In this document: in pieces, positions 1 through 64,000 of the stretch
Layout of the letters: each line of letters opens with the position of its first letter
How positions within the stretch are numbered: the first letter of the stretch is position 1
Assembly: GCA_040882355.1 (NCBI GenBank)
Contig: JBBEBM010000004.1
Coordinates: 112,482 to 176,481 of the forward strand
DNA length: 64,000 nt
DNA from: Dehalococcoidia bacterium
GTDB taxonomy: Bacteria; Chloroflexota; Dehalococcoidia; DSTF01; RBG-16-68-14
Direction: 5' to 3'
Notes under the pieces: model-generated
The model's input: the letters and a program-made list of their open reading frames with translations, nothing else
What the model was told of the DNA's origin: nothing
The model's database searches: none
Translations under genes and position numbers: made by a program

Positions 1-117
1 CTCGCCACAACCGTACTTGGTCCCGGTCAGGCCGAGGTCAAAGCGCAGATAGCTGAGCAGGTTGCGCCGCGTGTCGGGCGCTTCGCGCGGCTGGCCGTTG
101 ACTTCCAGAGCAGGCAT
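1..117 (-). CDS. Partial (5' end only) [2Fe-2S]-binding subunit-like gene of a second molybdopterin-hydroxylase; start codon at 115-117, continues beyond the window start
   Basis: Reverse-complement translation of 1-117 gives MPALEVNGQPREAPDTRRNLLSYLRFDLGLTGTKYGCGE, the typical N-terminus of the CoxS/XdhA-type 2Fe-2S ferredoxin-like subunit (GTKxGCGEG motif). It lies 18 nt downstream of the CoxS-like gene on the same strand. Confidence 0.6.
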   Translation of the reverse strand, partial: MPALEVNGQPREAPDTRRNLLSYLRFDLGLTGTKYGCGE

Positions 118-134
118 CTCGCGCGTGTCGCGTC

Positions 135-635
135 TCAGCTTGCGCCGTCCGCCGCGGCGGCGATCGCGTCGACGATCTTCGTGTAGCCGGTGCAGCGGCA
201 GAGGTTGCCGGCGATGGCGGCGCGGATCTCCTCGCGTGATGGCTTCGGGTTGTGGTCGAGGAGCGTCTTGCCGGCCAGAATCATGCCCGGGATGCAGAAG
301 CCGCACTGGACCGCGCCCTTGTCGATGAACGCCTGCTGCACGGGGTGGAGCTCGCCGTCCTGCGCGAGGCCCTCGATGGTCGTGATCTCGCAGCCGTCCG
401 CCTGGGGCGCGAGCATCAGGCACGACGTGATCAGCCGTCCGTCGACGATCATCGAGCAGGCGCCGCAGTCGCCGGTGCCGCAGCCCTCCTTCGCGCCCGT
501 CAGGCGCAGGTCGTCGCGCACGACTTCGAGCAGCGTGCGGTTCGGGTCGATGTACGCCTCGCGAGAGCGTCCGTTGATCACGTAACGAACGGCGAGCTTC
601 TGGCTGGTCGGTTCGTCAACGCGTAGCAGGGTCAT
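135..635 (-). CDS. (2Fe-2S)-binding small subunit of a molybdopterin-dependent hydroxylase (CoxS/XdhA/CutS-like)
   Basis: 166 aa. Contains GCGTGDCGACS (plant-type 2Fe-2S) and CGFCIPG ... CRCTGY (second 2Fe-2S site), which are hallmark motifs of the aldehyde oxidase/xanthine dehydrogenase small subunit. Confidence 0.9.
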   Translation of the reverse strand: MTLLRVDEPTSQKLAVRYVINGRSREAYIDPNRTLLEVVRDDLRLTGAKEGCGTGDCGACSMIVDGRLITSCLMLAPQADGCEITTIEGLAQDGELHPVQQAFIDKGAVQCGFCIPGMILAGKTLLDHNPKPSREEIRAAIAGNLCRCTGYTKIVDAIAAAADGAS

Positions 636-737
636 GAGCAGTCCTTCTATCCTTATCAGTCGCGCGGTGACTGGAGCGGGCGCGAGAAGAGGGCCTTCAA
701 GAGCATGTCACCGACGCGAGGCTCCACGTTCTCCTCG

Positions 738-1121
738 TCAAACACGACGATCCCGAATGATGCTCCTCAGCCTGAGCGCTTCGACTGGAACGAGGCGCTC
801 AGCGACCGGGTCGACGGCAAGGAGCAATCCTTGAAGTGCGTCAGCCCCCAGCAGGGGTTCATCGCCCTCCTCGCCGATGGCGACGATGCGGATCGCGGAG
901 GTCCCGTCAAACCGGATCCAGGTCTGCCCGATCTCCTGGTCGAAGGTTCGGCCGTCCGCAAGGCGGAAACGGGCTCTTCGTAGCGGCTGGACGCCCAGCC
1001 GTTCTAGCATTGACCGTGGAACCACAGTGTAGGCCGATCCAGTGTCGACGGGCAGGGAGACCTTCTCCCAACGCTCTCCCTGCGGGTCGCCCACCTCGAC
1101 CTCGACGCTAAACGTGCTCAT
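738..1121 (-). CDS. Retropepsin-like (clan AA) aspartic protease domain protein
   Basis: 127 aa with VDTGSAYTVVP (a DTG active-site-like motif) and the overall pattern of bacterial retropepsin-like stand-alone proteases. Its start overlaps the stop of the upstream FAD-subunit gene by 4 nt (translational coupling). Confidence 0.6.
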   Translation of the reverse strand: MSTFSVEVEVGDPQGERWEKVSLPVDTGSAYTVVPRSMLERLGVQPLRRARFRLADGRTFDQEIGQTWIRFDGTSAIRIVAIGEEGDEPLLGADALQGLLLAVDPVAERLVPVEALRLRSIIRDRRV

Positions 1122-1996
1122 CGCTCAGCCCGCGCCCGCTCCAGGGCGATGCCCAGGCAGCGCTTCGTCATCGCGCCGACGAGGTAGCGCCGGAAGTCGG
1201 CCGAGCCGCGCACGTCCGAGATCGGCGTCGCCGCCGCCTGGGCGAGCTCCGCCGCGCGCGCGAACAGCTCGCCGGAGGGCGGCTGGCCGGTGAGCGCCTG
1301 CTCGGCTTCGGGCGCGCGGATTGGCGTCGGGGCGACGGCGCCCAGGCAGATGCGGGCTTCACTGATCGTGCCGCCGTCCGGCGAAAGCGTGAGCCGGACG
1401 CCCACACCGACGACCGCGATGTCCATGATCTTGCGCGGCGTGTGTCGCTGGTAGACGCTGCCCGTCTTGGGCGGGGGCGCGGGCAGGCGCAGCGCGACGA
1501 TGATCTCGCCGGGAGCGAGCGTGGTGCGGCCGGGCCCGGCGAACAGCTCGCCGACGGGCATTTCGCGCGTCCCGCCCGGCCCGACGATCTCGGCGACGGC
1601 GTCGAGCACGATGAGCGGCGGCACGGTGTCGGCGGAGGGCGCGGCGTTCGCGACGTTGCCGCCGAGGGTGGCCAGGTTGCGCGTCTGGGTGGAGCCGAGC
1701 ACCCCGGCGCCGTCCGCGAGGGCGGTGTAGCGCGAGCGAACGTCCGGGTGCGCGTCGACGTCCGCCGTGAGCGTGCCCGCGCCGATGCGCAGCCCGCCGG
1801 CCGGAGTGGACTCGATGCCGCGTAGCTCCGAGAGGGCGTGCAGGCTGACGACGGCGGAGGGGTGGAGGCCGGCCTCCTTCATCTGCACGAGCAGGTCCGT
1901 GCCGCCCGCGAGCAGCCGAACGCCGTCGCCTCGCTCCTCCAGCAGCGTGACGGCTTCGTCGAGCGATTGCGGCGCAAAGTACTCGAATCGACGCAT
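1118..1996 (-). CDS. FAD-binding subunit of a molybdopterin-dependent hydroxylase (CoxM/XdhB/CutM-like)
   Basis: 292 aa. LLAGGTDLLVQMK and ATLGGNVANAAP motifs are typical of the FAD-binding PCMH-type domain of CO dehydrogenase/xanthine dehydrogenase medium subunits. The order FAD subunit then Fe-S subunit matches such operons. Confidence 0.85.
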   Translation of the reverse strand: MRRFEYFAPQSLDEAVTLLEERGDGVRLLAGGTDLLVQMKEAGLHPSAVVSLHALSELRGIESTPAGGLRIGAGTLTADVDAHPDVRSRYTALADGAGVLGSTQTRNLATLGGNVANAAPSADTVPPLIVLDAVAEIVGPGGTREMPVGELFAGPGRTTLAPGEIIVALRLPAPPPKTGSVYQRHTPRKIMDIAVVGVGVRLTLSPDGGTISEARICLGAVAPTPIRAPEAEQALTGQPPSGELFARAAELAQAAATPISDVRGSADFRRYLVGAMTKRCLGIALERARAER

Positions 1997-2060
1997 GGCG
2001 CGCGCCTATTGTAGCGCACCCCTACCCGTACGTGAAGGTTAGGGAACGGTTACACGGGCC

Positions 2061-3050
2061 TTGACGAGGCTCCAGCCGATAAACTACAGTAGGGAACCCA
2101 TGACAGGACAAGACCCAAGCTGGTTTGAGTTTACGGTGTACGATACCGAGGGCGATGGCATTGAGATTCCCAAACTCGCCCGCCTGCTGGAAGACATCTC
2201 GGCAGCCTTTTACTCGATAGCCCGTGCCAAGATCGGAGCGGCAGGGTCCCGGGCCGGGCGACGAACCATCGCTGAGGAGACGATCGGCGGAGCCAGAGTT
2301 CTCCGCGTTTTGCCAGGGAGCGCCCGAATCGAGTTGGCCCCTCCCGTAAGTGCAGCCCAAGCCCAGCTTCCCCTCTTGGACGAGCCTACGGCCGACGACG
2401 TCGCATTCGAGTTCTATGAAGAGATCCGTAATATCGAGGCAGGCAGACCGGCTGCTGAGGAACGCTGGGATGTTCGGCGGCGTCTCCGAACGGTGATTGA
2501 GCACGCGGCCGAGATTGGGTCGCGAGCCGAGATCAAGTATCGGCCCCTGGTGCGCGGGCCCAATTTCCCACAGGACGCCGTTCTGATAACCAGTTTTCGA
2601 ACCAAGGAGTTGCCGTCTGAGGCGCCTGTTCGTCGTTCGAACCGTAGTCGGCGCGTCTCTGGTCACGCGTACATGGTCGACGTGGAACCTGGTAGACAGC
2701 GCCTGAGGCTGAAGCTACCGGATGGCAGAGACCTCACCGTCGAGGTCGATGGGGCTTTGGCCGCAAGGATTCCCGCCGCATTGGATCATGTGGTCGAAAT
2801 CGATGTCCAGGAGGAATTCGAAGGCGAGGTCTCCACCAGTCGGATGGCCCGCAATATCGACATCTTGGCATCGTCTGGCCGCGGAAGCGACAAGCCGCCG
2901 AAGTCTGTAGAGGAGCTTGAACGCGAACAGAATCTCCCTGCTGAGCGGCCGGACTATGTCTCACTGGCAACCACGATTTGGGAAACGGAGGATGAGGTGA
3001 CCCAGTTCGAGGAGCACATACGACAGGTCCGTCAGGCCAGTACAGCCTAG
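2061..3050 (+). CDS. Hypothetical protein, no recognisable domain; upstream partner of a PIN-like gene in a lower-GC islet (possible alternative start at 2097)
   Basis: 329-aa ORF whose GC (~58-60%) is lower than the flanking ~70%. It is 11 bp upstream of the PIN-like ORF on the same strand. No motif recognised by eye. Confidence 0.5.
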   Translation: MTRLQPINYSREPMTGQDPSWFEFTVYDTEGDGIEIPKLARLLEDISAAFYSIARAKIGAAGSRAGRRTIAEETIGGARVLRVLPGSARIELAPPVSAAQAQLPLLDEPTADDVAFEFYEEIRNIEAGRPAAEERWDVRRRLRTVIEHAAEIGSRAEIKYRPLVRGPNFPQDAVLITSFRTKELPSEAPVRRSNRSRRVSGHAYMVDVEPGRQRLRLKLPDGRDLTVEVDGALAARIPAALDHVVEIDVQEEFEGEVSTSRMARNIDILASSGRGSDKPPKSVEELEREQNLPAERPDYVSLATTIWETEDEVTQFEEHIRQVRQASTA

Positions 3051-3061
3051 CCTCCAAATCG

Positions 3062-3505
3062 ATGGCGGACTACGTCGTTGCGGATACTACCCTTTTCGCC
3101 CATTTGACCAAGGCGAGTCGGCATTCCGCATCCTACGAGCGAATGCTCGGTGGACGCCGCCTCGCGGCTTCCTTCCAGACGCCACCAGAGCTACTCAGTG
3201 CTGGCTATGGTGTCAAGAGACAACAGCGGGTTGACGATCTTCTGATCGTCACTCTGAAGCTACCGCATTCAGAGGCGACCGACGTTTGGTATGGTCGGGT
3301 CGCCGAACGGCGGAGGGCACTGAAGAAGTGGGCTCAGCCCGGTAGCGACGCCTCGGATGCCGACATGTGGATCATAAGCTCCGCGCTAGAATACGGGTTC
3401 CCACTGTTCAGCCACGACAAGCAGCAGGTCCAGCTTGGCAGGGCCATGGGCCTCCGAGTGCTCACCAGTCTCGACGGGCTAAAGGACGATAATCCCACGA
3501 TCTAG
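3062..3505 (+). CDS. PIN-domain-like putative ribonuclease
   Basis: 147 aa. N-terminal VVADTTLF (the conserved Asp of PIN), and C-terminal DADMWIISSALEYGFPLFSHDKQ, which resembles the VapC D-x-D ... hh-T-x-D acidic-quartet region. Confidence 0.5.
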   Translation: MADYVVADTTLFAHLTKASRHSASYERMLGGRRLAASFQTPPELLSAGYGVKRQQRVDDLLIVTLKLPHSEATDVWYGRVAERRRALKKWAQPGSDASDADMWIISSALEYGFPLFSHDKQQVQLGRAMGLRVLTSLDGLKDDNPTI

Positions 3506-3539
3506 CCAAGACAGCCCGCCAGCCTCCAGCTTCCAGCGT

Positions 3540-4064
3540 CTAGCTCTGAAGTTGAGCGTGCTCCATCAGCCAAGCGACGTGCTCCGCGTAGTGCTCGTAG
3601 GTGTTGCCGGCGATCCACTTCACGATCGGCGCGCCGCTGTCCTTGCCAGGCTCGTTCGGCTGGTAATGAGAGTACGTCTTGAACAAGTCCGCGTCGGTGA
3701 GCGCGGCGAGCAGATCCTGCTGCGTCTGGCGGAACTCGGCGAGCACGTCCGCCAGCGATAGGTCCTTGCCGTGCTCGTGGACGGCGGCGTTGATCCCGTC
3801 CGTTCCGGCGGTCAGGTACGTCCGCTCATCCACGCCCATGGCCTCGTAGCGCGGCCGGCGTCGCAGCAGGGCGGCGATTCCCCGCTCCCATGCCGCGAGG
3901 TGAGCGAGGTGGTCCTTCACCGACCAGCCCTCGTATGGGCCTGGCGCGACGAGCTGCGCATCGGTCAAGCGGGAGATGGTCTCGTCCAACGCCGCCCGCG
4001 CCGCTTCGATGCGCTCGATCAGCGCCGTCTTGTCTTGCGGCAGGCGCTGCGTGAGGTCGGTCAT
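3540..4064 (-). CDS. DinB/ClbS-like four-helix-bundle protein (DUF1706/DinB_2 family)
   Basis: 174 aa. WSVKDHLAHLAAWE ... YEHYAEH resembles the ClbS/DfsB and DinB_2 metal-binding histidine pattern. Confidence 0.65.
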   Translation of the reverse strand: MTDLTQRLPQDKTALIERIEAARAALDETISRLTDAQLVAPGPYEGWSVKDHLAHLAAWERGIAALLRRRPRYEAMGVDERTYLTAGTDGINAAVHEHGKDLSLADVLAEFRQTQQDLLAALTDADLFKTYSHYQPNEPGKDSGAPIVKWIAGNTYEHYAEHVAWLMEHAQLQS

Positions 4065-4456
4065 CGCCCGCCCTCTCCGCTGCTCTTGCGCGCGTAATCG
4101 TCGAGCGCGCCATGGAGCGCATCCGCGGCCAGCACGGAGGCGTGGAGCTTGCTTGGCGGCAGGCCGCCCAGCGCCTCGACGAGCGCCTCGCGCGTGAGCG
4201 CGGCTGCCTCCTCCAGCGACATGCCGCGCGCCAGCTCGCTGAGCAGGCTGCTGGCCGCGATCGACGCTGCGCAGCCGTCCGACTGCCAGCGCGCCTCCTC
4301 GATGCGCGCGCCTTCGATGCGCAGCATGAGCAGCAGCGTGTCGCCGCAGACAGGGTTCGTCATGTAGCCGATCGCGTTCGCATCGTCGAGCGCTCCGCTG
4401 TTGCGCGGCCGCTCGAAGTGATCCATGACGATCTCGGAGTAGCCCTCGCTCGTCAC
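4061..4456 (-). CDS. sufU: SufU/IscU-like Fe-S cluster assembly scaffold (NifU N-terminal domain), probable GTG start
   Basis: In-frame YSEIVMDHFERPRNSGALDDANAIGYMTNPVCGDTLLLMLRIEG ... SDGCAASIAASSLL matches the SufU/IscU conserved Cys-containing segments. The track ORF has an Arg-rich N-terminal extension that is probably spurious. The GTG at 4454-4456 overlaps the stop of the upstream peroxiredoxin gene (GTGA). Confidence 0.75.
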   Translation of the reverse strand: MTSEGYSEIVMDHFERPRNSGALDDANAIGYMTNPVCGDTLLLMLRIEGARIEEARWQSDGCAASIAASSLLSELARGMSLEEAAALTREALVEALGGLPPSKLHASVLAADALHGALDDYARKSSGEGGR

Positions 4457-4926
4457 AGCTCGATCCCCAACGCGCGGAACGCCTCCTCCAACTGGGAGAG
4501 GCTGTTCGGGCTGAACGGGTTCGCGGCGTAAGAGATCGTGCCGTCTTGCTCGACGACGAAGAGCGCCCGGCGCGAGCGATGCGGGTCGTCCTCGGCGAGG
4601 GCGTCGTAGGCGCGGGCGGCGCTCAGGTCCGCGTCCGATGCGAGCGCGAAGGGGACGCCGCCCAGGCGCTCGGCGAACGCGCGGTGCGATTCGACGCTGT
4701 CCGCGCTCACGGCGATGACGCCGGCGCCCACCTCGCACAGCGCGTCGTGCGCGTCCTTCAGCGCTGCGATCTCGGTCGAGCACGTGGGCGTGGCGTCCTC
4801 GAAGTAGAAGGCCAGCAGCACGCGGCCCTGGAGCAGCCGGTCGGGCAGGCGCACGTCGCCGTCCGTGCCCGGCAGGACGAAGTCGGGCGCCTTGTCGCCG
4901 GCGCTAGGCATCGTCGCCCGCCGCAA
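4453..4926 (-). CDS. Peroxiredoxin (Bcp/AhpC-TSA family thiol peroxidase)
   Basis: 157 aa. FYFEDATPTCSTE has the peroxidatic Cys in a T-P-x-C context and the protein has a thioredoxin-fold layout. Confidence 0.85.
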   Translation of the reverse strand: MRRATMPSAGDKAPDFVLPGTDGDVRLPDRLLQGRVLLAFYFEDATPTCSTEIAALKDAHDALCEVGAGVIAVSADSVESHRAFAERLGGVPFALASDADLSAARAYDALAEDDPHRSRRALFVVEQDGTISYAANPFSPNSLSQLEEAFRALGIEL

Positions 4927-6070
4927 ACCCCAACAGATCGCCCGGCTCGACGCCCTTGCGCTGGGCGAGGACGCGGATGCGCCCCAGCCCGGCCGGGTCG
5001 ATCAGCTCCTGCACGGCGCGCCTGCGCGCGTAGTACTCCTCGAGCGCGTCCGGCGATTCGCGCGCGACGCTGTCCACCCCCGCGCCGATGCCCAGGCTCG
5101 CGAGGAAACGCGCCTGCGTCGTGAGGCCGGCCGTGGCCAGGCCATGCCCTTCGCCGGCGCGCATCAGCGTCGTGAAGTCGACGTGGGCCGTGATGTCCTG
5201 CTTGCCGATGCGCGCGTAGGGGTCGGTGCTGGGGTTGTGGCGATAGAAGCAGAGCAGCGTGCCGTCGCGGCGCCAGGGCGCGTAGAGTTCGCGCGCCGGG
5301 TAGCCGTAATCGAACGTGAGGACGAAGCCGCGACCGAGCGATCGCGCGGCCTGCGCCATCCAATCGACGGCCTGGAGGTTGACCTCGGCCACGCAGCCTT
5401 CGCCGGGCGACAGGCCGAGATCGGCGAAGTACCGCGCAATGCCGTTCGTCGAGAGCGGGCGGAGCTGCGCCTCGAACCGGCCGCCGTCGTGCGAGACATA
5501 TACCTCAAGCAGGTTGCCGTTCGTCTGGGTGACGCGGTGCACCGGGAAGGCGTCGATCAGCTCGTTGCTCAGCAGGCAGCCCTCGATGCTGTCCGGAAGG
5601 TGGTCTAGCCACTCGACGTTAGGCGGCGGCGAAAGCTGCGCCAGCGTCTCCTCCTGTCGCCGGCTGAGCGCCGCGCTGATCTCGACGATGCGATAGTGCA
5701 GCGCCCCCGCGAAGTCCGGCGCCCGCGTCTGCGCCCAACGGAGGATGTCGCGGGCGAGCAGGCCGGTGCCCGCCCCCTGCTCGACGACGTCGAAGGGCGC
5801 CGGGCGGCCCATCAGCTCCCAGCACTGCGCCTGCTGCTTCGCCACCAGCGCTCCGAAGATCGGGTGCACCTCGGGGCTGGTGAGGTAGTCGCCCTGGCGG
5901 CCCATCGGCTCGCGCGTCACATAGTAGCCGAGCTGTGGGTGGTAGAGCGCCGTCTCCATGAAGTCGTGAAACGTGATCGCGCCTTCCGCGTGGATGCGCC
6001 TGCGCAGCAGCTCGACCAGCGCAGCGCTCTCGGTCGCGGCTTCGAAGTCGTCCGTGGCCCCGTAGCTCAT
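4904..6070 (-). CDS. SAM-dependent methyltransferase, MidA/NDUFAF7 (DUF185) family
   Basis: YYVTREPMGRQGDYLTSPEVHPIFGALVA ... VVEQGAGTGLLARDIL is typical of the MidA family. The likely true start is the internal MSYGATDDF; upstream of it is a Pro-rich extension. Confidence 0.8.
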   Translation of the reverse strand: MSYGATDDFEAATESAALVELLRRRIHAEGAITFHDFMETALYHPQLGYYVTREPMGRQGDYLTSPEVHPIFGALVAKQQAQCWELMGRPAPFDVVEQGAGTGLLARDILRWAQTRAPDFAGALHYRIVEISAALSRRQEETLAQLSPPPNVEWLDHLPDSIEGCLLSNELIDAFPVHRVTQTNGNLLEVYVSHDGGRFEAQLRPLSTNGIARYFADLGLSPGEGCVAEVNLQAVDWMAQAARSLGRGFVLTFDYGYPARELYAPWRRDGTLLCFYRHNPSTDPYARIGKQDITAHVDFTTLMRAGEGHGLATAGLTTQARFLASLGIGAGVDSVARESPDALEEYYARRRAVQELIDPAGLGRIRVLAQRKGVEPGDLLGFAAGDDA

Positions 6071-6173
6071 GGCTGCTCCATGGTAGCGAACGGGCGGAGG
6101 AGGCGGCGGAGAGTTCATGCAATGGCAACGCATCGGTAACAGGGACGTAAAGCTGACCCGTTAGGCTGGAAGC

Positions 6174-6554
6174 ATGAGCAATCGAATCATCCTCGGCAAC
6201 CTGGAGATCGAACGGGGCCGCCTCGAAGCCTGGGCCGACGGCCGGCGGGTCGACCTCACGCTCGTCGAGTTCAGGCTCCTCCGCGAGATCGCGGCGGACC
6301 CGAACCGAGTCGTTTCGCGTCAGCGACTGCTGGAGATCGTGCGGTCCGGCTCGCCGGCCGCGAAGGACCGCGCGCTGACCACGCAGATGTCGCGGCTGCG
6401 GAAGAAGATCGCCGCAAGCCGGCCGTGGCGCATCGAGGCGGTGACGAAGCGCGGCTACGCGCTGAGGAACACGCTGCGAGAGCCTCGCCTGCCGATGTTC
6501 GTGCTCGCGCACGCCCCGGTGACGCACACCCGGGCGTTAGTGGAGGGCCGATAG
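6174..6554 (+). CDS. Stand-alone winged-helix transcriptional regulator (OmpR/PhoB-type trans_reg_C DNA-binding domain)
   Basis: 126 aa. LTLVEFRLLREIAADPNRVVSRQRLLEIV ... LTTQMSRLRKKI matches the OmpR C-terminal effector domain. There is no receiver domain. Confidence 0.6.
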   Translation: MSNRIILGNLEIERGRLEAWADGRRVDLTLVEFRLLREIAADPNRVVSRQRLLEIVRSGSPAAKDRALTTQMSRLRKKIAASRPWRIEAVTKRGYALRNTLREPRLPMFVLAHAPVTHTRALVEGR

Positions 6555-6754
6555 TGATGCTGCGTTGTTCCCGTGTCTCCCGGCGAACCTGGCGCCTGAT
6601 GGGGCCGGGCGCCCGCGACCAGCCGTAGCAGGCGGGTTCTCGGGTGTAGACGACAACGGAGAGAGCAGGCAGCGCACTTCCCCGCCACCGGTGCCCGCCG
6701 CCTGCTCTCTTCGCGTGTTGGGCGCCGGTCGTGCCTCCGGCGCGGGGCAGGTGC

Positions 6755-7951
6755 TCAGTGGGCGATGGCCGGGATGGGTTCGCGGGCTGGCGGGAATATT
6801 GGAACCTTCATGAACGTGAAGATGAGGCCGGCGTACCATTCCTGATCTGGCTTGCTCGGCAGATTGGTGAAGGCAGTGCATCTGCCGTTGACTTCGTCGA
6901 CGAAGTCGAAGCGCAACTGCGGGCAGTCGCGGCAGGCCCACGCCTGCGGCGGTTCTGCGCTCCGGAACGCGGTCGCCATTCGTGCTGCCACCGCGTCGAC
7001 CTTCTGGAGTTCGATTGGGGTCCATGCACAATCGAGCCGCTCGAAGACACCAGCACGCAGGCCGCCATTCTGGCCCGCATTCTTCAGGAACAGGCCCCCA
7101 ACCCACTGGGCCCACACGCCCGACACGTTCCGGACGAGTTGCCAGCGGCGGCCGTCTTCGTCCAGCCACTCAAGCTTGACCAGTCCCGTATTTCGAAAGG
7201 TCCAGCCGCCGAGCAGCGCGGCGCCCTCCGGCACGTCGTACAGTGACGCCCATTCGGTCCGCGCATTGTCCGGGTTCAGCTCCCGCCAGTTGAGCGGCAA
7301 GTAGCACGAGAGCGTGAGGAGCACATCGTTGCTGCCTTGCTGGGACGCCCACCATCGAAGGGCCGCGTTGATCACCATCGTCATCGGCCACAGGAAGAGC
7401 AGGGCGGCGAACAGCGTATAGTAGAGGACCTGCGCGACCATGAGGTGGCCTGACATGGCGATCAGCAACGTGACACCTACCAACGCCGCGAACAAACCCA
7501 TGATGACGAGGAGCATCACGCCCATCTGCGAAAAGAAGAGGCGGCTTAGTCTCACGCCCGCGCTCTTGTAGAGGTCGAAGAGGACGTAGAGCCCCAGGGG
7601 GAGCAGCGGGATTCCAACGTCAGTCTGCCTGAAGTGAGGGTCGCCAATCTTCGCGAAGAGAGCAGCGAGGCCGACGAGGGCGCACATGATCCCGCCGAGG
7701 TTCAGCGCGATCGCGCGTACTTCGCGGCCCGCCGCGCTGCTCGGCCGGGCGATTCTCAGGCCGATGAACAGGAGCACGATGGGCACCGGTGCAATGAGGC
7801 TGTTGGTGATCGTGAGCGCGATCGTAAGCGGCACCCCGCCCTCCGGCCAGCCTCCGATGCCGAGATGAGGCAGCACCCGCCAGCCGAGCTTCGCGACCAC
7901 GGCTAAGGCCACCGCTCCGAAGATGAGGGCTTGGGCTCTCGTTAGCCGCAT
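6755..7951 (-). CDS. Polytopic membrane protein of unknown function with a conserved Cys-containing C-terminal soluble domain (paralog 1)
   Basis: 398 aa. About 6 hydrophobic helices in the first ~200 aa, then a ~190-aa hydrophilic domain with DCAW, CRDC and CTAF motifs. Paralogous to 8010-9191. Confidence 0.7.
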   Translation of the reverse strand: MRLTRAQALIFGAVALAVVAKLGWRVLPHLGIGGWPEGGVPLTIALTITNSLIAPVPIVLLFIGLRIARPSSAAGREVRAIALNLGGIMCALVGLAALFAKIGDPHFRQTDVGIPLLPLGLYVLFDLYKSAGVRLSRLFFSQMGVMLLVIMGLFAALVGVTLLIAMSGHLMVAQVLYYTLFAALLFLWPMTMVINAALRWWASQQGSNDVLLTLSCYLPLNWRELNPDNARTEWASLYDVPEGAALLGGWTFRNTGLVKLEWLDEDGRRWQLVRNVSGVWAQWVGGLFLKNAGQNGGLRAGVFERLDCAWTPIELQKVDAVAARMATAFRSAEPPQAWACRDCPQLRFDFVDEVNGRCTAFTNLPSKPDQEWYAGLIFTFMKVPIFPPAREPIPAIAH

Positions 7952-8009
7952 CGTCGTACCTCCATCGCTATGCTCGGCAGGCGACGCCTTTTCGCAGCGA
8001 CGCTGACCG

Positions 8010-9191
8010 CTAGCTCACCGCGACTGCGGGCTCGGATGCCGGTGGCGCAGCGGGCGCTCTCGCCCAGATGACGAAAAGTCCCGCGTACCAGGCCGGCTCA
8101 GGCTCGTCCGGAAGATTGGTGTAGGCCACGCAGTACGTCCCGTCGATGCCGGTGAAGTCGAAGCGGAGCATCGCGCAGTCCGAGCAGACCCAGCCTGTGG
8201 AGGGTCGGTCGCGGAGCGCCGCGTGCCGATCAGCGTCGTCGCTCTCAGGCGAGTACGGCACCCAGGCACAATCGATGTTCTCGAACACACGAAAACGAAG
8301 TCCGCGGTCGCCGTTGCGCGACGCGCGGACGAAGGGCCCGGCGATCCACTGAGGCCACGGAGTGGTCGGCGCATGAGGGTACAGCAGCCAGCGCCTTCCC
8401 TCTGTGTCTGTGCACTCCAGCTTCATGAGAGGGGCGTCTTTGTGCGACCAGGCTCCGGTGAGCGCGCCGCCCGCCGGCACGTGATCCGCCTTTCGCCACT
8501 CTGCTTCGGCGTCGTCGCCGCTGAGCTGCTTCCAGCGGTTGAGCGGCAAGTAGAAGCCCGGCGCGAGCCGCACCTCGCGTTCTCCACGACGCCGAGCACT
8601 CCAGCGCAGCGCGGCGTTGAGAGGAATACATGCCAGGAGCGCTATCAGGAAGGTCGGGAACACGAGAGATAGGAGGCGCGAGAGCATGGTGCTGCCCATG
8701 GCCTGGAACGCAACGACGAGGGCGATCAGCACCGCACCGAGCAGGATCATGATCGCGGCGGCTACGGCGTTGTGGAGCAGGAAGCCGGTGCTCAGTTGGC
8801 CATGCTCATTCCGGTACGCTTCAACGAATGTCCAGATGCCCAGGGGCAAGAAGAGGACCGCGGTGCTGGCGGCCGCCAACTCTGGCTCGAACATCAAGCG
8901 GCAACCTATGGTGATTCCCACCAAGGACCAGAGGAGGGCAAGGGCTACCAGGACGTTTTGCCGGGCCTGCTTCCAGACATCGCTCGCCGGCTTCGATGCG
9001 AACAACGCGAGCGTGACCAGGGTAGGCGGGCCGAGGAGGAAGATCGAGAAGGAGATGGCATCGCCCGCCTGTACTGCCGGTTCGTCTGAGGGGCGTGCTG
9101 CGAATGCGGATACGATGCCCCACACGAACGTGAGCGAGACCGGGGCAAACAACGCCGCAGCGAACAGCTTCTGAGCCTTCGTCAGCCGCAA
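8010..9191 (-). CDS. Polytopic membrane protein of unknown function with a conserved Cys-containing C-terminal soluble domain (paralog 2)
   Basis: 393 aa. Same architecture as 6755-7951; both start MRLT(R/K)AQ.L. Shared motifs: YLPLN, GRRW, VFE.(L/I)DCAW, C.DC..LRFDF, C.A(F/Y)TNLP, WYAGL. Confidence 0.7.
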   Translation of the reverse strand: MRLTKAQKLFAAALFAPVSLTFVWGIVSAFAARPSDEPAVQAGDAISFSIFLLGPPTLVTLALFASKPASDVWKQARQNVLVALALLWSLVGITIGCRLMFEPELAAASTAVLFLPLGIWTFVEAYRNEHGQLSTGFLLHNAVAAAIMILLGAVLIALVVAFQAMGSTMLSRLLSLVFPTFLIALLACIPLNAALRWSARRRGEREVRLAPGFYLPLNRWKQLSGDDAEAEWRKADHVPAGGALTGAWSHKDAPLMKLECTDTEGRRWLLYPHAPTTPWPQWIAGPFVRASRNGDRGLRFRVFENIDCAWVPYSPESDDADRHAALRDRPSTGWVCSDCAMLRFDFTGIDGTYCVAYTNLPDEPEPAWYAGLFVIWARAPAAPPASEPAVAVS

Positions 9192-9284
9192 CTTCGTACC
9201 TCCATGGGTATTCTCGGCAAGGCGCGCTCACTCTTGGGGCGCCCTTGACCCTCACCCGCGCGCCCCGTCACAATCGATACCGCC

Positions 9285-9668
9285 ATGCCCGCGCGCAGCG
9301 ATGCGCCGCCTGCCGCGAAGGACGAGCGACTGGAGCTCGAGCCGCGTATCAAGCTCTGGGTGGAGAAGGACGGCCGGCTCGTGCTCAGCGACTACCGGGT
9401 GCAGCTCCTTCGCCACATCGCGGAGAGCGGCTCGCTCGCCGAGGCGGCGCAGCGGATGGGCCTCTCGTATCGACGCGCCTGGGGCAAGGTCCGCGAGATC
9501 GAACGCAACATTGGCGTGGCGCTGGTGCGAAGCGAGGCCGGCGGGGCCGGCGGCGGAGGCAGCAGGCTGACGCGCGAGGGAGAACGGCTGGTGGCCCTCT
9601 ACCAGCGCTTTCAGCGCAAGATGGAGACGGACCTGGGAAGGGAGTTCAAGGAGGTGTTCGATGGGTAG
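9285..9668 (+). CDS. ModE N-terminal-domain-like (LysR-type winged helix) transcriptional regulator, without Mop/TOBE domains
   Basis: 127 aa. IAESGSLAEAAQRMGLSYRRAWGKVREIERNIGVALV matches the ModE N-terminal HTH domain consensus. It sits directly upstream of a tungstate/molybdate ABC transporter. Confidence 0.7.
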   Translation: MPARSDAPPAAKDERLELEPRIKLWVEKDGRLVLSDYRVQLLRHIAESGSLAEAAQRMGLSYRRAWGKVREIERNIGVALVRSEAGGAGGGGSRLTREGERLVALYQRFQRKMETDLGREFKEVFDG

Positions 9669-10554
9669 CTTTTCGTTTGCCATCGATATGCTAGCAAAGG
9701 CATATCGATGGCCGGGTAGGGTCGCGGTCGGCCTGATCGCGGTCGTCGCACTGCTGCTGGCGGCGGGCTGCGGAGGCGGCGGCAGCGAGCTGATCCTGGC
9801 GACGACGACGAGCACGCAGGACAGCGGTCTGCTCGACGTGCTGGTGCCCTCGTTCGAGGACGGCAACGACTACAACGTGAAGGTGATCGCCGTCGGCAGC
9901 GGCCAGGCGATCGAGATGGGTGAGCGCGGCGACGCGGACGTGCTGCTGGTGCACGCGCCGTCGGCCGAAGAGGAGTTCGTCGATGCCGGGCACGGCACGA
10001 ACCGCCAGCTCGTCATGCACAACGACTTCATTATCGTCGGGCCGGCGGACGACCCGGCCGGTGTCGCTGACGCCGCCGACGCGACCGCTGCGATGCAGGC
10101 GATCGCCGCCGCCGCGGCGCCGTTCGTCAGCCGCGGCGACGACTCCGGCACGCACACGCGCGAGCTTTCCGTGTGGGAGGCCGCGGGCATCGACCCGGTT
10201 GGCGAATCTTGGTACGACGAGTCGGGCCAGGGGATGGGCGCGACGCTCCAGATCGCCGGCCAGACGGCCGCCTACACCATCTCCGACCGCGCGACCTACC
10301 TCTCGCAGCAGGACAATCTCGACCTGGAGCTGCTCTTCGAGGACGATCCCAAGCTGCTCAACATCTATCATGTGATGCAGGTGAACCCGGACGAGTTCGA
10401 CGACCTGAACTCCGAAGGCGCGGAGGCGTTCGTCGCGTTCATGATCGGCGACGACGCTCAACAGATGATCGGCGAGTTCGGCGTCGAAGAGTTCGGCGAG
10501 CCGCTCTTCGTGCCGGACGCGGGAAAATCGGAAGATGATCTGACGGGTCGGTAG
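9661..10554 (+). CDS. tupA: Tungstate/molybdate ABC transporter substrate-binding lipoprotein (TupA-like)
   Basis: 297 aa. Signal peptide with lipobox LLLAAGC, and the TupA-type ILATTTSTQDSGLL anion-binding motif. Confidence 0.7.
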   Translation: MGSFSFAIDMLAKAYRWPGRVAVGLIAVVALLLAAGCGGGGSELILATTTSTQDSGLLDVLVPSFEDGNDYNVKVIAVGSGQAIEMGERGDADVLLVHAPSAEEEFVDAGHGTNRQLVMHNDFIIVGPADDPAGVADAADATAAMQAIAAAAAPFVSRGDDSGTHTRELSVWEAAGIDPVGESWYDESGQGMGATLQIAGQTAAYTISDRATYLSQQDNLDLELLFEDDPKLLNIYHVMQVNPDEFDDLNSEGAEAFVAFMIGDDAQQMIGEFGVEEFGEPLFVPDAGKSEDDLTGR

Positions 10555-10657
10555 CTCGTTCGACCGTAGCTGCAGACCTTTAGGTCTGCCGGTGCCAACT
10601 GGCAGCGTGAAAGGCTAGTCGCTACGAGGCGCCATTGCGAGTCTAGAGGAGGGCGAC

Positions 10658-11356
10658 GTGGACCTGATCTGGGACGGCCTGCGCGAGGCGTTTCGCATCC
10701 TGGGCACGGGTGACCGCGACGTCTGGCGAACGGCGCTGCGCTCGCTGCTCATCTCCGGCTCCGCGACGGTGATCGCCCTCGTCATCGGCATCGTCGCCGG
10801 GGCAGCGCTCGCCTTCGGGCGGTTCCCTGGGCGGAACTTGACCGTGACGCTGGTGAACACGGGAATGGGCCTGCCGCCCGTCGTCGTCGGGCTGATGGTG
10901 GCGATCCTGTTCTGGCGCAGCGGTCCGTTCGGCGCGCTCCACCTGATCTACACGCCGGCGGCGATGGTGATCGCGCAGACGGTGATCGCCGCACCGCTGG
11001 TGACGGGCTTTACCGTCGCCGCGCTGGGGGCGCTGCCACCCCGGTTGCGGCCGCAGCTTTACGCGCTGGGGGCGTCGCGTCTGCAGATGCTCTGGCTGGT
11101 GCTGCTGGAGGCGCGGCTGCCGCTGCTCGCCGCAATCATGGCCGGCTTCGGCGCGGCCGTCTCCGAGGTGGGGGCGTCGCTGATGGTGGGCGGCAACCTC
11201 GCGGGCGAGACGCGCGTGCTCACGACCTCCGTCGTGCTGGAAGTGCAGCGCGGCGACTTCGACACGGCGATCGCGCTCTCGATCATCCTGCTCGTGATGA
11301 TCTTCGCGGTGAACCTCGTCCTGACGAGCGTCCAGCAGCGACAGCGCCCCCAATGA
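10658..11356 (+). CDS. tupB: ABC transporter permease (TupB/ModB-like)
   Basis: 232 aa, multi-TM, with an EAA-like loop (GASRLQMLWLVLLEARLP) of type I ABC importer permeases. Adjacent to the substrate-binding and ATPase genes. Confidence 0.8.
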   Translation: MDLIWDGLREAFRILGTGDRDVWRTALRSLLISGSATVIALVIGIVAGAALAFGRFPGRNLTVTLVNTGMGLPPVVVGLMVAILFWRSGPFGALHLIYTPAAMVIAQTVIAAPLVTGFTVAALGALPPRLRPQLYALGASRLQMLWLVLLEARLPLLAAIMAGFGAAVSEVGASLMVGGNLAGETRVLTTSVVLEVQRGDFDTAIALSIILLVMIFAVNLVLTSVQQRQRPQ

Positions 11357-12444
11357 CCGCGAAGCTCTCGCTGCGCGACGTCGTCGTGCGACGAGGGGGC
11401 GCGGAGCTGCTGCGCGTGCCCGAGCTGGACGTCGTGGAGGGCGAGGTGCTCGCCCTGCTCGGCCCGAACGGCGCGGGAAAGAGCACGCTGCTCCAGGTGC
11501 TGGCGCTGCTCGAACGCCCGAGCGAGGGCGCCGTCCGTTTCGAGGGCGAGCCTGTCGCCGGACGAGACCTGGCCTTGCGCCGGCGGATGGCGGTCGTCTT
11601 TCAGGAGTCGTTGCTGCTCGACAAGTCGGTCGAGTCGAACGTCGCGCTGGGCCTGGCGCTGCGCGGCGTCGGCCGGCGCGAGCGGATCGAGCGCGCGCGG
11701 CGCTGGCTCGCCCGCTTCGGCATCGAAGCGCTCGCGCGGCGTTCGGCCCGCAGCATCTCGGGCGGCGAGGCGCAGCGGGCGTCGCTCGCCCGCGCGTTCG
11801 TGCTGGAGCCGGAGGTGCTGCTGCTGGACGAGCCATTCAGCGCGCTCGACCAACCGACGCGCGAGGCGCTCGTCGACGAGCTGGCGACCGTGCTGCGCGA
11901 GACCGGCATCACCAGCGTCTTCGTCACGCACGACCGCGACGAGGCGGCGCGGCTCGCGCATCGCGTGGCGGTGCTGGCGGGCGGACGGTTGCGCCAGGTC
12001 GGGCCCGCGGCGGAGGTCTTCGCCGCGCCGGCCGACGAGACCGTCGCCGCCTACGTAGGTGTCGAGACGGTCGCGCCGGGCCGTGTCATCGAATCGAGCG
12101 AGGGGCTCGTGGCGCTCCAGGTGGGCGACGCGCGGGTCGAGGCGGCGTCGAACAGCTTCACGGCGAGCGAGGCGCTCGTCTGCCTGCGACCGGAGGACGT
12201 GGTGCTGTCGCCGGGGCACGGCATCGTCGCGGACAGCGCACGGAACCACCTGCGCGGCGTCGTCCGCCGCGTCACACCCGCGGGCGGCGAGGTGCGCGTC
12301 GAGGTGGACTGCGGCTTCCCGCTGATCGCGAGCATCACGCGCCGGTCGCTGGAGGAGTTGGGCCTGGACGCCGGCTCGGCCGTCACGGCCTCGTTCAAGG
12401 CGACGGCGGTGCACCTGATCCCGCGGGGCCCTTCGTCACCCTGA
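11353..12444 (+). CDS. tupC: ABC transporter ATP-binding protein with C-terminal TOBE-like domain (TupC/ModC-like)
   Basis: 363 aa. Walker A GPNGAGKST, signature SGGEAQR, Walker B LLLDEP. The C-terminal ~130 aa resemble a TOBE/Mop domain. Its start overlaps the permease stop. Confidence 0.8.
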   Translation: MTAKLSLRDVVVRRGGAELLRVPELDVVEGEVLALLGPNGAGKSTLLQVLALLERPSEGAVRFEGEPVAGRDLALRRRMAVVFQESLLLDKSVESNVALGLALRGVGRRERIERARRWLARFGIEALARRSARSISGGEAQRASLARAFVLEPEVLLLDEPFSALDQPTREALVDELATVLRETGITSVFVTHDRDEAARLAHRVAVLAGGRLRQVGPAAEVFAAPADETVAAYVGVETVAPGRVIESSEGLVALQVGDARVEAASNSFTASEALVCLRPEDVVLSPGHGIVADSARNHLRGVVRRVTPAGGEVRVEVDCGFPLIASITRRSLEELGLDAGSAVTASFKATAVHLIPRGPSSP

Positions 12445-12560
12445 GCGCAGCGAAGGGTCTCGCTACTAGATGCCAAAACGCTGCATCCCGGTCAGAGACC
12501 AGGGGATGCCTCTCGCTCAGACGCGAGATTCTTTGCTTCGTTCAGAATGACAGAGGTGGT

Positions 12561-13076
12561 CTAGCCCTGTAACCCGAGGATGTTCACGAGCACGCGGCGC
12601 TCGCGCGGGCGGTCGAGCTCAATCAGGAAGATGCGCTGCCACTGGCCCAGGGCGAGCCGTCCGTCCAGGATCGGGATCGTCTCGCTCGTGCTGAGGAAGA
12701 GGTGCTGGCAGTGGGCGTGGCCATTCGCGCACTCGTCTTCGTCCATGTTCACGGTGCGGCGCGTGAAATCGTTGTGGTCGTACTCGCCGTTCTGAGGCGC
12801 GATCTCGTGCAGGCGGCGCGCCATGTCGTCGAGAAGCAGCGGCTCGTTCTCGTTCACGCGGACGGCGGCGGTGGTGTGGTTGCTGAAGACGGTCACCTGG
12901 CCGAAGATGACCCCCGAGTCGCTCACGACGCGTTCGACGTCGTCGGTGATGTCGATGAACTCCGGCGCCGTGGTCGTCGGGACGTAGAGGGCTTCGCAAA
13001 GGACGGCGAACTGTTGTCCAAAGGAGGAAGCGACGCTCTCGCGGCGGGTGGCGACTTCAGTGAGGGTCTGTTCCAT
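12561..13076 (-). CDS. YjbQ/UPF0047 family protein (secondary thiamine-phosphate synthase-like)
   Basis: ITDDVERVV ... GQVTVFSNHTTAAVRVNENEP ... CQHLFLSTSETIPILDGRLALGQWQRIFLIELDRPRERRV matches the YjbQ family. The track ORF begins 44 codons upstream; the internal ATG at 13076 gives the canonical length. Confidence 0.8.
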   Translation of the reverse strand: MEQTLTEVATRRESVASSFGQQFAVLCEALYVPTTTAPEFIDITDDVERVVSDSGVIFGQVTVFSNHTTAAVRVNENEPLLLDDMARRLHEIAPQNGEYDHNDFTRRTVNMDEDECANGHAHCQHLFLSTSETIPILDGRLALGQWQRIFLIELDRPRERRVLVNILGLQG

Positions 13077-13204
13077 GCGCTGTCTCACTCCTCCCAGCGT
13101 CGATTGGGGCGCCCCTCCGAGGCGCGGCTGTAGTGTATCACGTCGCTCTCCTATAACCGAGCTTACCCGTGCCTTTCGTTGACCGCAAGCGGTGGTTTGC
13201 TCAG

Positions 13205-14542
13205 TCAACGACGAGGTTCGGGCGAGGGATCGCTCAGCTTCGTGCCGGGTCCCACCCGCTCAAGCAGCGCCGTATATCCGCTCGCTGCGAGGATGGAGAG
13301 AACAGGCAGCAGGGCGAGGTGATAGCGGGCATCGCCAAAGAAGAGGACGCCAAACATGAATGACCAGAGGCCGACTGTTCCGAACAGTAACGTGTAGCCA
13401 GAGCGCGAAGACGAGGAAGGACGCAGGGCAACTGCCAGCAGGGCACCAGCCAGCACAAACCAATAGTACGCCTCAGCGATGACGCGCGCCTGGCCGAACG
13501 AGGGCGGACCGGACCACGACGGCTCGATCAGCAACCGTCCATAGGCAGTCCATACGGGGTCGTACGCGTACAGCCGCCGGAGCTTTGCGGGCGTTCGACC
13601 TAGGTCGGCGAGAGGGTTCGACATGAAGTCGTCCACTGCTCTCCGCATGGCGGCGCGGTCGATCTCCAGAGAGCGTTCCGGCTCTGGCAGGTCTCGGTAG
13701 CCGGACGCAAGGTCGTAGTAGGGGTTGAGGTCGCCGGTGCCTCGGCCGACGAAGAAAGATACCCCGGTTCTGGTCGTGAGAAACACAGGAGCGTCAAACG
13801 CCAGCGTGTTGCGGGCCGCCCACGGGACCACGAATACCGCCATACCGCAGACGACGAAGGCAACCAGCCGGCACGTTACTCTCCAGGACAGGCCGCGAGC
13901 AAGCAGTAGCGCGAAGATTAAGGTGGGAAGGAGGAGCGCCTCGGTCCGGATCAGCGTGGCGGCGCCCACCATCAGCCCTAGGACAAACGCTCTCCAGCCA
14001 AGGACGTTGCCGCTCGCGACGAAAAGGATGAAGGCAAGAACGAAGGCGAACATCACCTCCGTGAGCAGGACGGCTGACCACAAGATGTGAACCGGGAAGA
14101 GCGCCAGGATCAGGCCGGCCCCGAGCCCCACCCTGGTATCGAAAAGGCGCGCGCCCAGCAGGAAGGTCACCACGCAGGTGGCGGAGGCCACAACGGCGCT
14201 AAAGATTTGCGCTGATAGCACGTTCGGGCCGGAGAGCAAGTAGAAGACGCTCAGGATAGCCGGCCAGCCCAGCGGAGCGCGCGCGGTCGGAGCACCCGCC
14301 GGGTCCACGTAGCCATCGCCCTGAGCCAGGGAGCGCGCCGTGAACATGTAGTAGCTCATGTCGTCGCGCGGCGCCTCCGTGGCTTCCTGCGGGTGCTCAT
14401 AAATGTCGTTCCAGACTCCGGCCACGTCAGGACTGACCACCCAGGCGAGTCGAGGCGCGAGAGCGAGAAGGAAGACCAGGGTCGCCAGCAGAACGGGCGC
14501 GCGCGTTGCTGCTACCCGGGCAGAGGACCAGAGACGGGCCAT
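13205..14542 (-). CDS. GT39/ArnT-like membrane glycosyltransferase (PMT_2 family)
   Basis: 445 aa with more than 10 predicted TM helices. An N-terminal periplasmic-loop region with an acidic motif near the first TM is typical of ArnT/PMT-type polyprenyl-phosphate-sugar transferases. Confidence 0.7.
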   Translation of the reverse strand: MARLWSSARVAATRAPVLLATLVFLLALAPRLAWVVSPDVAGVWNDIYEHPQEATEAPRDDMSYYMFTARSLAQGDGYVDPAGAPTARAPLGWPAILSVFYLLSGPNVLSAQIFSAVVASATCVVTFLLGARLFDTRVGLGAGLILALFPVHILWSAVLLTEVMFAFVLAFILFVASGNVLGWRAFVLGLMVGAATLIRTEALLLPTLIFALLLARGLSWRVTCRLVAFVVCGMAVFVVPWAARNTLAFDAPVFLTTRTGVSFFVGRGTGDLNPYYDLASGYRDLPEPERSLEIDRAAMRRAVDDFMSNPLADLGRTPAKLRRLYAYDPVWTAYGRLLIEPSWSGPPSFGQARVIAEAYYWFVLAGALLAVALRPSSSSRSGYTLLFGTVGLWSFMFGVLFFGDARYHLALLPVLSILAASGYTALLERVGPGTKLSDPSPEPRR

Positions 14543-14710
14543 ACGACGCTACAGACCAGCGCGGACGCGACCTGCCATGTGCCCCCTTTTCCGCTCAGAC
14601 TGATTACCCTGAGCAGCTTGCAGTCGTAAGACCTTAGCAGATGGCAGCAACTCTTGCCACGTCGCCTAGATACGTCATCTCGGCCAGCGGGTCCGGGCGC
14701 GATCCAGCGC

Positions 14711-15103
14711 CTACAGCGGCTGGCGCCCCGCGAAGCCCGTGTCCAGCTCGTGCCAGTAGCCGATGCCTTCCTCGCCCAGCTTCCAGCAGAGGTAGACGGT
14801 GCGCCCGTCGCGCTCCGATTGGAAGTCGATCAGCCCCTCTTCGAGGCCCTTCAGCTCGCAGCCGATCTCGTTCAGCTCGGCCAGCAGCTCGTTCAGGCGT
14901 TCGACGAGGCGCTGCGCGTCGTCCTTCTTGCGCTTGACCTCCGGCTCCAGGACGTGGCCGTTGCCCGCGGACGAGGCCGTCAGCTCGTCGAGCTGCTCGC
15001 GCAGGGCGTCGACGGCAGGCTTCGCGGCCTGCATCTCGACGAGCATTTCGCTGAGGCGTGGCAGGAGGGCGGTCGCTTCCTCGATGGTGAAGAGGCGGGG
15101 CAT
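14711..15103 (-). CDS. DUF2203-like hypothetical protein
   Basis: Conserved-looking MPRLFTIEEATALLPRL start, with a coiled-coil middle and a C-terminal GCELKG..EGLIDF ... YLCWKLGE segment. The track ORF has a 14-aa N-terminal extension. Confidence 0.55.
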   Translation of the reverse strand: MPRLFTIEEATALLPRLSEMLVEMQAAKPAVDALREQLDELTASSAGNGHVLEPEVKRKKDDAQRLVERLNELLAELNEIGCELKGLEEGLIDFQSERDGRTVYLCWKLGEEGIGYWHELDTGFAGRQPL

Positions 15104-15425
15104 GGCGCGATCGGCGCCAGTGTAGCAGAGAACCCGCCGGGCCACAGACGTTCACAGATTGACACAGGTGGTTAGGAAGGCCCGACGCCGTAGGGGCGAG
15201 AGCCTGCCCTGAGCGAAGTCGAAGGGTCCGGTCACCCTGGGCGACTGTAGGGGCGACCATCTGGTCGCCCTGGGCGACGCAGTCGCCGCAACTGCGCGCG
15301 ACCCCGCGGTCAACGCCTTCCAGCGCGCGGCCGGCTTCCACGGAGCGGCCATGATCCGTGTTGCATCTGTGCCAATCTGTGTGCATCTGTGGCTGATATC
15401 CGGCGTCTGCTACCATGCAATCGTT

Positions 15426-16100
15426 ATGTCTGAAGCCCCCGTAACCGAGCTGATGGTGCGCGGCATCGTCGTCGGCGTGTTCGCCGAAAACTGCTGGGTG
15501 ATCGGGTCGCGGCGCAGCGGCGAGGGCATCGTCGTCGACCCGGGCGACCAGCCGGAGGAGATCCTGGCGCTGGCGAAAGACATGGGCGTGAACGTCAAGC
15601 TGATCGTCAACTCGCACGCGCACATCGACCACATCCTGGGCGTGCGTGGTGTGCAGCAGGCGACGAACGCGAAGTTCCTCCTCCACCCGGGCGATCTGGA
15701 GATCGCGCGGACCGGGCATCTGGCGGCCGCGCGCATGCTCGGGCGCGACGTCGAGCCGCCGCCCGACCCGGACGCCGGGCTCTCGGACGGCGATGAGGTG
15801 GCGGTGGACGGCCTGAAGCTGACGGTGATCCACACGCCGGGCCATACGCCGGGCAGCGTCTCGTTCTACACGGAAGGCCTGCTCTTCAGCGGCGACACGC
15901 TCTTCCGAGGCTCGATAGGCCGTACCGACCTGCCCGGCGGCGACTACCGGCAGGAGATGGCGAGCATCGTCGACAAGCTGCTCGCGCTGCCCGACGACAC
16001 CGTCGTCCTGCCCGGCCACATGGAGGAGACGCGCATCGGCCAGGAGCGCGCGGCCAACCCCTTCGTCCTGGAGGAGCTCGAGCGCCGGCGGGCCGAGTGA
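15426..16100 (+). CDS. MBL-fold metallo-hydrolase (glyoxalase II-like)
   Basis: The HxHxDH motif SHAHIDH, TPGHTPGS, and a final GH metal-ligand motif. Start taken at MSEAPV, the internal Met of the track ORF. Confidence 0.8.
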   Translation: MSEAPVTELMVRGIVVGVFAENCWVIGSRRSGEGIVVDPGDQPEEILALAKDMGVNVKLIVNSHAHIDHILGVRGVQQATNAKFLLHPGDLEIARTGHLAAARMLGRDVEPPPDPDAGLSDGDEVAVDGLKLTVIHTPGHTPGSVSFYTEGLLFSGDTLFRGSIGRTDLPGGDYRQEMASIVDKLLALPDDTVVLPGHMEETRIGQERAANPFVLEELERRRAE

Positions 16101-16110
16101 GGAGCGTTAC

Positions 16111-16866
16111 GTGGCTGGCGGTGGATCGCTGGGGCTCGTAAGGGAAAAGCTGGACTGGGCCGGACATCACCTGAATGCTCTCGAACACGAGATCCAAGCC
16201 TTCAAAGACACGGACCCGATTCCCGTTGGCAGAGAGTTTGACCTGAAGACGACGGAGGAGGTTTGGTACGTCGATGGCGTTTCCCAAGAGCCGCCCAGGA
16301 GGCTAAGTTTCATCGCGGGAGATTTCCTCTCGAACCTCAGGGCCAGCCTGGACTACTTGGTCTGGCAACTTGTGTTGGAGAACGGGGGCACGCCGGAGCG
16401 GAGCAACGCGTTCCCTATCTGTGCCAAGCCGTCCGCTTGGGCCTCCGCCCTTAGCAGGGACAGGCTAAAGGGGACAAGCGACAAGGCGGTAACAGCGATC
16501 AAGGGGCTCCAGCCATGCTTCGGAACGAATCCGTACAGGAACCAATGGCTTCAGTGGATCGACGACCTCGCCGTAATCGATAAACACCGACACCTGCACC
16601 TGTTCACTGCTGGTACTGAGGGAGGATTCTTTCTGCCAGGAGTCCCGATGGACTCCGTGTTCGAGATCCGAAATGGCCGTGTTGAGAACGGCACGGAGTT
16701 GGCCCGCCTCGGCGGTCACCATCCCGGCGTGAATTTCGCTCCGGCAATTGGCATAGCCTTCCGGGCGGGTGGAGCAGCGAGCGATGAGTCCGTCCGAATG
16801 ACGTTCTACGCAATTCGTGAAATGGTCAAAATTATACTGGAAGAGTTCTCCGAACTCTTCTCTTAG
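16111..16866 (+). CDS. Hypothetical protein encoded on a low-GC insert (no recognised domain)
   Basis: 251-aa ORF with ~57% GC in a ~70% GC context. It is bounded downstream by tandem duplications of the neighbouring gene's 3' end. Confidence 0.5.
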   Translation: MAGGGSLGLVREKLDWAGHHLNALEHEIQAFKDTDPIPVGREFDLKTTEEVWYVDGVSQEPPRRLSFIAGDFLSNLRASLDYLVWQLVLENGGTPERSNAFPICAKPSAWASALSRDRLKGTSDKAVTAIKGLQPCFGTNPYRNQWLQWIDDLAVIDKHRHLHLFTAGTEGGFFLPGVPMDSVFEIRNGRVENGTELARLGGHHPGVNFAPAIGIAFRAGGAASDESVRMTFYAIREMVKIILEEFSELFS

Positions 16867-16945
16867 CCCAGCATTCCCATCGAGCGGATTTTGGCCGAGC
16901 TTCGACGAAAAGGGGAGTTGGCATCGCACTGGGCCGCCTCCAGCG

Positions 16946-17410
16946 TCCAGCCTCGAACCCCGAGCTTCGAGCCGCTAGCTTCGAGCGTCTACAGTTCGTA
17001 CCTGGTGCCGACGCTGGTCTGGATGAACGCGTCCGGCCCTCACCCCTGCCTACCAGCTTCCCCTCTCCCATTGGGAGAGGGGCGTGAGCTAGGAAGACGT
17101 TTCATGCAGCCGCCGACTCGGGGTGAGGGTCGCGGCGCTCCCGCCTCGAGCTTCGAGCCTCGAGAACCCGCCTACAGCTCGTACCGCGTGCCGGCGCTGG
17201 TCTGGATCCCTCACTCCTGCCCTTCGCTTCGCTCGAGGGCGGGCTCTGCCGGCATCCCCTCTCCCATTGGGAGAGCGGCGCGATCGAGGCGGGCGTTGCA
17301 TGGAGGCGCAGAGTCGGGGTGAGGGTCGCGGCGCTCCCGCCTCGAGCTTCGAGCCTCGAGGACCCGCTACAGCTCGTACCTGGTGCCGACGCTGTTCTGG
17401 ATGAAGGCGT
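16946..17410. repeat. About 2.4 tandem copies of a 186-196 bp unit duplicating the last ~70 nt of the MBL-hydrolase gene 17367-18353 plus a downstream 23-nt perfect palindrome
   Basis: The string gagcttcga..tacagctcgtacc..gtgccg.cgctg.tctggat recurs at 16962, 17148 and 17344. cccctctcccaTtgggagagggg occurs at 17060-17082 and a near-identical copy at 17256-17276. gtcggggtgagggtcgcggcgctcccgcc occurs at 17116 and 17312. Confidence 0.75.
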
Positions 17411-18353
17411 CGGGGAGGCAGGCTGCCAGCGCGTGGATGGCGCGCCAGCCGGTGCAGTGCGCGGGCACCAGCACCTCCGGCGCCAGCGCGGCGAGCGCCT
17501 CGCAGGTCGCGCCGATGATCGGCTCGAAGAGGGGGCCGTTCAGGTGGAAGCCGCCAATGACTGCATAGACGCGCTCGACGCCGGTCAGCTTCTGCGCGTA
17601 ACGCACGATGTTGACGACGCCGGCGTGGCCGCAGCCGGTGAGCACGACGAGCCCCTTGTCGCGGACGTGGAGGATGGCGGCCTGGTCGTCGAGGATGAGT
17701 GGGTCGGGCTGCCAGTCGCCGTCGCGGAACGCCTGGTGGATCGGGAAGCCCTTCTCGAACTCCGTCGTGCGGTCCACCTCGCCCGTGATCAGCAGCGAGT
17801 TGTCGAGCAGGAACGACGGCTGCCGCTCCTCGATCACCTCGAAACCGGCGCCCTGCAGCGCGGACTTGCTCGTCGAGGGCAGCTCGAACGGGTCGCGCCC
17901 GGGGATGGCGATCCGGCGTCGCGACCAGAACTCAGGGTGGATGATCACCGGCAGGTTCGGCCGGCCGAGCGCGCGTACCAGCCCGTCGAGGCCGACGGTG
18001 TGGTCGAAGTGGCCGTGGCTGAGCACGATCGTCTCGAAGTCCTTCGGCGAGAGGTCGAGGCGGCGCATGTTCTCGACGAGGCCGTCGGGCGTCACGCCCG
18101 CGTCGAAGAGCACCCGATGCTCTCGCCTGTTCTTCGTGACGCTGATCAGCGCCGAGAAGCCGTGCTCCGCGAGCAGCGCCTCGGTGACCTCGCCCGCCTC
18201 GAGCAGCGGCGCTCGCACGCGCGGCGGCCGCACCGTCGACGCGAGGCCGACACGCTTCGCCGGGCCCTGGTCCAGCAGCAGGCTGTCGGTCACGTTGTCG
18301 ACGAGGACGGTGATGTGAACGGAGTCGACCGGTTCGAGATGGATCGTGGTCAC
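17367..18353 (-). CDS. MBL-fold metallo-hydrolase
   Basis: 328 aa. HxHxDH motif SHGHFDHTVG, plus later His/Asp ligands (GCGHAG). Confidence 0.8.
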   Translation of the reverse strand: MTTIHLEPVDSVHITVLVDNVTDSLLLDQGPAKRVGLASTVRPPRVRAPLLEAGEVTEALLAEHGFSALISVTKNRREHRVLFDAGVTPDGLVENMRRLDLSPKDFETIVLSHGHFDHTVGLDGLVRALGRPNLPVIIHPEFWSRRRIAIPGRDPFELPSTSKSALQGAGFEVIEERQPSFLLDNSLLITGEVDRTTEFEKGFPIHQAFRDGDWQPDPLILDDQAAILHVRDKGLVVLTGCGHAGVVNIVRYAQKLTGVERVYAVIGGFHLNGPLFEPIIGATCEALAALAPEVLVPAHCTGWRAIHALAACLPDAFIQNSVGTRYEL

Positions 18354-18448
18354 TGCTCTACCTCCTTACCAGGATATGGCGCGGCTTTGCATGCCAAACG
18401 CCGCCCGTTCGAGGGCCGAACCAGCGACTAGCAACTAGCGCGCGACGG

Positions 18449-19807
18449 TCAGTACTCGCTCACACCGGTGAAGGTCCACCCTCTGATCTTGAGCGCGGGC
18501 ACCCGGCTGACGCCGATGATCGCCTTGCAGAGCATCGAGGTCTTGCCGATCGCCTCGACGTTGTTCATCGCCTCGAGGTAGCTCTGGGTGAAGCGCAGGT
18601 TCCTCACCGGCGAAGTGATCTTGCCGTCCTCGATGAGGAAGGTGCCGTCTCGCGTCATGCCCGTAACGACGACGTTGAGCGGGTGGACGGGCCGCGTGTA
18701 CCAGAAGCGGCTGACGAAGACGCCGCGCCTCGTTGAGGCGACCATCGACGAGATGGTCGCCTCGCCGGTGCCGAGGAACATATTCGATGGCACCGGGCCG
18801 AACGTGTTGCCCGAAGGCAGCGCGTGGCCGGTCGACTCGCGGCCCCGCCCGTCCGGCAGGCGGGCGTCCTTCCCCGCGGTGTAGCTGTCCCAGACCACCT
18901 CGCGCGCGATGCCCTGTTCGACGAACGTCACCTTGCGCTTGGGCACGCCCTCGAAGTCGAACGGGTTGGGCACGCTCTCCGGCGAGAGGCCGTCGTCCCA
19001 GATCGAGATGTTCTCGCCCATCACCCGCTCGCCGATGCGCCCCGACATGAAGCTGCGCTTCTCCTGGAACGCCTGCGCCCCGAACGACAGGTACATGAAG
19101 AAGTCGAGGATGTCGGTGACGGCGTACTCCTGGAAGACGACGTCGTACTCGCCGGGCGCGAGCTCGACCTGCTTCACGTTGCGCAGCGCCTTGTCGACGG
19201 CCTCGCGCGCAACCTCCTCGCCGTCGATCTCGCCCACGTCGGTGCTGATGCGCTCGGCGTGCCCGGAGCCGTTCTCGCCCATGATCACGGTGTTGATGTC
19301 GGCCAGCGTATCGCAGTGATAGGCGGAGATGCCGAGCGAGTTCGCGACGGCCATCTCCGCTGTCGCCGTGCGGAAGGCTCCCGCCGCGACGAGCCCGGCG
19401 CGCGAGGCGGCGTCGCAGACCTGGGCGACGACGGCGGCGCGCTCCTCCGGGCCGGTGCGGGCCGTGCGCTCGACGTAGGCGTCGGCGTGGGGGACCGGGC
19501 GCGGCCCGGGCAGCGACAGGAAGTCGGGGTTCTCTTTCTGGTGACGGGCGAGGTCGCGCGCGCGGTCTACGACGGCGCGCAGCCCTTCGTCGGAGAGGTC
19601 GTTGCTGGAGGCGACGCCGATCTTTTTGCCGACGACGGCGCGCACGCGCACGTCGGCGTCGCTCTGCTCGACGTTCTGATGGATGTAGTTGTTGGCGAAG
19701 CGGGTGAGGGCGCTGTTCGGCGCGAAGATCACGACCTCTGTCTGGTCGGCCTGGCTCATCGAGAGCACGCGGTCGCAGATGTTCTTCAGCTCAGTCTCGC
19801 CCAGCAT
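18449..19807 (-). CDS. pmbA: PmbA/TldE-family metalloprotease modulator
   Basis: 452 aa. Overall similarity to the TldD/PmbA (PF01523) family without the HExxxH motif, so the PmbA-type partner of TldD. Confidence 0.8.
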   Translation of the reverse strand: MLGETELKNICDRVLSMSQADQTEVVIFAPNSALTRFANNYIHQNVEQSDADVRVRAVVGKKIGVASSNDLSDEGLRAVVDRARDLARHQKENPDFLSLPGPRPVPHADAYVERTARTGPEERAAVVAQVCDAASRAGLVAAGAFRTATAEMAVANSLGISAYHCDTLADINTVIMGENGSGHAERISTDVGEIDGEEVAREAVDKALRNVKQVELAPGEYDVVFQEYAVTDILDFFMYLSFGAQAFQEKRSFMSGRIGERVMGENISIWDDGLSPESVPNPFDFEGVPKRKVTFVEQGIAREVVWDSYTAGKDARLPDGRGRESTGHALPSGNTFGPVPSNMFLGTGEATISSMVASTRRGVFVSRFWYTRPVHPLNVVVTGMTRDGTFLIEDGKITSPVRNLRFTQSYLEAMNNVEAIGKTSMLCKAIIGVSRVPALKIRGWTFTGVSEY

Positions 19808-19810
19808 CTG

Positions 19811-20584
19811 TCAGTCCTCCTCCGGCACGTAGGTACGGTAGTAGCCGACCTGCTCGAATCCCATCCGGCGGTAGATCGGCTCGCCCATCTCGGATGCCTG
19901 CAGGTTCGCGATCGCGCAGCCGGCGGCCGCGCCCTCGTTGAGCGCGTGGCGCGTCATCGCCTCACCGAAGCCGCGCCGGCGCGCCTCCTCAACCGTCGCG
20001 ACGTAGTAAACGCCGGCGACGCCTTCGGTAAAGACGAGCTGCGACGTGGCGACAGGCCGCCCGTCCCGGTAGCCGACGTAGCCGCGCCATTCGGGCGCCT
20101 CGATCAAACGCGGCGTGAAGACACCGGACAGTGTCGTCGTCTTCCACTCGAATCCCTCCGCGACGACCGCCGTGTGGTCGCGCAGCGTCGCTTCGTCGTC
20201 TACGAGCCGGACCGTGAGCTCCGAGACACTGGCATCCGCGCGCAGCGGGCTCAGGGCGAGGCATGGAATGCCGCCGTGCCGCTGCAGGCCCCATTCCGCC
20301 AGATCGTCCTCCGAAGGCGCGGGCGCCCCTTCGAGAAAGCGGAGGCGGAACGGCAAACCGCGATCGCGGAAGTAGGCGGACACCTCGGACAGCGTCTCGA
20401 CCGGGCGCTCCGGGCGCTGTTGCAGGAAGACGTTGTTGAACGACCGCATGGGCACGCTCGACGCCGCGATCGTCAGGCCGTCGCGCTCCCAGCACTCGCC
20501 GCCGTCGCAGGCGGACGCCCAGACCTGGGTCGCGCACACCAGGTTCGCGTCCGCGCCCGCGACGAGCGCTTCCGCCGTCATCAT
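19811..20584 (-). CDS. GNAT family N-acetyltransferase
   Basis: The C-terminal VATVEEARRRGFGEAMTRHAL acetyl-CoA-binding motif (R/Q-x-x-G-x-G/A) and fold length fit GNAT. Confidence 0.7.
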   Translation of the reverse strand: MMTAEALVAGADANLVCATQVWASACDGGECWERDGLTIAASSVPMRSFNNVFLQQRPERPVETLSEVSAYFRDRGLPFRLRFLEGAPAPSEDDLAEWGLQRHGGIPCLALSPLRADASVSELTVRLVDDEATLRDHTAVVAEGFEWKTTTLSGVFTPRLIEAPEWRGYVGYRDGRPVATSQLVFTEGVAGVYYVATVEEARRRGFGEAMTRHALNEGAAAGCAIANLQASEMGEPIYRRMGFEQVGYYRTYVPEED

Positions 20585-20690
20585 TGCGTGAACTCGTCCC
20601 ATGTGCGCGTCCCGCCCCCGTCCAACAACGGCGCAACGGTGCGCATCGACTGAATGTAGTTGGCGTCGGCCACGGCCGCGAGGTCTTCAG

Positions 20691-21539
20691 TCATGCGATG
20701 CTGTCGAGCTTGAGCACGCGCTTTGCGTTCTCGATGAGGATCTTCTGCTTGACCGCCTCGTCGAAGCCGAGGGCGTCGAAGTCGCTCAGCCAGCGTTCCG
20801 GGCTGATCACGGGGTAATCGGAGCCGAACATCACCTTGTCCTGCACCAGCGTCTTCGCGTACTGCACCAGCAGCGGCGAGAAGTACTTCGGCGACCAGCC
20901 CGAGAGGTCCATGTAGACGTTGGGCTTGTGGACGAGCATCGCGAGCTGCTCGTCCTGCCAGGGGAAGCTGGGGTGGGCCATGATGATCGTCAGCTCCGGG
21001 AAGTCGGCGGCGACGTCATCGATGTGCGGGATGGGTCGGGCGTATTTGAGCTTGATCCCGCCGCCTCCCGGCCGGCCCACGCCGACGCCGGTCGTCCCCG
21101 TGTGGAAGAGGACGACCAGGCCCAATCCCTGGGCGACCTCCCAGAGCGGGTAGAAGCGCTCGTCGTTCGGGTAGAACGCCTGCTGCTGCGGATGGAACTT
21201 GAGGCCGCGCAGCCCCAGCTCCGTCGCGCAGCGCTCGACCTCCCGGATCGCCGCGCGCCCCTTCCACGGATCGACGGACGCGAAGCCGGCGAACTGCTTC
21301 GGGTAGCGTTGCACGACTTCGGCAATGTAGTCGTTCGGGACCGGCGGCGCGCCGCTCGCCGTCTCAGAGTCGATGTGGAAGAGCACGCCGAAGATGTCGA
21401 GCGAAGCGTAGTAGTCAGCCATCTGCTCCGCCGTCTCGTGGGCGAGGGCCGAGCGAAAGTAGGCGCGCACGGCCGGGTCGCTCACGAGCGACGCGTGGCC
21501 CGGCGCCGGCGGATGGATGTGGACGTCGATGGCGCGCAT
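20691..21539 (-). CDS. Amidohydrolase-2 family metal-dependent hydrolase (TIM barrel)
   Basis: 282 aa. IDVHIHP at the N-terminus, then HTG ... MAHP ... FGSDYP: the metal ligands of the amidohydrolase_2 family. Confidence 0.8.
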   Translation of the reverse strand: MRAIDVHIHPPAPGHASLVSDPAVRAYFRSALAHETAEQMADYYASLDIFGVLFHIDSETASGAPPVPNDYIAEVVQRYPKQFAGFASVDPWKGRAAIREVERCATELGLRGLKFHPQQQAFYPNDERFYPLWEVAQGLGLVVLFHTGTTGVGVGRPGGGGIKLKYARPIPHIDDVAADFPELTIIMAHPSFPWQDEQLAMLVHKPNVYMDLSGWSPKYFSPLLVQYAKTLVQDKVMFGSDYPVISPERWLSDFDALGFDEAVKQKILIENAKRVLKLDSIA

Positions 21540-21943
21540 CAGGCGTCCCGCCTTCGCTTGCCGCGCTCAGTCTCAAGCTCATGCAGGCGAGCGTCGCTGA
21601 TGCCGAAGTGGTGCGCGACCTCGTGGATCACGGTGTCGCGCACGCGCATGACAAGGTCGTCGTCGTCGCGCGAGTGCCGTTCGAGCGGGCCCTGGAAGAT
21701 CGTGATCCGGTCGGGCGGCACCATGCCGTAGGCGGAGTTGCGCCTGGTGAGCGGGACACCCTGGTAGAGGCCGAGCAGCGTGCGCCCCGGCCCGAGCCCA
21801 AGCGACGCAAGCTGCGCCTGCGAAGGCCAGTCCTCCACCTGCACGTCTACGTTGTCCACGCGCTCCGCGATCGCCTCCGGCAGCTCGTCGAGCGCCCGGC
21901 GCACCAGCTCCTCGAAATGCTCGCGCTCCACAGCGATATCCAT
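21539..21943 (-). CDS. Zn-dependent metallopeptidase family protein (COG3824-like)
   Basis: HEVAHHFG HExxH-type motif near the C-terminus, ~135 aa from the internal Met MDIAVE. The upstream part of the track ORF is Arg-rich and probably spurious. Confidence 0.6.
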   Translation of the reverse strand: MDIAVEREHFEELVRRALDELPEAIAERVDNVDVQVEDWPSQAQLASLGLGPGRTLLGLYQGVPLTRRNSAYGMVPPDRITIFQGPLERHSRDDDDLVMRVRDTVIHEVAHHFGISDARLHELETERGKRRRDA

Positions 21944-21984
21944 CTTAGCAGGCGAGAGCAAGATGGAGAGGGCGTTTCCGTCGG

Positions 21985-22374
21985 TCAACCGGTCAGCTTG
22001 ACGGCGCGCAGGCCGGCCACGCGGTCGAACTCCGGGTCCTTGTGCACGAGCTCGGCGTCGTGCATGAGCGCGAGCGCCGCGATCCAGGCGTCGGCGAGCG
22101 AAAGGCCGCCGCCCGCCTTCACTTCGGCGGCGCGGCGGCGCCAGGCGGGCGCCGACTCGACGATCGTAACGGGCCACGCCTCGACTAGTCTGATGGCGGC
22201 GAGCGCTTCCTCAGCCGGGGCGTCCCGCAAGACTCGGTAGTGGAACTCCATCAGGGTGATGAACGCTAGGAAGACCTCGTTGCTGTCATCCAACAACAGA
22301 CCCGTGACGGTCTCGTAGCCGGGCTCCTGGAAGAAGACGGCTAGGACTGCGGACGTGTCGAGTACGTACGCCAA
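21985..22374 (-). CDS. vapC: Type II toxin VapC (PIN domain ribonuclease)
   Basis: 129 aa. MAYVLDTSAVLA at the N-terminus, a conserved Glu (LMEF), then LADAWIAALALMHDAELVHKDPEF: the canonical VapC acidic residues. Confidence 0.85.
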   Translation of the reverse strand: MAYVLDTSAVLAVFFQEPGYETVTGLLLDDSNEVFLAFITLMEFHYRVLRDAPAEEALAAIRLVEAWPVTIVESAPAWRRRAAEVKAGGGLSLADAWIAALALMHDAELVHKDPEFDRVAGLRAVKLTG

Positions 22375-22703
22375 CGGCGCTCCTCGTCGGCTTCGAGCTC
22401 GCGCTCGCGCACCCGTTCAGCCTGTCGCTCTTTCATGAACTTCTCAAAGGTGTAGCCGGTACCCTTCAGGAAGCCGACGGCCGCCTGTACTGGGTTCTTC
22501 GGTATTGGCATCACGTGGATCACCCCCTCGCGTACTTCCCAGCGCAGGCGGGTGCCGTGCTCGATGGCGAGCGCGTCCCGGACCTGCTTCGGGATCACGG
22601 TCTGGCCGCGCTCGTAGACGCCGGAGGTCTCAGGCTCGGTGTGCCCGGGCGTCTCCTCCGGCGGAGAGCCGGCGTCGTACTTGGCGCGTCTCTTTCGTGC
22701 CAT
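22341..22703 (-). CDS. vapB: Antitoxin VapB, AbrB/MazE/SpoVT-type DNA-binding
   Basis: 120 aa. VIPKQVRDALAIEHGTRLRWEV is a SpoVT-AbrB swapped-hairpin motif. Immediately upstream of vapC, with a 34-nt overlap. Confidence 0.7.
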   Translation of the reverse strand: MARKRRAKYDAGSPPEETPGHTEPETSGVYERGQTVIPKQVRDALAIEHGTRLRWEVREGVIHVMPIPKNPVQAAVGFLKGTGYTFEKFMKERQAERVRERELEADEERRWRTYSTRPQS

Positions 22704-22777
22704 GGTACGACGATTGTAGCAGTGTCAGACGGTCGTGTCAAGCGTCAGTCTGATTTGATGTTGGTCAGACGACGTGC

Positions 22778-24220
22778 CTACTGCATGATCCCGACCTGGA
22801 CGTTGCGGAAGCGGGCGGGCGCGGCGCCGTGGCCGGTGTGCGCCACCTGCTCCGGCTGGCCCTTGCCGCAGTTTGGAGTGCCCCAGACGACCCAGTCGCC
22901 GGGCCCGCAGACGCCATCGCAGGAACCCCAGAAGCGAGGCGTGATGCCGGTGTACGTCGCGTTCTTGAGGAGGTCGCCGAGCTTGCCGTTCTTGATCTCG
23001 CGCCCGATCTCCGTGCCGAACTGGAAGTTGAGGCGCCGGTCGTCGATGCTCCAGCTCCTGTTCGTCTCCATGTAGATGCCGTCTTCCGTGTCGGCGATCA
23101 GGTCAGCGAGCGACCAGCCGCCCGGGTCCAGGCTGACGTTGGTCATGCGGATCAGCGGAATGCGGTTCCAGCCGGACGCGCGCATCGAGCCGTTGCTCGT
23201 CTGGCCGAGCGCCGTCGCCGTCTCCCGCGACGTCAGGTAGCCGACGAAGGTACCGTTCCGGACGATCGGCGTCGAGTGAGCGGGCACGCCCTCGTCGTCA
23301 TAGCCGAACGTGCCCAGGCCGCCGGGGATCGTCGCGTCGGCGGTGATGTTGATGGCGGGCGAGCCGTAGGCGAAGCTACCCAGCTTGTCGACGGTGAGGA
23401 AGCTGGTGCCCGCGTAAGCCGCCTCGGTGCCGAGCACTCGGTCGAGCTCTATCGGGTGGCCACACGACTCGTGGATCTGGAGCGCGACTTGCGTGCCGTC
23501 CAGGATCACCGTGGTGACGCCGGACGGGCAGGGCTTCGCGCGCAGCAGCGCCGCGGCCTCCTCCCCGACGCGCTGGGCGTTGCCGGGGAGGTCCCATCGC
23601 TCGACGAACTCCCAGCCTTCAGTGCCCTGGTGCCGCCCGACGCTGTTCGGATACGAGCGCCGCTGCACCTCGCCTTCGTCGACGGCCGTCGCTTCTAGGC
23701 CGCAGCCTGTCTCGACGAGCGTCTGCTGGATCTCGCTGCCCTCGCTGCTGACGAAGAGCTTCTCATCGCGCTGGCAGTAGCAGCTCGCCTCCGCCATCAC
23801 GATCCCCGGCGTCCTTGTCATCCCCTCGTTTGCGCGAAGCAGGAGCGCGATCTTGTCGTCGAGCGAGACGGCGAACGGGTCCTGCACGACCGGCGTGGCG
23901 TAGCTGTCGACGTTAGCGACGGACGGGCCGAGGTCGGCTGGAGTGCCGCGCACCGTCGCGGACGCGCGGGCGATGCGCACCGCTTCGGCGGCGACGCGGT
24001 CCGCCTCATCCATGGTCATGCGATGGCTGCTGGCGAAGCCCCAGTAGCCATCGACCGTCACCCGCACGCCGAAGCCGATCGACTCGTCGTAGGTGAGGCC
24101 CTCGACGTTCTGGAGGCGCACCGTCACCGACTCCGCCTGCTGGCGCAGCACGCGCACGTCGGCGTAGCCGGCGCCCTTGCTGCGCGCGGTGTCGAGGGCG
24201 CGGAGGGCGAGATCACGCAT
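22778..24220 (-). CDS. tldD: TldD metalloprotease
   Basis: 480 aa. HESCGHPIE (HExxxH) and the GTSF/GYDDEG conserved blocks of TldD. Confidence 0.9.
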   Translation of the reverse strand: MRDLALRALDTARSKGAGYADVRVLRQQAESVTVRLQNVEGLTYDESIGFGVRVTVDGYWGFASSHRMTMDEADRVAAEAVRIARASATVRGTPADLGPSVANVDSYATPVVQDPFAVSLDDKIALLLRANEGMTRTPGIVMAEASCYCQRDEKLFVSSEGSEIQQTLVETGCGLEATAVDEGEVQRRSYPNSVGRHQGTEGWEFVERWDLPGNAQRVGEEAAALLRAKPCPSGVTTVILDGTQVALQIHESCGHPIELDRVLGTEAAYAGTSFLTVDKLGSFAYGSPAINITADATIPGGLGTFGYDDEGVPAHSTPIVRNGTFVGYLTSRETATALGQTSNGSMRASGWNRIPLIRMTNVSLDPGGWSLADLIADTEDGIYMETNRSWSIDDRRLNFQFGTEIGREIKNGKLGDLLKNATYTGITPRFWGSCDGVCGPGDWVVWGTPNCGKGQPEQVAHTGHGAAPARFRNVQVGIMQ

Positions 24221-24859
24221 CGGCCTGACTCCTGCTGAACGAGGCTCGGTCGGCGAACGTCGCGCCGCCTTCGGGCATCATATCCGCGCGGACGCTGGTG
24301 TCAACGTCACGCGCGCGTTGGTTCATCCGTCCCGCGCCCAAGTTGCAGGGTTTGATTGACCAGGCCGTTTGGCAAAAACGCCTCTTCGACAAGCTCAGGA
24401 CAGGCCATTCTCAGCGGGTGACGCCCGAAGCTGGCCAGGCCCGGAGCGCCCGGCTGTGAGTCTGAGCGGTCGTTTGATTGATCGCTGCGCCGACCAGGAC
24501 CGCGGGCCGCGTTCGGTCTGCGGCCGGCAAGCGTTCCGCTTCATTTCGTTTCGCAAAAACGCCTATCTGCTGGACATAACGTCGATCGATGTCCGGCAGC
24601 GAGTCTGCGAGAGACGCGCTTACCGGCCTCCTCCTACGAATAGTCATCGAGGGCCAGGGTAAGGGCGGGGCAGCAGAGCGCGAAGGCGGGGATGGCGCGG
24701 GGGCGCTGCTCCCACTCGTAGGTCCCACTCGTAGGCTGAAGTCCTTGACGCCGCTGGAGCGGTCGCAGCGCCCTGGCCAACTAGGCTTCGAAGCAGTCTG
24801 TGGTGGGTGGGCGTGCCGTCTCTTTCGTCGGAAGCTTCACCTCAAGAGCATGAGGCAGG

Positions 24860-25306
24860 CTACTGGCCGGGTGTCGAATCAGGGAGGCTGTCCGTGACGA
24901 TGAACTCGTCACCTTTCTGCTCGATTATGAGCCTCTTTCCCGAATCATTCCACTCCCCGCACGACGCCGTTCTTCTATAGACCTCGCGTCCTCCCTCTTT
25001 GACGGTGATGATCACGGGGATCGGTCTGTCGTCCACCTGATCTCTGGCCCCCCCGCCACAGTCCCTCCCCCAGTCTGCACTCGACTGCGGTTTTAGTTCT
25101 TGCAGGCAGTTGGCCGCTGCCGCGTCTAGTGGTGGTGACGGGTAGTAGCAAAGGGGTGCGTCAGTACGGTTGTCCAAGTTGAATAACACCTCTCCCTGAT
25201 GGAAGGGGAACCAGCCACAGCCAGCGACAATGACCGTCAACGGCACCAGCAGAGTCGCGAGGCACCGCCGTGCCCACCTCGCGGCGCCCCGGGCGGAACT
25301 CATGGC
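24860..25306 (-). CDS. Hypothetical lipoprotein (low-GC gene)
   Basis: Internal start MSSARGAARWARRCLATLLVPLTVIVAGCG is a signal peptide with a lipobox. Cys-rich mature part. GC is clearly below the surroundings. Confidence 0.45.
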   Translation of the reverse strand, partial: AMSSARGAARWARRCLATLLVPLTVIVAGCGWFPFHQGEVLFNLDNRTDAPLCYYPSPPLDAAAANCLQELKPQSSADWGRDCGGGARDQVDDRPIPVIITVKEGGREVYRRTASCGEWNDSGKRLIIEQKGDEFIVTDSLPDSTPGQ

Positions 25307-25507
25307 GGAGCGGCTCCTAGACCGGCTTGTATCACTTGTCGTCAGCCCCATCGGCAATAGGATAGCAACGCTGCCTTTCCCGCCAGGTTGGTGGTCGTGC
25401 CGTTATTATCGACCACTTGCGTGCGCCTGCGCCTGCGCATCGGCGTCTGGCTGCGATCGGGCGGCGGCGCAGGCGTGGCTGCGGGCCTGTGTGGTTGTAC
25501 TCAAACG

Positions 25508-27418
25508 TCACGACAGCGGCGGGTCGTCGACGAGGGCCAGCTCCTCCGGCGAGGCGAGCTCGCGCAACATCTGGGGGAAGAGGGGCGGGTAGAGGTCGTA
25601 CAGGTAGCGGTACATCTCGATGACCAGCGCCTGGGTGTCGGCGACGGCGCCCCAGGCGCGCTGGATCTCGTCGGTGGCGAGGTAGGCGCCGCGGCAGTGG
25701 TCGCGCAGCGCTTCGAGCAGGTCGCCCAGGTCATCCGGCGCGTGCGGCGCCTTCGCCGCGGCGAGCCTTCCGTTTGCGTTCTGCGCCGCCCTGATCGCAG
25801 TCGTGGCTTGGCCGCGGCGCTCCTCGGCGCGGGCGAGGTGGTGGTGCGCCCACGAGACGTCGTCGCCGGCGCGCTCGCCGAGGCGCCCGATGCCCTGCCG
25901 AAGGTAGTCGACGCGGCGGTCGATGAAGAGCTCCAGCAGTCGCTCGAGGCCGACGAGCGAGGTCGGATCGAGCGGTTCGAACTCGGCGCAGGCCGCCTCT
26001 GCCTTCGCGTCGTCGCGCAGGTCTTCAAGCAACAGCTCCGCGATGCGGTGGCCGTGCAGGTAGGGGCGCTTCTGGCGGTCCTCGTCCGGCTGCCAGCCCC
26101 AGTTGTCCGCCTGCTTCATACTCCGGCTGTGCAGCGCGAGGCGTTCGCCTTTGCTCAGGCCTTCGTAACGATAGCCGCGCTCCCACCACGCCTGCGCAGA
26201 GAGCGGCACGACGAGCGGGTAGCCGAAGGCGCGTAGGAGCGCGTCGAAGACCTCGACGTGGAAGCGGCCCCACTCCCAGTAGATGAAGGGCCAGCGCCGG
26301 AAGACCTCCAGGTCGAAGTCGTAGCCGTCGATGGGGCCGGCGTCCAGCGGCGGGTAGTGGCCGTCGCAGCGGAGGACGGGGCGGATCTCCGGCGCCCACG
26401 ACACCTGGTGAAAGCGCAGGCGTGGCAGCGCCTTCGTCCGCGCGCCGGTGCGGTCGATGTACTCGTCCGGCGTGACGATGTGGAGGCGGGCGTCGCCGGG
26501 TCGCAGGCGTGAGAGCGCTTCGCCGATGATCTCCAGGGCGTCCTCGCCGTAGTCCATCAGCTCCAGGTCCTGGATGTAGAGCAGCAGGCCGCCGTCCGGC
26601 GCCTCCGCGATCGCTCGCTCGAGCACGCCGCGATACTCGTCGATCGCCTGCTCGCGCGTGATCGGGAAGTCGACGTGGCGCTGCTCGCGATACTCCTCGT
26701 TGAACACCCAGTACATGCCCAGGATGTAGCCTTGCAGTTTCAGCCCTTCCGGCTTCCACTTCGTGATCGGGCGCCAGATGTCCTGCGAGACGCCGAAGTG
26801 GCGGGGCAGCCCGATGATATCGTGCGCCATTACGAACGGCCCGTAAGGCGGGTTGCCCTCGCCGCCATCGAAGCGATAGCGGGCCTTGCGCGGGCTCAGG
26901 TTCGGGAAGACGATGTAGTCGATGCCCGCCCGTGCGAACGCCTCCAGCTTATGGGCGTCGATTGAGCCTTCCATCGGGAAGGCGCCGCGGTACTTGGGCG
27001 CGGGCGCGCCCATCACGTCGTGAACGAACTCCTGGTTCAGGCGGATCTCGTCGGCGATCTCTTCAACGGTGAGGAGCGTGCAGTGCGCGTGGTGAGCGCC
27101 GCCGTAGACCGGGTAGAGGGCGCCGCGCTCGAAGCCTCCCCGGAGCGCCTGATAGGTCTCCGGCGTGAACTCCTCGATCTGCATCAGCAGCTCGTTCGTC
27201 GCCTCCAGGCACATTGGCGCCTCGAGGCCTTCCGCGAGCTCCAGGAGTCGCAAGTAGACGTCGCGACCCGCTTCCGCGCGCTTGCGCACCCAGTTATCGG
27301 GGGTGAGCGCCTGGCGCATCTCCTCGTCGTCCACGGTCTTCAAGATGTGGACAGGCAGGTCCCACCACGGTTCGTGGGCGTGAAAGGCCAGGATCAGGTA
27401 GACGTCCTTGCCCGCCAT
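25508..27418 (-). CDS. Glycoside hydrolase family 57 protein
   Basis: 636 aa. N-terminal LILAFHAHEPWW and an acidic catalytic region typical of GH57 alpha-glucan-active enzymes. In an operon with glgC. Confidence 0.75.
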   Translation of the reverse strand: MAGKDVYLILAFHAHEPWWDLPVHILKTVDDEEMRQALTPDNWVRKRAEAGRDVYLRLLELAEGLEAPMCLEATNELLMQIEEFTPETYQALRGGFERGALYPVYGGAHHAHCTLLTVEEIADEIRLNQEFVHDVMGAPAPKYRGAFPMEGSIDAHKLEAFARAGIDYIVFPNLSPRKARYRFDGGEGNPPYGPFVMAHDIIGLPRHFGVSQDIWRPITKWKPEGLKLQGYILGMYWVFNEEYREQRHVDFPITREQAIDEYRGVLERAIAEAPDGGLLLYIQDLELMDYGEDALEIIGEALSRLRPGDARLHIVTPDEYIDRTGARTKALPRLRFHQVSWAPEIRPVLRCDGHYPPLDAGPIDGYDFDLEVFRRWPFIYWEWGRFHVEVFDALLRAFGYPLVVPLSAQAWWERGYRYEGLSKGERLALHSRSMKQADNWGWQPDEDRQKRPYLHGHRIAELLLEDLRDDAKAEAACAEFEPLDPTSLVGLERLLELFIDRRVDYLRQGIGRLGERAGDDVSWAHHHLARAEERRGQATTAIRAAQNANGRLAAAKAPHAPDDLGDLLEALRDHCRGAYLATDEIQRAWGAVADTQALVIEMYRYLYDLYPPLFPQMLRELASPEELALVDDPPLS

Positions 27419-27425
27419 GAGAGGC

Positions 27426-28718
27426 TTAGACGCTGAAGGGCGCCATGAGCTGCGGCGCGCGAAGGGTGCTGCCGCTGGGGAGGTAGTTGTCCTCCGGCAC
27501 GCTCACCACCACGCGCGGCCCGATCACGCAGTTCCGCCCGATGCGCAGGTCGGGCGGAACCTCCGCGCGCTTACCCACGATGGTCGCGCCGCTATTGACG
27601 ATGTCCGGCCGCTCACGGTTGGCTGTCCAGTCGTCGCCATAACCGACGCGGCAGCGGGCGCCGACCCGCACTTCCTTGTCGATGATCGAACGCTCGACAA
27701 CCGCACCGGCCTCGATGTGCGTGTCGTCGAAGATGATCGAGTCACGCACGATCGCGCCTTCTTCGATGAAGACGCCGGGCGAGATCACGGAGTGCTCCAC
27801 GTGGCCGTTGATGATGCAGCCCAGGTCGATAAGCGCGCGGCTGATTTCGGCGTGGCGTCCTATCTTCGCCGGCGGGTAGCCCGTGATGCCTGAACGGACG
27901 CGCATCTCCGGCTCGTACATGTCCAGCTCGGGCAGGTCGCCCAGGAGCTCCATGTTCGCCTCGAAGTACGACTCTATGGTACCGACGTCGCGCCAGTAGC
28001 CCTGATAGCGATAGCCGAAGACCTTGTGGCCGCCGTCGGCGACGAGCGGCGGAATCACGTTTCCACCGAAGTCGTGCCCGCTGCCGCCGCGGTTCGCGTC
28101 ACTGATGAGCGATTGCACGAGCACGTCCTTGTTGAAGAGATAGATGCCCATGGAGACCAGGTTGGAACGCGGCACGGCCGGCTTCTCGTCGAAGTCGACG
28201 ATCCGGTCGTCGTCGTCGACGAGCAACGTGCCGAAGCGGCTGGCGTCGTCCCAGGGCACGCCGTAGACGGGGATCGTGACATCGGCGCCGCGGGCCAGAT
28301 GGAAGGCCAAGAGCTCGTCGTAGGCCATCTTGTAGACGTGGTCGCCGGCCAGGATCAGGACGTGCTCCGCGTTCGACTCCTCGATGAAGTACAGGTTCTG
28401 GTAGACGGCGTCCGCTGTGCCGCTGTACCAGTCCGAGATCTCGCGCCCCAGGTAGGGCTGCAGGATGGAGACGCCGCCGCCCGCCCGGTCCAGGTCCCAT
28501 GGCCGGCCGATGCCGATGTGGTCGTTCAGCGAGCGCGGCCGGTACTGCGTGAGCACGCCGACGCGCGTGATGCCGGAGTTGGCGCAGTTGCTCAGAGCGA
28601 AGTCGATGATCCGGTAGCGCCCGCCGAACATCACGGCGGGCTTCGCGCGCTCCTCAGAGAGTACGCTGAGCCGGTCGCCCTGGCCGCCGGCGAGGATGAG
28701 GGCGATCAGTCGCTTCAT
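27426..28718 (-). CDS. glgC: Glucose-1-phosphate adenylyltransferase (ADP-glucose pyrophosphorylase)
   Basis: LAGGQGDRLSVLSEERAKPAVMFGGRYRIIDFALSNCANSGI is the GlgC N-terminal signature. It has a C-terminal left-handed beta-helix with hexapeptide repeats. True start at MKRLIAL; the upstream part of the track ORF is spurious. 4-nt overlap with the upstream GT4. Confidence 0.85.
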   Translation of the reverse strand: MKRLIALILAGGQGDRLSVLSEERAKPAVMFGGRYRIIDFALSNCANSGITRVGVLTQYRPRSLNDHIGIGRPWDLDRAGGGVSILQPYLGREISDWYSGTADAVYQNLYFIEESNAEHVLILAGDHVYKMAYDELLAFHLARGADVTIPVYGVPWDDASRFGTLLVDDDDRIVDFDEKPAVPRSNLVSMGIYLFNKDVLVQSLISDANRGGSGHDFGGNVIPPLVADGGHKVFGYRYQGYWRDVGTIESYFEANMELLGDLPELDMYEPEMRVRSGITGYPPAKIGRHAEISRALIDLGCIINGHVEHSVISPGVFIEEGAIVRDSIIFDDTHIEAGAVVERSIIDKEVRVGARCRVGYGDDWTANRERPDIVNSGATIVGKRAEVPPDLRIGRNCVIGPRVVVSVPEDNYLPSGSTLRAPQLMAPFSV

Positions 28719-30016
28719 AGGCGTGCCTCCTTGGCTGCGGGCGAGACCTCCATCGGCTTGGACGGCTCCAGCGCGGTGAGCTGGCGGAACATGCGCAGGT
28801 AGTCGCGGAGGTAGCGCGTGATCAGAAAGCGCTCGCGCACGTACTCGCGGCCGGCGGCGCCCATCTGGTCCGACCGTTCCTGATCGGCTAGGAGCGCGCC
28901 CACGCGCTGCGCGCACTCTTCAATGGTGTGTACCAGATAACCGGTCTCGCCATCGACGATCTGGAGCGGGATGCCGCCGACGTTACCCGCGACGACAGGG
29001 CGCCCCTTCCAGAGCGCCTCGGAGACGACGAGTCCGAACCCCTCGCGAACGGATTTCTGGACGACCACGTTCGCGCGCTGGAAGGCGTTCACCTCGACGT
29101 TGCCGACGCCGTTGAGGTTGGAGAGGATATGGATGTCGTAGTCCTCGCCGGCGCGGCGAACGGTGCGCTCGTACCAGGCCCAGCCCTCCGGATCGTCGTG
29201 GGCCATCGACGCGATCAACACGAGCTGCAGATCTGGTACCGTACGCTTCGCCTGACGATAGACCTCAATCACGCCCAGCGGGTCCTTCCACGGGTCGAAG
29301 CGTGAGATCTGGGCGATGAACGGCCGGCGGTGGTCGACGCCGTAGCGTTCGAGGAGCAGCTCGTAGGTCTCGGAGGAGAGCTCGACGTTCTTCGGGCTGA
29401 GCGGGTCGATAGCTGGCGGGATGATGAAGATCTGGGGCCCGCGCAGGTCTTCCTTGACGTAGTCAGGCGTGGTGAAGATGGCGCCATCGTATTCCAGGAT
29501 GTAGGGCTTGAGGATATCCCACGTCTGGACTTGCGCCTCGGTGAGGTCGATGTGGCAGCGCCACACCCACTTGCCGCCCGCGTGCGGCGAGCCCTCCGCC
29601 CGCAGGATCGCCGGGATCGCTGCCGGCTGCGGGTCGTGGACGAGGACGAAGTCGTAGCTCTCGTCGAAGCGCTCGGCGTTGAGATGGTTGTGGTGGAGCC
29701 AGATCTCGCGCAGCTCGGGTCGCCAGTCCACGTACATGCCCTGCAGGCTGTTATGCATCAGCTTGGTGACCTGGTAGAACTCGTCCGACCCGTGGATCAC
29801 TTGCCACTCGGCCTGCAGGCCGACGTCGTTCATCAGGGGCACGAGCGTGGCCAGGATCTCAGCCACTCCTCCGCCGAAGGAGGTCGAGTTGATGTGCAGG
29901 ACGCGCGCCCCGGCTAACGACGCCGCAAGCCGGCGAATCTCGTCGACGCGGTCATCGCCGATCACGGGACGGTAGTCGTCCAGCGCCTTGGGGGAAAACG
30001 GTACGGATCCGAGCAT
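28715..30016 (-). CDS. GT4 (GT-B) glycosyltransferase, TreT-like (NDP-glucose-dependent)
   Basis: 433 aa. A C-terminal Glycos_transf_1 core (E-x7-E region GFGLVVSEALWKGRPVV) and N-terminal features resembling trehalose glycosyltransferring synthase. Adjacent to glgC. Confidence 0.7.
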   Translation of the reverse strand: MLGSVPFSPKALDDYRPVIGDDRVDEIRRLAASLAGARVLHINSTSFGGGVAEILATLVPLMNDVGLQAEWQVIHGSDEFYQVTKLMHNSLQGMYVDWRPELREIWLHHNHLNAERFDESYDFVLVHDPQPAAIPAILRAEGSPHAGGKWVWRCHIDLTEAQVQTWDILKPYILEYDGAIFTTPDYVKEDLRGPQIFIIPPAIDPLSPKNVELSSETYELLLERYGVDHRRPFIAQISRFDPWKDPLGVIEVYRQAKRTVPDLQLVLIASMAHDDPEGWAWYERTVRRAGEDYDIHILSNLNGVGNVEVNAFQRANVVVQKSVREGFGLVVSEALWKGRPVVAGNVGGIPLQIVDGETGYLVHTIEECAQRVGALLADQERSDQMGAAGREYVRERFLITRYLRDYLRMFRQLTALEPSKPMEVSPAAKEARL

Positions 30017-30025
30017 CAGGCGGGA

Positions 30026-31279
30026 CTAGCGGCCTCCCCGAGTAATATCGGTCAGCAGCCGTAGCTCGTCCGCGAGGAAGCGGGTAATGAGGAAGTGCGA
30101 GGCGACGTGCGCGTGCCCGGCGCGGCCCAGGCGACGGGCCAGGTCCGGGTCGCGCAGAATGCGTGTCACGCGCTCGGCAAACTCGTCGGTGGTGTCGGCG
30201 AGGAAGCCGGTCTCGCCGTCCATCACCTGCTGGACGAGTCCGCCGGCCCGGGCGGCGACCACCGGCCGCTCCTTCCATTGGGCGTCCGCGATCCAGATCC
30301 CGAAGCCCTTGCGCAGCCCCATCTGGACGACGACGCTTGACGCGCGCTGGAACGCGTTCACTTCTGCGTTCCCCACCTCGCTCACGCCGCGCAGGATGTG
30401 CACGTCCGCGTACTCCATGGACTTGCGCACCGTCTCGTCGAAGTAGGCGATGCTGGCCGCGTCCTCGGGCGAGCTGCTGGCGATCAGGGCGAGCTGGAGC
30501 CCGGGCGCGTCTCGCCGCGCCATGTCGAGAACGTCGATCGCGCCCTGCATGTCACAGGCGGGGTCGCAGGGCGAGAGCTGGCAGAGGAGCGGTCGTGTTG
30601 GGTCGATGCCATAGCGCTCCAGGATCGTCGTCACCGTCTCGTCCGAGAGATACATGTTGCGCGGCCCGATCGGGTCGATCGCCGGCGGGATCAATGTCAC
30701 GGGGACGGCCCGCAAGTCCTGATGGACGAACTCGTTCGTGTCGAAGATCACCGCGTCGTAGGAGGTGACGTGATCGCGCAGCAGCGCCCAGGCGTCGGGG
30801 TGCGCGGAAGAGAGGTCCAGGTGAGAGTGGAAGACCCAGCGCGTCTTCCGGCGCGCCGCCTCCGGCACGAAGGAGCGGATGGCGGCAGGCTGCGGGTCGT
30901 GAACGACGATGACGTCGAAGGCGTCGCTCATGAGATCGGCGTTCATCGCGCTGTAGCGCAGCCAGACCTCGCCCAGCTCCGGCGACCAGTCCACGTCGGC
31001 GCCGGCCAGCGCCTGATAGAGCGCCTTGTTCGCAGCCGCCGACTCCTCGGCAGGGCGAACGACCTGCCAGTCGCAGGCGAGGCCCACATCGGACAGTAGC
31101 GGTACCGCCGCGTTGAGCAGCTCCGCGACGCCCGTTCCGAACGCGGTGACGCTCAGATGCAGGACGCGCAGGCCTTTGAGCGGTGCGGCGAGCTGCCTGA
31201 TCTCGTCGACGGCGCCCTCGCCGATGATCGGGCGATAGTCCTCCAGGGCCTTTGGTGTTAGGGCCAGCGTGCCGTACAT
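30026..31279 (-). CDS. GT4 (GT-B) glycosyltransferase, paralog of 28715-30016
   Basis: 417 aa. Same architecture as 28715-30016 and alignable with it throughout (DYRPIIG, VHDPQPAA, GFGIWIADAQWKERPVV). Confidence 0.7.
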   Translation of the reverse strand: MYGTLALTPKALEDYRPIIGEGAVDEIRQLAAPLKGLRVLHLSVTAFGTGVAELLNAAVPLLSDVGLACDWQVVRPAEESAAANKALYQALAGADVDWSPELGEVWLRYSAMNADLMSDAFDVIVVHDPQPAAIRSFVPEAARRKTRWVFHSHLDLSSAHPDAWALLRDHVTSYDAVIFDTNEFVHQDLRAVPVTLIPPAIDPIGPRNMYLSDETVTTILERYGIDPTRPLLCQLSPCDPACDMQGAIDVLDMARRDAPGLQLALIASSSPEDAASIAYFDETVRKSMEYADVHILRGVSEVGNAEVNAFQRASSVVVQMGLRKGFGIWIADAQWKERPVVAARAGGLVQQVMDGETGFLADTTDEFAERVTRILRDPDLARRLGRAGHAHVASHFLITRFLADELRLLTDITRGGR

Positions 31280-31557
31280 GCTTCCCTCCTGGCCCGCCCG
31301 GCAAAGAAACAGCCCGAAGCGGATGCCCGGGCCGGACAGGCCTCTCGCTTGCTGCCTACGGGGTTAGCTGTCGGGTTCGGGCTGAGAGGCTGCCCTATCC
31401 CCCGTTCCTTCGGGCGGAATTCACCCCGGTCTATGTGGGTCCCCCGCTTCTCCCAGAGAACTCGGCTCTTGTCAGCCGGTATGGTAGCGCGCCGCGTTCG
31501 AGGCTGTCAACGAGGGGTCGCCGGTGGTTGGTCGGCTGAGTGCCGCGGAACGAACGC

Positions 31558-32256
31558 CTATCGGGTCCGGCGCGCCTGCAGCGCTGCCCGCAGGAGGATC
31601 AGGGCGCCCGCGCCTGCCAGCAGCAGGAGCGCCCCTGACGGAACGCCATCGGATCCGGCGAGATCGCCGCCCCCGGCGGAGGGCAGGCTGACGCCGGCGC
31701 CGGCGTCACTTGCAGGCGGCGTAGGCGAGGAGCCGGCGCCTGCAAGGTTGCCGCCGGGCGCCGTGGCGGTCGCGGATGGACTGGAGGTGGGCGTCTCGGC
31801 TGGCGCCGCCGTGGCGGGCGCCTCGGTGGCCACCGGCTGGGTGGCTGTCGTTGTGCTGGCGGGCGTCGCTGTCGCCGCCGCGGTGCTCGTGGCAGTCGGC
31901 GTTGTGGTGGCGGTGGCGACTGGCGTGTCTGTGGGCGTGGCGGTGGGGGTGTTGGTCGCTGTTGGAGTCGATACTGGCGTGTGGGTCTCGGTAGCCGTGG
32001 TGGTGGGGCTGGAGGTAGGCGTGGCTGTCGCGGTCGGGGTATCCGTGGTTGTCACGGTTGGCGTGTCGGTGAGCGTATCAGTCGGAGTGGCGGTCGGCGT
32101 GTCCGTCGCGGGGCCCGTGGGCGTGTCTGTCTCGCAGAGGCAGGCAGCCGCAAGCGCGGGCTGCTGTTCGTCCGGCGGGCGCGCGGTGACGAGCACCAGG
32201 GCGATCGCGGCCGCGATCAAGGCCAGTGCCGCGAGCGGGCGAGGATTGATGATCAT
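31558..32256 (-). CDS. Thr/Pro-rich secreted repeat protein with a sortase-like C-terminal sorting signal (LPSAG + TM + RRTR)
   Basis: 232 aa. N-terminal signal peptide, about 120 aa of (T/P/A)-rich low-complexity repeats, then a C-terminal LPSAGGG, a hydrophobic stretch LLLLAGAGALILL, and a basic tail. Confidence 0.6.
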   Translation of the reverse strand: MIINPRPLAALALIAAAIALVLVTARPPDEQQPALAAACLCETDTPTGPATDTPTATPTDTLTDTPTVTTTDTPTATATPTSSPTTTATETHTPVSTPTATNTPTATPTDTPVATATTTPTATSTAAATATPASTTTATQPVATEAPATAAPAETPTSSPSATATAPGGNLAGAGSSPTPPASDAGAGVSLPSAGGGDLAGSDGVPSGALLLLAGAGALILLRAALQARRTR

Positions 32257-32434
32257 CCGAGGCTTCTCTCCATGATCAGCGTCGCTCAGGAGCGGCGCTC
32301 CGATGGTGATGTTCGACAGCCGGCGCCCGGATCGCCAGCCACCAAAGGGGCGACGCCGGGTCTGTCGAAGGGAGGACGAAGGCCGGTTTGCGCCGCCAAA
32401 CGGGTCGGCCTACCATGTCCGCAGCGAGCCCTCG

Positions 32435-33316
32435 ATGAACCAGCCTCCGAACCCCGCCCAACGCGTCTCCGCCATCCCGTTCCCTGATTCGTACACCCCG
32501 CCCGCACTTTCGAAGGACGCGCCGCGTTCGGAGCTGGACTCGTACCGCCAGACCCAGTTCCTGCTCGGGGACGACCTCCGGCTCTTCGGGGAGGGGATGA
32601 ACCTGCAGCTTCGCATCGTGCGCGACGCGTCGCCCTCGTCGTTTCGCAAGCACCCCTACGCCGCCCTGATGGGGCTCTGGTCGCGCACCTTTCTGACGCT
32701 CGCGGACGCCTGCCTGCTCACCGTGCGCGGCTCGTACGGCTCGTGCCCGGTGCTCGCGCGCGCCGCCTGCGAGTACATCGCGGCCCAGCACCAGCTCCAC
32801 TCGGGCGAAATGGATCTCTTCCTGGAATGGCTGGCGGCGAACCTGCGCCCGAACGACGAGTACAAGGCGACGGAGGTAGGCATGGGCCGCTACTTCGCGG
32901 GCGAGACCTTGGCGGGCGACGAACGGTTGCGCGCCGTCTACCGCCCGGCGAGCGAGCTCGGGCGGCCCAACTTCGGCGCGACGCTGCTCCAGGTCGGGCC
33001 GGAGTCGAACAACGTGCGTCTCGCGCTCAGCTTCGCGGACACGGCCTTCCACTTTGGCTGGGCGCAGCTCGTGCTGGGGTGGCTGCTTGCGCTCTGCGAG
33101 CGGCAGCTCGCCGTCGCTGTCCACGCCAAGGGCGTCTTCCCGATCCACGAAGACACGCATCGCGCCTACGCCGACTTCGCCCACAGAGTCGATCAAGTCC
33201 TCGCCAAGCACGACCGATGCTTCATTGAGGAAGTAGATGTCGGTTCGCACAGGCGGTTTCTGGTTCACGGCTTTCGACGGGCGCCCAGCGGTGCCGCGAA
33301 GAAGGTCCTCCTCTAG
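32435..33316 (+). CDS. Hypothetical protein (no recognised domain)
   Basis: ORF with good coding periodicity; start chosen at the internal MNQPPNP, because the upstream part of the track ORF is Arg-rich. Precedes two S33 peptidase genes. Confidence 0.4.
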   Translation: MNQPPNPAQRVSAIPFPDSYTPPALSKDAPRSELDSYRQTQFLLGDDLRLFGEGMNLQLRIVRDASPSSFRKHPYAALMGLWSRTFLTLADACLLTVRGSYGSCPVLARAACEYIAAQHQLHSGEMDLFLEWLAANLRPNDEYKATEVGMGRYFAGETLAGDERLRAVYRPASELGRPNFGATLLQVGPESNNVRLALSFADTAFHFGWAQLVLGWLLALCERQLAVAVHAKGVFPIHEDTHRAYADFAHRVDQVLAKHDRCFIEEVDVGSHRRFLVHGFRRAPSGAAKKVLL

Positions 33317-33335
33317 GCGCCCAACCTCAGCCCTG

Positions 33336-34868
33336 ATGCTTGTCGCCGCGGTTGCGGTCGCGGTGCTCGCTGTCGCCTGCGAGGGCGGGTCGGCACAACA
33401 GGCCAGCGCGCCGGCTCCCACGCCGACGATTTCGCCGACCCCGGGCCCGACCCCGTCGCCGGGCGAGCGCTACGAACGGATCGCCTGTCCGTTCGATGTT
33501 CCGCTCGGCCGCCTCATCGAGTGCGGGTACCTCCGGGTGCCTGAGAACCGCAACGACCCGCAGAGTCGCCACATCGAGCTGGCCGTGGCCGTCGCAAAGA
33601 GCGACAGCCCTGACCCGCGGCCCGATCCGATCGTGTACCTGGAGGGCGGTCCCGGCGGCAGCATCCTCAAGATCGCGCCGCAGGCCTTCGAAGGGTGGTT
33701 CTCGCCGTTCGTCGCGGAGCGGGACGTGATCATGTTCGATCAGCGCGGCATCGGACGCTCCAAGCCGGCGCTCGACTGCCCGGAGTTCAACGACGCCTAC
33801 GTCGATGCAGTCGAGCGGGGCGTGCGGAGGCAGGCCTTCAGCGACCTGATCGTGGGCGCGATGGCCTCCTGCCACGAGCGCCTCGCGGCGCGGGAGATCG
33901 ATCTCTCCGCCTACAACAGCGCCGAGAGCGCGGCGGACCTCCAGGACCTGCGTCTGGCGCTCGGCTACGAGCAGTGGAACCTGTACGGCATCTCGTACGG
34001 CACCAGGCTCGGCCTGACCGCGATGCGCGACTACCCGCAGGGCATTCGCAGCGTGATCCTCGATTCCAGCTATCCACCGCAGGCCGACCTTTACGCGGAG
34101 CTGGTGCCGAACGCCAGGCGCGCGTTCAACGAGCTCTTCGAGGGCTGCCGGCAGGACGGCGCCTGCAACGCGGCGTATCCCGATCTGGAGCGCGTCGTCT
34201 TCGAGGTGGCGGCCCGGCTGGACGCCGAGCCCGCCGATCTCTCCGTCTGGAACCCGGCCACCGACAAGACGATCGAGGCGAAGATGAGCGGCGACGTGTT
34301 CCTCTCGTCGCTGTTCCAGGCCCTCTATTCGACAGACGCGAACGCCTATCTGCCCGCCATCGTCTACGCGGCGTACGAAGGCGACGTCGAGCCGCTCACG
34401 CCGCTGTTGGGCGACCTCTTCTTCGTCCACGACAGCCTGTCCACGGGCATGCACTATTCGGTGCAGTGCCGTGAGGAGGTACCGTTCAGCTCCGCCGAGA
34501 ACGTCGCCGCGGCGGCACAAGCCGATGCTGGCCTGGCGCACGCGTTGGGAGAGCCGATCTTCGTCATCTGTGAGGACTGGGGTGTCGCGCAGCCTGATCC
34601 GAAGGAGAACCAGCCCGTACGCAGCGAGATCCCGACGCTGGTCCTGGCCGGCGAGTACGATCCGATCACGCCTCCGGCCTGGGGGCGCCTGGTCTCAGAC
34701 GACCTGACGAACAGCTTCTTCTTCGAGTTCCCGAACGTCGGTCATGGCGCGAGCGTCGCCGATATCTGTCCGCTCCTCATGACCCTCGCGTTCCTGGACA
34801 ATCCGACCGCTTCGCCGGACTCCTCGTGCATCGCCGAGATGCCGCCGCCCGATTTCGAGTTGCCGTAG
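33336..34868 (+). CDS. Alpha/beta-hydrolase S33 family peptidase lipoprotein (tripeptidyl/prolyl aminopeptidase-like), paralog 1
   Basis: Lipoprotein signal MLVAAVAVAVLAVAC, a TP-rich linker, GGPGGS oxyanion region, nucleophile elbow GISYGTRLG, and a C-terminal catalytic His (VGHGAS). Confidence 0.8.
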   Translation: MLVAAVAVAVLAVACEGGSAQQASAPAPTPTISPTPGPTPSPGERYERIACPFDVPLGRLIECGYLRVPENRNDPQSRHIELAVAVAKSDSPDPRPDPIVYLEGGPGGSILKIAPQAFEGWFSPFVAERDVIMFDQRGIGRSKPALDCPEFNDAYVDAVERGVRRQAFSDLIVGAMASCHERLAAREIDLSAYNSAESAADLQDLRLALGYEQWNLYGISYGTRLGLTAMRDYPQGIRSVILDSSYPPQADLYAELVPNARRAFNELFEGCRQDGACNAAYPDLERVVFEVAARLDAEPADLSVWNPATDKTIEAKMSGDVFLSSLFQALYSTDANAYLPAIVYAAYEGDVEPLTPLLGDLFFVHDSLSTGMHYSVQCREEVPFSSAENVAAAAQADAGLAHALGEPIFVICEDWGVAQPDPKENQPVRSEIPTLVLAGEYDPITPPAWGRLVSDDLTNSFFFEFPNVGHGASVADICPLLMTLAFLDNPTASPDSSCIAEMPPPDFELP

Positions 34869-35007
34869 ATCGGGCAAGCGCCCATCGCTGTCCCCTCCGT
34901 GTGTCTCTAGGCGAAGGTGTGTGCGCCGTCCTGTCAACGCGGCTTTTCGCTGGCGCTGCCGCGAACGTGCTGTTATAACGCGAAAGCGCGTCGACGAGGA
35001 GGCGGCG

Positions 35008-36561
35008 ATGGTCTGTCGTTTGAGGCTCTCAGCGTTCGTAGTGCTGCTCGCCCTGGTCGCGGGCTGCGGCTGGGGCGGCTCGTCGCCCAGCGCGACGCCG
35101 ACGCCCACGGTCACGCCCACCCCAACGGTCACGCCTACGCCGACGCCGCTGCCGCAAGACCGATACGAGGCTGCAGACTGTCCATTCGAGGTGGCGGAGG
35201 ATCGCACGGTCGAGTGCGGCTACCTGAGTGTGGCGGAGAGCAGGTTGAAACCTAACACTCGCAGCATCCGTCTGGCCGTCGCGGTTGTGAAGAGCGGGAG
35301 CGAGGCGCCAAAGCCGGACCCTGTCGTCTTCCTAAGCGGCGGGCCCGGAGGCAGCGTTATCCAGGTTGCGGGTGCCGAGCTCGGAGATCTCTTGGGTCCG
35401 CTCGCGGAGGAACGAGACCTGGTTCTCCTTGACCAGCGCGGCGTGGGGAAGTCCGAGCCGGCTTTGGAGTGTCCAGAGTTCATGGACGCGCTTCGATCTG
35501 GCATCATGGCAGGGCTGCTCGCGGCCTCGCTTGGTGAGCGGACAGTCGGCCCGCTGGCGGCCTGCCATGATCGGCTCGTGCGCGAGGGAGCAGACCTGAC
35601 CGGCTACACGAGCGCTGAGAGCGCAGCCGACCTCAACGACTTGCGGATCGCTCTGGGATATGACGAGTGGAACCTGTTCGGAGGTTCCTACGGCACAAGG
35701 CTCGCCCTCACAGCCATGCGTGACCTACCCGAAGGAATACGCAGTGTGATACTCGACTCGACGTATCCAATCGAGAGCGACCTTTACAGCGAAGTGCCTT
35801 CCAATGCCCGCCGATCGTTCGATGTCCTCTTCAATGGCTGTCGCCAGGATCCGGAGTGCAACGCGAGGTGGCCGAATCTTGAGCGAGCCTTCTTTGATGT
35901 GATCCGGCGACTCAATGAGCAGCCGCCCACCGTTTCCATTCGTGACTACTCGACGGACGAAACAATAGATGTCCCGCTGACGGGCGATCTGGTTCTGTCG
36001 GGCTTCTTCCTGGCGCTCTACTCAAAGGAGTGGATCCCAACGCTTCCGTACCTCATCGCTCAGGCGGAAGAAGATCCCGAGCAAGCCAAGCCGTTGGCGG
36101 AGTTCCTGCTCGCCATGAATGGTTCGATCAGCCTCGGGATGCATTATTCGGTGCAGTGCCAGGAGGAAGTGCCATTCACTTCCGCGGATCGTATCGCAGG
36201 GGCCGAGCAGGCTAACGAAGAGCTGCGTTTCCTGTCCGAGAGCGAGCCAATCTTCGCGCTCTGCGGACCCTGGAAAGGGGCGCCGCCTGACCCGAAGGAG
36301 AACCAGCCCGTGCGCAGCGACATCCCGACGCTGGTCCTGGCTGGCGAGTACGACCCGATCACGCCCCCGGCCTGGGGGCGGCTGGTCTCGGAGGACCTGA
36401 CGAACAGCTTCTTCTTCGAGTTCCCCGGCATCGGCCACGGCGCCAGCGGCGCTGACGCCTGCCCGCAGGGCATTACCCTCGCGTTCCTCCACGAGCCGGC
36501 TGTCTCGCCGGACTCGTCATGTATCGCGGAGATGCCGCCCCCGGACTTCCTTGTGCCCTAG
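35008..36561 (+). CDS. Alpha/beta-hydrolase S33 family peptidase lipoprotein, paralog 2
   Basis: Signal and lipobox LLALVAGCG, TP linker, GGPGGS, GGSYGTRLA, IGHGAS. Collinear with the preceding paralog. Confidence 0.8.
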   Translation: MVCRLRLSAFVVLLALVAGCGWGGSSPSATPTPTVTPTPTVTPTPTPLPQDRYEAADCPFEVAEDRTVECGYLSVAESRLKPNTRSIRLAVAVVKSGSEAPKPDPVVFLSGGPGGSVIQVAGAELGDLLGPLAEERDLVLLDQRGVGKSEPALECPEFMDALRSGIMAGLLAASLGERTVGPLAACHDRLVREGADLTGYTSAESAADLNDLRIALGYDEWNLFGGSYGTRLALTAMRDLPEGIRSVILDSTYPIESDLYSEVPSNARRSFDVLFNGCRQDPECNARWPNLERAFFDVIRRLNEQPPTVSIRDYSTDETIDVPLTGDLVLSGFFLALYSKEWIPTLPYLIAQAEEDPEQAKPLAEFLLAMNGSISLGMHYSVQCQEEVPFTSADRIAGAEQANEELRFLSESEPIFALCGPWKGAPPDPKENQPVRSDIPTLVLAGEYDPITPPAWGRLVSEDLTNSFFFEFPGIGHGASGADACPQGITLAFLHEPAVSPDSSCIAEMPPPDFLVP

Positions 36562-36574
36562 CCGGCACGCAGAA

Positions 36575-36620
36575 GCCCGCGTCGAGTGGCTGGTGGCGTG
36601 GACCCCGACGCGGGCCTTTC
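36575..36620 (+). terminator. Putative stem-loop terminator downstream of the S33 peptidase gene
   Basis: 10-bp perfect inverted repeat gcccgcgtcg / cgacgcgggc (36575-36584 and 36606-36615), followed by ctttc. Confidence 0.3.
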
Positions 36621-36729
36621 GCAGGAGTGAGTCTCGGTAGGAGGTTTTGACTCGCGACCCTGCGCCCGTACAGTAGCAGCGCAGCCGCCGGTGATCTATG
36701 AAGTCGATCACAGATGCGGACCGGGCGGG

Positions 36730-37548
36730 CTATTGCTTGATGGTCGGGATCGCATTCACCGCCTCGTCGGACAGTGGCTGGGTCTCCTTGTCCAGGATGC
36801 CGGCGTCGCGGAGCTGACGGAGCACCTCCTGGTTCGGGATCAGCCACTTTTGGACTCCGTTTGTGGCGTATGTGTAGTCTTTCGATCCCTTGATCACTTT
36901 GAGCGGCATCTCATCCTCCTCCGATCGCCTGAGGCCCTCGAGCCAGTCCAGGTCGACCACGTTCCTGTCCACAAACTGCCCGCAGCGGTTCTCACCGCCC
37001 GTGTACTGCTCGACCGCAATGCCGGCGACCGCCCAGCCGCCGAACAGCAGCCGGTTGTCGACATCCGGCTCGCCGTCCCAGCTCGCGCGGTGAAGCTTCA
37101 CTCCGCGCGCCGCCAGCCTCGTGTCGTTTCGTGGGGTGATGAAGCTGGTCCACGCCTGGTAGTTCGCGTAGATCAGCGCGGTGGTACCCAGGCGCTGGAC
37201 CGCTTCGATGGCCGGTATCACGACACGGTCCACTGAGACGTCCGGGACCTCCACGTCCACGTCGGCGAAGTCGAGCCGGGCCCAGACCTCGTCGGGCACC
37301 CCCTCCCGCGCCATACCCACGTAGTCGCGCTCGCGGGACCCGACCACGATGTAGGCCGCCGTGCGGAGCCCCTCCGCGTGCGCGTTCACAAGGCTCTGGA
37401 CCCGCTGCTGTGGCTTGTCGGGGCCCGAGCGTGGGAGCGCGAGCAGGCACTGGATGTACAGGTCGACGCCCTTCTGGCGGAGACACAGGGCCTCCTCCCG
37501 CGTAAGCAAGTCGTACGAGCTATCGACCGCGTGACCCCAGCGAACCAT
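36730..37548 (-). CDS. DUF1906 / GH25-like glycoside-hydrolase-like protein (Rv2525c family), possible muramidase
   Basis: N-terminal WGHAVDSSY....G.DLYIQ and a C-terminal EQYTGGENRCGQFVDRNVVD that resembles the WQYT...G..vDlN block of GH25/GHL domains. The C-terminal ~50 aa and the 3' end of the gene are markedly low-GC. Confidence 0.55.
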   Translation of the reverse strand: MVRWGHAVDSSYDLLTREEALCLRQKGVDLYIQCLLALPRSGPDKPQQRVQSLVNAHAEGLRTAAYIVVGSRERDYVGMAREGVPDEVWARLDFADVDVEVPDVSVDRVVIPAIEAVQRLGTTALIYANYQAWTSFITPRNDTRLAARGVKLHRASWDGEPDVDNRLLFGGWAVAGIAVEQYTGGENRCGQFVDRNVVDLDWLEGLRRSEEDEMPLKVIKGSKDYTYATNGVQKWLIPNQEVLRQLRDAGILDKETQPLSDEAVNAIPTIKQ

Positions 37549-37658
37549 CAGTTACCTCCTCCGCCTAGGCAAGCGGGCGCTACGCGTCCGCCGCCAATCG
37601 GCCTCTCCACCGGCTGCCGCTCTTGTGGCGCGGCGAGCATAGCACAGGCCGAAACGAT

Positions 37659-39200
37659 CTACAAGGGGATGTTGCCGTGCTTCTTGGCCGGCATGCTGTC
37701 CGACTTGTTTCGCAACATCTCCAGCGCGCGGATCACCTTCACGCGCGTCTCTCGCGGGTCAATCACATCATCGATGTAGCCGCGTGACGCGGCGACGTAC
37801 GGGTTCGCGAATTGCTCCTTGTAGTCCGCGATGAGCTGCTGACGCGTCGCCTCCACGTCCTTCGCCTTCTCCAGCTCGCGCCGGTAGATGATGTTCACCG
37901 CGGCATCGGGCCCCATCACCGCGATCTCCGCCATCGGCCAGGCGTAGTTCACGTCGGCGCGCAGGTGCTTCGAACCCATTGCGTCGTAGGCGCCGCCGTA
38001 GGCCTTACGCACGATGATCGTCACCTTCGGCACGGTCGCCTCCGAGTAAGCGTAGACGAGCTTCGCGCCGTGCATGATGATCCCGCCGTACTCCTGGGAT
38101 GTGCCGGGCAGGTAGCCGGACGTGTCGACGAAGGTCACGATCGGGATGTTGAAGGCGTCGCAGAATCGAACGAAGCGCGAGGCTTTGCGCGAGGAGTCGA
38201 TATCCAGCACGCCGGCGAGGTAGGCCGGCTGATTGCCGACGATGCCCACGGTCCGCCCGGCCAGCCGCGCCACGCCGACGATCATGTTCTGCGCGTAGTG
38301 CTCGTGCACCTCCATGAAGTCACCGGCGTCGACGACACGGTAGATCACCTCGCGCATGTCGTACGGCCGGCTGGGGTCGTCCGGGATGATGCGCAGCATG
38401 TCTTCGTCATGGCGCGTGGGATCGTCGCCCGTTTCCATTAGGGGCGGGTCTTCCATGTTGTTCGAGGGCAGGAACGAGAGCAGCCGGCGCACCTCCTGGA
38501 GGCACTCCTCCTCTCCCTCGATGGCGAAGTGGCAGACGCCGCTGCGCGTCGCGTGGATCATCGCGCCGCCCAGCTCCTCATGCTCCAGGTCCTCGCCCGT
38601 CACCGCTTTCACGACGTCGGGCCCGGTGATGTACATGTATGCGGCCTTGGTCATGAAGACGAAGTCGGTCAGCGCTGGCGAGTACACCGCGCCGCCGGCC
38701 GCCGGCCCCATCACCACTGAGATCTGGGGCACGACGCCGGACGCGAGCACGTTACCGAGGAAGATGTCGCCGTAGCTGGCGAGGGAATCGACGCCTTCTT
38801 GCACGCGGGCGCCGCCGCCGTCGTTCAGCCCGACGACAGGCGCGCCGTTCTTCATCGCCAGGTCCATGATCTTGACGATCTTGTCGCCCATCGGCTCGGA
38901 CAGAGAACCGCCGACGACGGTGAAGTCCTGCGAGAAGACGTAGACGGGCCGGCCCTCGATCTTGCCCCAGCCGGTGACGACGGCCTCGCTCTGGACGCCC
39001 GCCTTGTCGAACTCGGTGCCGGCGAGCAGCACGAGCTGGTCGAGCTCCTCGAACGTCCCGTCATCGAGCAGAAGGTGGATGCGCTCGCGCGCCGTGAGCT
39101 TGCCGCGCTCGTGCTGAGCATCGACGCGCGCCTGCCCTCCGGCGAGCCTGACCTGCTCGCGCAGGCTTTGGAGCTGTTCGAGCCGTTGTTCGTTGGACAT
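37659..39200 (-). CDS. pccB: Acyl-CoA carboxylase carboxyltransferase beta subunit (propionyl-CoA carboxylase PccB / methylmalonyl-CoA carboxyltransferase family)
   Basis: 513 aa. Two carboxyltransferase (crotonase-fold) halves, and an N-terminal LTARERIHLLLDDGTFEE that is typical of PccB/AccD5. Confidence 0.9.
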   Translation of the reverse strand: MSNEQRLEQLQSLREQVRLAGGQARVDAQHERGKLTARERIHLLLDDGTFEELDQLVLLAGTEFDKAGVQSEAVVTGWGKIEGRPVYVFSQDFTVVGGSLSEPMGDKIVKIMDLAMKNGAPVVGLNDGGGARVQEGVDSLASYGDIFLGNVLASGVVPQISVVMGPAAGGAVYSPALTDFVFMTKAAYMYITGPDVVKAVTGEDLEHEELGGAMIHATRSGVCHFAIEGEEECLQEVRRLLSFLPSNNMEDPPLMETGDDPTRHDEDMLRIIPDDPSRPYDMREVIYRVVDAGDFMEVHEHYAQNMIVGVARLAGRTVGIVGNQPAYLAGVLDIDSSRKASRFVRFCDAFNIPIVTFVDTSGYLPGTSQEYGGIIMHGAKLVYAYSEATVPKVTIIVRKAYGGAYDAMGSKHLRADVNYAWPMAEIAVMGPDAAVNIIYRRELEKAKDVEATRQQLIADYKEQFANPYVAASRGYIDDVIDPRETRVKVIRALEMLRNKSDSMPAKKHGNIPL

Positions 39201-39349
39201 GGGGAATTACCTCGGTCTCGCATGAAGCCCGGCCCGCCCGATGCATCGGGACCGAGCCGGGCTTGTAGGTTTCCGGACGTGAACGGCGGTAGGCCCGCCC
39301 TTCACAGCGCCCAATGCTAGCACAGGCCCTGTACCGGCGCAAACACTCG

Positions 39350-39979
39350 TCAGGGCTCCGGCGTCTCGCTTGGAGCTGGTGCCGGGATGATCAGCTCGTC
39401 GCCCACGGAGAGCGTTCGCAGGTCGTCGATCGTCGTGTTGTTCGCCTCGGCCAGCTCCGCCGTCGTGATGCCGAAGCGCTCGGCGATGAGAGCGGCCACG
39501 TCTCCCGACTGGACCCGGTAGATCGTCTCCTCGCTGGGTTCGGGCGTGTCACTCGGCTCGACCGTGGCGCCGGCGACGTCCTGGTCGGGAGTCGCCTGGA
39601 GGCCCGGGATAGTTAGCACCTGGCCGACGAAGAGGCTGGTCGGGTCATCGATGTTGTTCGCCTCGACTAGTGCGTCCACCGTGGTGCCGAAGCGCCTGGC
39701 GATGGAGTCGAGGTTGTCGCCGCGCTCAACGGTGTAGCTGTCCCCCTGGACGGGCAGGTCGGAGCCGCCGAGAATGCGCGGCTCGGGCAGCGGGTTGGGC
39801 AGCGTGGCGGTCGGAACCGCGTTCGGATTGGAGGTGACCTCATCCTCGCCGCCGCCCCCTCCGCACGCGAAGGCGAGCACCGCGACGAGGGCGGCAAGCG
39901 AGAAGGATAGCGCTGCCAGGGGTCGTTGGGGACGCAAGATACCTCCGAAGGAGACGGGGTCGCCAGGATGGTACATCAA
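39350..39979 (-). CDS. LysM-repeat lipoprotein (two LysM domains)
   Basis: Signal peptide with lipobox AFAC. Two copies of the Y.V..GD.L..IA.....T...L...N ... L.VGQ.L.IP LysM pattern (YTVERGDNLDSIARRFG ... and YRVQSGDVAALIAERFG ...). Confidence 0.75.
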   Translation of the reverse strand: MMYHPGDPVSFGGILRPQRPLAALSFSLAALVAVLAFACGGGGGEDEVTSNPNAVPTATLPNPLPEPRILGGSDLPVQGDSYTVERGDNLDSIARRFGTTVDALVEANNIDDPTSLFVGQVLTIPGLQATPDQDVAGATVEPSDTPEPSEETIYRVQSGDVAALIAERFGITTAELAEANNTTIDDLRTLSVGDELIIPAPAPSETPEP

Positions 39980-40008
39980 GCCTGGGCGGCGGGCAAGGCG
40001 GGTCGCGG

Positions 40009-41115
40009 CTAGGGAGCCGCCGGGCCTAGGAGCAGCGCGAAGCCCAGCCTCGCGATCGGTTCGATGACGCCGGGCTCCAGGTTCGCGAAGTTGTCCGCCT
40101 GGGTGTGGATTGGCGCGAAGTCGTTGCTGGTGAAGAAGAGCGCCGGGATGCCCGCTTCGATGAAGCTGGCGTGGTCGCTGTTCGCGCCCTCCGGCAGCTC
40201 ACTGCGCCGGGCGCCGATGCCTCTGGCGTTGGCAGCGACGAGGGCCAGCTCGATCAGCTCGCCGCTCCCGACGAGTTCGATGGCGTCGCCGCCCGACGTG
40301 ACGTCGTAGTTGTACACGGTCGTTAGGGCGGCCCGCTCGGCCGCCGAGAGCTGAGCGATGAGGAAGGCGCTGCCGTTCAGGCCGATCTCCTCCGCGCCGA
40401 ACAGTGCGAAGCAGTGCCCGGAGAGGCCGGCCGACGCCGCGGCGCGCGCGAGCTCCAGCACCGTTGCAGCGCCCGAGGCGTTGTCGATGGCGCCGGCGGC
40501 CCACGGCACCGAGTCGTAGTGGCCGCCGCTCAGCGTCCGGCACGGTTCGGCCGGCGGCCGGGCGATGACGTTGCGCGAGGTCACGTCCTGCGTGGGTTCG
40601 ACGGTCACGGTCACCTCGATCGGGCCCTGGGCGAGCGCTGACCGTAGCGACTCACCTTCCGCCTGGTCGATGCCAGCCATCGGCAGCGCCGTCGGCGGGT
40701 CGACGAAGCCCAGGAAGCGCCCCGGCTCCCGGTTGGCGACGATCACGCCGACGGCGCCCGCCGCCTCAGCCCGTCGCGCCATGTCGCTGTGGGTGACGTC
40801 CTGCCGCTGGATCAGGACGACGGCGCCCGATGCGGCAGCCGGGAAGTCCCCGACGTGGCCCGCGCCCGCGTCGACCAGGCGTGCCGTCACCGTGCCCGCC
40901 GCGGCGTTGAGGAACGGCGACGCCTCGATCTCACGTCCGGCGGTGGTCACAGAAGCCTCGCGCAGCATCTCACTGCTGGCGGTGAACGGCTGGACCTCGA
41001 CGTCGTAGCCCCAGAGCTCGAACTGCTCGCGAGCGTAATCGGCGGCTGCCCCCTCCTCGGGCGAGCCGGCGGGCCGCTCGCCGATGTCGACCGAGAGCGC
41101 TTCGATGTGTTCCAT
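40009..41115 (-). CDS. M28 family Zn-aminopeptidase
   Basis: 368 aa. Conserved His/Asp/Glu Zn ligands in an M28 arrangement (HYDSV, GAIDNASG, GAEE, HT..D). Confidence 0.8.
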   Translation of the reverse strand: MEHIEALSVDIGERPAGSPEEGAAADYAREQFELWGYDVEVQPFTASSEMLREASVTTAGREIEASPFLNAAAGTVTARLVDAGAGHVGDFPAAASGAVVLIQRQDVTHSDMARRAEAAGAVGVIVANREPGRFLGFVDPPTALPMAGIDQAEGESLRSALAQGPIEVTVTVEPTQDVTSRNVIARPPAEPCRTLSGGHYDSVPWAAGAIDNASGAATVLELARAAASAGLSGHCFALFGAEEIGLNGSAFLIAQLSAAERAALTTVYNYDVTSGGDAIELVGSGELIELALVAANARGIGARRSELPEGANSDHASFIEAGIPALFFTSNDFAPIHTQADNFANLEPGVIEPIARLGFALLLGPAAP

Positions 41116-41305
41116 GATGCGCTCGAGCTGTGGCTCCGACGGCCCGAGGTCGACCGGGGTGGCCGTGGGCGTGGGCGCGGGCGTCGCAGTGGGTGTCGGC
41201 GTGGAAGCGCCGCCGCCGGTGCAAGCGATGAGCAGCGCGGCGATGAGCGCCGCGGCCGCGAGGAGCCAGCGTTGCCGGAAGTTCAGGGATGGACTCCGAG
41301 GGCCG

Positions 41306-41728
41306 CTAGCGCCGCTGCCCGAACTTGGCCTGCCACCAGGCGCGCAGCCGGTCGCCGAGCGTAGGTTGCTCCAACTCGATCGCGCGGTCGCGCCAGTATC
41401 TCGTCTCCACCCTCGCCGGGCTGCCGCGCACGAAGAAGGAGAGGCCGAACGACGTGAAGAACAGTATCAGCCCGGCGATCAGCATCCAGCGGGCGAAGTC
41501 AGGCTCCACCTTCATGAAGAAGAACGAGAGCACGGTCAGCGCGAGCGCCGTGAGCATCACCTGGCGAAGCGAGATGCGGGCGAGCGGACCCAGCAGGGCA
41601 CGACCGAAGCCGGAGGCGGCGCTCGATGACCGGCGGCGCACACGGCTGGTCACACCCTCCTCCGGCACGAAATCGTCGAGCCGGTTGAGGATGTCCTCGA
41701 TCTCACGCTGGAGTTTGTCTTCGGGCAT
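41306..41728 (-). CDS. Small membrane protein of unknown function (2 TM)
   Basis: 140-aa ORF with two clear hydrophobic helices and good codon usage. Confidence 0.45.
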   Translation of the reverse strand: MPEDKLQREIEDILNRLDDFVPEEGVTSRVRRRSSSAASGFGRALLGPLARISLRQVMLTALALTVLSFFFMKVEPDFARWMLIAGLILFFTSFGLSFFVRGSPARVETRYWRDRAIELEQPTLGDRLRAWWQAKFGQRR

Positions 41729-41850
41729 GGGACTGAGTACCGCCCCATTCTAACGAACGCGCCGCGAGATGGTAAGGGCAAGGACACGTTTCCGCCCTGC
41801 GTGTTAGCTCTCCTCGAGAGTGGCGAATCGAGCTGGCGGGGCGTCTCGCT

Positions 41851-42978
41851 CTAGCCGCGGCGCAGGCGCAGCGCGACGAAGCCCGCCGCGCCCAGAGCGA
41901 CCGCTCCCAGAGCGACCGCGCCCAGGGCGACCGCGGCCGCGAGCGCGCCGGCCAGCCACATCGTCGCGCTACCGCCGCTCGCCGCGCCGCCCTCGCCGGT
42001 CGTTGGCAGCGCGACGGTGGTCGTCGGCGCGGGCGCGGTTGCTGTCGGGGGCGGCGCGACCTGAAGCGCCTGCCAGTCAGGCGACTGCTCATCGAAGGCG
42101 CCGGCGGCGATGGGCGTGACGTCGCTGCCGTCCGCATTCATGACGAAGAGATCGATCTGGACGTTGACATCGCGCGCGAAGACGATCTTCGTGCCGTCCG
42201 GCGACCACGCAGGCTTGGCCTGCAGTCCGGGGTGGTCCGTGAGCTGAGTGACGTTGGAGCCGTCCGCATTCATGACGTAGATGTCCGCCGGGTTAGCGAT
42301 CTGGCTGCTCACGAAGACGATCTGCGAGCTGTCCGGCGACCAGTCCGCGTTCCAGTCGATGCCGTCGCTTACGGTGAGGCGAGTCTGGTCGCTGCCATCG
42401 GGGTTCATCGTGTAGACCTCGTAGTTGCCCGCGGCGTCGCGATTCGTGGTGAAGGCGATCTTCGTCCCGTCCGGCGACCAGGCGGGCTCGCCGTCGCTCG
42501 CCGGGTTGTCCGTGAGCTGCGTGACACCGGATCCGTCGGCGTTCATGACGAAGACCTCTTGATCGCCGTCGCGCCCGCTGTCGAAGACGATCTTCGTGCC
42601 GTCGGGCGACCAGGCCGGGCTGGAGTTGTCGGTGGCGGGGTCGTTCGTGAGGTTCGTCTCGCCGCTGCCGTCGGCGTTGATCACCTTCACGTCGGAGCCG
42701 GCGAGGCCGCTGCTGGCGAACGCGACCTTCGTGCTGTCCGCCGACCAGGATGCGAAAGTCTCGTCCGCGTTCGGGTCGCTGGTGAGCTGCGTCACGCCGC
42801 TGCCGTCCGGCTCCATCACATAGAGATCGTTCGTTCCGCCACCGCTGTCGGAGAAGGCAATCTTGCCGTTCTCGCCGGGAAAGACGCTCTCCACCGGCTG
42901 CGTCGCCGCCAGCAGTCCAGTCACGACCGCCACGCCGACGACAGCCAGCGCGGTTGCGAGTAGCCTGGTTCTCATCAC
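41851..42978 (-). CDS. TolB-like beta-propeller (PD40/WD40-like repeats) surface protein with LPXTG sortase signal
   Basis: Signal peptide. About 7 repeats of the form ADGSGVTQLTDNPA.D..PAWSPDGTKIVF. C-terminal LPTTGEGG, a hydrophobic segment, then RLRRG. Confidence 0.8.
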   Translation of the reverse strand: MMRTRLLATALAVVGVAVVTGLLAATQPVESVFPGENGKIAFSDSGGGTNDLYVMEPDGSGVTQLTSDPNADETFASWSADSTKVAFASSGLAGSDVKVINADGSGETNLTNDPATDNSSPAWSPDGTKIVFDSGRDGDQEVFVMNADGSGVTQLTDNPASDGEPAWSPDGTKIAFTTNRDAAGNYEVYTMNPDGSDQTRLTVSDGIDWNADWSPDSSQIVFVSSQIANPADIYVMNADGSNVTQLTDHPGLQAKPAWSPDGTKIVFARDVNVQIDLFVMNADGSDVTPIAAGAFDEQSPDWQALQVAPPPTATAPAPTTTVALPTTGEGGAASGGSATMWLAGALAAAVALGAVALGAVALGAAGFVALRLRRG

Positions 42979-43079
42979 GGCCTCCTTGCTCCGACCCCTG
43001 TAGCAAGAGTATCCGCTGTCTCAGGTAGGCGCCACTGATTGCTGGCTAAGGCCTGCCTTCGCTGGTGCGCCGTTCGCGC

Positions 43080-44702
43080 TCAGGTCCTGCGCCGCCTACC
43101 CCACCCGCCGCCGCCCGGCGTCTCGATGCGTAGGCGCGCGCCCGCGGGCACCGAGAGCTGCGTCTTCGACGGCAGGCGGCGCTTTCGACGACCGGGCCCC
43201 GTGAGCGTGTCGCGGCCGGGCGCGCCGGGCGACCCGCCGCGCAGGCCCCACGGCCCGCGTCGACGGCGCTCGGTGACGAGCGTGAGGTCGGCGGGCGCGA
43301 GGAACTCGTACTCGCGAGCGAGGCCGTCACCGCCGCGGTGCCGCCCTTCGCCGCCCGTGCGCCGCCGGATCGAGTACTCGCGCACGCGGAACGGGTAGGT
43401 CAGCTCCAGCGCCTCGACCGGCGTGTTCAGGGTGTTCGTCATGTGCGTGTGCAGCGCCGACAGGCCCTCGCGCTCCGGCCCCGCGCCCGCTCCACCCCCC
43501 AGCGTCTCGTAGTAGGCGAAGGGGCGGCCGCGCTCGGGGTCCCAGCCGCCGATGGTGACGTTGTTCATCGTGCCCGCGCTCGCCGCCGGTATCTGTTTTG
43601 GCAGCGCCTGAGCGAGCGCGCCCAGGACGACGTCGACGATGCGCTGCGATGTCTCGACGTTGCCCGCTGAGACAGCGCGTGGCGGGCTTGCGTTGACCAC
43701 GCTCCGTTCGGGCAGGGTGAAGGCGATCGGGCGCAGGCAGCCGTCGTTCGTCGGCGCGTCTTCGTCGAGTAGGCAGCGCGCGACGTAGTAAACGGCCGAG
43801 CGCGTGACGGCCGCTACGGCGTTCACCGAGCTCGGCCGCTCCGGCGCGCTGCCGGTGAAGTCGAAGTGGAGACGGTCGCGGCGCACCGTGAGGGCGAGGC
43901 GGATCGACACTCGTTCGTCGCTGACGCCGTCATCGTCCAGGGCGTCCTCGAAGACGTAGGTGCCGCGCGGGATGCGGGCGATCGCGGCGCGAGTGAGGCG
44001 TTCCGCGTAATCGTGGAGCGCTGCCATCTGCCGTTCGAGCTCGCGCCAGCCGTAGCGCTGCGCCAGCTCCAGCAGCCGGGCCTCGCCGGTGCGGTGCGCG
44101 GCGAGCTGGGCGTCGAGGTCGCCCTGGCGCTCCTCCGGTGTGCGCACGTTGCGCAGCAGCAGCGTGAGCAGCTCGTCGTTGCGCCGGCCGCGCCGGTAGA
44201 GGCGGACCGGCGGGATGATCACGCCCTCCTGGTAGAGCTCGCTCGCGAGCGGCATCGAGCCGGGCGCCATGCCGCCGACGTCGGCGTGGTGGGCGCGGCT
44301 GACGACGAAGCCGAGCAGCGCGTGGCGGCCGTCCGCCTGCGGCGGAGGCTGGAACACGGGCGAGACGAGGGTGATGTCCGGCAGGTGGGTGCCGCCCAGG
44401 TACGGGTCGTTCAGGATCACGACGTCGCCCGGCGCGAACGGCGCCAGCGGCAGCGTCGCCTCGACCGAGAGCGGCATCGAGCCCAGGTGGACCGGGATGT
44501 GCGCCGCCTGCGCGACGAGCTTGCCCTGCGCGTCGAAGACGGCGCACGAGTAGTCGCGGCGCTCCTTGATGTTCGGCGAGTGCGCGGTGCGCCCCAGCGT
44601 CACGCCCATCTCCTCGGCCACCGACGCGAACAGCGCGTCGAACACCGCGAGTGCCGTCGGGTCGGGCGGCCGCCCTGAGCCTGGCGAAGGGCGGCGCGTC
44701 AT
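43080..44702 (-). CDS. hyuB: Hydantoinase B / 5-oxoprolinase subunit (HyuB/OplB family)
   Basis: 540 aa with the Hydantoinase_B family architecture. Operonic with hyuA. Confidence 0.85.
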   Translation of the reverse strand: MTRRPSPGSGRPPDPTALAVFDALFASVAEEMGVTLGRTAHSPNIKERRDYSCAVFDAQGKLVAQAAHIPVHLGSMPLSVEATLPLAPFAPGDVVILNDPYLGGTHLPDITLVSPVFQPPPQADGRHALLGFVVSRAHHADVGGMAPGSMPLASELYQEGVIIPPVRLYRRGRRNDELLTLLLRNVRTPEERQGDLDAQLAAHRTGEARLLELAQRYGWRELERQMAALHDYAERLTRAAIARIPRGTYVFEDALDDDGVSDERVSIRLALTVRRDRLHFDFTGSAPERPSSVNAVAAVTRSAVYYVARCLLDEDAPTNDGCLRPIAFTLPERSVVNASPPRAVSAGNVETSQRIVDVVLGALAQALPKQIPAASAGTMNNVTIGGWDPERGRPFAYYETLGGGAGAGPEREGLSALHTHMTNTLNTPVEALELTYPFRVREYSIRRRTGGEGRHRGGDGLAREYEFLAPADLTLVTERRRRGPWGLRGGSPGAPGRDTLTGPGRRKRRLPSKTQLSVPAGARLRIETPGGGGWGRRRRT

Positions 44703-45241
44703 CGTCGCGCTCCCAGGTGGTCGAGGATGCGGTCGGCCACCTCGTCCGCCGAGACCTCGCTCGTGTCGAACGTGAGCGCCGCGGGCAGGCCGCTCGCCTC
44801 GAACGCGCGGTGCAGCGCCTCGACTGCGGGCGCGTCGTAGCGCTCGCTCTCGCGAGCGCGTTCGAGCAGCACGTCGAGCGGGCAGGTGAGTGCGACGAGC
44901 AGAGGCCGCACGTTCGGCACGGTGCTGACGAGGCCGAGCAGGTCGCGCAGGTCGCTGTCGTGTGTCGCCGCCGCGCCGTCCCGATAGAGCGCGAACGCGC
45001 CGTCAACGACGACGGCGTAGCGCGCCCGGATGTAGGTGGACGAGAGCAGCTTCATCTGGCGGTAGACCAGCTCGGCCTCGCTTGCGAGGTCGCTGTGGTG
45101 GCGAGCGATGGCGCGCCACCAGAGGTCGTCCTGCGAGATGATCGCCGCGTTGCCCGGCAAGCGCTCGGCCAGCGCCCGCGCCACCGCCGTCTTCCCAACC
45201 AGCGCGGGGCCTCGAATGACGACGAAGGGCAGGCCGGTCAT
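44699..45241 (-). CDS. P-loop NTPase / small-molecule kinase-like protein (AAA_33/zeta-toxin/CPT-like fold)
   Basis: 180 aa. Walker A GPALVGKT near the N-terminus, a DD motif (ISQDD), and a length typical of P-loop kinases. It has 4-nt overlaps with both hyuA (upstream) and hyuB (downstream). Confidence 0.7.
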   Translation of the reverse strand: MTGLPFVVIRGPALVGKTAVARALAERLPGNAAIISQDDLWWRAIARHHSDLASEAELVYRQMKLLSSTYIRARYAVVVDGAFALYRDGAAATHDSDLRDLLGLVSTVPNVRPLLVALTCPLDVLLERARESERYDAPAVEALHRAFEASGLPAALTFDTSEVSADEVADRILDHLGARR

Positions 45242-47307
45242 GAGGTCTCTCGCTCCATCACCACGTTCCCCACTTCATCCACAACCCCCGCCCAGCCCGG
45301 CGGCAGCGCCGTCGTCGCGTCGAGCTGGACGATGAGCGCGGGGCCGCGCAGCCGGTCGCCAGCGCGCAGCAGGTCGCGCTCGTAGACCGGCGTCCGGCGT
45401 CGTCGCCCCGCAAACCAAGCCTCGTGCTGGCCGACCCGAGCGCGCCGAGGGTCGCCGTCGCCTCGCTCGAGGCGCGGCAGGCGTATCGCCGCGCCCGGCG
45501 ACTCCGCCCGCACGCGCAGAGCAACGGCCTCGACTGGCCGTGACGCGTCGGCGTGGCCGTAGCGACGCTGATGGGCGCTGTGGAAGGCCTGGAGCAGGCG
45601 GGTCGGCGAGCAACCGTCCGCAGCGCTCGCGACCGGCACCGTCAGCTCGTGCGACTGGCCGGCGTAACGCAGGTCGAGCGCGCGGTGGAGTTGGACGCGG
45701 CCCTTTGCGCGCAGCTCTCGCGCCGCCTTCGCTTCGAGACGCTGGAAGGCGCGATCGATGCGTCTCGCGAACGCGTCGCCGGCGTCCGGCGGTAGCGGCG
45801 AGAGGAACGCCAGCACCTGGTCGTTCGTCACGGGCGCCGCAGCCATGCCGAACGCCGAGAGCACGCCGGGAAACGGCGGGATCAGCACACGCGGGATGCC
45901 CAGCGCCTCGGCCAGCTCGCACGCGTGGAGCGGGCCCCCGCCGCCGAATGCGACGAGCGTGAAGCGCCGCGGGTCGTGGCCGCGCTCGACGGAGATGACG
46001 CGGAGGGCGCGCTCCACGCTCACGTTCGCCACGCGCAGCACGCTCGCCGCTGCCTGCTCGATGTCGTTGTCGAACGCCCGCGCGACCGGTCGCATCGCCT
46101 GCCGGGCGGCGTCGATGGAGAGAGCCATACGTCCGCCGAGGAAGCGGTCGGGCAGAAGGCGCCCGAGCAGCAGGTGGGCGTCGGTGACGGTGGGCAGCGC
46201 ACCCCTGCCGTAACAGGCGGGGCCCGGGTCGGCGCCGGCGCTTTCCGGCCCGACGCGCAGGGCGCCGCCCGCGTCGATGCGCGCGATCGAGCCGCCGCCC
46301 GCGCCCACCGTGTGCACGTCGACGGTCGGGATGCGCATCGGCAGGCCGTCGATGGTCGCTTCGGCGGTGAAGGGCACGCCGCCGTAGCAGAGGCAGACGT
46401 CGGTGGACGTGCCGCCCATGTCGAGCGTGATGATCCGGTCGATACGGGCCGCGCGTGCCACTCGCCACGCGCCCGCGACGCCGCCCGCCGGTCCCGAGAG
46501 CACCGTGCGCACCGCCTGCGAGGCGGCTCGTTTCGGGCCCGCGCTGCCGCCGTTCGATTGCATCACGCGCAAGCGCGCCGCTTCGCCCCTCGCGTAGGCC
46601 AGGGCTTCACCCTGGCCGGTCCGACGCGCGGCGCGTCCGGCCGACGCCAAACCCGCTTCCAACCGCGAGAGGTAGCGCTCGACGACCGGCGCGACGTACG
46701 CGTTGAGCACCGTCGTGCTCGTGCGCTCGTACTCGCGGTACTCCGGCAGCACCTCGAAGGAGGCGGAGCAGGCGAGCCCGCGTCGCCGCGCCGCGTCGCG
46801 CACGAGGCGCTCGTGGGCGGGATCGAGGAACGAGAAGAGGAAGCAGACCGCGAGCGACTCGACGCGGCGCTTCGCCAGCCGGTCGAGCAGCGCCTCGACT
46901 TCGTCCGGCGACAGCGCCTGCAGCGCATCGCCGTGGTGGTCGAGGCGTTCGTTCGCCTCGAACCGCAGCTCGTCGGGCACCAGCGGCGGCGGGCGGCTCG
47001 GCTCTAGCTCGTACAGCTTCGGGCGTGCCTGCCGCCCGATCGCGAGCACGTCGCGAAAGCCGCGCGTCGTGATCAGCGCCGTGCGGGCGCCCTTGCGTTC
47101 CAGCACTGCGTTCGTCGCCACCGTCGAGCCGTGGACGACCTCATCCGGCGCCCAGCCAGCCTCGGCCAGCCCCTCCAGCACCGCCCGCGACGGGTCGTCG
47201 GGCGTCGAGGGGCGCTTGTAGACGCGGAGGGCGCCGTCCTGCCAGAGCAGGAAGTCGGTGAACGTCCCACCGACGTCAACCCCGAGCACTGATCGGGCGG
47301 ATGGCAT
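45238..47307 (-). CDS. hyuA: Hydantoinase A / 5-oxoprolinase subunit (HyuA/OplA family)
   Basis: 689 aa with the N-terminal Hydant_A_N plus Hydantoinase_A ASKHA-fold ATPase architecture (VGVDVGGTFTD start). Confidence 0.85.
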   Translation of the reverse strand: MPSARSVLGVDVGGTFTDFLLWQDGALRVYKRPSTPDDPSRAVLEGLAEAGWAPDEVVHGSTVATNAVLERKGARTALITTRGFRDVLAIGRQARPKLYELEPSRPPPLVPDELRFEANERLDHHGDALQALSPDEVEALLDRLAKRRVESLAVCFLFSFLDPAHERLVRDAARRRGLACSASFEVLPEYREYERTSTTVLNAYVAPVVERYLSRLEAGLASAGRAARRTGQGEALAYARGEAARLRVMQSNGGSAGPKRAASQAVRTVLSGPAGGVAGAWRVARAARIDRIITLDMGGTSTDVCLCYGGVPFTAEATIDGLPMRIPTVDVHTVGAGGGSIARIDAGGALRVGPESAGADPGPACYGRGALPTVTDAHLLLGRLLPDRFLGGRMALSIDAARQAMRPVARAFDNDIEQAAASVLRVANVSVERALRVISVERGHDPRRFTLVAFGGGGPLHACELAEALGIPRVLIPPFPGVLSAFGMAAAPVTNDQVLAFLSPLPPDAGDAFARRIDRAFQRLEAKAARELRAKGRVQLHRALDLRYAGQSHELTVPVASAADGCSPTRLLQAFHSAHQRRYGHADASRPVEAVALRVRAESPGAAIRLPRLERGDGDPRRARVGQHEAWFAGRRRRTPVYERDLLRAGDRLRGPALIVQLDATTALPPGWAGVVDEVGNVVMERETS

Positions 47308-47423
47308 GTCGAGGTGAGTATAGGGACGCGCTGGCGGGCGGCGCTAGCGGGAGGGCTGGGCATCCGCGTGCGTGGGTGCTAGGATCGGCGTACGATGCAG
47401 GTGGCTCAGCCGGAGGTATCTCA

Positions 47424-48044
47424 ATGGCCACGCAGACGCAGATAGTGCCGCTCCAGGAGTCGCAGCAGAAGATCGCCGGCGAGGTGCTCGCGCGGGCGTT
47501 CTTCGATGACCCGCTCAGCGAGTACCTCCTGCCGGACGAAGAGAAGCGCCGCAAGGTGCTGCCGTGGTTCTTCGGCAAGGGCGCGAAGTACGGCCACATG
47601 TTCGGCGAGGTGTATACGACGCCGGACAGCGTCGACGGCGCGGCGATCTGGCTGCCGCCGGAAGACTTTGTGATGACGCCGTATCGCATGCTGCGCTCCG
47701 GCATGCTCGCCGCGCCGTTCAAGTTCGGCCTGAGCACGTTCATGCGCTTCATGGGCGCGATGAACCACGTCGAAGAGCTGCACAAGCGCGACGTCTCGCC
47801 CAAGCACTGGTATCTCTTCATCCTCGGCGTCGACCCTGACCGGCAGGGCCAGGGTGTGGGCGGCCAGCTCATCCAGCCTGTCGTCACGCGCGCCGACGCC
47901 CAGGGCCTGCCCTGCTACCTGGAGACGATGAAGACGCGCAACGTGCCGTTCTACCGGAAGCACGGCTTCGAAGTCGTCGTCGAAGCGGACCTGCCGAAGG
48001 GCGGCCCGCACTTCTGGACGATGAAGCGCGAGCCCCGCGGCTAG
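47424..48044 (+). CDS. GNAT family N-acetyltransferase (paralog 1)
   Basis: Start at MATQTQ. Has the LGVDPDRQGQGVGGQL acetyl-CoA-binding motif (Q/R-x-x-G-x-G/A). Confidence 0.7.
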   Translation: MATQTQIVPLQESQQKIAGEVLARAFFDDPLSEYLLPDEEKRRKVLPWFFGKGAKYGHMFGEVYTTPDSVDGAAIWLPPEDFVMTPYRMLRSGMLAAPFKFGLSTFMRFMGAMNHVEELHKRDVSPKHWYLFILGVDPDRQGQGVGGQLIQPVVTRADAQGLPCYLETMKTRNVPFYRKHGFEVVVEADLPKGGPHFWTMKREPRG

Positions 48045-48054
48045 CCGCGAATCG

Positions 48055-48666
48055 ATGGCGGCTGAGGTCGTCGCACTCGACGCGTCGCGGCTCGACACGG
48101 CGGGCGACGTGCTCGCTCGCGCCTTCTTCGACGATCCGCTTAGCGTCTACCTCTTCCCGGACGACGCGAAGCGGCTCGATCAGTTGCGCTGGCTCTATCG
48201 AGGCAGCGCCCGCTACGCCCATCGCTATGGCGAGACGTACGTCACGCCCGCCGTGGAGGGCGTCGCGCTCTGGCTCCCGCCCGAGCGCCCGCACCCGAGC
48301 CAGCTCGGCATGATCCGCGTCGGGATGGGACTGGCGCCGCTCAAGTTCGGTCTAGGCTGGCTGCGTCGCTCCGTCGGCGCGATGAACGCGCTCGACGAGC
48401 GCCACAAGCTGGACGTAGCGCCGCGACACTGGTACCTGTTCCTGCTCGGCGTCGACACGTCCCACCAGCGTCAGGGCATCGGTGGCAGGCTGATCGAGCC
48501 CGTGCTGGCGAGAGCGGCGGCGGACGGCGTGACCTGCTACCTCGACACGACGAACGAGCGCAACGTCGCGTTCTATCGCAGGCACGGCTTCCAGGTGGTG
48601 ACGGCGGGTGAGGTGCCGGACCGCGGCCCGCGCTTCTGGACGATGACGCGCGCGCCGATCGACTAG
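48055..48666 (+). CDS. GNAT family N-acetyltransferase (paralog 2)
   Basis: Collinear with the preceding gene; LGVDTSHQRQGIGGRL motif. Confidence 0.7.
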   Translation: MAAEVVALDASRLDTAGDVLARAFFDDPLSVYLFPDDAKRLDQLRWLYRGSARYAHRYGETYVTPAVEGVALWLPPERPHPSQLGMIRVGMGLAPLKFGLGWLRRSVGAMNALDERHKLDVAPRHWYLFLLGVDTSHQRQGIGGRLIEPVLARAAADGVTCYLDTTNERNVAFYRRHGFQVVTAGEVPDRGPRFWTMTRAPID

Positions 48667-48672
48667 ACGTAG

Positions 48673-48692
48673 GGGAGCCCTTCAGGGCTCCC
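48673..48692 (+). terminator. Putative hairpin terminator after the GNAT pair
   Basis: gggagccc-ttca-gggctccc: an 8-bp GC-rich perfect stem with a 4-nt loop, 7 nt after the stop codon. No U-tract follows. Confidence 0.35.
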
Positions 48693-48864
48693 GCAACGCC
48701 ACCACGAGGAGGGATGACGTTGCGGGAGATCGCCGCAGCCTACGGGGACGCCTGGAACGAGACCGGCGAAACGAAGCGCCGGGCGCGGCTCGAGAAGGAC
48801 TGGGCTGATTTCGGCGCCCGCGCCGACCCGCAGTCGCACGTCGAATGGTGACGAGGCGAGGCGG

Positions 48865-49893
48865 CTACGCGGTCGCCAACTGAACCGGCTTTCCTTGCCT
48901 GAGTGAAGTTTGCGCTGCAAACGACAGCTTGAGCGCTTCAATGGCTCGTTCGGCGCTGAGTAGCTCCGGGTCAGCCTCGCCCCGGACGCAGTCGACGAAA
49001 TACTGGCATTCGGCTTCATATGGGTCACCGTCAAAGAGCTGCACCTCTTCCGGCTTGCCGTTCGCTGGATACGACATCAGTCTCGAATCCGGCGGCCCGT
49101 CGCCCCCGAACACGGTGGTCAGCTCGAGAGCCTGCTCCTCACCGACAAGACGGAAGCCCACGCTGAAGGGAAAGCTGGCGGGCATGACACCGCTCGCTTC
49201 CACCTGCGCAATGACGTTGCTGCTGTACCGCACAGCAGCGAAGACGTGACCGGGACGGCCGTCCGGAAGTCTGGCGGCAGTGGCGGAGAGCTCCTGTGGT
49301 GAGCCAAGCAGCCAATTCAGCGCGTCGAAATCGAACGTCATCAGTTCGGTCGTGGGGTCGCTGTAGTGTTCCTTGAAGTCCGCCGCGTTGGGGCGAAGAT
49401 ACGAGCCAAGGCGATAGGCGTACGCAGCCACCGGTTTTCCCACCTGACCAGCGTCAAGCGCCCTCTTGATGTACTGGTAGGCGGCGATGGATCGCATCAG
49501 CAGGCCAACCAACAGAAGGCGGTCATTCGCCTGGGACGCGTCGAGCATGGCCTGCGCATCTTCCTGCGTCAGCGCCAGAGGTGTCTCGCAAAAGACATAC
49601 TTGCCAGCTTCGAGAGCCGCGACGACGAACTCGCGGTGCACTGGGGAGGGCAGACAGACGTCAACGGCGCCAACCGAGGGGTCGTCCAAGATCGCCCTGA
49701 GGTCGGTGCTGGCGCGTGCGCCCACCCTCTCGGCAATTGGGCCTATCTTGCTTCGGTTGCGACCGTAGACAGCGGCGACCTCGACCCCGGCACTATTGGC
49801 GTAGGCGGTCGCATGAACCGAGCCCATCTCACCTGCGCCTAGGACCGCTATTCGCAGGGGTTGCGCTGGCAGGGTATCGGAACGTCGCCGCAA
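48865..49893 (-). CDS. Gfo/Idh/MocA family NAD(P)-dependent oxidoreductase
   Basis: N-terminal Rossmann IAVLGAGEMG, and a GFR-family C-terminal alpha/beta domain. Confidence 0.85.
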   Translation of the reverse strand: MRRRSDTLPAQPLRIAVLGAGEMGSVHATAYANSAGVEVAAVYGRNRSKIGPIAERVGARASTDLRAILDDPSVGAVDVCLPSPVHREFVVAALEAGKYVFCETPLALTQEDAQAMLDASQANDRLLLVGLLMRSIAAYQYIKRALDAGQVGKPVAAYAYRLGSYLRPNAADFKEHYSDPTTELMTFDFDALNWLLGSPQELSATAARLPDGRPGHVFAAVRYSSNVIAQVEASGVMPASFPFSVGFRLVGEEQALELTTVFGGDGPPDSRLMSYPANGKPEEVQLFDGDPYEAECQYFVDCVRGEADPELLSAERAIEALKLSFAAQTSLRQGKPVQLATA

Positions 49894-50060
49894 GGTGAGC
49901 TGCTCCTGGGACCAAATCTACTAGCTGGCCTGAGTGGGACCATCGGCGAGATTGCCTCGCCTTCTTCGTTTCCGCGTCGCTAGCATACGGTTTGCCCAGG
50001 AATAGCGCCACTCGCCGAGCGGACGGGCGCAGCGTCTCTCCCCAACCCGTCGCGATACAG

Positions 50061-50162
50061 TTAGCCTTGAGGCTGCTCGAACCCGTGCACGAGCACAATC
50101 GGCCGGCCCTCGCCGAAGACTTCGTAGTGGATGGGCACGCCGTTCGACTCGAAGAACGGCAC
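50061..50162 (-). pseudogene. N-terminal remnant of an alpha/beta-hydrolase gene (33 codons, then stop)
   Basis: Encodes VPFFESNGVPIHYEVFGEGRPIVLVHGFEQPQG*, which matches the canonical alpha/beta-hydrolase N-terminus (..HY...G.GPPLVLLHGF) but terminates before the nucleophile elbow. No continuation was found in other frames. Confidence 0.35.
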
Positions 50163-50163
50163 C

Positions 50164-50994
50164 CTAGTGAGACACTTCGATGAGCGGTAGCACCTCGTTC
50201 AGGCTACCGGAGCGGAAGCCCGCCAAGTCCACCGTGACGTACTTGTAGCCCAGTTCCTTCAGCCGCTCGACGACGCGCTGGCGCGTCTGTGCGTCAAGCA
50301 GCACCGCGATGTCGTCCGGCTCCAGCTCGATGCGCGCGACGTCGTCGTGGTGGCGGACGCGGAGCTGGCGGATGCCGAGCGAGCGTAAGAACGCCTCGGC
50401 GTCGCTGATACGCTGCAGCGCTTCGACGGTGACCTCGGTGCCGTACGGGATGCGCGACGAGAGGCAGGCCATGGCGGGCTTGTCCCACGTCGGCAGGCCG
50501 CGTTCGTGCGAGAGGGCGCGGATCTCGTCCTTCGTCAGGCCGGCCTCGATGAGCGGGCTGCGAACCCCGTGCTCGCTCGCGGCGACCCGGCCCGGCCGGT
50601 GGTCACCCAGGTCGTCCACGTTGCAGCCGTCCACGACATAGGCGAAGCCGCGCTCGCGGGCGAGACCGGCCAGGAGGCCGTAGAGCTCGGTCTTGCAGTG
50701 ATAGCAGCGCTGCGCGGAGTTCTCGACATAACCATCGCGGTCCATCTCGTGCGTCTCGAGGCCCTCGTGGGCGATACCGATGAGCCGGGCCAGATCGCGC
50801 GCCTCCGCCACCTCAGATTCGGGTATAGAGGGCGAAATACCGGTCATCGCCAGCGCCCGCTCGCCGAGGGCGTCGAATGCGGCCGCGGCGACGAACGTGC
50901 TATCGACCCCGCCCGAGAAGGCGACGACGGCTGAGCTCATCTCGCTCAGGATGGCGCGGAGGTGGTCGAGCTTCGCTTGTAGGGGATCGTTCAT
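50164..50994 (-). CDS. larE: PP-loop ATP pyrophosphatase, LarE-like (ATP-dependent sacrificial sulfur transferase family)
   Basis: SGGVDS PP-loop motif at AVVAFSGGVDSTFVAAAA, a downstream conserved Cys, and TIGR00268-like length (start at MNDPLQ). Confidence 0.75.
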   Translation of the reverse strand: MNDPLQAKLDHLRAILSEMSSAVVAFSGGVDSTFVAAAAFDALGERALAMTGISPSIPESEVAEARDLARLIGIAHEGLETHEMDRDGYVENSAQRCYHCKTELYGLLAGLARERGFAYVVDGCNVDDLGDHRPGRVAASEHGVRSPLIEAGLTKDEIRALSHERGLPTWDKPAMACLSSRIPYGTEVTVEALQRISDAEAFLRSLGIRQLRVRHHDDVARIELEPDDIAVLLDAQTRQRVVERLKELGYKYVTVDLAGFRSGSLNEVLPLIEVSH

Positions 50995-51117
50995 TTGTGC
51001 TCCTGACTGCTCGATTTTAGCACGGCGACCCCGCCTCGCCAATGAGCGCCTTCCTAAAGCGCCTTGCCGTGGAGCCGATACGTTAGATAGGGGAATCCCA
51101 CCTCCCCGAAGCTAACT

Positions 51118-52809
51118 ATGGGAAAACAATCAGCACGCAAAGTCTACGTCCTGTATGCGATCTGCACCATTCTGCTGGTGCTGCTCGTCAGCGTGCTCAC
51201 GGACGTCTTCCGCCTCGAGACGCTTCGGCGTCAGTCTGAGCGGGACGCCGCGCAGACCGTGAGCGATGTCCTCTCCCGCGAGCTGGAGAGCGCCGGGCCC
51301 GAGCTGAGCGATGATGAGATCGCCTCCTTCATGGCGCTCGCCGACGACCTCACGGGTACGGCGCTGCCGGCCGTTCGGGTGTGGCTGCCGAGCGGCGATC
51401 TGGTCGCATCGACGGACAGGGGCGACGAACTGCTCCTCAACCCCCAGGCGCTGGGCGAGGCTGCCAGCGGCGAGGATGCCGTGTTCAAAGAACAGCCCAC
51501 CGGCGGCGGTGCGGTGCTGGTGAGCTACGCCCCCACGACGACCGGCATGATTCTCGAGGTCCAGCAGGACTACGCACCCGTCGGCGAGTCTGTCGAGCAA
51601 AGCCGCTTGCTCTTCCTGCTACTGTCCGTGGCAGGCGGTGTCGGCCTCCTTGTCCTGCTGCCGGGGATCCTCTGGGCGGCCGGCCGCGGCCTCAACACGG
51701 AGTACAGCCGCCTGCTCTACCTCTACCGCACGGGGCAGTCGATCCGATCGACGCTGGATGTCTCGGACGTGCTCAGCCAGCTCGCGCGTGACGCATCCAC
51801 CTTCGCTCATGCCGACGTCGGCCTGACCGCGCTGGTCGAAGAGGACGGCAAGGACCTGATCCTCAAGGCCAGCTTCGAACGCGAGGGCGACACGATCTCA
51901 CAGCACCACCGCAAAGTGGAGGAGTGGTTCCTGCGTCGCTGCGCGGCTACCGGCGAGACGGTGCTGGCGCGGCAGGACCGCTTGCCGTACCGGAACCTGA
52001 TCGGTCACGAGCCGCCGAGTCACGGCCCCTCGTTTATCGTCGCCGTACCCATTCCGGGGCATTCGAGCACCATTGGCGTCGTCTCGCTCATCCGGCGTAA
52101 GGCCTTGGGCAAGTTCGGCTCGCAGGAAGTGCACGTGATTGAAGAGATGGCGTCGCAGGCGGCGATGACGGTCGAACAGGCGGTGCTTTTCGGCAAGATG
52201 CGCAACTACGCGACCGAAGTGGAGCTGAGCTACGACACGACCCTCAAGGTGCTGATGGCAGCGCTCGACGCGAAGGACTCGGCAACTGAGGGACACTCGG
52301 AGCGCGTGGCGAAGCTCACCGTCGTTATGGCGAAGGAGATGGGTATTCCCAAGGAGCGCCTGGTCGACATCGAGCGGGGCGCGCTGCTCCACGACGTGGG
52401 CAAGATCGGTGTGCCGGACGCGGTGCTCCAGAAGCCCGAGGCGCTCAACGAACTCGAGTGGGAAGCGATGGAGAAGCACCCGTTGCTCGCCGGCCTCATG
52501 GTCTCCAAGGTGGAGTTCCTGGAGGGCGCCCTCCCGATCCTGCTCTACCACCACGAGCACTACGACGGCACCGGCTATCCGTTCGGGCTAGAGGGCGACG
52601 CGATCCCGCTGGAAGCGCGTATCTTCACGATCGTCGACTCGTACGACGCGATGACCTCCGACCGCCCCTACCGAAAGGCGATGCGGACTGAGGAGGCGCT
52701 GGCGGAGATCCAGCGCAACGCCGGCATCCAGTTCGATCCCCAGGCGGTCGAGGCATTCGCGCGAGTGGTTGCCCGCATGCAGCCCGCCGAGAAGAAGAAG
52801 GCCGCCTAA
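51118..52809 (+). CDS. Membrane-anchored GAF-domain HD-GYP phosphodiesterase (c-di-GMP signalling)
   Basis: N-terminal TM plus an extracytoplasmic segment and a second TM, a GAF-like middle region, then HD-GYP (H..HSERVA, LLHDVGKIGVPD, HHEHYDGTGYP). Confidence 0.8.
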   Translation: MGKQSARKVYVLYAICTILLVLLVSVLTDVFRLETLRRQSERDAAQTVSDVLSRELESAGPELSDDEIASFMALADDLTGTALPAVRVWLPSGDLVASTDRGDELLLNPQALGEAASGEDAVFKEQPTGGGAVLVSYAPTTTGMILEVQQDYAPVGESVEQSRLLFLLLSVAGGVGLLVLLPGILWAAGRGLNTEYSRLLYLYRTGQSIRSTLDVSDVLSQLARDASTFAHADVGLTALVEEDGKDLILKASFEREGDTISQHHRKVEEWFLRRCAATGETVLARQDRLPYRNLIGHEPPSHGPSFIVAVPIPGHSSTIGVVSLIRRKALGKFGSQEVHVIEEMASQAAMTVEQAVLFGKMRNYATEVELSYDTTLKVLMAALDAKDSATEGHSERVAKLTVVMAKEMGIPKERLVDIERGALLHDVGKIGVPDAVLQKPEALNELEWEAMEKHPLLAGLMVSKVEFLEGALPILLYHHEHYDGTGYPFGLEGDAIPLEARIFTIVDSYDAMTSDRPYRKAMRTEEALAEIQRNAGIQFDPQAVEAFARVVARMQPAEKKKAA

Positions 52810-52936
52810 CTCCCACCGTGCCCCTTCCGGCTCACCGGCGTAGGCCGATAAGCGGGCTGCGTTTGACCGTTCATTCAGCGCAAAGTTATGATATGGTCGC
52901 TGACTGAGAGAGCATTCCGAGCGGAAAGGGAGATCC

Positions 52937-55042
52937 GTGGCCCCATCCACATCGTTTCCGGGCAACGCCGCCTACTACACCCTATTCATCGGCTTCGTTT
53001 CGATGTTCATCTTCCTGGCGGGCACGCGGGCGGCTGTGATCCTGGGCGGGAAGTGGGAGAACCGGCTCGGCTCGCCGAGCGACATCTGGCAGCGGATCGT
53101 TACGTTCCCCAGCCTGGTGCTGGCGACGGGTCGAGTGAACCGGCCGCGGTACTGGTACGCCGGCCTCCTGCACACCATGATCTTCTGGGGCTTCATCGCG
53201 CTTCAGGTGCGCACGCTCAACTTCATCCTGGACGGCTTCAACGAGAACATCAGCCTCCAGAGCATCTTCGGCACGCTCTACGATCTCTTCCGCCCGATCA
53301 TGGACGCGTTCGACGTGCTGGTGATCATCGGTGTGGCGATGGCCGCGGCGCAACGCGCATTCGTCAAGCCGGCGCGGCTCACGCTGAACTGGGACGCCTG
53401 GTTCATCCTCTTCCTTATGTGGTTCCTGATGGTGAGCGACGTCCTCCTCCACAGTTTCGCGATCTACCTCGATCGCGGCGACCGCGACGCATTCTCGTTC
53501 TTCGCGTTCGGGCTCGCGAACTTGTGGGACAGCATCGGTATGAGCCGGGCGACGGCTGAGGCGCTGCACACCTGCTGGTGGTACCTCCACCTGCTGGACT
53601 TCCTGGTCTTCCTCTGCTACCTGCCGATCTCGAAGCACTCGCACATCCTGACAGCGCCGATCAACGTTCTCTTCCGCCGCCTCACGCCTACGGGCGTGCT
53701 CCAGACGATCCCGGACCTGGAGGAGCGGGAAGTCTTCGGCGTAGGCAAGGTGCAGGACTTCTCCTGGAAGCAGACCCTCGACTTCTACACCTGCACCGAG
53801 TGCGGGCGCTGCGAGATCAACTGTCCTGCGTTCATCAGCGGGAAGGACCTCTCGCCCAAGAAGATCATGCACGACATGCGCGCCGTGGCGGAGCAGGAGG
53901 CGCGTGAGCGCGTCGGCCTCGTCGCGCCCGGCGCGAACGGCGAGCCACTGAAGCTGATCGACGCCGTCGGCTTCAACGCGATCTGGGACTGCGTGAACTG
54001 CGGCGCCTGCCAGGAGCAGTGCCCTGTGTTCATCGAGCACATCCCCGCGCTGATGGACATGCGCCGCTATCTGGTGATGGACGAGGCGAACATGCCGGAG
54101 ACAGCCGCGAGCACGCTGATGCAGCTCGAACAGCGCGGCCATCCGTGGAAGGGCACGCCGCTTACCCGGACGTCGTGGATGGACGAGATGGAGTTCGAGA
54201 TCCCTCGCTTCGACGGTAAGCAGGAGTACCTGTTCTGGGTGGGCTGCACCGGCGCCCTCGTCGAGCGCAACGTGAAGGTGACGCAGTCAGTCGCGCGTCT
54301 GCTGCACGAGGCCGGAGTGAGCTTTGGCTGCCTGGGCGAAGAGGAGACCTGCACCGGCGACCCCGCCCGTCGCCTGGGCAACGAGTACCTCTATCAGATG
54401 CAGGCGACCCAAACGATCGAAGTGCTCCAGGGCAAGAAGGTGCAGAAGGTGCTCGCCACCTGCCCGCACTGCTTCAACGTGATGAAGAACGAGTACCGCC
54501 AGCTCGAAGGGTATTTCGAGGTCAAGCACCACACGGAGCTGCTGGCCGAGCTGATCGAGCAAGGCAAGCTCAAGGCCGACCACGAGCTCGCGGAGAAGAT
54601 CGCCTACCACGACTCGTGCTTCATGGGCCGCCACAACGGCGTCTACGACCCGCCCCGCCAGATCATCGAAGCGATTCCCGGCGCCGAGCTCGTCGAGTTG
54701 CCTCGCTGCAAGGAGAACGGCTTCTGCTGCGGGGCGGGCGGCTCGCACATGTGGGTGGAGGAGAGCAAGGGGCGCCGGATCAACCACCTGCGCACCGAAG
54801 AGGCGCAGGAGAGCGGCTGCAAGATGCTCGCCGCGAACTGCCCGTTCTGCATCCAGATGTTCGAGGACGGCATCCCGTCCGTCGAGCAGGACGAATCGAA
54901 GCGGATGAAGGCCTACGACATCGCTGAGCTGCTTGAGCAGGCCGTGATGGGCCCTAGGCCGACCAACGGCGCGAAGCCGTCCGGGCCGGAGCCCGTCGTC
55001 GCCGCCGCTGCCGACCCGCCTGCGGAAAGCGAAGGTTCATGA
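52937..55042 (+). CDS. Membrane-bound Fe-S oxidoreductase: NarI-like heme-b membrane domain fused to an HdrD/GlpC-like 2x[4Fe-4S] + CCG-domain module (EtfD-like)
   Basis: GTG start. About 5 TM helices N-terminally. CTECGRCEINCP and CVNCGACQEQCP ferredoxin motifs, then two CCG-type Cys clusters (CPHCFN ... CCGAGG ... CPFC). Confidence 0.8.
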   Translation: MAPSTSFPGNAAYYTLFIGFVSMFIFLAGTRAAVILGGKWENRLGSPSDIWQRIVTFPSLVLATGRVNRPRYWYAGLLHTMIFWGFIALQVRTLNFILDGFNENISLQSIFGTLYDLFRPIMDAFDVLVIIGVAMAAAQRAFVKPARLTLNWDAWFILFLMWFLMVSDVLLHSFAIYLDRGDRDAFSFFAFGLANLWDSIGMSRATAEALHTCWWYLHLLDFLVFLCYLPISKHSHILTAPINVLFRRLTPTGVLQTIPDLEEREVFGVGKVQDFSWKQTLDFYTCTECGRCEINCPAFISGKDLSPKKIMHDMRAVAEQEARERVGLVAPGANGEPLKLIDAVGFNAIWDCVNCGACQEQCPVFIEHIPALMDMRRYLVMDEANMPETAASTLMQLEQRGHPWKGTPLTRTSWMDEMEFEIPRFDGKQEYLFWVGCTGALVERNVKVTQSVARLLHEAGVSFGCLGEEETCTGDPARRLGNEYLYQMQATQTIEVLQGKKVQKVLATCPHCFNVMKNEYRQLEGYFEVKHHTELLAELIEQGKLKADHELAEKIAYHDSCFMGRHNGVYDPPRQIIEAIPGAELVELPRCKENGFCCGAGGSHMWVEESKGRRINHLRTEEAQESGCKMLAANCPFCIQMFEDGIPSVEQDESKRMKAYDIAELLEQAVMGPRPTNGAKPSGPEPVVAAAADPPAESEGS

Positions 55043-55158
55043 GCGGCGACGCTCCGCCCGAGCCCGGCCAGCCGCCAGCGGTTGTCCTCTATCTGCTTTA
55101 CGCCTTCTTCGTCATCGTGCTGATCGCGGTGCTCGCCGTCGTCGCGGCGTACGCGTAG
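55039..55158 (+). CDS. Putative 39-aa single-TM micro-protein, translationally coupled to the Fe-S oxidoreductase
   Basis: Its ATG overlaps the TGA of the upstream gene (ATGA). Encodes MSGDAPPEPGQPPAVVLYLLYAFFVIVLIAVLAVVAAYA. Confidence 0.4.
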   Translation: MSGDAPPEPGQPPAVVLYLLYAFFVIVLIAVLAVVAAYA

Positions 55159-55201
55159 CATCAGCCGACTTACACGACCGGCCGTGCTATAATCGCGGCG
55201 G

Positions 55202-55825
55202 ATGGTCTCCGCCTCACAAACGGCCGCGCACGATTCGACTGCTGACGCGCCGCCCGCGACGGCCGCCCGGCCCATCGCGCGCCTCAACGCCCGCATCTCC
55301 GCCTACCTGGCCGACTCCGTGATCCTGGTCGCGTTCATCCTCGTCTTCTTCGTGCTCGCGGGCGCCGAGCTGCTCGTGGCCAACAGCCGCTCTGATGGCG
55401 ACCCGCCCGACTCCGCGTTCTACGCGTTCGTCGCCATCTTCCTCGGCGGGGTGCTGCTTTCGTGGACACTTGTCAACCTGGCGCTCGTGCGCTGGCGCGG
55501 CCAGACGGCGGGGATGTACGTGATCGGCATCAAGGTCGTCCCAAGCGAGGGCCAGCGGCTGACCACCGGCCAGCTCCTCGCGCGCTGGTTTGGGCTCCAT
55601 CCGCTCCTCTTCCACCCGCTGCTGCTGCCGCTCTGGGCGCTCCTGTCGCTGCTGCTTGTCTCGCTCATCGTGAGCCAGCTCGTGCTCGTAGTGACGGTCG
55701 CTCTCGTCCTGCTCTGCGTCGTCTCGCCTGCCGCGAACCTGGCCCTGCTGATCACCGACCCGGAGCGACGCGCCCTGCACGACCGGCTGGCCCGCACGGT
55801 CGTCATCCACCTCGAACAGCCGTGA
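55202..55825 (+). CDS. RDD family membrane protein
   Basis: 207 aa. The RDD-domain pattern (ADSVILVAF..., R...D.LA.T.V) with 3 TM segments. Confidence 0.7.
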   Translation: MVSASQTAAHDSTADAPPATAARPIARLNARISAYLADSVILVAFILVFFVLAGAELLVANSRSDGDPPDSAFYAFVAIFLGGVLLSWTLVNLALVRWRGQTAGMYVIGIKVVPSEGQRLTTGQLLARWFGLHPLLFHPLLLPLWALLSLLLVSLIVSQLVLVVTVALVLLCVVSPAANLALLITDPERRALHDRLARTVVIHLEQP

Positions 55826-56661
55826 GCCAGGTCGAACGCGACCCCTACGCCGACCTGCCGATGCTGGAGCCTCCGCGCTCCTCGTGGCGGGGCGTCGCCG
55901 TTTGGGTGCTGGGCGTGCTGTTGCTGCTGGACATCGGCGCGCTGCTGTTCGCGCTGTCGTTCGCGAATGTGACGGCCGAGGGGCCGGCCAAGCGCACCCT
56001 TCGCAACAGCGCCGCGATCTTGACCGAGGTCGACGCCTACCTGGACGACCAGTACGATTCGCTGCGCCAGCAGGCGGAGCAGCAGCCGGACCGCCCGCTC
56101 ACGCCGCCCGATTACCCGATCGCGGTCACGTTCACAGCAGACGAGGTGCTCGCGAGCGACCGCGAGGAGTTCCGCGGCATGCTACTCGATCGCTCCGCGG
56201 ATGCCCTCTACGCGGAAGGGACGGACGCGATCGTGAGCGAGAACGACAACGACTCTGACTTTTCGACGCAGGCTGCCGTTCGCGACGGCATGAACGTGCT
56301 CCGGGAGCGGCAGCACGATGGGCTCACTGTCGCGACGATCGTTCTCGCCGCTGGCGCTGGTGTCCTGGCGTTGGGCCTGCTGCTCATCGCGCGCGGATAC
56401 GCCGGGCTGCTGGGTCTGGGCATCGGCGTCTTTCTGGGGTCGCTGCCGTTCCTCGTCCTTGCCATCGCGGTGCGCTTCGCGTTCCGGCTTGCTGCGGACG
56501 CCACGGGCGATTCGTTTGTGGAGGAGTACCTGAAGCTGGGGCAGGAGCTGACCTGGGCCCCCATCCGCAACGGGATCGTCTTCACTGTGGGGAGCGCCGC
56601 CGTGATCGTCATGGGGGCCGCGTTAGCCCGCTGGGGTCGAACGGCCGGTCGCGCGTACTAG
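55822..56661 (+). CDS. Hypothetical membrane protein
   Basis: Its GTG start overlaps the RDD-gene stop (GTGA). About 4 hydrophobic helices. The track shows it as part of a longer overlapping ORF. Confidence 0.45.
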   Translation: MSQVERDPYADLPMLEPPRSSWRGVAVWVLGVLLLLDIGALLFALSFANVTAEGPAKRTLRNSAAILTEVDAYLDDQYDSLRQQAEQQPDRPLTPPDYPIAVTFTADEVLASDREEFRGMLLDRSADALYAEGTDAIVSENDNDSDFSTQAAVRDGMNVLRERQHDGLTVATIVLAAGAGVLALGLLLIARGYAGLLGLGIGVFLGSLPFLVLAIAVRFAFRLAADATGDSFVEEYLKLGQELTWAPIRNGIVFTVGSAAVIVMGAALARWGRTAGRAY

Positions 56662-57203
56662 GCGCGCTTCTTCCTCTGCTTGCGCTTGGGTCGCACGACC
56701 AGCACGGGGGCGACGCCGCTGCGCACGACCTCTGCGGTGACACTGCCGTGAAGCGTCTCGCTGAGGCCGGAGCGGCCGTGCGTGGCCATCGCGATCAGGT
56801 CGAAGCGCTCCTTCTTCGCGAAGGCGACGATCTCCGCCGCAGGGTTCCCGAAGTGGACGGCGGCGTGAACGGGCCGGCCTGTCTTCAAGAGCACCTTCCC
56901 CACGTTGTCGAGGTACCCGAGCAGCTCGTCTTCTCGTCGCGCGATCGCCTGGCCCTTCGACTCGGCGTAGGCAGGCGGGGCAGCGGGTAGCACGCCGGGC
57001 GAGATGCCGCCGGGCGCGGCGATGCCCCCAAGGGGCAGCGCCTGCCTCAGGCCGGGCCGCCGTCGGCGCGTGGCTTGCGGCTCCTCACCGGCGATGAAGA
57101 GCGTCACGTCCGCCGTGGTACCGGCCAGCAGCTCGGCGACGACCGGCAGCACCTCTTCAGAGAGGTCTGAGCCATCGACGGGCACGAGCACCTTCTTGAA
57201 CAC
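56658..57203 (-). CDS. Universal stress protein (UspA family)
   Basis: KKVLVPVDGS at the N-terminus and the ATP-binding motif region ending ...ATHGRSG....LGSV...V......PVLVV. Confidence 0.8.
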   Translation of the reverse strand: MFKKVLVPVDGSDLSEEVLPVVAELLAGTTADVTLFIAGEEPQATRRRRPGLRQALPLGGIAAPGGISPGVLPAAPPAYAESKGQAIARREDELLGYLDNVGKVLLKTGRPVHAAVHFGNPAAEIVAFAKKERFDLIAMATHGRSGLSETLHGSVTAEVVRSGVAPVLVVRPKRKQRKKRA

Positions 57204-57395
57204 GCGGTGCCTCCTTCCTTCGAGCCGGCCACCGCAGGGATGCGTCAGCCGTCCCGAGCAGATACTACATCAGCCGGACAAGCAAGGCCAGCGACCTGGG
57301 TGCTCTCGACCCACGCAGGGCGCTGGAGTAAGCTAGGCCCAAACTGGTGGCCGGGGACCATCGAGCCGATAGTGACACATTCCGAGCGACGCTTC

Positions 57396-58406
57396 ATGCT
57401 GCTGCTGGCCTGCGCGCTCGCCGCCGTTGCGGCGCTGGGCGCGCTTGCCGATCGCGGCCTCGAGAGCCAGGATGCGCGCGCATCCGACGTGGCCGCCGTG
57501 TCCGAGGCGCCGGGCAATGCGTCGCGCGGCGGGGACCGGGCGGCGCTGCCCGCGGGGCATCCATTCTCTCAGGCGCGCCTCATCGCGCCGCTCGGCGAAC
57601 GACTGCCTCGTCTCGCCGCCCTGCTTGTGCCGGAAGCGCCGCTACTGGAGGAGGCACAGATCGTCAGCTACTACGGCAATCCGTACACGGCAGATCTCGG
57701 CGTGCTGGGCGCGGCTGACCTTGACACGGTCACCGCTCAGCTCGAGGCGCAGGCGACCCGCTACGATCAGCTCAACGGCGAAACGCGCGTCATCCCTGCG
57801 CTCCATCTGGTGTACGCGGTCGCGCAGGGTCAGCCCACGCCGAATGGCCGCTTCCTTCAGTACACGGACGAGGCCACGGTCGACCGCTTCATCGCGTTCA
57901 CACGAGAGCGGGGGCTGCTGCTCTTCCTGGACCTGCAGATCGGCCACGGCGCTATCGATGAAGAGTTGCGGCAGGTGCTCCCCTACCTGCGCAACCCTCA
58001 GGTTCACCTCGCGCTCGATCCGGAGTTCGCGATGGCGCCGGGTCAGGTGCCCGGCGTGGATCTCGGCAGCCTGCCCGCCGCCGACATCAATCGCGCGCAG
58101 GAGGTGCTCCGCGACCTTGTTCGAGAGGAGCGCCTTCCGCCCAAGCTGCTCATCGTGCACCAGTTCACCGACAGTATGGTGCCCGACGGTTGGGCGATTC
58201 AACGGTACGCGAACGTGGAGCTGATCATCGATATGGACGGCTTCGGCCCGGCCGCCATCAAGCGCGTCACGTACCTGCGCTACGCGCTACGTCCGTACGC
58301 GACGAACGCCGCGCTCAAGCTCTTCTTCCAGTACGACCCGGACCTGATGTCGGAGGAGGAGGTGCTCTCACTGGAGCCGCGGCCCAGGGTGATTATCTAT
58401 CAGTAG
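57396..58406 (+). CDS. Hypothetical secreted protein
   Basis: Internal start with signal peptide MLLLACALAAVAALGALA. No motif recognised. Confidence 0.45.
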   Translation: MLLLACALAAVAALGALADRGLESQDARASDVAAVSEAPGNASRGGDRAALPAGHPFSQARLIAPLGERLPRLAALLVPEAPLLEEAQIVSYYGNPYTADLGVLGAADLDTVTAQLEAQATRYDQLNGETRVIPALHLVYAVAQGQPTPNGRFLQYTDEATVDRFIAFTRERGLLLFLDLQIGHGAIDEELRQVLPYLRNPQVHLALDPEFAMAPGQVPGVDLGSLPAADINRAQEVLRDLVREERLPPKLLIVHQFTDSMVPDGWAIQRYANVELIIDMDGFGPAAIKRVTYLRYALRPYATNAALKLFFQYDPDLMSEEEVLSLEPRPRVIIYQ

Positions 58407-59388
58407 GAGCCGGGGTCGCGGGCTGTTCCTCGCGCGCCTCTTCAGACGGCTCGACGATGGCAGGCGCGCTGCTAGCGCGGTGGGGCGATCTGGAGATGCT
58501 GCTCATCCCCAGCGCCGCTTCATGCAAGCGTAGCTCGGCGGCCAGGGCCCGCTGCTCTGCCGCGGTGCGGAGGGCCTCGTCGGCCTGCTCCGCTTCCTCC
58601 AGGCGGGAGAGCTGCCGCTCGCACTCCAGGAAGCGCTGGCTGAGGAAGGCGTACCGCGTCACGGCGCGGACGTCGGCCGGGCCCAGGTGGGGGCATTGCT
58701 CGTAGACTTGGTAGACGAGCTTGCGCACGCCGCGCGCTGTCCCGCGCGGGATCAGCACCTCACCCAGGTTCTCCGGCCGCGCGATCTGACGCGGCACGCG
58801 CGTCGCCTTTAGGTCGACAGGGAGCTCCGCGTCATCCGACGGCAGCGGCATGCCGGCGAAGACGAGGCCGAGCACCATCAGCGCCAGCACGAGGCCCGTG
58901 TGCGCTCCCTCGATCAGCGCGATCACGCCCAGAACAACGACGACGAACGCGGCAACGATCTTGCGCCACGGCAGCGTCTGCAGGTCCGGCAGGTCGATGC
59001 TCGGCAGGGCGGGCGCCGATGTCTCCGTGGACGCCTCGGTGCCCTGGCGCCACTTGGCCCGGTCTGCCGCGATGGTCATGATGGACGAGAGCATGGCCTT
59101 CGGCTGCGGATCGTCGCACTCCGGTTGGGCGATGCCTGTGCGTCGGAAGTCGTACTCCCGCCGCAGCACGGGCGAGCCGAGGACGCCGTACGCTTCGTTC
59201 AGCTCGTCGAGCGCTTCCTTTGCTTCCGGGTCGTGCCGCAGGGCGGCGTTGTATCGACGGGCCAGGTACCAGTAGGCCTGCTCCACGGCGGCCGCGTCAG
59301 CGCCCGATTGGAGGCGCAGGACTTGATAGAAGTCCTTGCTCCAGCCTTCCGGCCCGCTGGCCTGCATTGTAGCGCTCTGCGCGTCCAT
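58393..59388 (-). CDS. J-domain (DnaJ-like) membrane protein
   Basis: DFYQVLRLQSGADAAAVEQAYWYLARRYNAALRHDPEAKEALDELNEAYGVL resembles a J domain (with RHD in place of HPD). It is followed by two TM helices and a C-terminal coiled region. Confidence 0.55.
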   Translation of the reverse strand: MDAQSATMQASGPEGWSKDFYQVLRLQSGADAAAVEQAYWYLARRYNAALRHDPEAKEALDELNEAYGVLGSPVLRREYDFRRTGIAQPECDDPQPKAMLSSIMTIAADRAKWRQGTEASTETSAPALPSIDLPDLQTLPWRKIVAAFVVVVLGVIALIEGAHTGLVLALMVLGLVFAGMPLPSDDAELPVDLKATRVPRQIARPENLGEVLIPRGTARGVRKLVYQVYEQCPHLGPADVRAVTRYAFLSQRFLECERQLSRLEEAEQADEALRTAAEQRALAAELRLHEAALGMSSISRSPHRASSAPAIVEPSEEAREEQPATPAPTDR

Positions 59389-59536
59389 TCGTTCCAAAGC
59401 CTCACTACTAGTAACGGCCAGAAGCGCGGCGATCTGTCGTCCGGATGATTGACATAACTGTACGAGAGCGGGGCCCCACAACCCATGAGGAAGCTGTGGG
59501 GCCCCGCAAGCAGCCAGCACGGGCTGCTACGGTGGC

Positions 59537-62500
59537 TTACATGCAGTTGTGCCCGAACTGCCCGACCACGGCGCCGATATCGCCGATGGAGATGGTCCCG
59601 TTCGGCGGCAGCAGGTCCCAAGCATCACCGCCCGGGATGCTGCCGTTGCGGTCGGCGCTAGTGTGGTAACCGCTCACAGAGGCCGGTGCGGTAAGGGGGT
59701 TGCCGTTGACGTCGCCGCTGGCCCCGTAGCGCCCAACCACCGCCCCAACGTCGCCGATTCCCACGATCTTGTCGCGTGTGAAGGGCGCGCCCGTGAACTG
59801 GTCCATCACGTCCCAGAAGTTGAGCGGGTCCCGGCGGCCGCCCTGCGCCTGATCGGTGCCCGCTTCGCGTTGATTCGAGCAGCCGTCCAGGTCCAGGTCC
59901 TGCGGCCCGTCCTGCGTGCCGTTATCGTCGGTGTCCGGGTCGGTCGGATCCGTGCCGGAGAGGAACTCGCCGAAGAGCGTCAGGCCGTCGGCGTCCGCAT
60001 CGCTCGTCGGGCTTGGGCTGTTCGAGCCGAAGTACCAGCGTTCGAAGCCGTCCAGAACACCGTCGTTGTCAACGTCGCCGTCGGGATCGGTCGCCAGGTC
60101 CTCCCCGACGTGGAGCATCGGCACGAAGCGCCAGTCGCGCCAGGTAGAGTGGAGGCTGCTGTCGTTGCGGTCCGGGAAGCCGGCGGCGTCGATGAAGCCG
60201 CTCTGGCCAAGCGGGAAGATGAACTCGCCCAGCACCGTGGGGCCGACCTCGACGTTCTGTTCCCAGATGCCGCGGTTACCGGACGGCGTTGGAGGGAAGA
60301 CGAGGTGCGCGAAGAGCGCCGAGAGCGGGTGCGCGTACGTCGAGTTCGGGCGCGAGCCGTCAGCCGGCAGCCCGCCGCCGAAATCGCTGATCGTCTGGGC
60401 GAGCGAGTCGCGCGCGACGACGCGCCAGTCGGTGCCGTTGAAGTAATCGCCTGCATATGCCTGACCGTACGAGCCGGACGGCCCGCCGGCGGCGGAGTCG
60501 ATGGCGTGCTGCACCAGGTCGAGTCCTGCGGTGCCGGTGCGCGGCGGAATGCCGGTGCCCGACAGCTCGTCGGCGTAGATGTTGTTCGATAGCTTGGTGA
60601 TCAGCGCGTTGAGGAACGCGACCTCCCCCTCCATCGTCGTAGCAGTAACGGGGTCGATGTAGTTCCGTCCGAAGAACGGGCTGCCGTTGTGGGTCTCGAG
60701 CGCCGCCAGCACGGTATCGACAGCCGGATTGCCGCCGTTGCCGACGCCGTCGACAGCGAGCCGCAGCCGCGGGATGAGGAACTGCCCGAAGCGGCCCTTG
60801 CCGTCCAGGCCGGCCACGTCCTTGTTGAGCTGGCGCACGTCGTCGCGCGTGACGGAGAGGTCCGCGGCTAGCCGCTCCAGGATGAACGTGACGCGGTGCT
60901 GCCGGCCGAACGGACCGGGGTCCAGCGTGGCGGCCTTGTTGTTCCAGTTCGCGGTATAGCCCTGCGACGGGTTGATCGCCTCCGGCATCGCCACGATCTC
61001 GTAGACCTCGAACAGGTCGCCGGCCGAGGGCGTGACGCCCCAGTCCTCTTCCAGCGTGAGCGTATCGTCCGTGTTGCTGGCGATGCGGCGTGTCTGCCGG
61101 TAGCCGTCGCCGCCCGTAATGGTGACGATGTACTCGCTACCGAGCTGGCTGGGGTCGTCGAGGCGGTAGTTGTAGGGCGGCGGAGACAAGTCCTCCCCTG
61201 TGAACGAGCCCGTGCTGGTCAGTATATCCGTACCGGCGCTGCCGACGGTCCCGCTCAGGAAGACGAGCTCGTTCGGCTGCGTGCCGTCCATGGGGAGGCG
61301 CGTGTCCGTGGCAGGCGCACCCTGCCGCATACGGAAGAAGCCGGACGACCAGTACCCGGTGTTGCCGTTCCCCGTGGCCGGGGCGATATCGGTGCCGATA
61401 CCGTTGAAGGCGTTGTTGTCCGCGGCCAGGAAGTTGTGCGTACTCGGCATCAAGCGCACACCGCGCCGGATGTCCAGGACGCTCTCGGCGCGCTGGAAGT
61501 ACGAGAAGCCGAGCGCGGAAGTCGATTCCTCCAGCCAGAAGCCGCGCTCCTGTGAGATGGCGATGATGTCGCTTCCGGCGCGCGCCGCGACGTATTGTGA
61601 CGTGTTGTCGGGCGTTATGGTCCAGGCGTCGCCCGCGTCGAGCGTCAGCGTGTTGGTGGTACTCGAGAGGATCGGGCGCATCTGGCCGGCGCCGGTGCCG
61701 CCCGTGATCGCCACGTATCCGGCCGAGTAGTCGCCCGTGAAGGCGCTCGCGTCAGTGAGCGAGTCCGAGGCCGCGCTGTCCGTAGTGCCGGTCTTGTCGC
61801 CCTGGAAGGCGGGCACGGTGCGTGAACCCTTGTTGCTGGCGCGTTCGTGCGTGCGCCAGACGACGATCGAACCCGGCGGCGTGCCCTGGATCAGCTCCAG
61901 CCGCTTGTTCATAAGGGCCGGCGTGCCCTCATCGTTGTAGCGAAGGGTGTCCGTCTCTTCGAGGATGAGCTGATCGAGGTACGTGTCGTTGTTCTTGAGG
62001 GCGGCGGTCGTGGTGGTGAACGCCACGTCGTCCGTCTGGCCGATGAGGATCAGGGGCGCCCCGATGAACTCCATTCCGATGCCCTGGATGCGGTGGTCGC
62101 TGCCCTCCGCGCTCCGGTTCTCCACGAAGTGCATGATCGAGGGTGTCTGGATCCCGGTCTGCGGGAAGCCGCCGATCCACGGGTTGCCGGTCGCCGAGCG
62201 CTCGCCATCGACCATCCACGCGTAGCTGCCGAGCTTCGGCCATGCGCCGAGCCGCTTCGCAAGCTCCTCGCGATGAGCGTGCTGCTCCCGGATCGGGTCA
62301 AGCGCCTCATCGAAGTCGTACGCCGGGAACTGCGAGAGGAACTCTCGCAGACTGTCCGAGCCCTGGCGCTGGGCGAGCGGACCGCCGAAGCCCGGCGTCG
62401 TCGGGTCGGGCACGGAGACGGGAGCGAGCGGGTCGACCAGGAAGTTGAGGTCGTCCCAGATCTCGTCGCCGTCCGAGGGGAACTTGTCGAGCAGGCTATT

Positions 62501-63226
62501 GAGCTGACCCAGGAGCGAGGCCTCGTTCACGCCGGCATCGCCGAAGTTGCGCACCTGGAGCACGGCGATCGAGACGGCCATCTCCGGCGTGAACTGGAAG
62601 CCCCCGTTGGGGCGCTGCGGGTCGGCGCCGCCGGGCGCCAGGTAGTTCGGGTCGACCTGGTCGGAGATGTTGGTCGCGTTGCCGAAGAGGTCGTTGCCCA
62701 GGCCGAGGAGCTGCAGCAGCGAGACCTCCAACGGCTTGGGCTGCGTGCCGGCGTAGATCGCCTCGATGGTGTCGTTCACGCCCTTGCAGTACTCCAGGAG
62801 GAGCGCCTGAATATCGGCCGGCAGCTTGGCGAACATGCTGTTCAGCTCGGACGAGGTGTAAGCGTCGCGCCGCACCTCCGCGTCGTCGTTGAACGTGCTG
62901 GCGTCCAGCACGCCGAACGCCTGGTAGAGCGTGCCGCGGGCCACGCGGCTAATCAGGACCATCTGGCCCAGCCGGTCGCGGGCGATCTGGCGGCCGTTCT
63001 CCCGCGCCAGCTCCAGGTCGGTGTCGGCGTAGATGTGGGGGAGCCCGTAGGCGGGCTCGCGCACAGTGACCGCGCCTGGATCGGCGGTGGCGACCGGCGG
63101 AAGGCCGTCAGCCAGGAGCGCGCCGAATATGGCGACAGCGATCAGGGCAACGAGAATGAGTGAGCGGTGCATGCCTACCTCCCTCCCTAGCAGGCAAAGG
63201 CGACGAGAGTCGCCGAACGATGCCAC
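59537..63226 (-). CDS. Giant secreted penicillin-amidase (peptidase S45, Ntn-hydrolase) family protein with C-terminal Ca-binding TSP3-like repeats
   Basis: 1229 aa. Signal peptide. YGLPHIYADTDLELARENGRQIARDRLGQM matches the S45 alpha-subunit start. GSYAWMVDG is at the position of the Ser-nucleophile beta-subunit N-terminus. The C-terminal ~330 aa carry D.D.DG.DD repeats and a duplicated IGD(V/I)GAVVG.(Y/F)G motif. Confidence 0.75.
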   Translation of the reverse strand: MASFGDSRRLCLLGREVGMHRSLILVALIAVAIFGALLADGLPPVATADPGAVTVREPAYGLPHIYADTDLELARENGRQIARDRLGQMVLISRVARGTLYQAFGVLDASTFNDDAEVRRDAYTSSELNSMFAKLPADIQALLLEYCKGVNDTIEAIYAGTQPKPLEVSLLQLLGLGNDLFGNATNISDQVDPNYLAPGGADPQRPNGGFQFTPEMAVSIAVLQVRNFGDAGVNEASLLGQLNSLLDKFPSDGDEIWDDLNFLVDPLAPVSVPDPTTPGFGGPLAQRQGSDSLREFLSQFPAYDFDEALDPIREQHAHREELAKRLGAWPKLGSYAWMVDGERSATGNPWIGGFPQTGIQTPSIMHFVENRSAEGSDHRIQGIGMEFIGAPLILIGQTDDVAFTTTTAALKNNDTYLDQLILEETDTLRYNDEGTPALMNKRLELIQGTPPGSIVVWRTHERASNKGSRTVPAFQGDKTGTTDSAASDSLTDASAFTGDYSAGYVAITGGTGAGQMRPILSSTTNTLTLDAGDAWTITPDNTSQYVAARAGSDIIAISQERGFWLEESTSALGFSYFQRAESVLDIRRGVRLMPSTHNFLAADNNAFNGIGTDIAPATGNGNTGYWSSGFFRMRQGAPATDTRLPMDGTQPNELVFLSGTVGSAGTDILTSTGSFTGEDLSPPPYNYRLDDPSQLGSEYIVTITGGDGYRQTRRIASNTDDTLTLEEDWGVTPSAGDLFEVYEIVAMPEAINPSQGYTANWNNKAATLDPGPFGRQHRVTFILERLAADLSVTRDDVRQLNKDVAGLDGKGRFGQFLIPRLRLAVDGVGNGGNPAVDTVLAALETHNGSPFFGRNYIDPVTATTMEGEVAFLNALITKLSNNIYADELSGTGIPPRTGTAGLDLVQHAIDSAAGGPSGSYGQAYAGDYFNGTDWRVVARDSLAQTISDFGGGLPADGSRPNSTYAHPLSALFAHLVFPPTPSGNRGIWEQNVEVGPTVLGEFIFPLGQSGFIDAAGFPDRNDSSLHSTWRDWRFVPMLHVGEDLATDPDGDVDNDGVLDGFERWYFGSNSPSPTSDADADGLTLFGEFLSGTDPTDPDTDDNGTQDGPQDLDLDGCSNQREAGTDQAQGGRRDPLNFWDVMDQFTGAPFTRDKIVGIGDVGAVVGRYGASGDVNGNPLTAPASVSGYHTSADRNGSIPGGDAWDLLPPNGTISIGDIGAVVGQFGHNCM

Positions 63227-63273
63227 CAGGCTAGGCGATCATAGCACAGGAACGTAGGTTCGTGAAGGGGAGC

Positions 63274-63483
63274 TTACTTCGCCCAGGCGGGCGGAAGGGG
63301 TGGGCCGGCGTGGCCGTTCGTCTCGGCGTGCGCGCCGTTGGTCGTTCTTGCCTGGCGCGTCCGTTCCAGCGTGGCCCGGAAGCGCCGGTAGCGCTCCAGC
63401 GCCCACTGCGAGGTCTCGTACTGGCTCATGCCGGTGTGCCGAAGAGAATCAGCCATCCCCTTGAGCGTCCCGTGCGCCTCCAT
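63274..63483 (-). CDS. Small hypothetical ORF (69 aa), weak
   Basis: Lies between the flotillin-like gene and the S45 gene on the same strand. No motif recognised. Confidence 0.2.
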   Translation of the reverse strand: MEAHGTLKGMADSLRHTGMSQYETSQWALERYRRFRATLERTRQARTTNGAHAETNGHAGPPLPPAWAK

Positions 63484-63547
63484 GCGGTCCCTCCCTGCTC
63501 CTCAGCGCTGTGAGTAAAGCGGAACAAGGGGGTAGCGCGCAAGGGCG

Positions 63548-64000
63548 TTAGCTGGTTGTCGCTTGCGCGCCGGGCGCCTGTCCCGGCGCGTTTCCGCCGT
63601 TCGCGGGTGGGACGATGCCGTGGTTGGCGGCGAGGAGCTGGGCGATGAAGGCGGTGAAGACGTTGCCGCCCCCATCACCAGCGCCGCCCACCATGATGTC
63701 CGGCGTGATCTTGAGGCCGGCCTCCGAGATCGACTTCGTCACCTCGATGGCGGAGAGGTTGAGCTGGCCGACGGCCGCGACCTGCTTCTGATACGCCTCA
63801 GCCGTCGCGGTGCCCATCGCGAGGATCTTCTTGCCCTCGGCCTCGCCTTCAAGCTGGACGGCGCGGGCGCGGCCCTCTGCTTCGATCACTGTCTTCTTCT
63901 TCGTCTGCTCCGCGACCTGGACGCCGATCTGCGCGGCGACGAGGTCGATCTGCTTGTCCGCCGTGGCGCGCGTGTTCTCGGTGTCGATGCGCTTGCGCTC
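63548..64000 (-). CDS. SPFH/band-7 flotillin-like protein, 3' part (gene continues beyond the window end)
   Basis: The frame is open to the window edge (...IDLVAAQIGVQVAEQTKKKTVIEAEGRARAVQLEGEAEGKKILAMG...). It has the EA-repeat coiled region typical of flotillin/YqiK C-termini, and a Gly/Ala/Pro-rich tail. Confidence 0.6.
   Translation of the reverse strand, partial: ERKRIDTENTRATADKQIDLVAAQIGVQVAEQTKKKTVIEAEGRARAVQLEGEAEGKKILAMGTATAEAYQKQVAAVGQLNLSAIEVTKSISEAGLKITPDIMVGGAGDGGGNVFTAFIAQLLAANHGIVPPANGGNAPGQAPGAQATTS

Follow-up and report, generated by a model that had tools for sequence, protein, structure and literature searches.

A predicted VapBC-like operon of Dehalococcoidia with a candidate three-part antitoxin carrying an OB fold

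The window, by which we mean the whole 64-kb stretch of DNA that was analysed, holds two co-oriented open reading frames on the plus strand, 2061-3050 (329 aa counted from a TTG codon) and 3062-3505 (147 aa). They are separated by 11 bp (3051-3061), just as the initial annotation had described. Judged by comparison with other sequences, both are real genes. The window belongs to a contig of 181,818 bp from a Dehalococcoidia metagenome-assembled genome. Both products have identical database entries annotated as hypothetical: WEE64_00850 (100% identity, from an NCBI entry of a metagenome-assembled genome) for the upstream product and WEE64_00855 (147 aa) for the downstream product. The homologues listed number 69 for the upstream protein (with E values down to 1e-199) and 43 for the downstream protein (down to 1e-91). 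The length of 329 aa first assigned to the upstream product, however, has to be revised. The start codon is most likely the ATG at 2100, giving 316 aa, and not the TTG at 2061, because the deposited twin has 316 aa, nearly all homologues begin at this position and a promoter-like element is found 5′ of the ATG. In the following, we call the 316-aa protein the partner. The features of the locus are:

2040-2047 and 2090-2097 (span 2040..2097), plus strand: two copies of TAGGGAAC, a direct repeat 50 bp apart which brackets the promoter; possible operator

2061..2090, plus strand: sigma-70-like promoter TTGACG-18 nt-TACAGT, found by consensus scan; function predicted

2100..3050 including the stop codon, plus strand: partner gene, coding for a 316-aa putative multidomain antitoxin; from NCBI identity and homologue alignment

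2100..2624, plus strand: predicted N-terminal alpha/beta domain of the partner, residues 1-175; from the model, no confident structural relative

2625..2867, plus strand: predicted OB-fold domain of the partner, residues 176-256; from the model, holds the most conserved motif of the family

2883..3047, plus strand: acidic C-terminal tail of the partner, residues 262-316, PPKSVEELEREQNLPAERPDYVSLATTIWETEDEVTQFEEHIRQVRQ, putative PIN-binding and neutralising region; from the model, the charge and stand-alone relatives

3062..3505, plus strand: PIN gene, coding for a 147-aa VapC-type protein, putative endoribonuclease toxin; from Pfam, the family profile and invariant acidic residues

The pair has the lowest GC content (0.597) among the 1,445-bp intervals of the window (mean 0.675, sd 0.026). 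The GC3 values of the two genes are 0.65 and 0.69 and compare with 0.86-0.95 in the adjoining genes, so that the drop in GC which had been noticed at the outset is confirmed. The flanks are also as first described, with a cox-like (molybdoenzyme) operon coding for 2Fe-2S and FAD subunits upstream and a DinB/DUF1706 gene downstream. Elsewhere in the window, on the minus strand at 21985-22703, lies the vapBC-like pair of canonical size to which the initial annotation had drawn attention. It consists of a 120-aa open reading frame, in which an AbrB-like GQTVIPKQVRDALAI motif was spotted by eye, and a 129-aa PIN-like open reading frame.

The promoter-like element TTGACG-18-TACAGT ends 9 nt 5′ of the ATG at 2100, which makes a transcript with little or no leader probable. 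The loci L001, L007, L010, L004 and L009 carry the pattern TTGAC(G/C)-18-TA(C/G)A(G/C)T at an equal distance of 9 nt from the ATG. Thus, counting the window, six loci keep the position of the promoter, and they belong to two distinct genomic contexts. The sequence TAGGGAAC is present three times in the 64 kb where 0.44 copies are expected, and two of the three copies are located at the promoter. It is the sole candidate operator in the window. The syntenic loci do not retain the exact repeat, which flanks the promoter in the window only; its role as an operator is speculative. Upstream of 65 genes of the family we found no excess of inverted repeats (4.91 vs 4.89 +/- 0.13 in shuffles). Classical operator autoregulation is therefore unsupported by these 65 upstream regions. 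Direct repeats are only marginally above the shuffles in the same set.

The 147-aa protein of the window, when compared alone with the Pfam PIN family, reaches E = 9.7e-4 and 20.2 bits and stays below the gathering score of 23.6. At the level of the family the match is clear. PF01850 is matched by 29 of the 30 aligned members (best E 1.8e-11), and the family profile matches over residues 6-123 the solved VapC of H. influenzae (6nkl) with E = 2.5e-7. The 147-aa product carries the PIN motifs VVADTTLF and DADMWIISSALEYGFPLFSHDKQ, and the residues D8, E43, D101 and D119 are invariant across the 30 sequences. All catalytic acidic residues are retained in the PIN proteins with large and with small partners alike (see below for the small partners). 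The protein has a pI of 9.0. These matches identify the 147-aa product as a PIN protein of the VapC type, for which a PIN fold (Rossmann-like, alpha/beta/alpha) is predicted from the profile match to 6nkl, and they support the PIN identity originally proposed.

The partner is far less easily placed. Library runs with Pfam, NCBIfam, PADLOC and PHROGs, which took in the window protein, 33 family members and 9 distant members, placed it in no family, housekeeping or other, in line with the initial annotation. The best library matches of the partner family are DUF7801 (E = 0.27) and Veg (E = 0.038), none of which is usable. A sequence search of the PDB with the profiles of the full-length partner and of its tail gave nothing significant, and in Pfam and NCBIfam no RHH, AbrB, PHD or HTH DNA-binding domain was detected. 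The initial statement that the large protein has no recognisable domain holds for the sequence libraries but not for the structural model. With 33 homologues as input, AlphaFold2 gave a model with a pLDDT of 75, and a separate model of residues 1-178 reaches a pLDDT of 82 and a pTM of 0.82. According to the models the partner would be composed of three parts, namely an alpha/beta domain, an OB fold and an acidic tail. The middle part shows in the model the topology of an OB fold and carries the invariant motif of the family, SGHAYMVDVEPGRxRLRLKLPDGRDLT. By sequence this domain belongs to none of the OB families of Pfam, such as SSB or tRNA_anti, and matches no PDB entry. The invariant R-x-R-x-K strand on the modelled OB fold points to nucleic-acid binding. 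After a linker rich in Ser, Gly and Pro follows the tail of about 55 aa, which is predicted as three short helices of low confidence (pLDDT 46-72, AlphaFold2) and has a pI of 4.4 and a net charge of -7. When 1.84 billion cluster representatives were searched with the partner profile, 118 relatives were found. In more distant relatives of full length (300-328 aa) the architecture is retained, together with a G-R-L-x-M-x-D-F...R-C-R motif and a related tail.

We then asked how faithfully the two genes stay together. The PIN gene lies 10-35 nt downstream of the partner gene in all 12 close loci. In L013, whose partner relative has only 27% identity, the partner gene is followed by a divergent 155-aa PIN-like open reading frame with a DxN...D...SHD pattern, which brings the total for close and distant loci to 13/13. 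A PIN follows the partner relative in P0193 and P0188 as well. From a divergent subgroup we took one peptide pattern and used it to scan metagenomes, which yielded at least 252 relatives; 80 loci were kept. A complete downstream open reading frame of at least 100 aa is present in 61 of the 80; 60 of these frames match Pfam PIN (best 6.5e-21) and one matches the PIN-like DUF4411. In 7 loci the PIN is cut by the end of the contig, in 6 the PIN homologue is disabled by a premature stop or a truncation, and one locus has no PIN. The remaining 5 are unassessable as the contig ends before the downstream gene. Hence a PIN or a PIN remnant is found immediately 3′ of the partner in 74 of the 75 assessable loci of this subgroup. 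The pairing is nearly obligate, and the two genes are conserved neighbours, a point which the initial annotation had proposed as a check. At the junctions of the divergent subgroup an overlap of 4 bp is commonest (28 of the 77 readable junctions), and overlaps of 1 bp and gaps of 2-3 nt are also frequent. The layout is bicistronic and antitoxin-first with abutting or overlapping genes, as in type II toxin-antitoxin systems. A tight or overlapping arrangement with the antitoxin gene in front is the classical description of VapBC operons (PMC5499597).

The tail of the partner also has an existence of its own. In the exhaustive profile search of the 1.84 billion cluster representatives the last ~50 residues recur as many proteins of 56-80 aa, which consist of hardly more than a basic N-terminus and the tail, and the tail is also fused to unrelated N-termini, for example DUF1828. 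The consensus of the tail is PPKSIEELAREQGxxxxxPDYxALAxAVWxTxEExxxFxxxLxxIR. The tail-only proteins are encoded directly 5′ of PINs which are 48-51% identical to the PIN of the window. These small genes are genuine and not truncated; that of L015, for example, starts 34 nt past the stop codon of NifU. In a neighbour-joining tree, which carries no support values, the PINs with small partners nest inside those with large partners, and all outgroups have large partners. This placement suggests that the N-terminal ~260 residues were lost secondarily in the small-partner loci. Because the tail exists alone upstream of PINs of the same subfamily, it is likely to be the module which neutralises the PIN. 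The opposite character of the two proteins, an acidic tail (pI 4.4) and a basic PIN (pI 9.0), and the low pLDDT of the tail in isolation may be counted in favour of this assignment. In the simplest reading, the tail would deal with the PIN and the other 256 residues would form an accessory module.

In several loci the PIN is disabled while the partner is intact. In L086, L089, L090 and L092, from four samples, the codon of the invariant Trp of the PIN is changed from TGG to TGA, in L053 a Tyr codon has become a stop codon, and in L041 the PIN is truncated. In the small-partner loci L016 and L017 the PIN is frameshifted. We note that the disabled-PIN loci (at least 6) were all retrieved through the partner gene. 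A disabled PIN beside an intact partner gives a hint that the PIN might be the dangerous member of the pair. Recoding of the TGA in L089 was considered and rejected; the codon of its invariant Trp shows just one change, from TGG to TGA, and the disabling mutations elsewhere are of different kinds.

The genomic surroundings reveal something about the age of the cassette. The same arrangement, that is a coxS-coxM-like operon, the pair and then NifU-AhpC-methyltransferase genes, is found in the window and in L001/L002, L007, L008 and L010. At least five Dehalococcoidia/Chloroflexota genomes share this site. Between the syntenic loci the flanking proteins are 68-83% identical, the large partner 53-65% and the PIN 58-65%. 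Each of these genomes shows a far lower GC3 for the pair (0.49-0.60) than for the flanks (0.85-0.94). Since the syntenic relatives share the low GC3, the low GC is no evidence of a recent arrival. Either it is intrinsic to the cassette or the site may have been re-seeded repeatedly. We therefore reject a recent horizontal acquisition in this genome. What stands of the earlier suggestion of horizontal acquisition is that relatives are encountered in several unrelated contexts: beside luciferase-like and solute-binding genes (L004-L006), next to an integrase and an M78/DUF4411 module (L003), and, for a distant member (L102-L104), inside a type I restriction-modification operon by an ApeA/HEPN gene, in the order hsdS-ApeA-BIG-PIN-hsdM with BIG being the large partner. 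In a census of the flanks we counted 93 Pfam families among 128 non-redundant open reading frames. The only recurrent families, with 2-5 frames each, are the S and M subunits of restriction-modification systems, the BREX proteins PglZ/PglX, AAA_15/21 and mad2/5. The pair behaves like a cassette which has only occasionally a defence-island address. No relative was found on the viral contigs of IMG/VR or, using tblastn with two queries, on the plasmids of PLSDB, and neither protein matches a defence-system model of PADLOC-DB 2.0 (no match at E <= 1).

Taking these observations together, we suggest with a probability of roughly 0.6 that the pair is a type II VapBC-like operon with a non-canonical three-part antitoxin, in which the PIN is held inactive by the acidic tail. 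The system could operate in the following steps. The sigma-70-like promoter (2061-2090) would give rise to a bicistronic mRNA which is probably leaderless. The 316-aa partner would be translated first, as the PIN gene begins 11 nt past the stop codon of the partner. The PIN would be a metal-dependent VapC-type endoribonuclease. By analogy with characterised VapCs it might cut a tRNA or rRNA loop and thereby halt translation. The flexible acidic tail (~262-316) could fold into the active-site groove of the PIN as the C-termini of VapB proteins do; both the binding of the tail to the PIN and the toxicity of the PIN are deduced here. Residues 1-256 would be dispensable for neutralisation and serve as a nucleic-acid-binding accessory in place of the RHH, AbrB or HTH head. 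This accessory module may serve regulation by anchoring the complex on nucleic acid, or it may sense the trigger that frees the toxin.

The last point could be taken further. The N-terminal domain and the OB fold might be a dedicated sensor or targeting module. Either phage nucleic acid or a phage protein would be recognised and the PIN released, or the module would bind the RNA substrate of the PIN, for instance a tRNA anticodon loop, and so couple neutralisation to substrate availability. The similarity of the modelled OB fold to those of LysRS and AspRS hints at the anticodon loop as a possible ligand. We put this forward tentatively, as a possible and not as a probable refinement. If it were true in either version, the partner would stand for a new class of VapC antitoxins, which could be termed "sensor antitoxins", with a fold not previously seen in antitoxins. 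In the version with a phage-sensing module, the pair would be an undescribed and widespread abortive-infection system.

An anti-phage abortive infection by the pair, in which the N-terminal domain and the OB fold sense a phage cue (ssDNA/RNA or protein) and thereby free the PIN, extends the best explanation and is compatible with the VapBC-like model. The distant member within the type I restriction-modification operon, the integrase and M78/DUF4411 module adjoining L003, and the restriction-modification, PglZ/PglX, AAA_15/21 and mad2/5 families which recur in the flanks all speak for it. Furthermore, multidomain antitoxins with a proposed sensor domain are known, for example PanA (PMC10440598). 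Nevertheless, a function in abortive infection appears rather unlikely to us. Neither protein is represented in PADLOC, defence genes make up only about 3-5 of the 128 neighbouring open reading frames, and the neighbours in the window and in the syntenic loci are metabolic (cox-like, NifU, AhpC).

Alternatively, the two proteins could form a stable two-subunit RNase for RNA processing or turnover, with the OB protein recruiting the RNA and the PIN cutting it, and without any relation to toxin-antitoxin systems. The usual ligands of such OB folds are ssDNA, RNA or the anticodon loops of tRNAs. Combinations of PIN with OB/S1 domains are known in RNA-processing enzymes such as Rrp44/Dis3. A domesticated or housekeeping RNase would also be in keeping with the retention of one chromosomal site, beside metabolic genes, across at least five related genomes. 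We consider such an enzyme improbable, however. PIN pseudogenes occur recurrently beside an intact partner, and the PIN is still intact where the partner is a tail-only protein of 56-80 aa without the OB fold. In addition, the distribution is patchy with varied contexts, an atypical GC3 persists, and divergence is faster in the pair than in the flanking genes. Finally, that the genes are chance neighbours, or that the large protein is no functional partner of the PIN, has in its favour only the lack of an annotated domain in the large protein and is refuted by the neighbourhood counts (13/13 and 74/75 loci, with identities down to 27%), by genes which adjoin each other or share 1 or 4 nt, and by the tail shared between small and large partners.

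The VapBC-like operon with a three-part antitoxin thus remains our preferred reading, and we compare it here with known systems. VapBC is the largest family of toxin-antitoxin systems, and its antitoxins are seen as small proteins whose head binds DNA and whose tail binds the toxin. With VapBC systems such as H. influenzae VapBC-1 (PDB 6nkl), FitAB and the VapBC of Shigella, the pair shares the VapC-type PIN with the D/E/D/D(N) set of acidic residues, an antitoxin-first operon with a short gap or an overlap of 1 or 4 bp, and variable genomic contexts. As in the toxin-binding regions of VapB, the upstream protein ends in an acidic and, by prediction, flexible region. It differs from them as follows. 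The partner has 316 aa in the window, whereas VapB proteins have about 70-120 aa. The predicted alpha/beta domain and OB fold replace the RHH, AbrB, PHD or HTH domain. Searches of the PDB sequences and of Pfam gave no VapB match for the tail, and there is no excess of palindromic operators in the 65 upstream regions. With the operon layout and the PIN of VapBC but not the canonical small antitoxin head, the pair can be regarded as a new multidomain variant of VapBC.

The multidomain PanA antitoxins appear to be the nearest conceptual parallel. In PanA a small dedicated region (PAD1, Phd-C or ZFD) neutralises the toxin, and the larger domain is a proposed sensor or regulator (PMC10440598). By analogy, the partner would combine a small neutralising region, here the C-terminal tail, with a larger accessory domain which is dispensable for neutralisation, and in both cases natural stand-alone and fused forms coexist. 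However, the partner has no sequence or fold relation to Panacea/DUF4065. Its accessory part is predicted to consist of an OB fold and a novel domain. Moreover, PanA (NetFlax) is hyperpromiscuous across toxin types, whereas the partner is tied to PIN alone in the loci seen. The DUF4411 toxins with their Xre-HTH/M78-peptidase partners (PMC5499597) likewise join a PIN-like nuclease to a large upstream partner (>300 aa). In this module, however, the partner is an HTH domain with a metallopeptidase, neither of which was found in the 316-aa protein. From other OB proteins (SSB, RPA, PriB, RecO and the anticodon-binding domain of LysRS/AspRS) the partner is set apart by a sequence identity of only 5-16% without a shared sequence family and by the G-H-x-x-M-x-D-x-E-P-G / R-x-R-x-K / D-G-R-D motif, which is specific to the partner family. 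Our searches of the searchable literature brought up no account of a PIN antitoxin with an OB fold.

In summary, the comparison singles out a sizeable family, without annotation in Pfam, NCBIfam, PADLOC and PHROGs, in which the head of a VapB-like antitoxin seems to be replaced by ~256 residues. Hundreds of uncultured bacteria show this pairing, and our reading offers a working hypothesis for two families of hypothetical proteins which are common in Chloroflexota/Dehalococcoidia metagenome-assembled genomes. The pair is a candidate module to be looked for in restriction-modification and defence islands. Tail-only partners exist within the same PIN subfamily and provide a natural control for what the accessory domains add, be it regulation, sensing or substrate coupling.

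Near the cassette (the gene of the 316-aa large protein and the VapC-type PIN gene) the following features are found in the window:

738-1121, minus strand: retropepsin-like aspartyl protease gene, 127 aa (PF13975, E = 1.3e-7)
2008-2036, minus strand: promoter-like site of the divergent cox-like operon
2061-2090, plus strand: promoter-like site of the cassette
3540-4064, minus strand: DinB/DUF1706 (ClbS-like) gene, adjoining the PIN gene

The two promoter-like sites lie back-to-back and end 9-11 nt upstream of the respective start codon, which suggests that leaderless transcripts are made in the source organism. Within the cox-like molybdoenzyme operon the protease gene, which has a reduced GC3 of 0.72, is flanked by the genes of the 2Fe-2S and FAD subunits. 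In the syntenic locus L001 a 354-aa methyltransferase occupies this slot, and at L013 a protease gene 36% identical to that of the window is located about 4 kb away from the distant large-protein homologue. On the other side of the cassette, the DinB/DUF1706 gene is missing from the syntenic loci L001, L008 and L010, where NifU directly follows the PIN gene. The difference is an insertion or deletion exactly at the cassette boundary.

The cassette has a GC3 of 0.49-0.69 versus 0.85-0.94 for the flanks in every syntenic genome (intervals: window 2100-3505; L001 6001-7412; L008 478-1868; L010 6001-7407). The low value persists despite long co-residence; it may reflect weak expression or codon selection, or else repeated replacement.

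In related loci and proteins we found these arrangements:

L102 255-5866: distant homologous pair of large protein and PIN within a type I restriction-modification operon
P0156 (119 aa): two tandem copies of the acidic C-terminal tail module within one small protein
L014 231-548: tail module present twice in immediate succession on a single contig
L015 3001-3675, L016/L017 3001-3669, L018 3001-3620: putative tail-only small antitoxin and PIN

At L102 the gene order is hsdS, ApeA_NTD1/HEPN_Apea, large protein, PIN and hsdM, which places the pair in a defence-island context. Duplication of the putative neutralising module might allow two PIN protomers to be bound. The tail-only pairs of L015, L016/L017 and L018 directly follow a SufBD-SufS-NifU operon. 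A NifU_N gene also adjoins the window cassette, its identity to the NifU of these loci being only 28-32%; the location of this PIN subfamily beside Fe-S assembly loci may be coincidence or old linkage.

In four distant-relative loci (L086, L089, L090 and L092; four samples, all from one study) the codon of the PIN's invariant Trp has become a stop by the identical TGG>TGA change (e.g. L089 4125-4127), and in each the partner gene is intact. Since the same change is seen four times beside an intact partner gene, we regard it as a fixed natural null allele of the putative toxin and not as a sequencing error.

The window further contains a candidate vapBC pair of canonical size:

21985-22703, minus strand: 120-aa ORF and 129-aa PIN-like ORF

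On visual inspection the 120-aa ORF shows the AbrB-like motif GQTVIPKQVRDALAI. Set against the 316-aa partner of the cassette, the pair offers a useful contrast within the same window.

Follow-up and report, generated by a model that had tools for sequence, protein, structure and literature searches.

A tandem gene pair beside a tungstate-uptake operon, from a membrane-anchored protein family of Dehalococcoidia with a duplicated, putatively metal-binding domain

Two neighbouring genes, A and B, in a 64,000-nucleotide stretch of a Dehalococcoidia genome (contig JBBEBM010000004.1; hereafter the window) encode membrane proteins of an apparently undescribed family. With moderate confidence, this Dehalococcoidia family is read as a membrane anchor joined to a two-module domain with putative metal sites, present in the window as an accessory insertion beside the tup operon. 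The anchor (six transmembrane (TM) helices or a 2-TM hairpin) would hold the duplicated domain at the inner membrane face, and each intact ligand triad would coordinate a metal ion, by default Zn2+, its ligands being kept or lost as a unit. In A and B the second module alone would hold such a site, perhaps with C358 or C354 as fourth ligand, and the tethered domain would work as a binding or regulatory platform.

A and B are real tandem paralogous genes, both on the reverse strand. A (6755..7951) encodes 398 aa from an ATG start and B (8010..9191) encodes 393 aa from a TTG start, and the two share one architecture of six TM helices followed by a tandem-repeat domain that is predicted to be cytoplasmic. 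Their paralogy, proposed in the initial annotation, was borne out by 34% identity over 384 aa (BLASTP, E=3e-61), rising to 45% in the C-terminal halves, and every block listed there (YLPLN, EW, GRRW, VFE.[LI]DCAW, W.C.DC..LRFDF, C.A[FY]TNLP and WYAGL) is identical in both. Codon-position GC content (GC3) is typical for coding DNA (A, 0.82; B, 0.80). A is an exact match to the MAG protein WEE64_00885, and B to NCBI MEX1252872.1, a hypothetical protein of a Dehalococcoidia MAG. The context of the ribosome-binding site (RBS) is alike in the two genes (ATGGAGGTACGA..(A/T)TG), with a GGAGG Shine-Dalgarno sequence 7 nt 5' of the ATG of A (7959..7963, reverse strand) and of the TTG of B (9199..9203, reverse strand). 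The direct repeat D2 (9172-9219 and 7932-7979, 81% identical) spans the RBS regions of B and A, and the Shine-Dalgarno sequence of A was copied along with the gene in the duplication.

Searched exhaustively with HMMER, 1.84 billion cluster representatives yielded 38 sequences at E<=1e-3. Two of them (P0030 and P0031), repetitive proteins whose matches consist of 5-6 short stretches, were treated as likely false positives, leaving ~36 relatives. All four named members, A and B included, come from Dehalococcoidia MAGs. Judged by these searches, the family is very rare, essentially restricted to Dehalococcoidia and undescribed. A weak candidate at 7650-8423 of locus L045 (13.9 bits, GC2 0.62) was rejected. 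The initial annotation had not recognised the soluble domain, and profile and structure searches (Pfam, NCBIfam, PHROG, PADLOC, PDB, Foldseek) likewise gave no significant match. A and B match no Pfam family at E<=0.01 and no NCBIfam family meaningfully at E<=1, and when 28 members were compared with the Pfam, NCBIfam and PHROG libraries no family was matched by more than one of them. PADLOC returned one weak match, limited to a TM region and not significant; a search of PDB sequences gave no significant match, and Foldseek found no match for the modelled structure in PDB or BFVD. The signalling domains expected of a two-component sensor kinase or chemoreceptor (HisKA/HATPase_c, HAMP and MCP) are absent from 28/28 members (Pfam). 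Word-index homology searches with A, the C-domain pair and a profile of 28 sequences recovered nothing beyond the query or a single member, probably through crowding of the candidates by TM-derived words. Scanning species-representative genomes for patterns from the family alignment gave no matches, and in JGI metagenomes such scans recovered only the already-known P0003 contig. A literature search turned up no publication on a family or neighbourhood of this kind.

The soluble domain, which spans ~180 aa after the six TM helices in both proteins, arose by internal duplication of a ββαββββ module. In A, the first module (R1) covers residues 206-296 (7064..7336, reverse strand) and the second (R2) residues 297-385 (6797..7063, reverse strand); hhalign matches one to the other at 99.2% (E=2.7e-19) and 99.5% (E=3.5e-22), with the 'h.W' of R1 aligned on the 'c.W' of R2. 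Alignments place the same two-module domain at residues ~201-373 of B (8073..8591, reverse strand). An AlphaFold2 model of A built on a 28-sequence alignment has a mean pLDDT of 86.5 (~90 across the soluble domain) and a pTM of 0.75, and it reproduces the ~6 TM helices and following soluble domain that had been described, the latter being β-rich. The model from A and B only reached a pLDDT of 41 and was unusable; the rise with more sequences points to a real fold.

When intact, each module carries the triad [H/C]-x-W...W-x-C-x-x-C: one hairpin turn bears [His/Cys]-x-Trp, and the following turn, ~30 residues on, bears Trp-x-Cys-x-x-Cys. Two residues beyond the first ligand, Trp is almost invariant (25/28 members), and Glu is never seen there. 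In R1 of the family, 15/15 members with CxxC have the His, against 0/15 of those without (Fisher 1.3e-8, uncorrected for phylogeny); parsimony gives ~7 changes (~7 independent events), in each of which His and CxxC change jointly. The 21 members whose R2 CxxC is intact have Cys (17), His (3) or a gap (1) at position 308; the three that have fully lost this CxxC have Tyr, Ile or Gly. Both Cys of each CxxC are usually retained or lost as a pair, and triads are missing in some members, so that either site, or both, can be lost.

A and B retain the second-module site only. In A, R2 is intact (C308-x-W310 ... W338-x-C340-x-x-C343), and its putative ligand codons lie within 6923..7030 on the reverse strand (C308, 7028-7030; C340, 6932-6934; C343, 6923-6925). 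In the model, C340 and C343 occupy a β-hairpin turn flanked by strands 336-340 and 346-351; C308 follows strand 298-305 and precedes strand 310-313. The putative ligands of B, assigned by alignment on the same strand, are C308 (8268-8270), C336 (8184-8186) and C339 (8175-8177), with an extra C354 (8130-8132). The R1 site is degenerate in A, with no His before W222 and F252/T255 where CxxC is expected, and also in B (N-R-W; H..A). The initial annotation had taken four conserved Cys to suggest a metal or redox site. All four are shared by A and B, but across 28 members C308 occurs in 20, C340 in 24, C343 in 22 and C358 (6878-6880, reverse strand) in only 3, which makes the fourth Cys lineage-private; a metal site stays plausible and is better supported than the pair of sequences could show, given that the other three belong to a co-varying triad with a His-containing twin in R1.

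In the AlphaFold2 model, residues 1-204 of A (7340..7951, reverse strand) form six TM helices (5-26, 40-67, 73-103, 109-130, 137-166 and 170-204); the N-terminus is placed inside. Lys and Arg are concentrated in A at the N-terminus, in loops 2-3 and 4-5 and after TM6; across the family, 135 lie on the domain side and 35 on the opposite side (56 vs 2 in the 2-TM forms), and an Arg-rich stretch directly follows the last TM helix. By the positive-inside rule, the soluble domain is thus predicted to be cytoplasmic. The opposite topology, with an extracytoplasmic domain whose Cys form disulfides or a CxxC thiol-redox centre and bind no metal, is quite unlikely. Dehalococcoidia are monoderm, so an exposed domain would be feasible, the domain is rich in Trp (11/198 residues), like many extracellular binding domains, and joint retention or loss of a CxxC pair would be expected of a disulfide too. 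However, the domain sits on the Lys/Arg-rich side of the membrane, the third coupled residue is sometimes His and sometimes Cys at matching positions of the two repeats, a pattern typical of metal ligands and not of disulfides, and the number of conserved ligands per site (three) is odd. Because the ligands are coupled and the domain is placed in the cytoplasm, a Zn-type site is likely, and the intact triads most likely bind a metal ion, with Zn2+ as default. The fourth coordination position would be taken by a further residue or solvent. No further ligand residue is conserved at i±2-3 of position 308, and the 'LEC' Cys of A (position 262) was rejected as a fourth ligand, being uncorrelated with the R1 triad (9/14 vs 6/13); the Cys private to this lineage (A, C358; B, C354) may fill that role.

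A role in transport, which had also been proposed, is not supported. Around half of the family has a 2-TM hairpin in place of the six TM helices, and only the last TM hairpin and the soluble domain are common to the long and short forms. Among 28 members, no transporter HMM was matched consistently and no conserved TM core shared by all was found. The 2-TM forms and the lack of a transporter family match speak against a membrane transporter (ABC, MFS or other), and because of these short forms the TM part is regarded as an anchor. It probably does no more than tether the domain to the inner membrane face, as a binding or regulatory platform.

The immediate flanks of the pair are as first described: a winged-helix gene without a receiver, and a ModE-like regulator heading a tungstate/molybdate transporter. 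The former (6174..6554, forward strand) is a stand-alone OmpR-type gene of 126 aa (PF00486, Trans_reg_C, E=1.3e-16), convergent with A. In the gap between them lies the 18-bp inverted repeat I5 (6657..6713; 89% complementary, 21-nt loop), a candidate bidirectional terminator for both genes that has no T-run and was hence missed by the terminator scan. B and the modE-like gene diverge from a 93-bp intergenic region (9192..9284), which was aligned with three other loci. The modE-like gene (9285..9668, forward strand) encodes an HTH-only regulator of 127 aa (PF00126; TIGR00637, 84 bits) without a Mop/TOBE sensing domain (Pfam, NCBIfam). It is 69-75% identical in syntenic loci, where it is the conserved divergent neighbour of the window subfamily, and its stop overlaps the start of tupA. 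The tup operon (9661..12444, forward strand), which is context and not part of the family, comprises tupA (9661-10554), tupB (10658-11356, permease) and tupC (11353-12444, ATPase with TOBE). The TupA-like binding protein has the TTTS motif (ATTTSTQDSG; motif as defined in PMC5517513), and scores 223 bits against NF041772 (TupA equivalog), below the cut-off of 400 bits.

The predicted promoter of the modE-like/tup operon, TTGACC-18-CACAAT (9245..9274, forward strand), ends ~10 nt before the ATG (near-leaderless); it is the sole sigma70-like site within 6000-9800, and both hexamers are conserved in four loci. These -35/-10 hexamers are the only conserved elements of the divergent region, so a ModE operator was rejected; for the family gene, the four aligned loci gave no definable conserved promoter. 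Bracketing by two regulators, as the initial annotation saw it, is not a conserved arrangement, as the OmpR-like gene occurs in this genome only and is missing at every other family locus.

Across genomes, the family gene adjoins modE-like/tupABC divergently in five loci of one subfamily only, with Mtase28, a CoA-transferase, an aldehyde dehydrogenase or the OmpR-like gene on the other flank. Divergent adjacency in five independent loci despite differing other flanks, an intergenic region of only 93 bp and a regulator without a Mop/TOBE domain would suit a tungstate/molybdate-linked sensor or metal-handling protein, whose Cys site binds or senses W/Mo, which is co-regulated with tupABC via the divergent promoter, and which might supply the sensing that the regulator is missing. 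Such a role is nevertheless unlikely. The closest species-representative tup loci (TupB-anchored) have the operon and the same HTH-only regulator without the family gene in 80/80 cases; L021, L023 and L037 have nothing in the slot, Mtase28 directly abuts the regulator in three of the 80, and the slot is elsewhere filled by a CoA-transferase or MarR+MFS. Four other members occur in unrelated contexts (between HhH-GPD and argCJB, after priA, or beside an abhydrolase). Moreover, the family has no similarity to Mop, TOBE or ModA/TupA, with no Mop/TOBE domain in A, B or their relatives (TOBE is present in the neighbouring TupC), and triads are lost in some members; known oxyanion sites use hydrogen-bond donors, not thiolates. 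The suggested tie to tungstate or molybdate is therefore not supported, and because the operon recurs without the gene and members occur in other contexts, the family does not qualify by gene neighbourhood as a functional partner of tupABC. That the pair adjoins tungstate-uptake genes seems to reflect a chance insertion and not cooperation. The family gene may share the tup regulatory region, and is probably not needed for tungstate uptake.

In syntenic loci the family gene is 27-35% identical, whereas its neighbours are 65-82% identical. Two frameshift-split copies occur in other metagenomes, and the GC3 of A and B is slightly below that of their neighbours. The family gene is probably an accessory gene that evolves fast and was inserted at a variable slot beside the modE-like/tupABC promoter, and the tandem copy and the OmpR-like gene may be recent, lineage-specific additions. 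A mobile-element origin was rejected, as the only repeats or att-like scars are those of the tandem duplication, and phage and plasmid collections hold no copies of the family gene. The divergence, the split copies and the lowered GC3, together with patchy presence in a variable slot, copy-number change and an extremely narrow distribution, would also fit a conflict gene (phage defence, immunity, or a phage or toxin target) with its tethered domain under diversifying selection. That explanation is rather unlikely: PADLOC and PHROG gave no significant match, neither phage nor plasmid collections hold copies, the neighbours are housekeeping genes and not a defence island, and effector domains such as a nuclease or ATPase are absent; relaxed constraint could equally explain the fast divergence.

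A bolder extension of the preferred reading, and a long shot, is that the duplicated ββαββββ module represents a novel fold for binding metal, whose three-ligand, open-coordination site is sensory or catalytic, not merely structural, tethered to the inner membrane face and, in the window subfamily, sharing a divergent control region with tungstate uptake. If true, it could, for example, be a membrane-proximal sensor of a thiophilic metal or redox state feeding an HTH-only ModE-like regulator without a ligand-binding domain.

Among known systems, the ModE/Mop/TOBE sensors share with the family only genomic proximity to modE-like/tupABC, in one subfamily; there is no sequence similarity, the family is not co-distributed with the operon, and other members lie in unrelated neighbourhoods. 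Another partial likeness is to cytidine/deoxycytidylate deaminases ([H/C]-A-E ... P-C-x-x-C), whose ligand types, order and ~30-residue spacing recur in the family. This resemblance, with only three coupled ligands identified per module ([H/C], C, C), would accord with a membrane-tethered catalytic zinc enzyme, deaminase-like or another hydrolytic type, with an open coordination position, which is very unlikely. The near-invariant Trp stands where the catalytic Glu would be, the ligands are surrounded by predicted all-β structure and lie at β-turns, not at helix N-termini of an α/β/α fold, and either or both sites can be lost. No deaminase or other enzyme appeared among the Foldseek or HMM matches, and a deaminase-like catalytic site was rejected on these grounds.

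Zinc ribbons and knuckles (e.g., rubredoxin-like) resemble the family in the CxxC at a β-hairpin turn of the model and in ligands that co-vary as a unit. The only faint sequence similarities are to rubredoxin or Zn-ribbon models and fall on the CxxC. One member matches PF18073 with E=0.047, and the others are PDB rubredoxin 2 (E=4.5) and the YgiT finger (E=0.087); none is significant. A zinc ribbon has two knuckles (CxxC/CxxH) on two β-hairpins that supply four ligands, whereas each module here has one CxxC and a single His/Cys ~30 residues upstream, and at ~90 aa the ββαββββ module is far larger, with no significant sequence or Foldseek match. A functional analogy is offered by zinc-binding anti-sigma factors (ZAS, H-x3-C-x2-C) and by other Zn-binding regulators tethered to the membrane in the cytoplasm, which share the general plan of a cytoplasmic His/Cys-Cys-Cys site on a membrane anchor. 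No sigma-factor gene lies near A or B, and there is no Pfam match. The Zn domain of ZAS is helical and N-terminal to a single TM helix, whereas the family domain is β-rich, duplicated and C-terminal to two or six TM helices.

The open reading frames at 6755-7951 (A) and 8010-9191 (B), both on the minus strand, encode proteins of 398 aa with an ATG start and 393 aa with a TTG start, respectively. Their positions and every sequence block listed in the initial annotation, from YLPLN to WYAGL, were confirmed in both proteins. By their codon-position GC pattern (GC1/2/3 of 0.64/0.46/0.82 for A and 0.64/0.52/0.80 for B, in a genome of 67% GC) these are real genes, with GC3 slightly below the 0.87-0.93 of their neighbours. 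Exact matches are the hypothetical proteins WEE64_00885 and WEE64_00890, from a 181.8-kb contig of a Dehalococcoidia MAG. BLASTP aligned A and B at 34% identity over 384 aa (E=3e-61), their C-terminal halves being 45% identical, and an identical ATGGAGGTACGA context lies ahead of both start codons. Direct repeats (D1-D7), spaced 1,240-1,252 nt apart, span the two genes and take in the RBS and ~28 nt upstream, which indicates that the whole expression unit was duplicated in tandem. The N-terminal peptide MRLT(K/R)AQ (codons at 7931-7951 in A and 9171-9191 in B, minus strand) is common to long-form members of the family and is unusually conserved for so divergent a group.

No Pfam or NCBIfam family was found for A or B, and no Pfam, NCBIfam or PHROGs model was matched by more than one of the 28 aligned members when each was scanned singly. 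Likewise, neither a single-protein query nor the family profile matched any PDB sequence, and weak similarities to rubredoxin and Zn-ribbon models at the CxxC were not significant. When 1.84 billion cluster representatives were searched exhaustively with HMMER, 38 proteins passed E<=1e-3 and 24 also passed E<=1e-10; two among the 38 were set aside as repetitive false positives. Each cluster contains one or two sequences, seen on 1-4 contigs, and all named members come from Dehalococcoidia MAGs. The family is considered, with high confidence, to be undescribed and restricted to Dehalococcoidia. Many relatives (among them P0003-P0009 and P0023) carry a conserved 'P.LASD' near the C-terminus and then a tail rich in Pro, Ser and Thr that finishes with PxPRTQP, an element that might serve in docking or processing; it is missing from A and B, where PPAREP/PPASEP is found instead.

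The soluble domain that follows the six transmembrane helices is assigned with high confidence to two homologous ββαββββ modules that arose by duplication (repeats R1 and R2; residue numbers are those of A). In R2, the CxxC is formed by C340 (24/28 members) and C343 (22/28), and position 308 is Cys in 20/28 members and His in three more; C358 is found in 3/28 members only. Of the four conserved cysteines initially proposed, three are common across the family. A second CxxC occurs at the equivalent turn of R1 in 14 of 28 members, neither A nor B among them, and in the hhalign alignment the R1 'h.W' falls precisely on the R2 'c.W'.

The putative ligand positions vary together. Across the 28-sequence alignment and six partial homologues, the His of the R1 H-x-W is present in all 15 members with an R1 CxxC, and in two CxxxC variants, and in none of the 15 without it (Fisher p 1.3e-8, uncorrected for phylogeny). 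Among members with an intact R2 CxxC, position 308 is Cys in 17, His in three and a gap in one; the three that have wholly lost the CxxC have Tyr, Ile or Gly there. Parsimony on a poorly resolved neighbour-joining tree, built with ligand columns masked, gave ~7 changes of R1 state, His and CxxC switching together each time; several independent co-losses of the pair are nevertheless evident. The 'LEC' Cys at position 262 was ruled out as a coupled ligand (9/14 vs 6/13).

The family-wide analysis bears out and sharpens the earlier suggestion of a possible metal site in an unrecognised domain. With moderate confidence, each module would hold a putative three-ligand metal site, probably for Zn, of which A and B keep the second only; the lineage-private C358 (C354 in B) is a candidate fourth ligand in these two proteins. 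The cysteines might instead belong to an extracytoplasmic disulfide or redox domain, but this is quite improbable: the coupled residues are odd in number, His and Cys replace one another at equivalent positions, and the domain's probable place is the cytoplasm, all of which favours metal ligands rather than disulfides. The location itself, a domain tethered to the membrane on its cytoplasmic side, is held with moderate confidence. A catalytic Zn enzyme would use the same ligands and is very unlikely. One member lacks the [H/C]-x-W ... W-x-C-x-x-C triad and several keep just one; a structural or regulatory role for the putative metal is therefore favoured over a universally catalytic one.

The pair is flanked by two small genes. 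An OmpR-type gene (6174-6554, plus strand; 126 aa) encodes a Trans_reg_C winged helix only, without a receiver domain, and is convergent with A across a 200-bp gap containing an 18-bp hairpin (I5). The modE-like gene (9285-9668, plus strand; 127 aa) encodes the ModE N-terminal HTH only (PF00126; TIGR00637, 84 bits), without a Mop/TOBE domain. This gene and B are divergently oriented, 93 bp apart. At its other end, its stop overlaps by 8 nt the start of tupA, which encodes a TupA-like binding protein with the TTTS motif, a tungstate signature (PMC5517513); genes for a permease and a TOBE-domain ATPase come next. The region's sole sigma70-like promoter (TTGACC-18-CACAAT; 9245-9274, plus strand) serves the modE-like gene and is the only conserved block in an alignment of four divergent regions. 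It leaves just ~10 nt before the ATG, so that the mRNA is near-leaderless. B and modE-like/tup could conceivably be regulated through their common 93-bp region.

Divergent pairing with modE-like/tupABC recurs at P0003, P0005, P0018 and the split gene P0038+P0020, all in close relatives of the window genome. In these, ModE-like, TupA/B/C, YjbQ and the Methyltransf_28 protein (Mtase28) are 65-82% identical to those of the window, whereas the family member found at that position reaches only 27-35%. Two copies and the OmpR-like gene are confined, among family loci, to the window genome, which leaves the proposed bracketing by regulators unsupported. Elsewhere, the gene beyond the family member encodes Mtase28, a CoA-transferase or an aldehyde dehydrogenase. 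P0013 and P0033 have an HhH-GPD glycosylase gene on one side and argC-argJ-argB on the other, P0036 is immediately downstream of priA, and P0024 adjoins an abhydrolase gene. None of 80 TupB-anchored loci from species-representative genomes contains a member. The interval between Mtase28 and the modE-like gene (6134-9284 in the window; also L018-L037) is an insertion slot whose content varies among related Dehalococcoidia. Some carry a member of this family there; in the closest TupB loci the slot is empty (L021, L023 and L037; 36-80 bp gaps) or holds a 429-aa CoA-transferase, or a MarR gene with an MFS transporter. Split copies, as overlapping or adjacent ORFs, occur at L015 (9596-10842) and on a JGI 3300056388 contig (P0038+P0020), and reflect either a frameshift or pseudogene, or else an assembly error.

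The empty or variable slot, the other contexts, the low identity and the split copies together identify the family gene as a patchy, fast-diverging accessory insertion. Adjacency to tup is a trait of one subfamily's insertion site and gives no evidence for a common function. A W/Mo-linked sensor, to which the divergent pairing would point, is thus rather unlikely, and tungstate handling found no support, given the 80 tup loci without the gene and the members in unrelated contexts; the suggested transport role is equally unsupported. That the gene serves in conflict or defence and evolves under diversifying selection, as the rapid divergence could suggest, is unlikely: a PADLOC scan that covered A and B, the OmpR-like protein and four family relatives gave one weak match, in a transmembrane region, and plasmid and phage collections contained no family copies.

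Other genes in the window were also noted. The YjbQ/UPF0047 ORF (12561-13208, minus strand) encodes 215 aa, against 171 aa in syntenic homologues, whose first residue corresponds to an internal Met (MEQTLTEV, ~13076). The start as annotated probably lies too far upstream. The NifU_N ORF (4061-4783, minus strand) has a ~100-aa Arg-rich 5' extension overlapping the Redoxin gene, and its true start is probably near '..SEIVMDHFERPRN'. A PMT_2-like membrane glycosyltransferase (13205-14542, minus strand) shares ~27% identity with its counterpart at L009 (1196-2584) in otherwise syntenic genomes, and is the neighbourhood's second fast-diverging or non-orthologous membrane protein. The window's single tRNA gene is tRNA-Val (TAC) at 19956-20037 (minus strand).

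By default, and with low confidence, the transmembrane part of A and B would serve as an anchor and the soluble domain would act as a binding or regulatory platform. A lineage-restricted orphan is in itself not very surprising; the novelty lies in the domain family.

Follow-up and report, generated by a model that had tools for sequence, protein, structure and literature searches.

The locus and its neighbourhood

The window, by which we mean the whole stretch of 64,000 nucleotides analysed here, carries a gene for an MBL-fold metallo-hydrolase whose 3' end is followed by an array of short tandem repeats and then by a convergent gene of a rare family, called here the orphan gene (protein accession WEE64_00935, Dehalococcoidia MAG, NCBI). 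The coordinates of these features are collected in Table 1. Close homologs of the MBL gene bear the JGI product name 7,8-dihydropterin-6-yl-methyl-4-(beta-D-ribofuranosyl)aminobenzene 5'-phosphate synthase, and its relatives number 475 among genome contigs (confirmed by tblastn) and 5968 among database proteins at E <= 1e-100. In nearly all of the best 80 of the 475 genome loci the alignment runs through residue 328, the last one, so that the "tail" found repeated downstream is truly derived from the gene. According to Pfam, the core genes upstream of the MBL gene encode PmbA/TldD, a GNAT protein and an amidohydrolase, and those downstream of it a second MBL-fold protein, DUF2203, UPF0047 and PMT_2.

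Several other features of the window were recorded along the way. ARAGORN calls a tRNA-Val (anticodon TAC) at 19956-20037 on the minus strand, within the GNAT acetyltransferase ORF 19811-20602, and this call is probably a false positive. Tandem paralog pairs are present at 33237-36561 (two alpha/beta hydrolases, 67% nucleotide identity), at 47301-48666 (two GNAT acetyltransferases, 68% identity) and at 6755-9191 (two proteins of about 395 aa without a Pfam match). Amid the high-GC3 core genes there are four ORFs of low GC3 (0.66-0.77) without a Pfam match, at 2061-3050, 24860-25357, 28928-29917 and 31349-32275, which may be foreign genes or spurious.

Table 1. Features of the MBL gene 3' end, the repeat array and the adjoining genes (window coordinates).
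Feature	Position	Strand	Remarks
MBL-fold metallo-hydrolase gene	17367-18353	-	328 aa, C-terminus PDAFIQNSVGTRYEL followed by stop; Pfam Lactamase_B and Lactamase_B_2
Tail C, working last 15 codons and TAG, in the first O copy	17367-17414	-	O homology continues to about 17336, about 31 nt past the stop
Unit E1, 159 nt	17208-17366	-	motif CTCGAGGCTCGAAGCTCGAGG; outer arm 17316-17325; palindrome 17256-17278; 25-nt extra insert; outer arm GGAGTGAGGG 17208-17217
Tail B, relic of last 11 codons and stop, 36 nt	17172-17207	-	IQTSAGTRYEL followed by stop
Unit E2, 135 nt	17037-17171	-	same post-stop motif as E1; 13-nt inverted repeats 17034-17046 and 17120-17132; perfect palindrome 17060-17082
Tail A, relic of last 15 codons and stop, 48 nt	16989-17036	-	PDAFIQTSVGTRYEL followed by stop; 92% identical to tail C
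Third O copy, DNA past the stop of tail A	16934-16988	-	about 55 nt resembling the start of E
47-nt exact repeat	17118-17164 and 17314-17360		within E2 and E1, respectively
Orphan gene	16111-16866	+	convergent, 251 aa, GC3 0.69; rare family with a predicted HEPN-like helical core; outside the tail-bounded segments
Second MBL-fold gene	15351-16100	+	assigned by Pfam; in L005 the homolog stops 14 nt from the stop of the convergent MBL gene

Structure of the repeat array

An earlier, sequence-only reading of this DNA had described the last 70 nt or so of the MBL gene as re-copied, together with downstream DNA, at periods of 186 and 196 bp. When the region was compared with the window by blastn, the tandem repeats at the 3' end of the gene proved real and far above chance: positions 17144-17402 align with 16958-17207 over 263 columns at 77.6% identity (E = 7e-54), and 17340-17414 with 16958-17036 at 82% identity (E = 6e-17). 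The tandem repetition therefore stands, with spacings that we correct to 195 and 183 nt from stop to stop, but the re-copied coding part is shorter than had been proposed, since only the last 48, 36 and 48 nt are coding and the remainder of each repeat is post-stop DNA.

The gene end, including its stop codon, is present three times, with stops at 17367, 17172 and 16989, and between the three copies (tails C, B and A) stand two spacers homologous to each other, of 159 nt (unit E1) and 135 nt (unit E2), which are non-coding and hold no cargo. Each E unit opens with a post-stop motif of the CTCGAGG type and continues with a segment bounded by inverted repeats, with a palindrome mid-way. This bounded segment, which we call E', measures 104-128 nt (nominally about 100 nt), its 13-nt inverted repeats being CGACCCTCACCCC and GGGGTGAGGGCCG and the palindrome lying at its centre. 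Past tail A only 31 nt are still homologous to the start of E, so that the array is written O-E'-O-E'-O, where O stands for the gene tail plus about 31 nt of post-stop DNA. In the third O copy, a 14-nt mini-tandem of 2.6 copies (16949-16984) overlaps a 29-nt homolog of the E start at 16934-16962 (25 of 30 columns match); beyond 16934 the homology stops and the DNA is unique up to the stop of the orphan gene.

The two units are 93% identical over their first 60 nt, a stretch that includes the 47-nt exact block, and 70-87% identical thereafter. The most divergent 30-nt block lies in the right half of E (identity 0.70), and E1 also has 25 nt extra. Both units join the next tail at an identical position, immediately after GGRGTGAGGG. 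Two stem mismatches were found in E1, one in the palindrome and one in the outer arm at 17208-17217, and neither is compensated. The longest block common to all three tails is 7 nt, and divergence since the event may have erased a longer core.

Both stop spacings are multiples of 3, so the three tails lie in one frame, an arrangement with a chance of 1 in 9. A readthrough signal was considered as its cause and rejected because further stops intervene between the tails, and the in-frame spacing was taken as a coincidence of that order. Two ORFs of the plus strand, 16891-17322 and 17123-17404, do exist as had been listed, and the scar accounts for both as spurious, in agreement with the sequence-only reading; the GC3 of the first is 0.72, as against 0.87-0.95 in the genes flanking the orphan gene and the array.

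The relic tails as probable former gene ends

All three tails retain the frame and the TAG stop. When the nearest relatives are taken as the reference, five of the six changes specific to the relics are synonymous, a bias with P = 0.002 if the neutral fraction is put at 0.215 and P = 0.04 if it is put, conservatively, at 0.4, in a test that rests on these six substitutions. The codon states of the relics are all found in functional orthologs, either exactly or, for the CGG (Arg) of tail B, as the related codon CGC. One of them, ACC (Thr), is common to relics A and B and to the nearest relative, L123 (91% identity), at a codon that reads AAC (Asn) in the working tail C. The tails are 89-92% conserved, which is above the right half of E. 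Judged by their codons, the relic tails look like former working gene ends.

The 3' part of the MBL gene shows no drop of identity to L123, so that no long replacement from a distant donor is visible; a foreign replacement of this part of the gene was accordingly rejected, the identity to L123 being steady.

The site in relatives and the orphan gene

The comparison with relatives covered 80 genome loci plus another 84 (80 from a metagenome scan, and L123 to L126), and at none of them does the spacer, the palindrome or the orphan gene follow the MBL gene. In L005, whose MBL protein is 77% identical, the two MBL genes are convergent and only 14 nt apart. A closer relative (88%) preserves the same synteny and has, in the slot of the orphan gene, a gene of 264 aa without a Pfam match that ends 96 nt from the MBL gene. 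In the window, 122 nt separate the stop of tail A from the stop of the orphan gene, a distance similar to that 96-nt gap, which makes the distal copy the apparent original gene end, 378 nt having been added upstream of tail A. The MBL gene end as a recurrent hot spot of insertion was rejected, tail duplication being found at no more than 2 of the roughly 165 loci. In the 91% relative the contig breaks off one base past the stop codon, which would fit a repeat at this place and is no proof of it. More generally, the contigs of L123 (JGI Ga0483989_0083427) and L132 both end 1-2 nt from the MBL stop codon, which hints that a repeat also follows the MBL gene there.

The sequence-only reading had likened the repeats, which it placed exactly between the host gene and the orphan gene, to an integration scar, and had pointed to the same locus in related genomes. 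That comparison did yield the unexpanded site, but it separated the array from the orphan gene. The 88% relative has a gene in the slot and no room for the array, so the slot gene predates the array, and the array is not the insertion scar of the orphan gene, which moreover lies outside the segments bounded by tails. The orphan gene as cargo of the array was rejected on these same grounds, and also on the finding of its homologs in unrelated contexts that are without these repeats.

The orphan family is rare, with 24 matches among 5.8 billion proteins, and its protein has no match in Pfam, NCBIfam or PADLOC. A confident structure model predicts a helical core that matches HEPN domains; a Foldseek search against the PDB found nothing. 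The invariant residues are R77, D81 and K158-H159-R160, and the canonical Rx4-6H motif is absent at any conserved position. The absence of an integrase reported earlier was borne out, since Pfam recognised neither an integrase nor any recombinase or transposase domain in the 59 ORFs of the window. The orphan protein as the missing recombinase was rejected on account of its empty profile searches and the HEPN-like core of its model.

The palindrome and the BoxC/PIT/TMECO family

The palindrome at 17060-17082 is perfect, with 11-nt arms around a central T, as had been claimed. The second copy, extended here to 17256-17278, is not, as it has one uncompensated mismatch (ending in GAGAGCGG). The palindrome is no peculiarity of this locus, as its core belongs to a published family of dispersed hairpins known as BoxC, PIT or TMECO (HPGQ), with the motif CCCTCNCCC N3-6 GGGNGAGGG N3 GGGNGAGGG (PMC4666352; PMC5100583). 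These elements lie between genes, often close to the 3' end of one gene or flanked by two convergent ones (Holder et al. 2015, PMC4666352; Kaplan et al. 2016, PMC5100583), and the formation of an intrastrand triplex or G-quadruplex in vitro counts among the marks of the family. They were counted at 3610 copies across 262 proteobacterial genomes and are associated with local sequence variability, local deletions and rearrangements; they have no known function, no demonstrated promoter or terminator activity and no known mode of spread (PMC4666352; PMC5100583).

The array contains the same 9-mers in the same order and orientation as the published motif, namely CCCTCACCC, CCCTCTCCC, a 3-nt loop, GGGAGAGGG and GGGTGAGGG, and, like the published copies, it is intergenic, just past a gene 3' end and between convergent genes. 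Positions 17061-17081 read CCCTCTCCC-ATT-GGGAGAGGG, with the second copy at 17257-17277 differing by one mismatch, so that the C-rich block CCCTCNCCC, a loop of 3-6 nt and the G-rich block GGGNGAGGG are all found at 17061-17081. The spacing of the outer blocks CCCTCACCC and GGGTGAGGG is non-canonical: a third block GGGNGAGGG does occur, though at a distance of 14 nt on the minus strand or 37 nt on the plus strand where the published motif has 3 nt. With spacers of this length the published strict pattern is not matched, and the strict BoxC regular expression indeed has no match in the 64-kb window. The array further differs from the published family by its host, as the published catalogue covers Proteobacteria, with earlier reports from Synechocystis and H. 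influenzae, and the array is from Dehalococcoidia; by the duplication of a gene end, which is undescribed for the family; and by occurring at one locus in 64 kb.

Outside the window the motif is dispersed. The 19-nt core of the palindrome occurs in 37 IMG/VR contigs of widely differing G+C content, and in 33 of its 40 occurrences there CCTCACC precedes it or GGTGAGG follows it by no more than 60 nt, in most cases by 5-7 nt, as against 0.013 expected per side. Four further sites were found in 1.34 Mb of related loci. The copies in L048 and L052 (Dehalococcoidia bins) are canonical, with the TTA loop of the E. coli type and a position 16-18 nt past stop codons, and related copies are present in L005 and L016. 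The sequence-only reading had held that a dispersed REP-like palindrome, together with an identical array in relatives that lack the orphan gene, would speak for a genome-wide repeat rather than for an insertion scar. No other copy exists in the window, yet the core is that of a dispersed motif, and to this extent the objection applies.

Gene-stop-insert-relic layouts at other loci

By comparing 166 loci (1.39 Mb) with themselves and inspecting them manually, we found the layout "gene, stop, insert, relic tail" at five other loci of related metagenome genomes, four of them in addition to L007, with varied cargo; together with the array this makes six independent events in about 1.4 Mb of related DNA. 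The relics measure 36-148 nt across the loci. Inspection of ORFs and database gene calls, as distinct from domain libraries, recognised no recombinase in any insert.

One of these loci is L007 (Chloroflexota bin, JADFPV010000007.1, 5879-10712), where the locus's own MBL gene end is present three times, spaced by gene-carrying segments of 2.3 kb. Of the codons that differ between its copies, 8 of 9 and 8 of 11 do so synonymously (P < 5e-5), a clear mark of coding constraint. The second segment is orthologous to native neighbours in L008, and a YHS-like C-terminal fragment follows the stop of the working MBL gene. At the third copy, both convergent gene ends (MBL and MFS) have left relics, which are joined in frame to the initial 11 codons of an SDR-like gene.

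The inserts at the other loci range from single genes to non-coding DNA. In L008 (10356-10832) one SnoaL-like ORF of 126 aa lies exactly between the stop of a nitroreductase gene and a 45-nt relic, and in L010 (2134-2458, the same as L207 7149-7473) a non-coding insert of 233 nt with the inverted repeats GTCATTCTGAGC and GCTCGGAATGAC follows PmbA. In L124 (9713-11165, also in L125 and L126) an MBL gene is inserted between 148-nt direct repeats of the end of a deiodinase-like gene (90.5% identity) and retains a 16-codon relic of PmbA, its usual upstream neighbour; the insert adjoins SIR2-HerA and DndB genes, a setting that looks like a defence island. In L135 (4313-5203) the relic is that of a Zn-ribbon C-terminus. 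Similar relic tails thus occur at other genes with unrelated cargo, which argues for a general recombination process over one site-specific element.

Origin of the array

We favour, at slightly less than even confidence, an insertion that brought its own gene end, followed by amplification through unequal recombination, with what remains now being a decaying scar. From the anatomy of the array, a palindromic E' DNA of the BoxC/TMECO type would have been inserted in the last 36-48 nt of the MBL gene. The insert would thereby have come to lie between two O copies, with the gene itself still intact and its old end pushed downstream as an untranslated relic. The incoming DNA would most likely have carried a gene end of its own, through Campbell-type or homology-anchored recombination with DNA of a closely related donor and by general recombination functions; a long staggered-break target duplication of about 80 nt is a possible alternative for this step. 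Unequal recombination between the O copies at either side would then have made two O-E' pairs out of one, yielding O-E'-O-E'-O, and a later partial gene conversion could have produced the 47-nt exact block. Degeneration followed, with uncompensated stem mismatches and a 25-nt indel in one unit. The structure-prone BoxC-like palindrome is the likely reason why the site is recombinogenic. Since E1 and E2 are closely similar and join the next tail at the identical place, one event followed by unequal recombination is the simplest course, and the lack of a recombinase in the window, the variable relic lengths and the unrelated targets argue for general homology-anchored recombination over one dedicated integrase.

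Some findings count against this insertion reading. No donor locus with E' downstream of an MBL gene was found in the 80 genome loci, the 80 metagenome loci, IMG/VR, plasmids or phages, and the 3' part of the gene, as said, shows no drop of identity. The identical joins between E and tail fit a site-specific join, or one event with a duplication, better than two illegitimate joins made independently, and fossil alleles kept by occasional gene conversion could mimic the synonymous bias of the relics.

Four other explanations have to be set against it. A purely local origin is rather unlikely in our opinion: palindrome-promoted slippage or unequal crossing-over would have triplicated the tail together with the palindrome, a third palindrome unit being later deleted while the copies drifted. 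It would agree with E1 and E2 being homologous, adjacent and co-oriented, with a 47-nt block in common, with the lack of cargo between the repeats and of any external donor, and with the local deletions and rearrangements reported for BoxC/TMECO. The terminal O is without E', however, so that a simple duplication of O plus E' is insufficient without an extra, precise deletion, and the intergenic region is of ancestral size (96-122 nt), with no room for E'. The relic changes are biased to synonymous ones and match functional orthologs, where non-coding duplicates should decay randomly, and the tails are better conserved than the right half of E, with its 0.70 block and 25-nt indel. It is the terminal O without E', the ancestral-size distance and the constraint-like substitutions that speak for insertion over simple slippage as the source of the first O-E'-O. 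A classic site-specific scar, which we consider unlikely, would consist of two miniature or degenerate cis-mobilisable elements in tandem, with attL/attR-like gene-end flanks, moved by a tyrosine or serine recombinase in trans and paralleling the CIME accretion at Dehalococcoides ssrA. Several observations resemble such a scar: direct repeats of the gene 3' end stand in tandem around the inserts (tails C, B and A around E1 and E2), both units join the next tail at one position, relatives show the empty site, tandem ssrA islands of Dehalococcoides include some without integration modules, and in L007 a gene end is triplicated around gene-carrying segments. Against it, no integrase lies inside or beside the element, in the 64 kb of the window or, by inspection, beside the five analogous loci, and no foreign cargo lies between the repeats; the repeat lengths vary from 36 to 148 nt at unrelated target genes, no block common to the three tails exceeds 7 nt, a unit of 185-195 nt is very small for an excisable circle, and IMG/VR contains no relative of the MBL gene. 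Of the integration scar proposed by the sequence-only reading, what survives is the layout of an insertion that duplicates a gene 3' end, with in-frame relic tails, unexpanded relatives and the triplication in L007; a dedicated integrase, cargo, a shared core longer than 7 nt and a link to the orphan gene found no support.

A selected cis-element, in which the hairpins would terminate transcription in both directions, stabilise the 3' UTR or form a small RNA and selection would keep the structure, is very improbable. E2 lies between convergent genes, motifs of the BoxC type are often near gene 3' ends, and as single-stranded RNA E2 has a stable fold (-66.7 kcal/mol; z-scores of -3.7 and -4.1 for the two strands, relative to shuffled sequence); but E1, with z-scores of -0.7 and -0.4, is no more stable than its shuffled versions, and the differences between the units break base pairs without compensation. 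An Rfam scan of 16500-17800 gave no match at E <= 1, no intrinsic terminator (a G+C-rich hairpin with a T-run) was found in 15900-17700, where the promoter consensus scan was likewise empty, the PIT/TMECO literature reports neither terminator nor promoter activity, and the unit is absent from all relatives with readable downstream DNA. As only E2 folds well, the breaks of stem pairs are uncompensated and the Rfam, terminator and promoter searches gave no match, we read the E units as decaying, with no function shown. Still less probable is an artefact in the assembly of a short-read metagenome bin, which the MAG source of the DNA and the breaking of short-read contigs at the 47-nt exact repeat might suggest. 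Logan contigs from SRR27977658 and SRR27977661 cover 15866-17147 of the window at 100% identity, as well as the gene plus 36 nt, and those of both read sets end inside the 47-nt exact repeat. These independent contigs match both flanks exactly, so the repeat is present in the reads, the number of middle units lying beyond what they support. The copies are 8-25% divergent, which speaks against collapse or expansion of identical repeats, and a middle unit bordered by the exact repeat on both sides is possible only within an array of at least two units; from this comparison of the copies, assembly error appears an unlikely source of the array.

Some known element types were also considered and rejected. 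For a prophage or viral att site, IMG/VR holds neither a relative of the MBL gene nor the E' architecture, and plasmid and phage collections gave no match to the array. A diversity-generating retroelement, with its template and variable repeat at a gene's 3' end, does not fit, since the differences between copies are not adenine-specific and the ORFs of the window include no reverse transcriptase. For an integron attC site, there is no RYYYAAC...GTTRRRY core site in 16867-17420 and no IntI among the window ORFs, and for REP/REPIN elements the array has no GTAG, the palindrome does not recur in the window and neither a RAYT nor a Y1 transposase is encoded there.

Relation to known systems and wider meaning

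E' resembles a MITE or a REP element in being small, non-coding, bounded by 13-nt inverted repeats and capable of forming a hairpin, but a short target-site duplication is missing (the flanking repeats are of about 80 nt), as is the GTAG signature, and the window has neither a second copy nor a gene for a RAYT or transposase. The ssrA islands of Dehalococcoides, bacteria of the same class, offer another comparison. They are kilobase-long and gene-carrying, their direct repeats are a fixed 20 bp of the tmRNA gene, and many have the serine recombinase DsiB (McMurdie et al. 2011, PMC3146451). They have in common with the array the direct repeats of a 3' end between tandem segments, and some islands are integrase-less; in the array, by contrast, a repeat combines a protein-coding end (36-48 nt) with about 31 nt more, each segment is non-coding and 135-159 nt long, and the window has no recombinase. 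Homology-anchored addition of foreign or variant DNA without a dedicated integrase is an experimental result from transformable bacteria, usually accompanied by a deletion of recipient DNA (2002 work, as summarised in PMC6382021). Additions of this kind would account for cargo of any sort, for relics of differing length and for the variety of target genes; that the displaced gene end is kept as a direct repeat is what we infer here, and as an outcome it is undocumented.

Taken alone, the locus matters little, being a non-functional scar; it is a small, non-functional variant of known phenomena, namely gene-end direct repeats at insertion sites and dispersed hairpins of the BoxC type. Relic gene ends recur in these genomes, none with a recognised recombinase nearby, and homology-anchored additive recombination is a candidate for a frequent way in which these uncultured bacteria might gain genes. 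A stronger version, which we consider speculative and unlikely, is that gene-end relics mark a general, integrase-free insertion process in Chloroflexota, in which homology-anchored DNA repeatedly displaces the 3' end of a conserved gene, with cargo from a BoxC-like hairpin to several genes and with BoxC/TMECO hairpins as break or join points or as small passengers accompanying a spare gene end. If this were true, the displaced ends would form a readable stack of former working ends.

The BoxC/PIT/TMECO motif is now seen in Dehalococcoidia and in many viral contigs. In the window its place coincides exactly with the scar, in keeping with the tie reported between the motif and local instability of the genome. 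A second family of triple-block hairpins, with the TMECO architecture and a different sequence (CCCTTCCCCC-N5-GGGGGAAGG-N3-GGATGGGGG), is dispersed in Dehalococcoidia bins, at L041 5996-6033 and 7449-7485, L048 9874-9917, and L016 3566-3623 and 7796-7852; one of the hairpins in L041 lies directly 3' of the MBL stop codon. L052 contains a dispersed element of 132 nt (586-716 and 5991-6120, 91% identity between copies), which starts right after the MBL stop codon.
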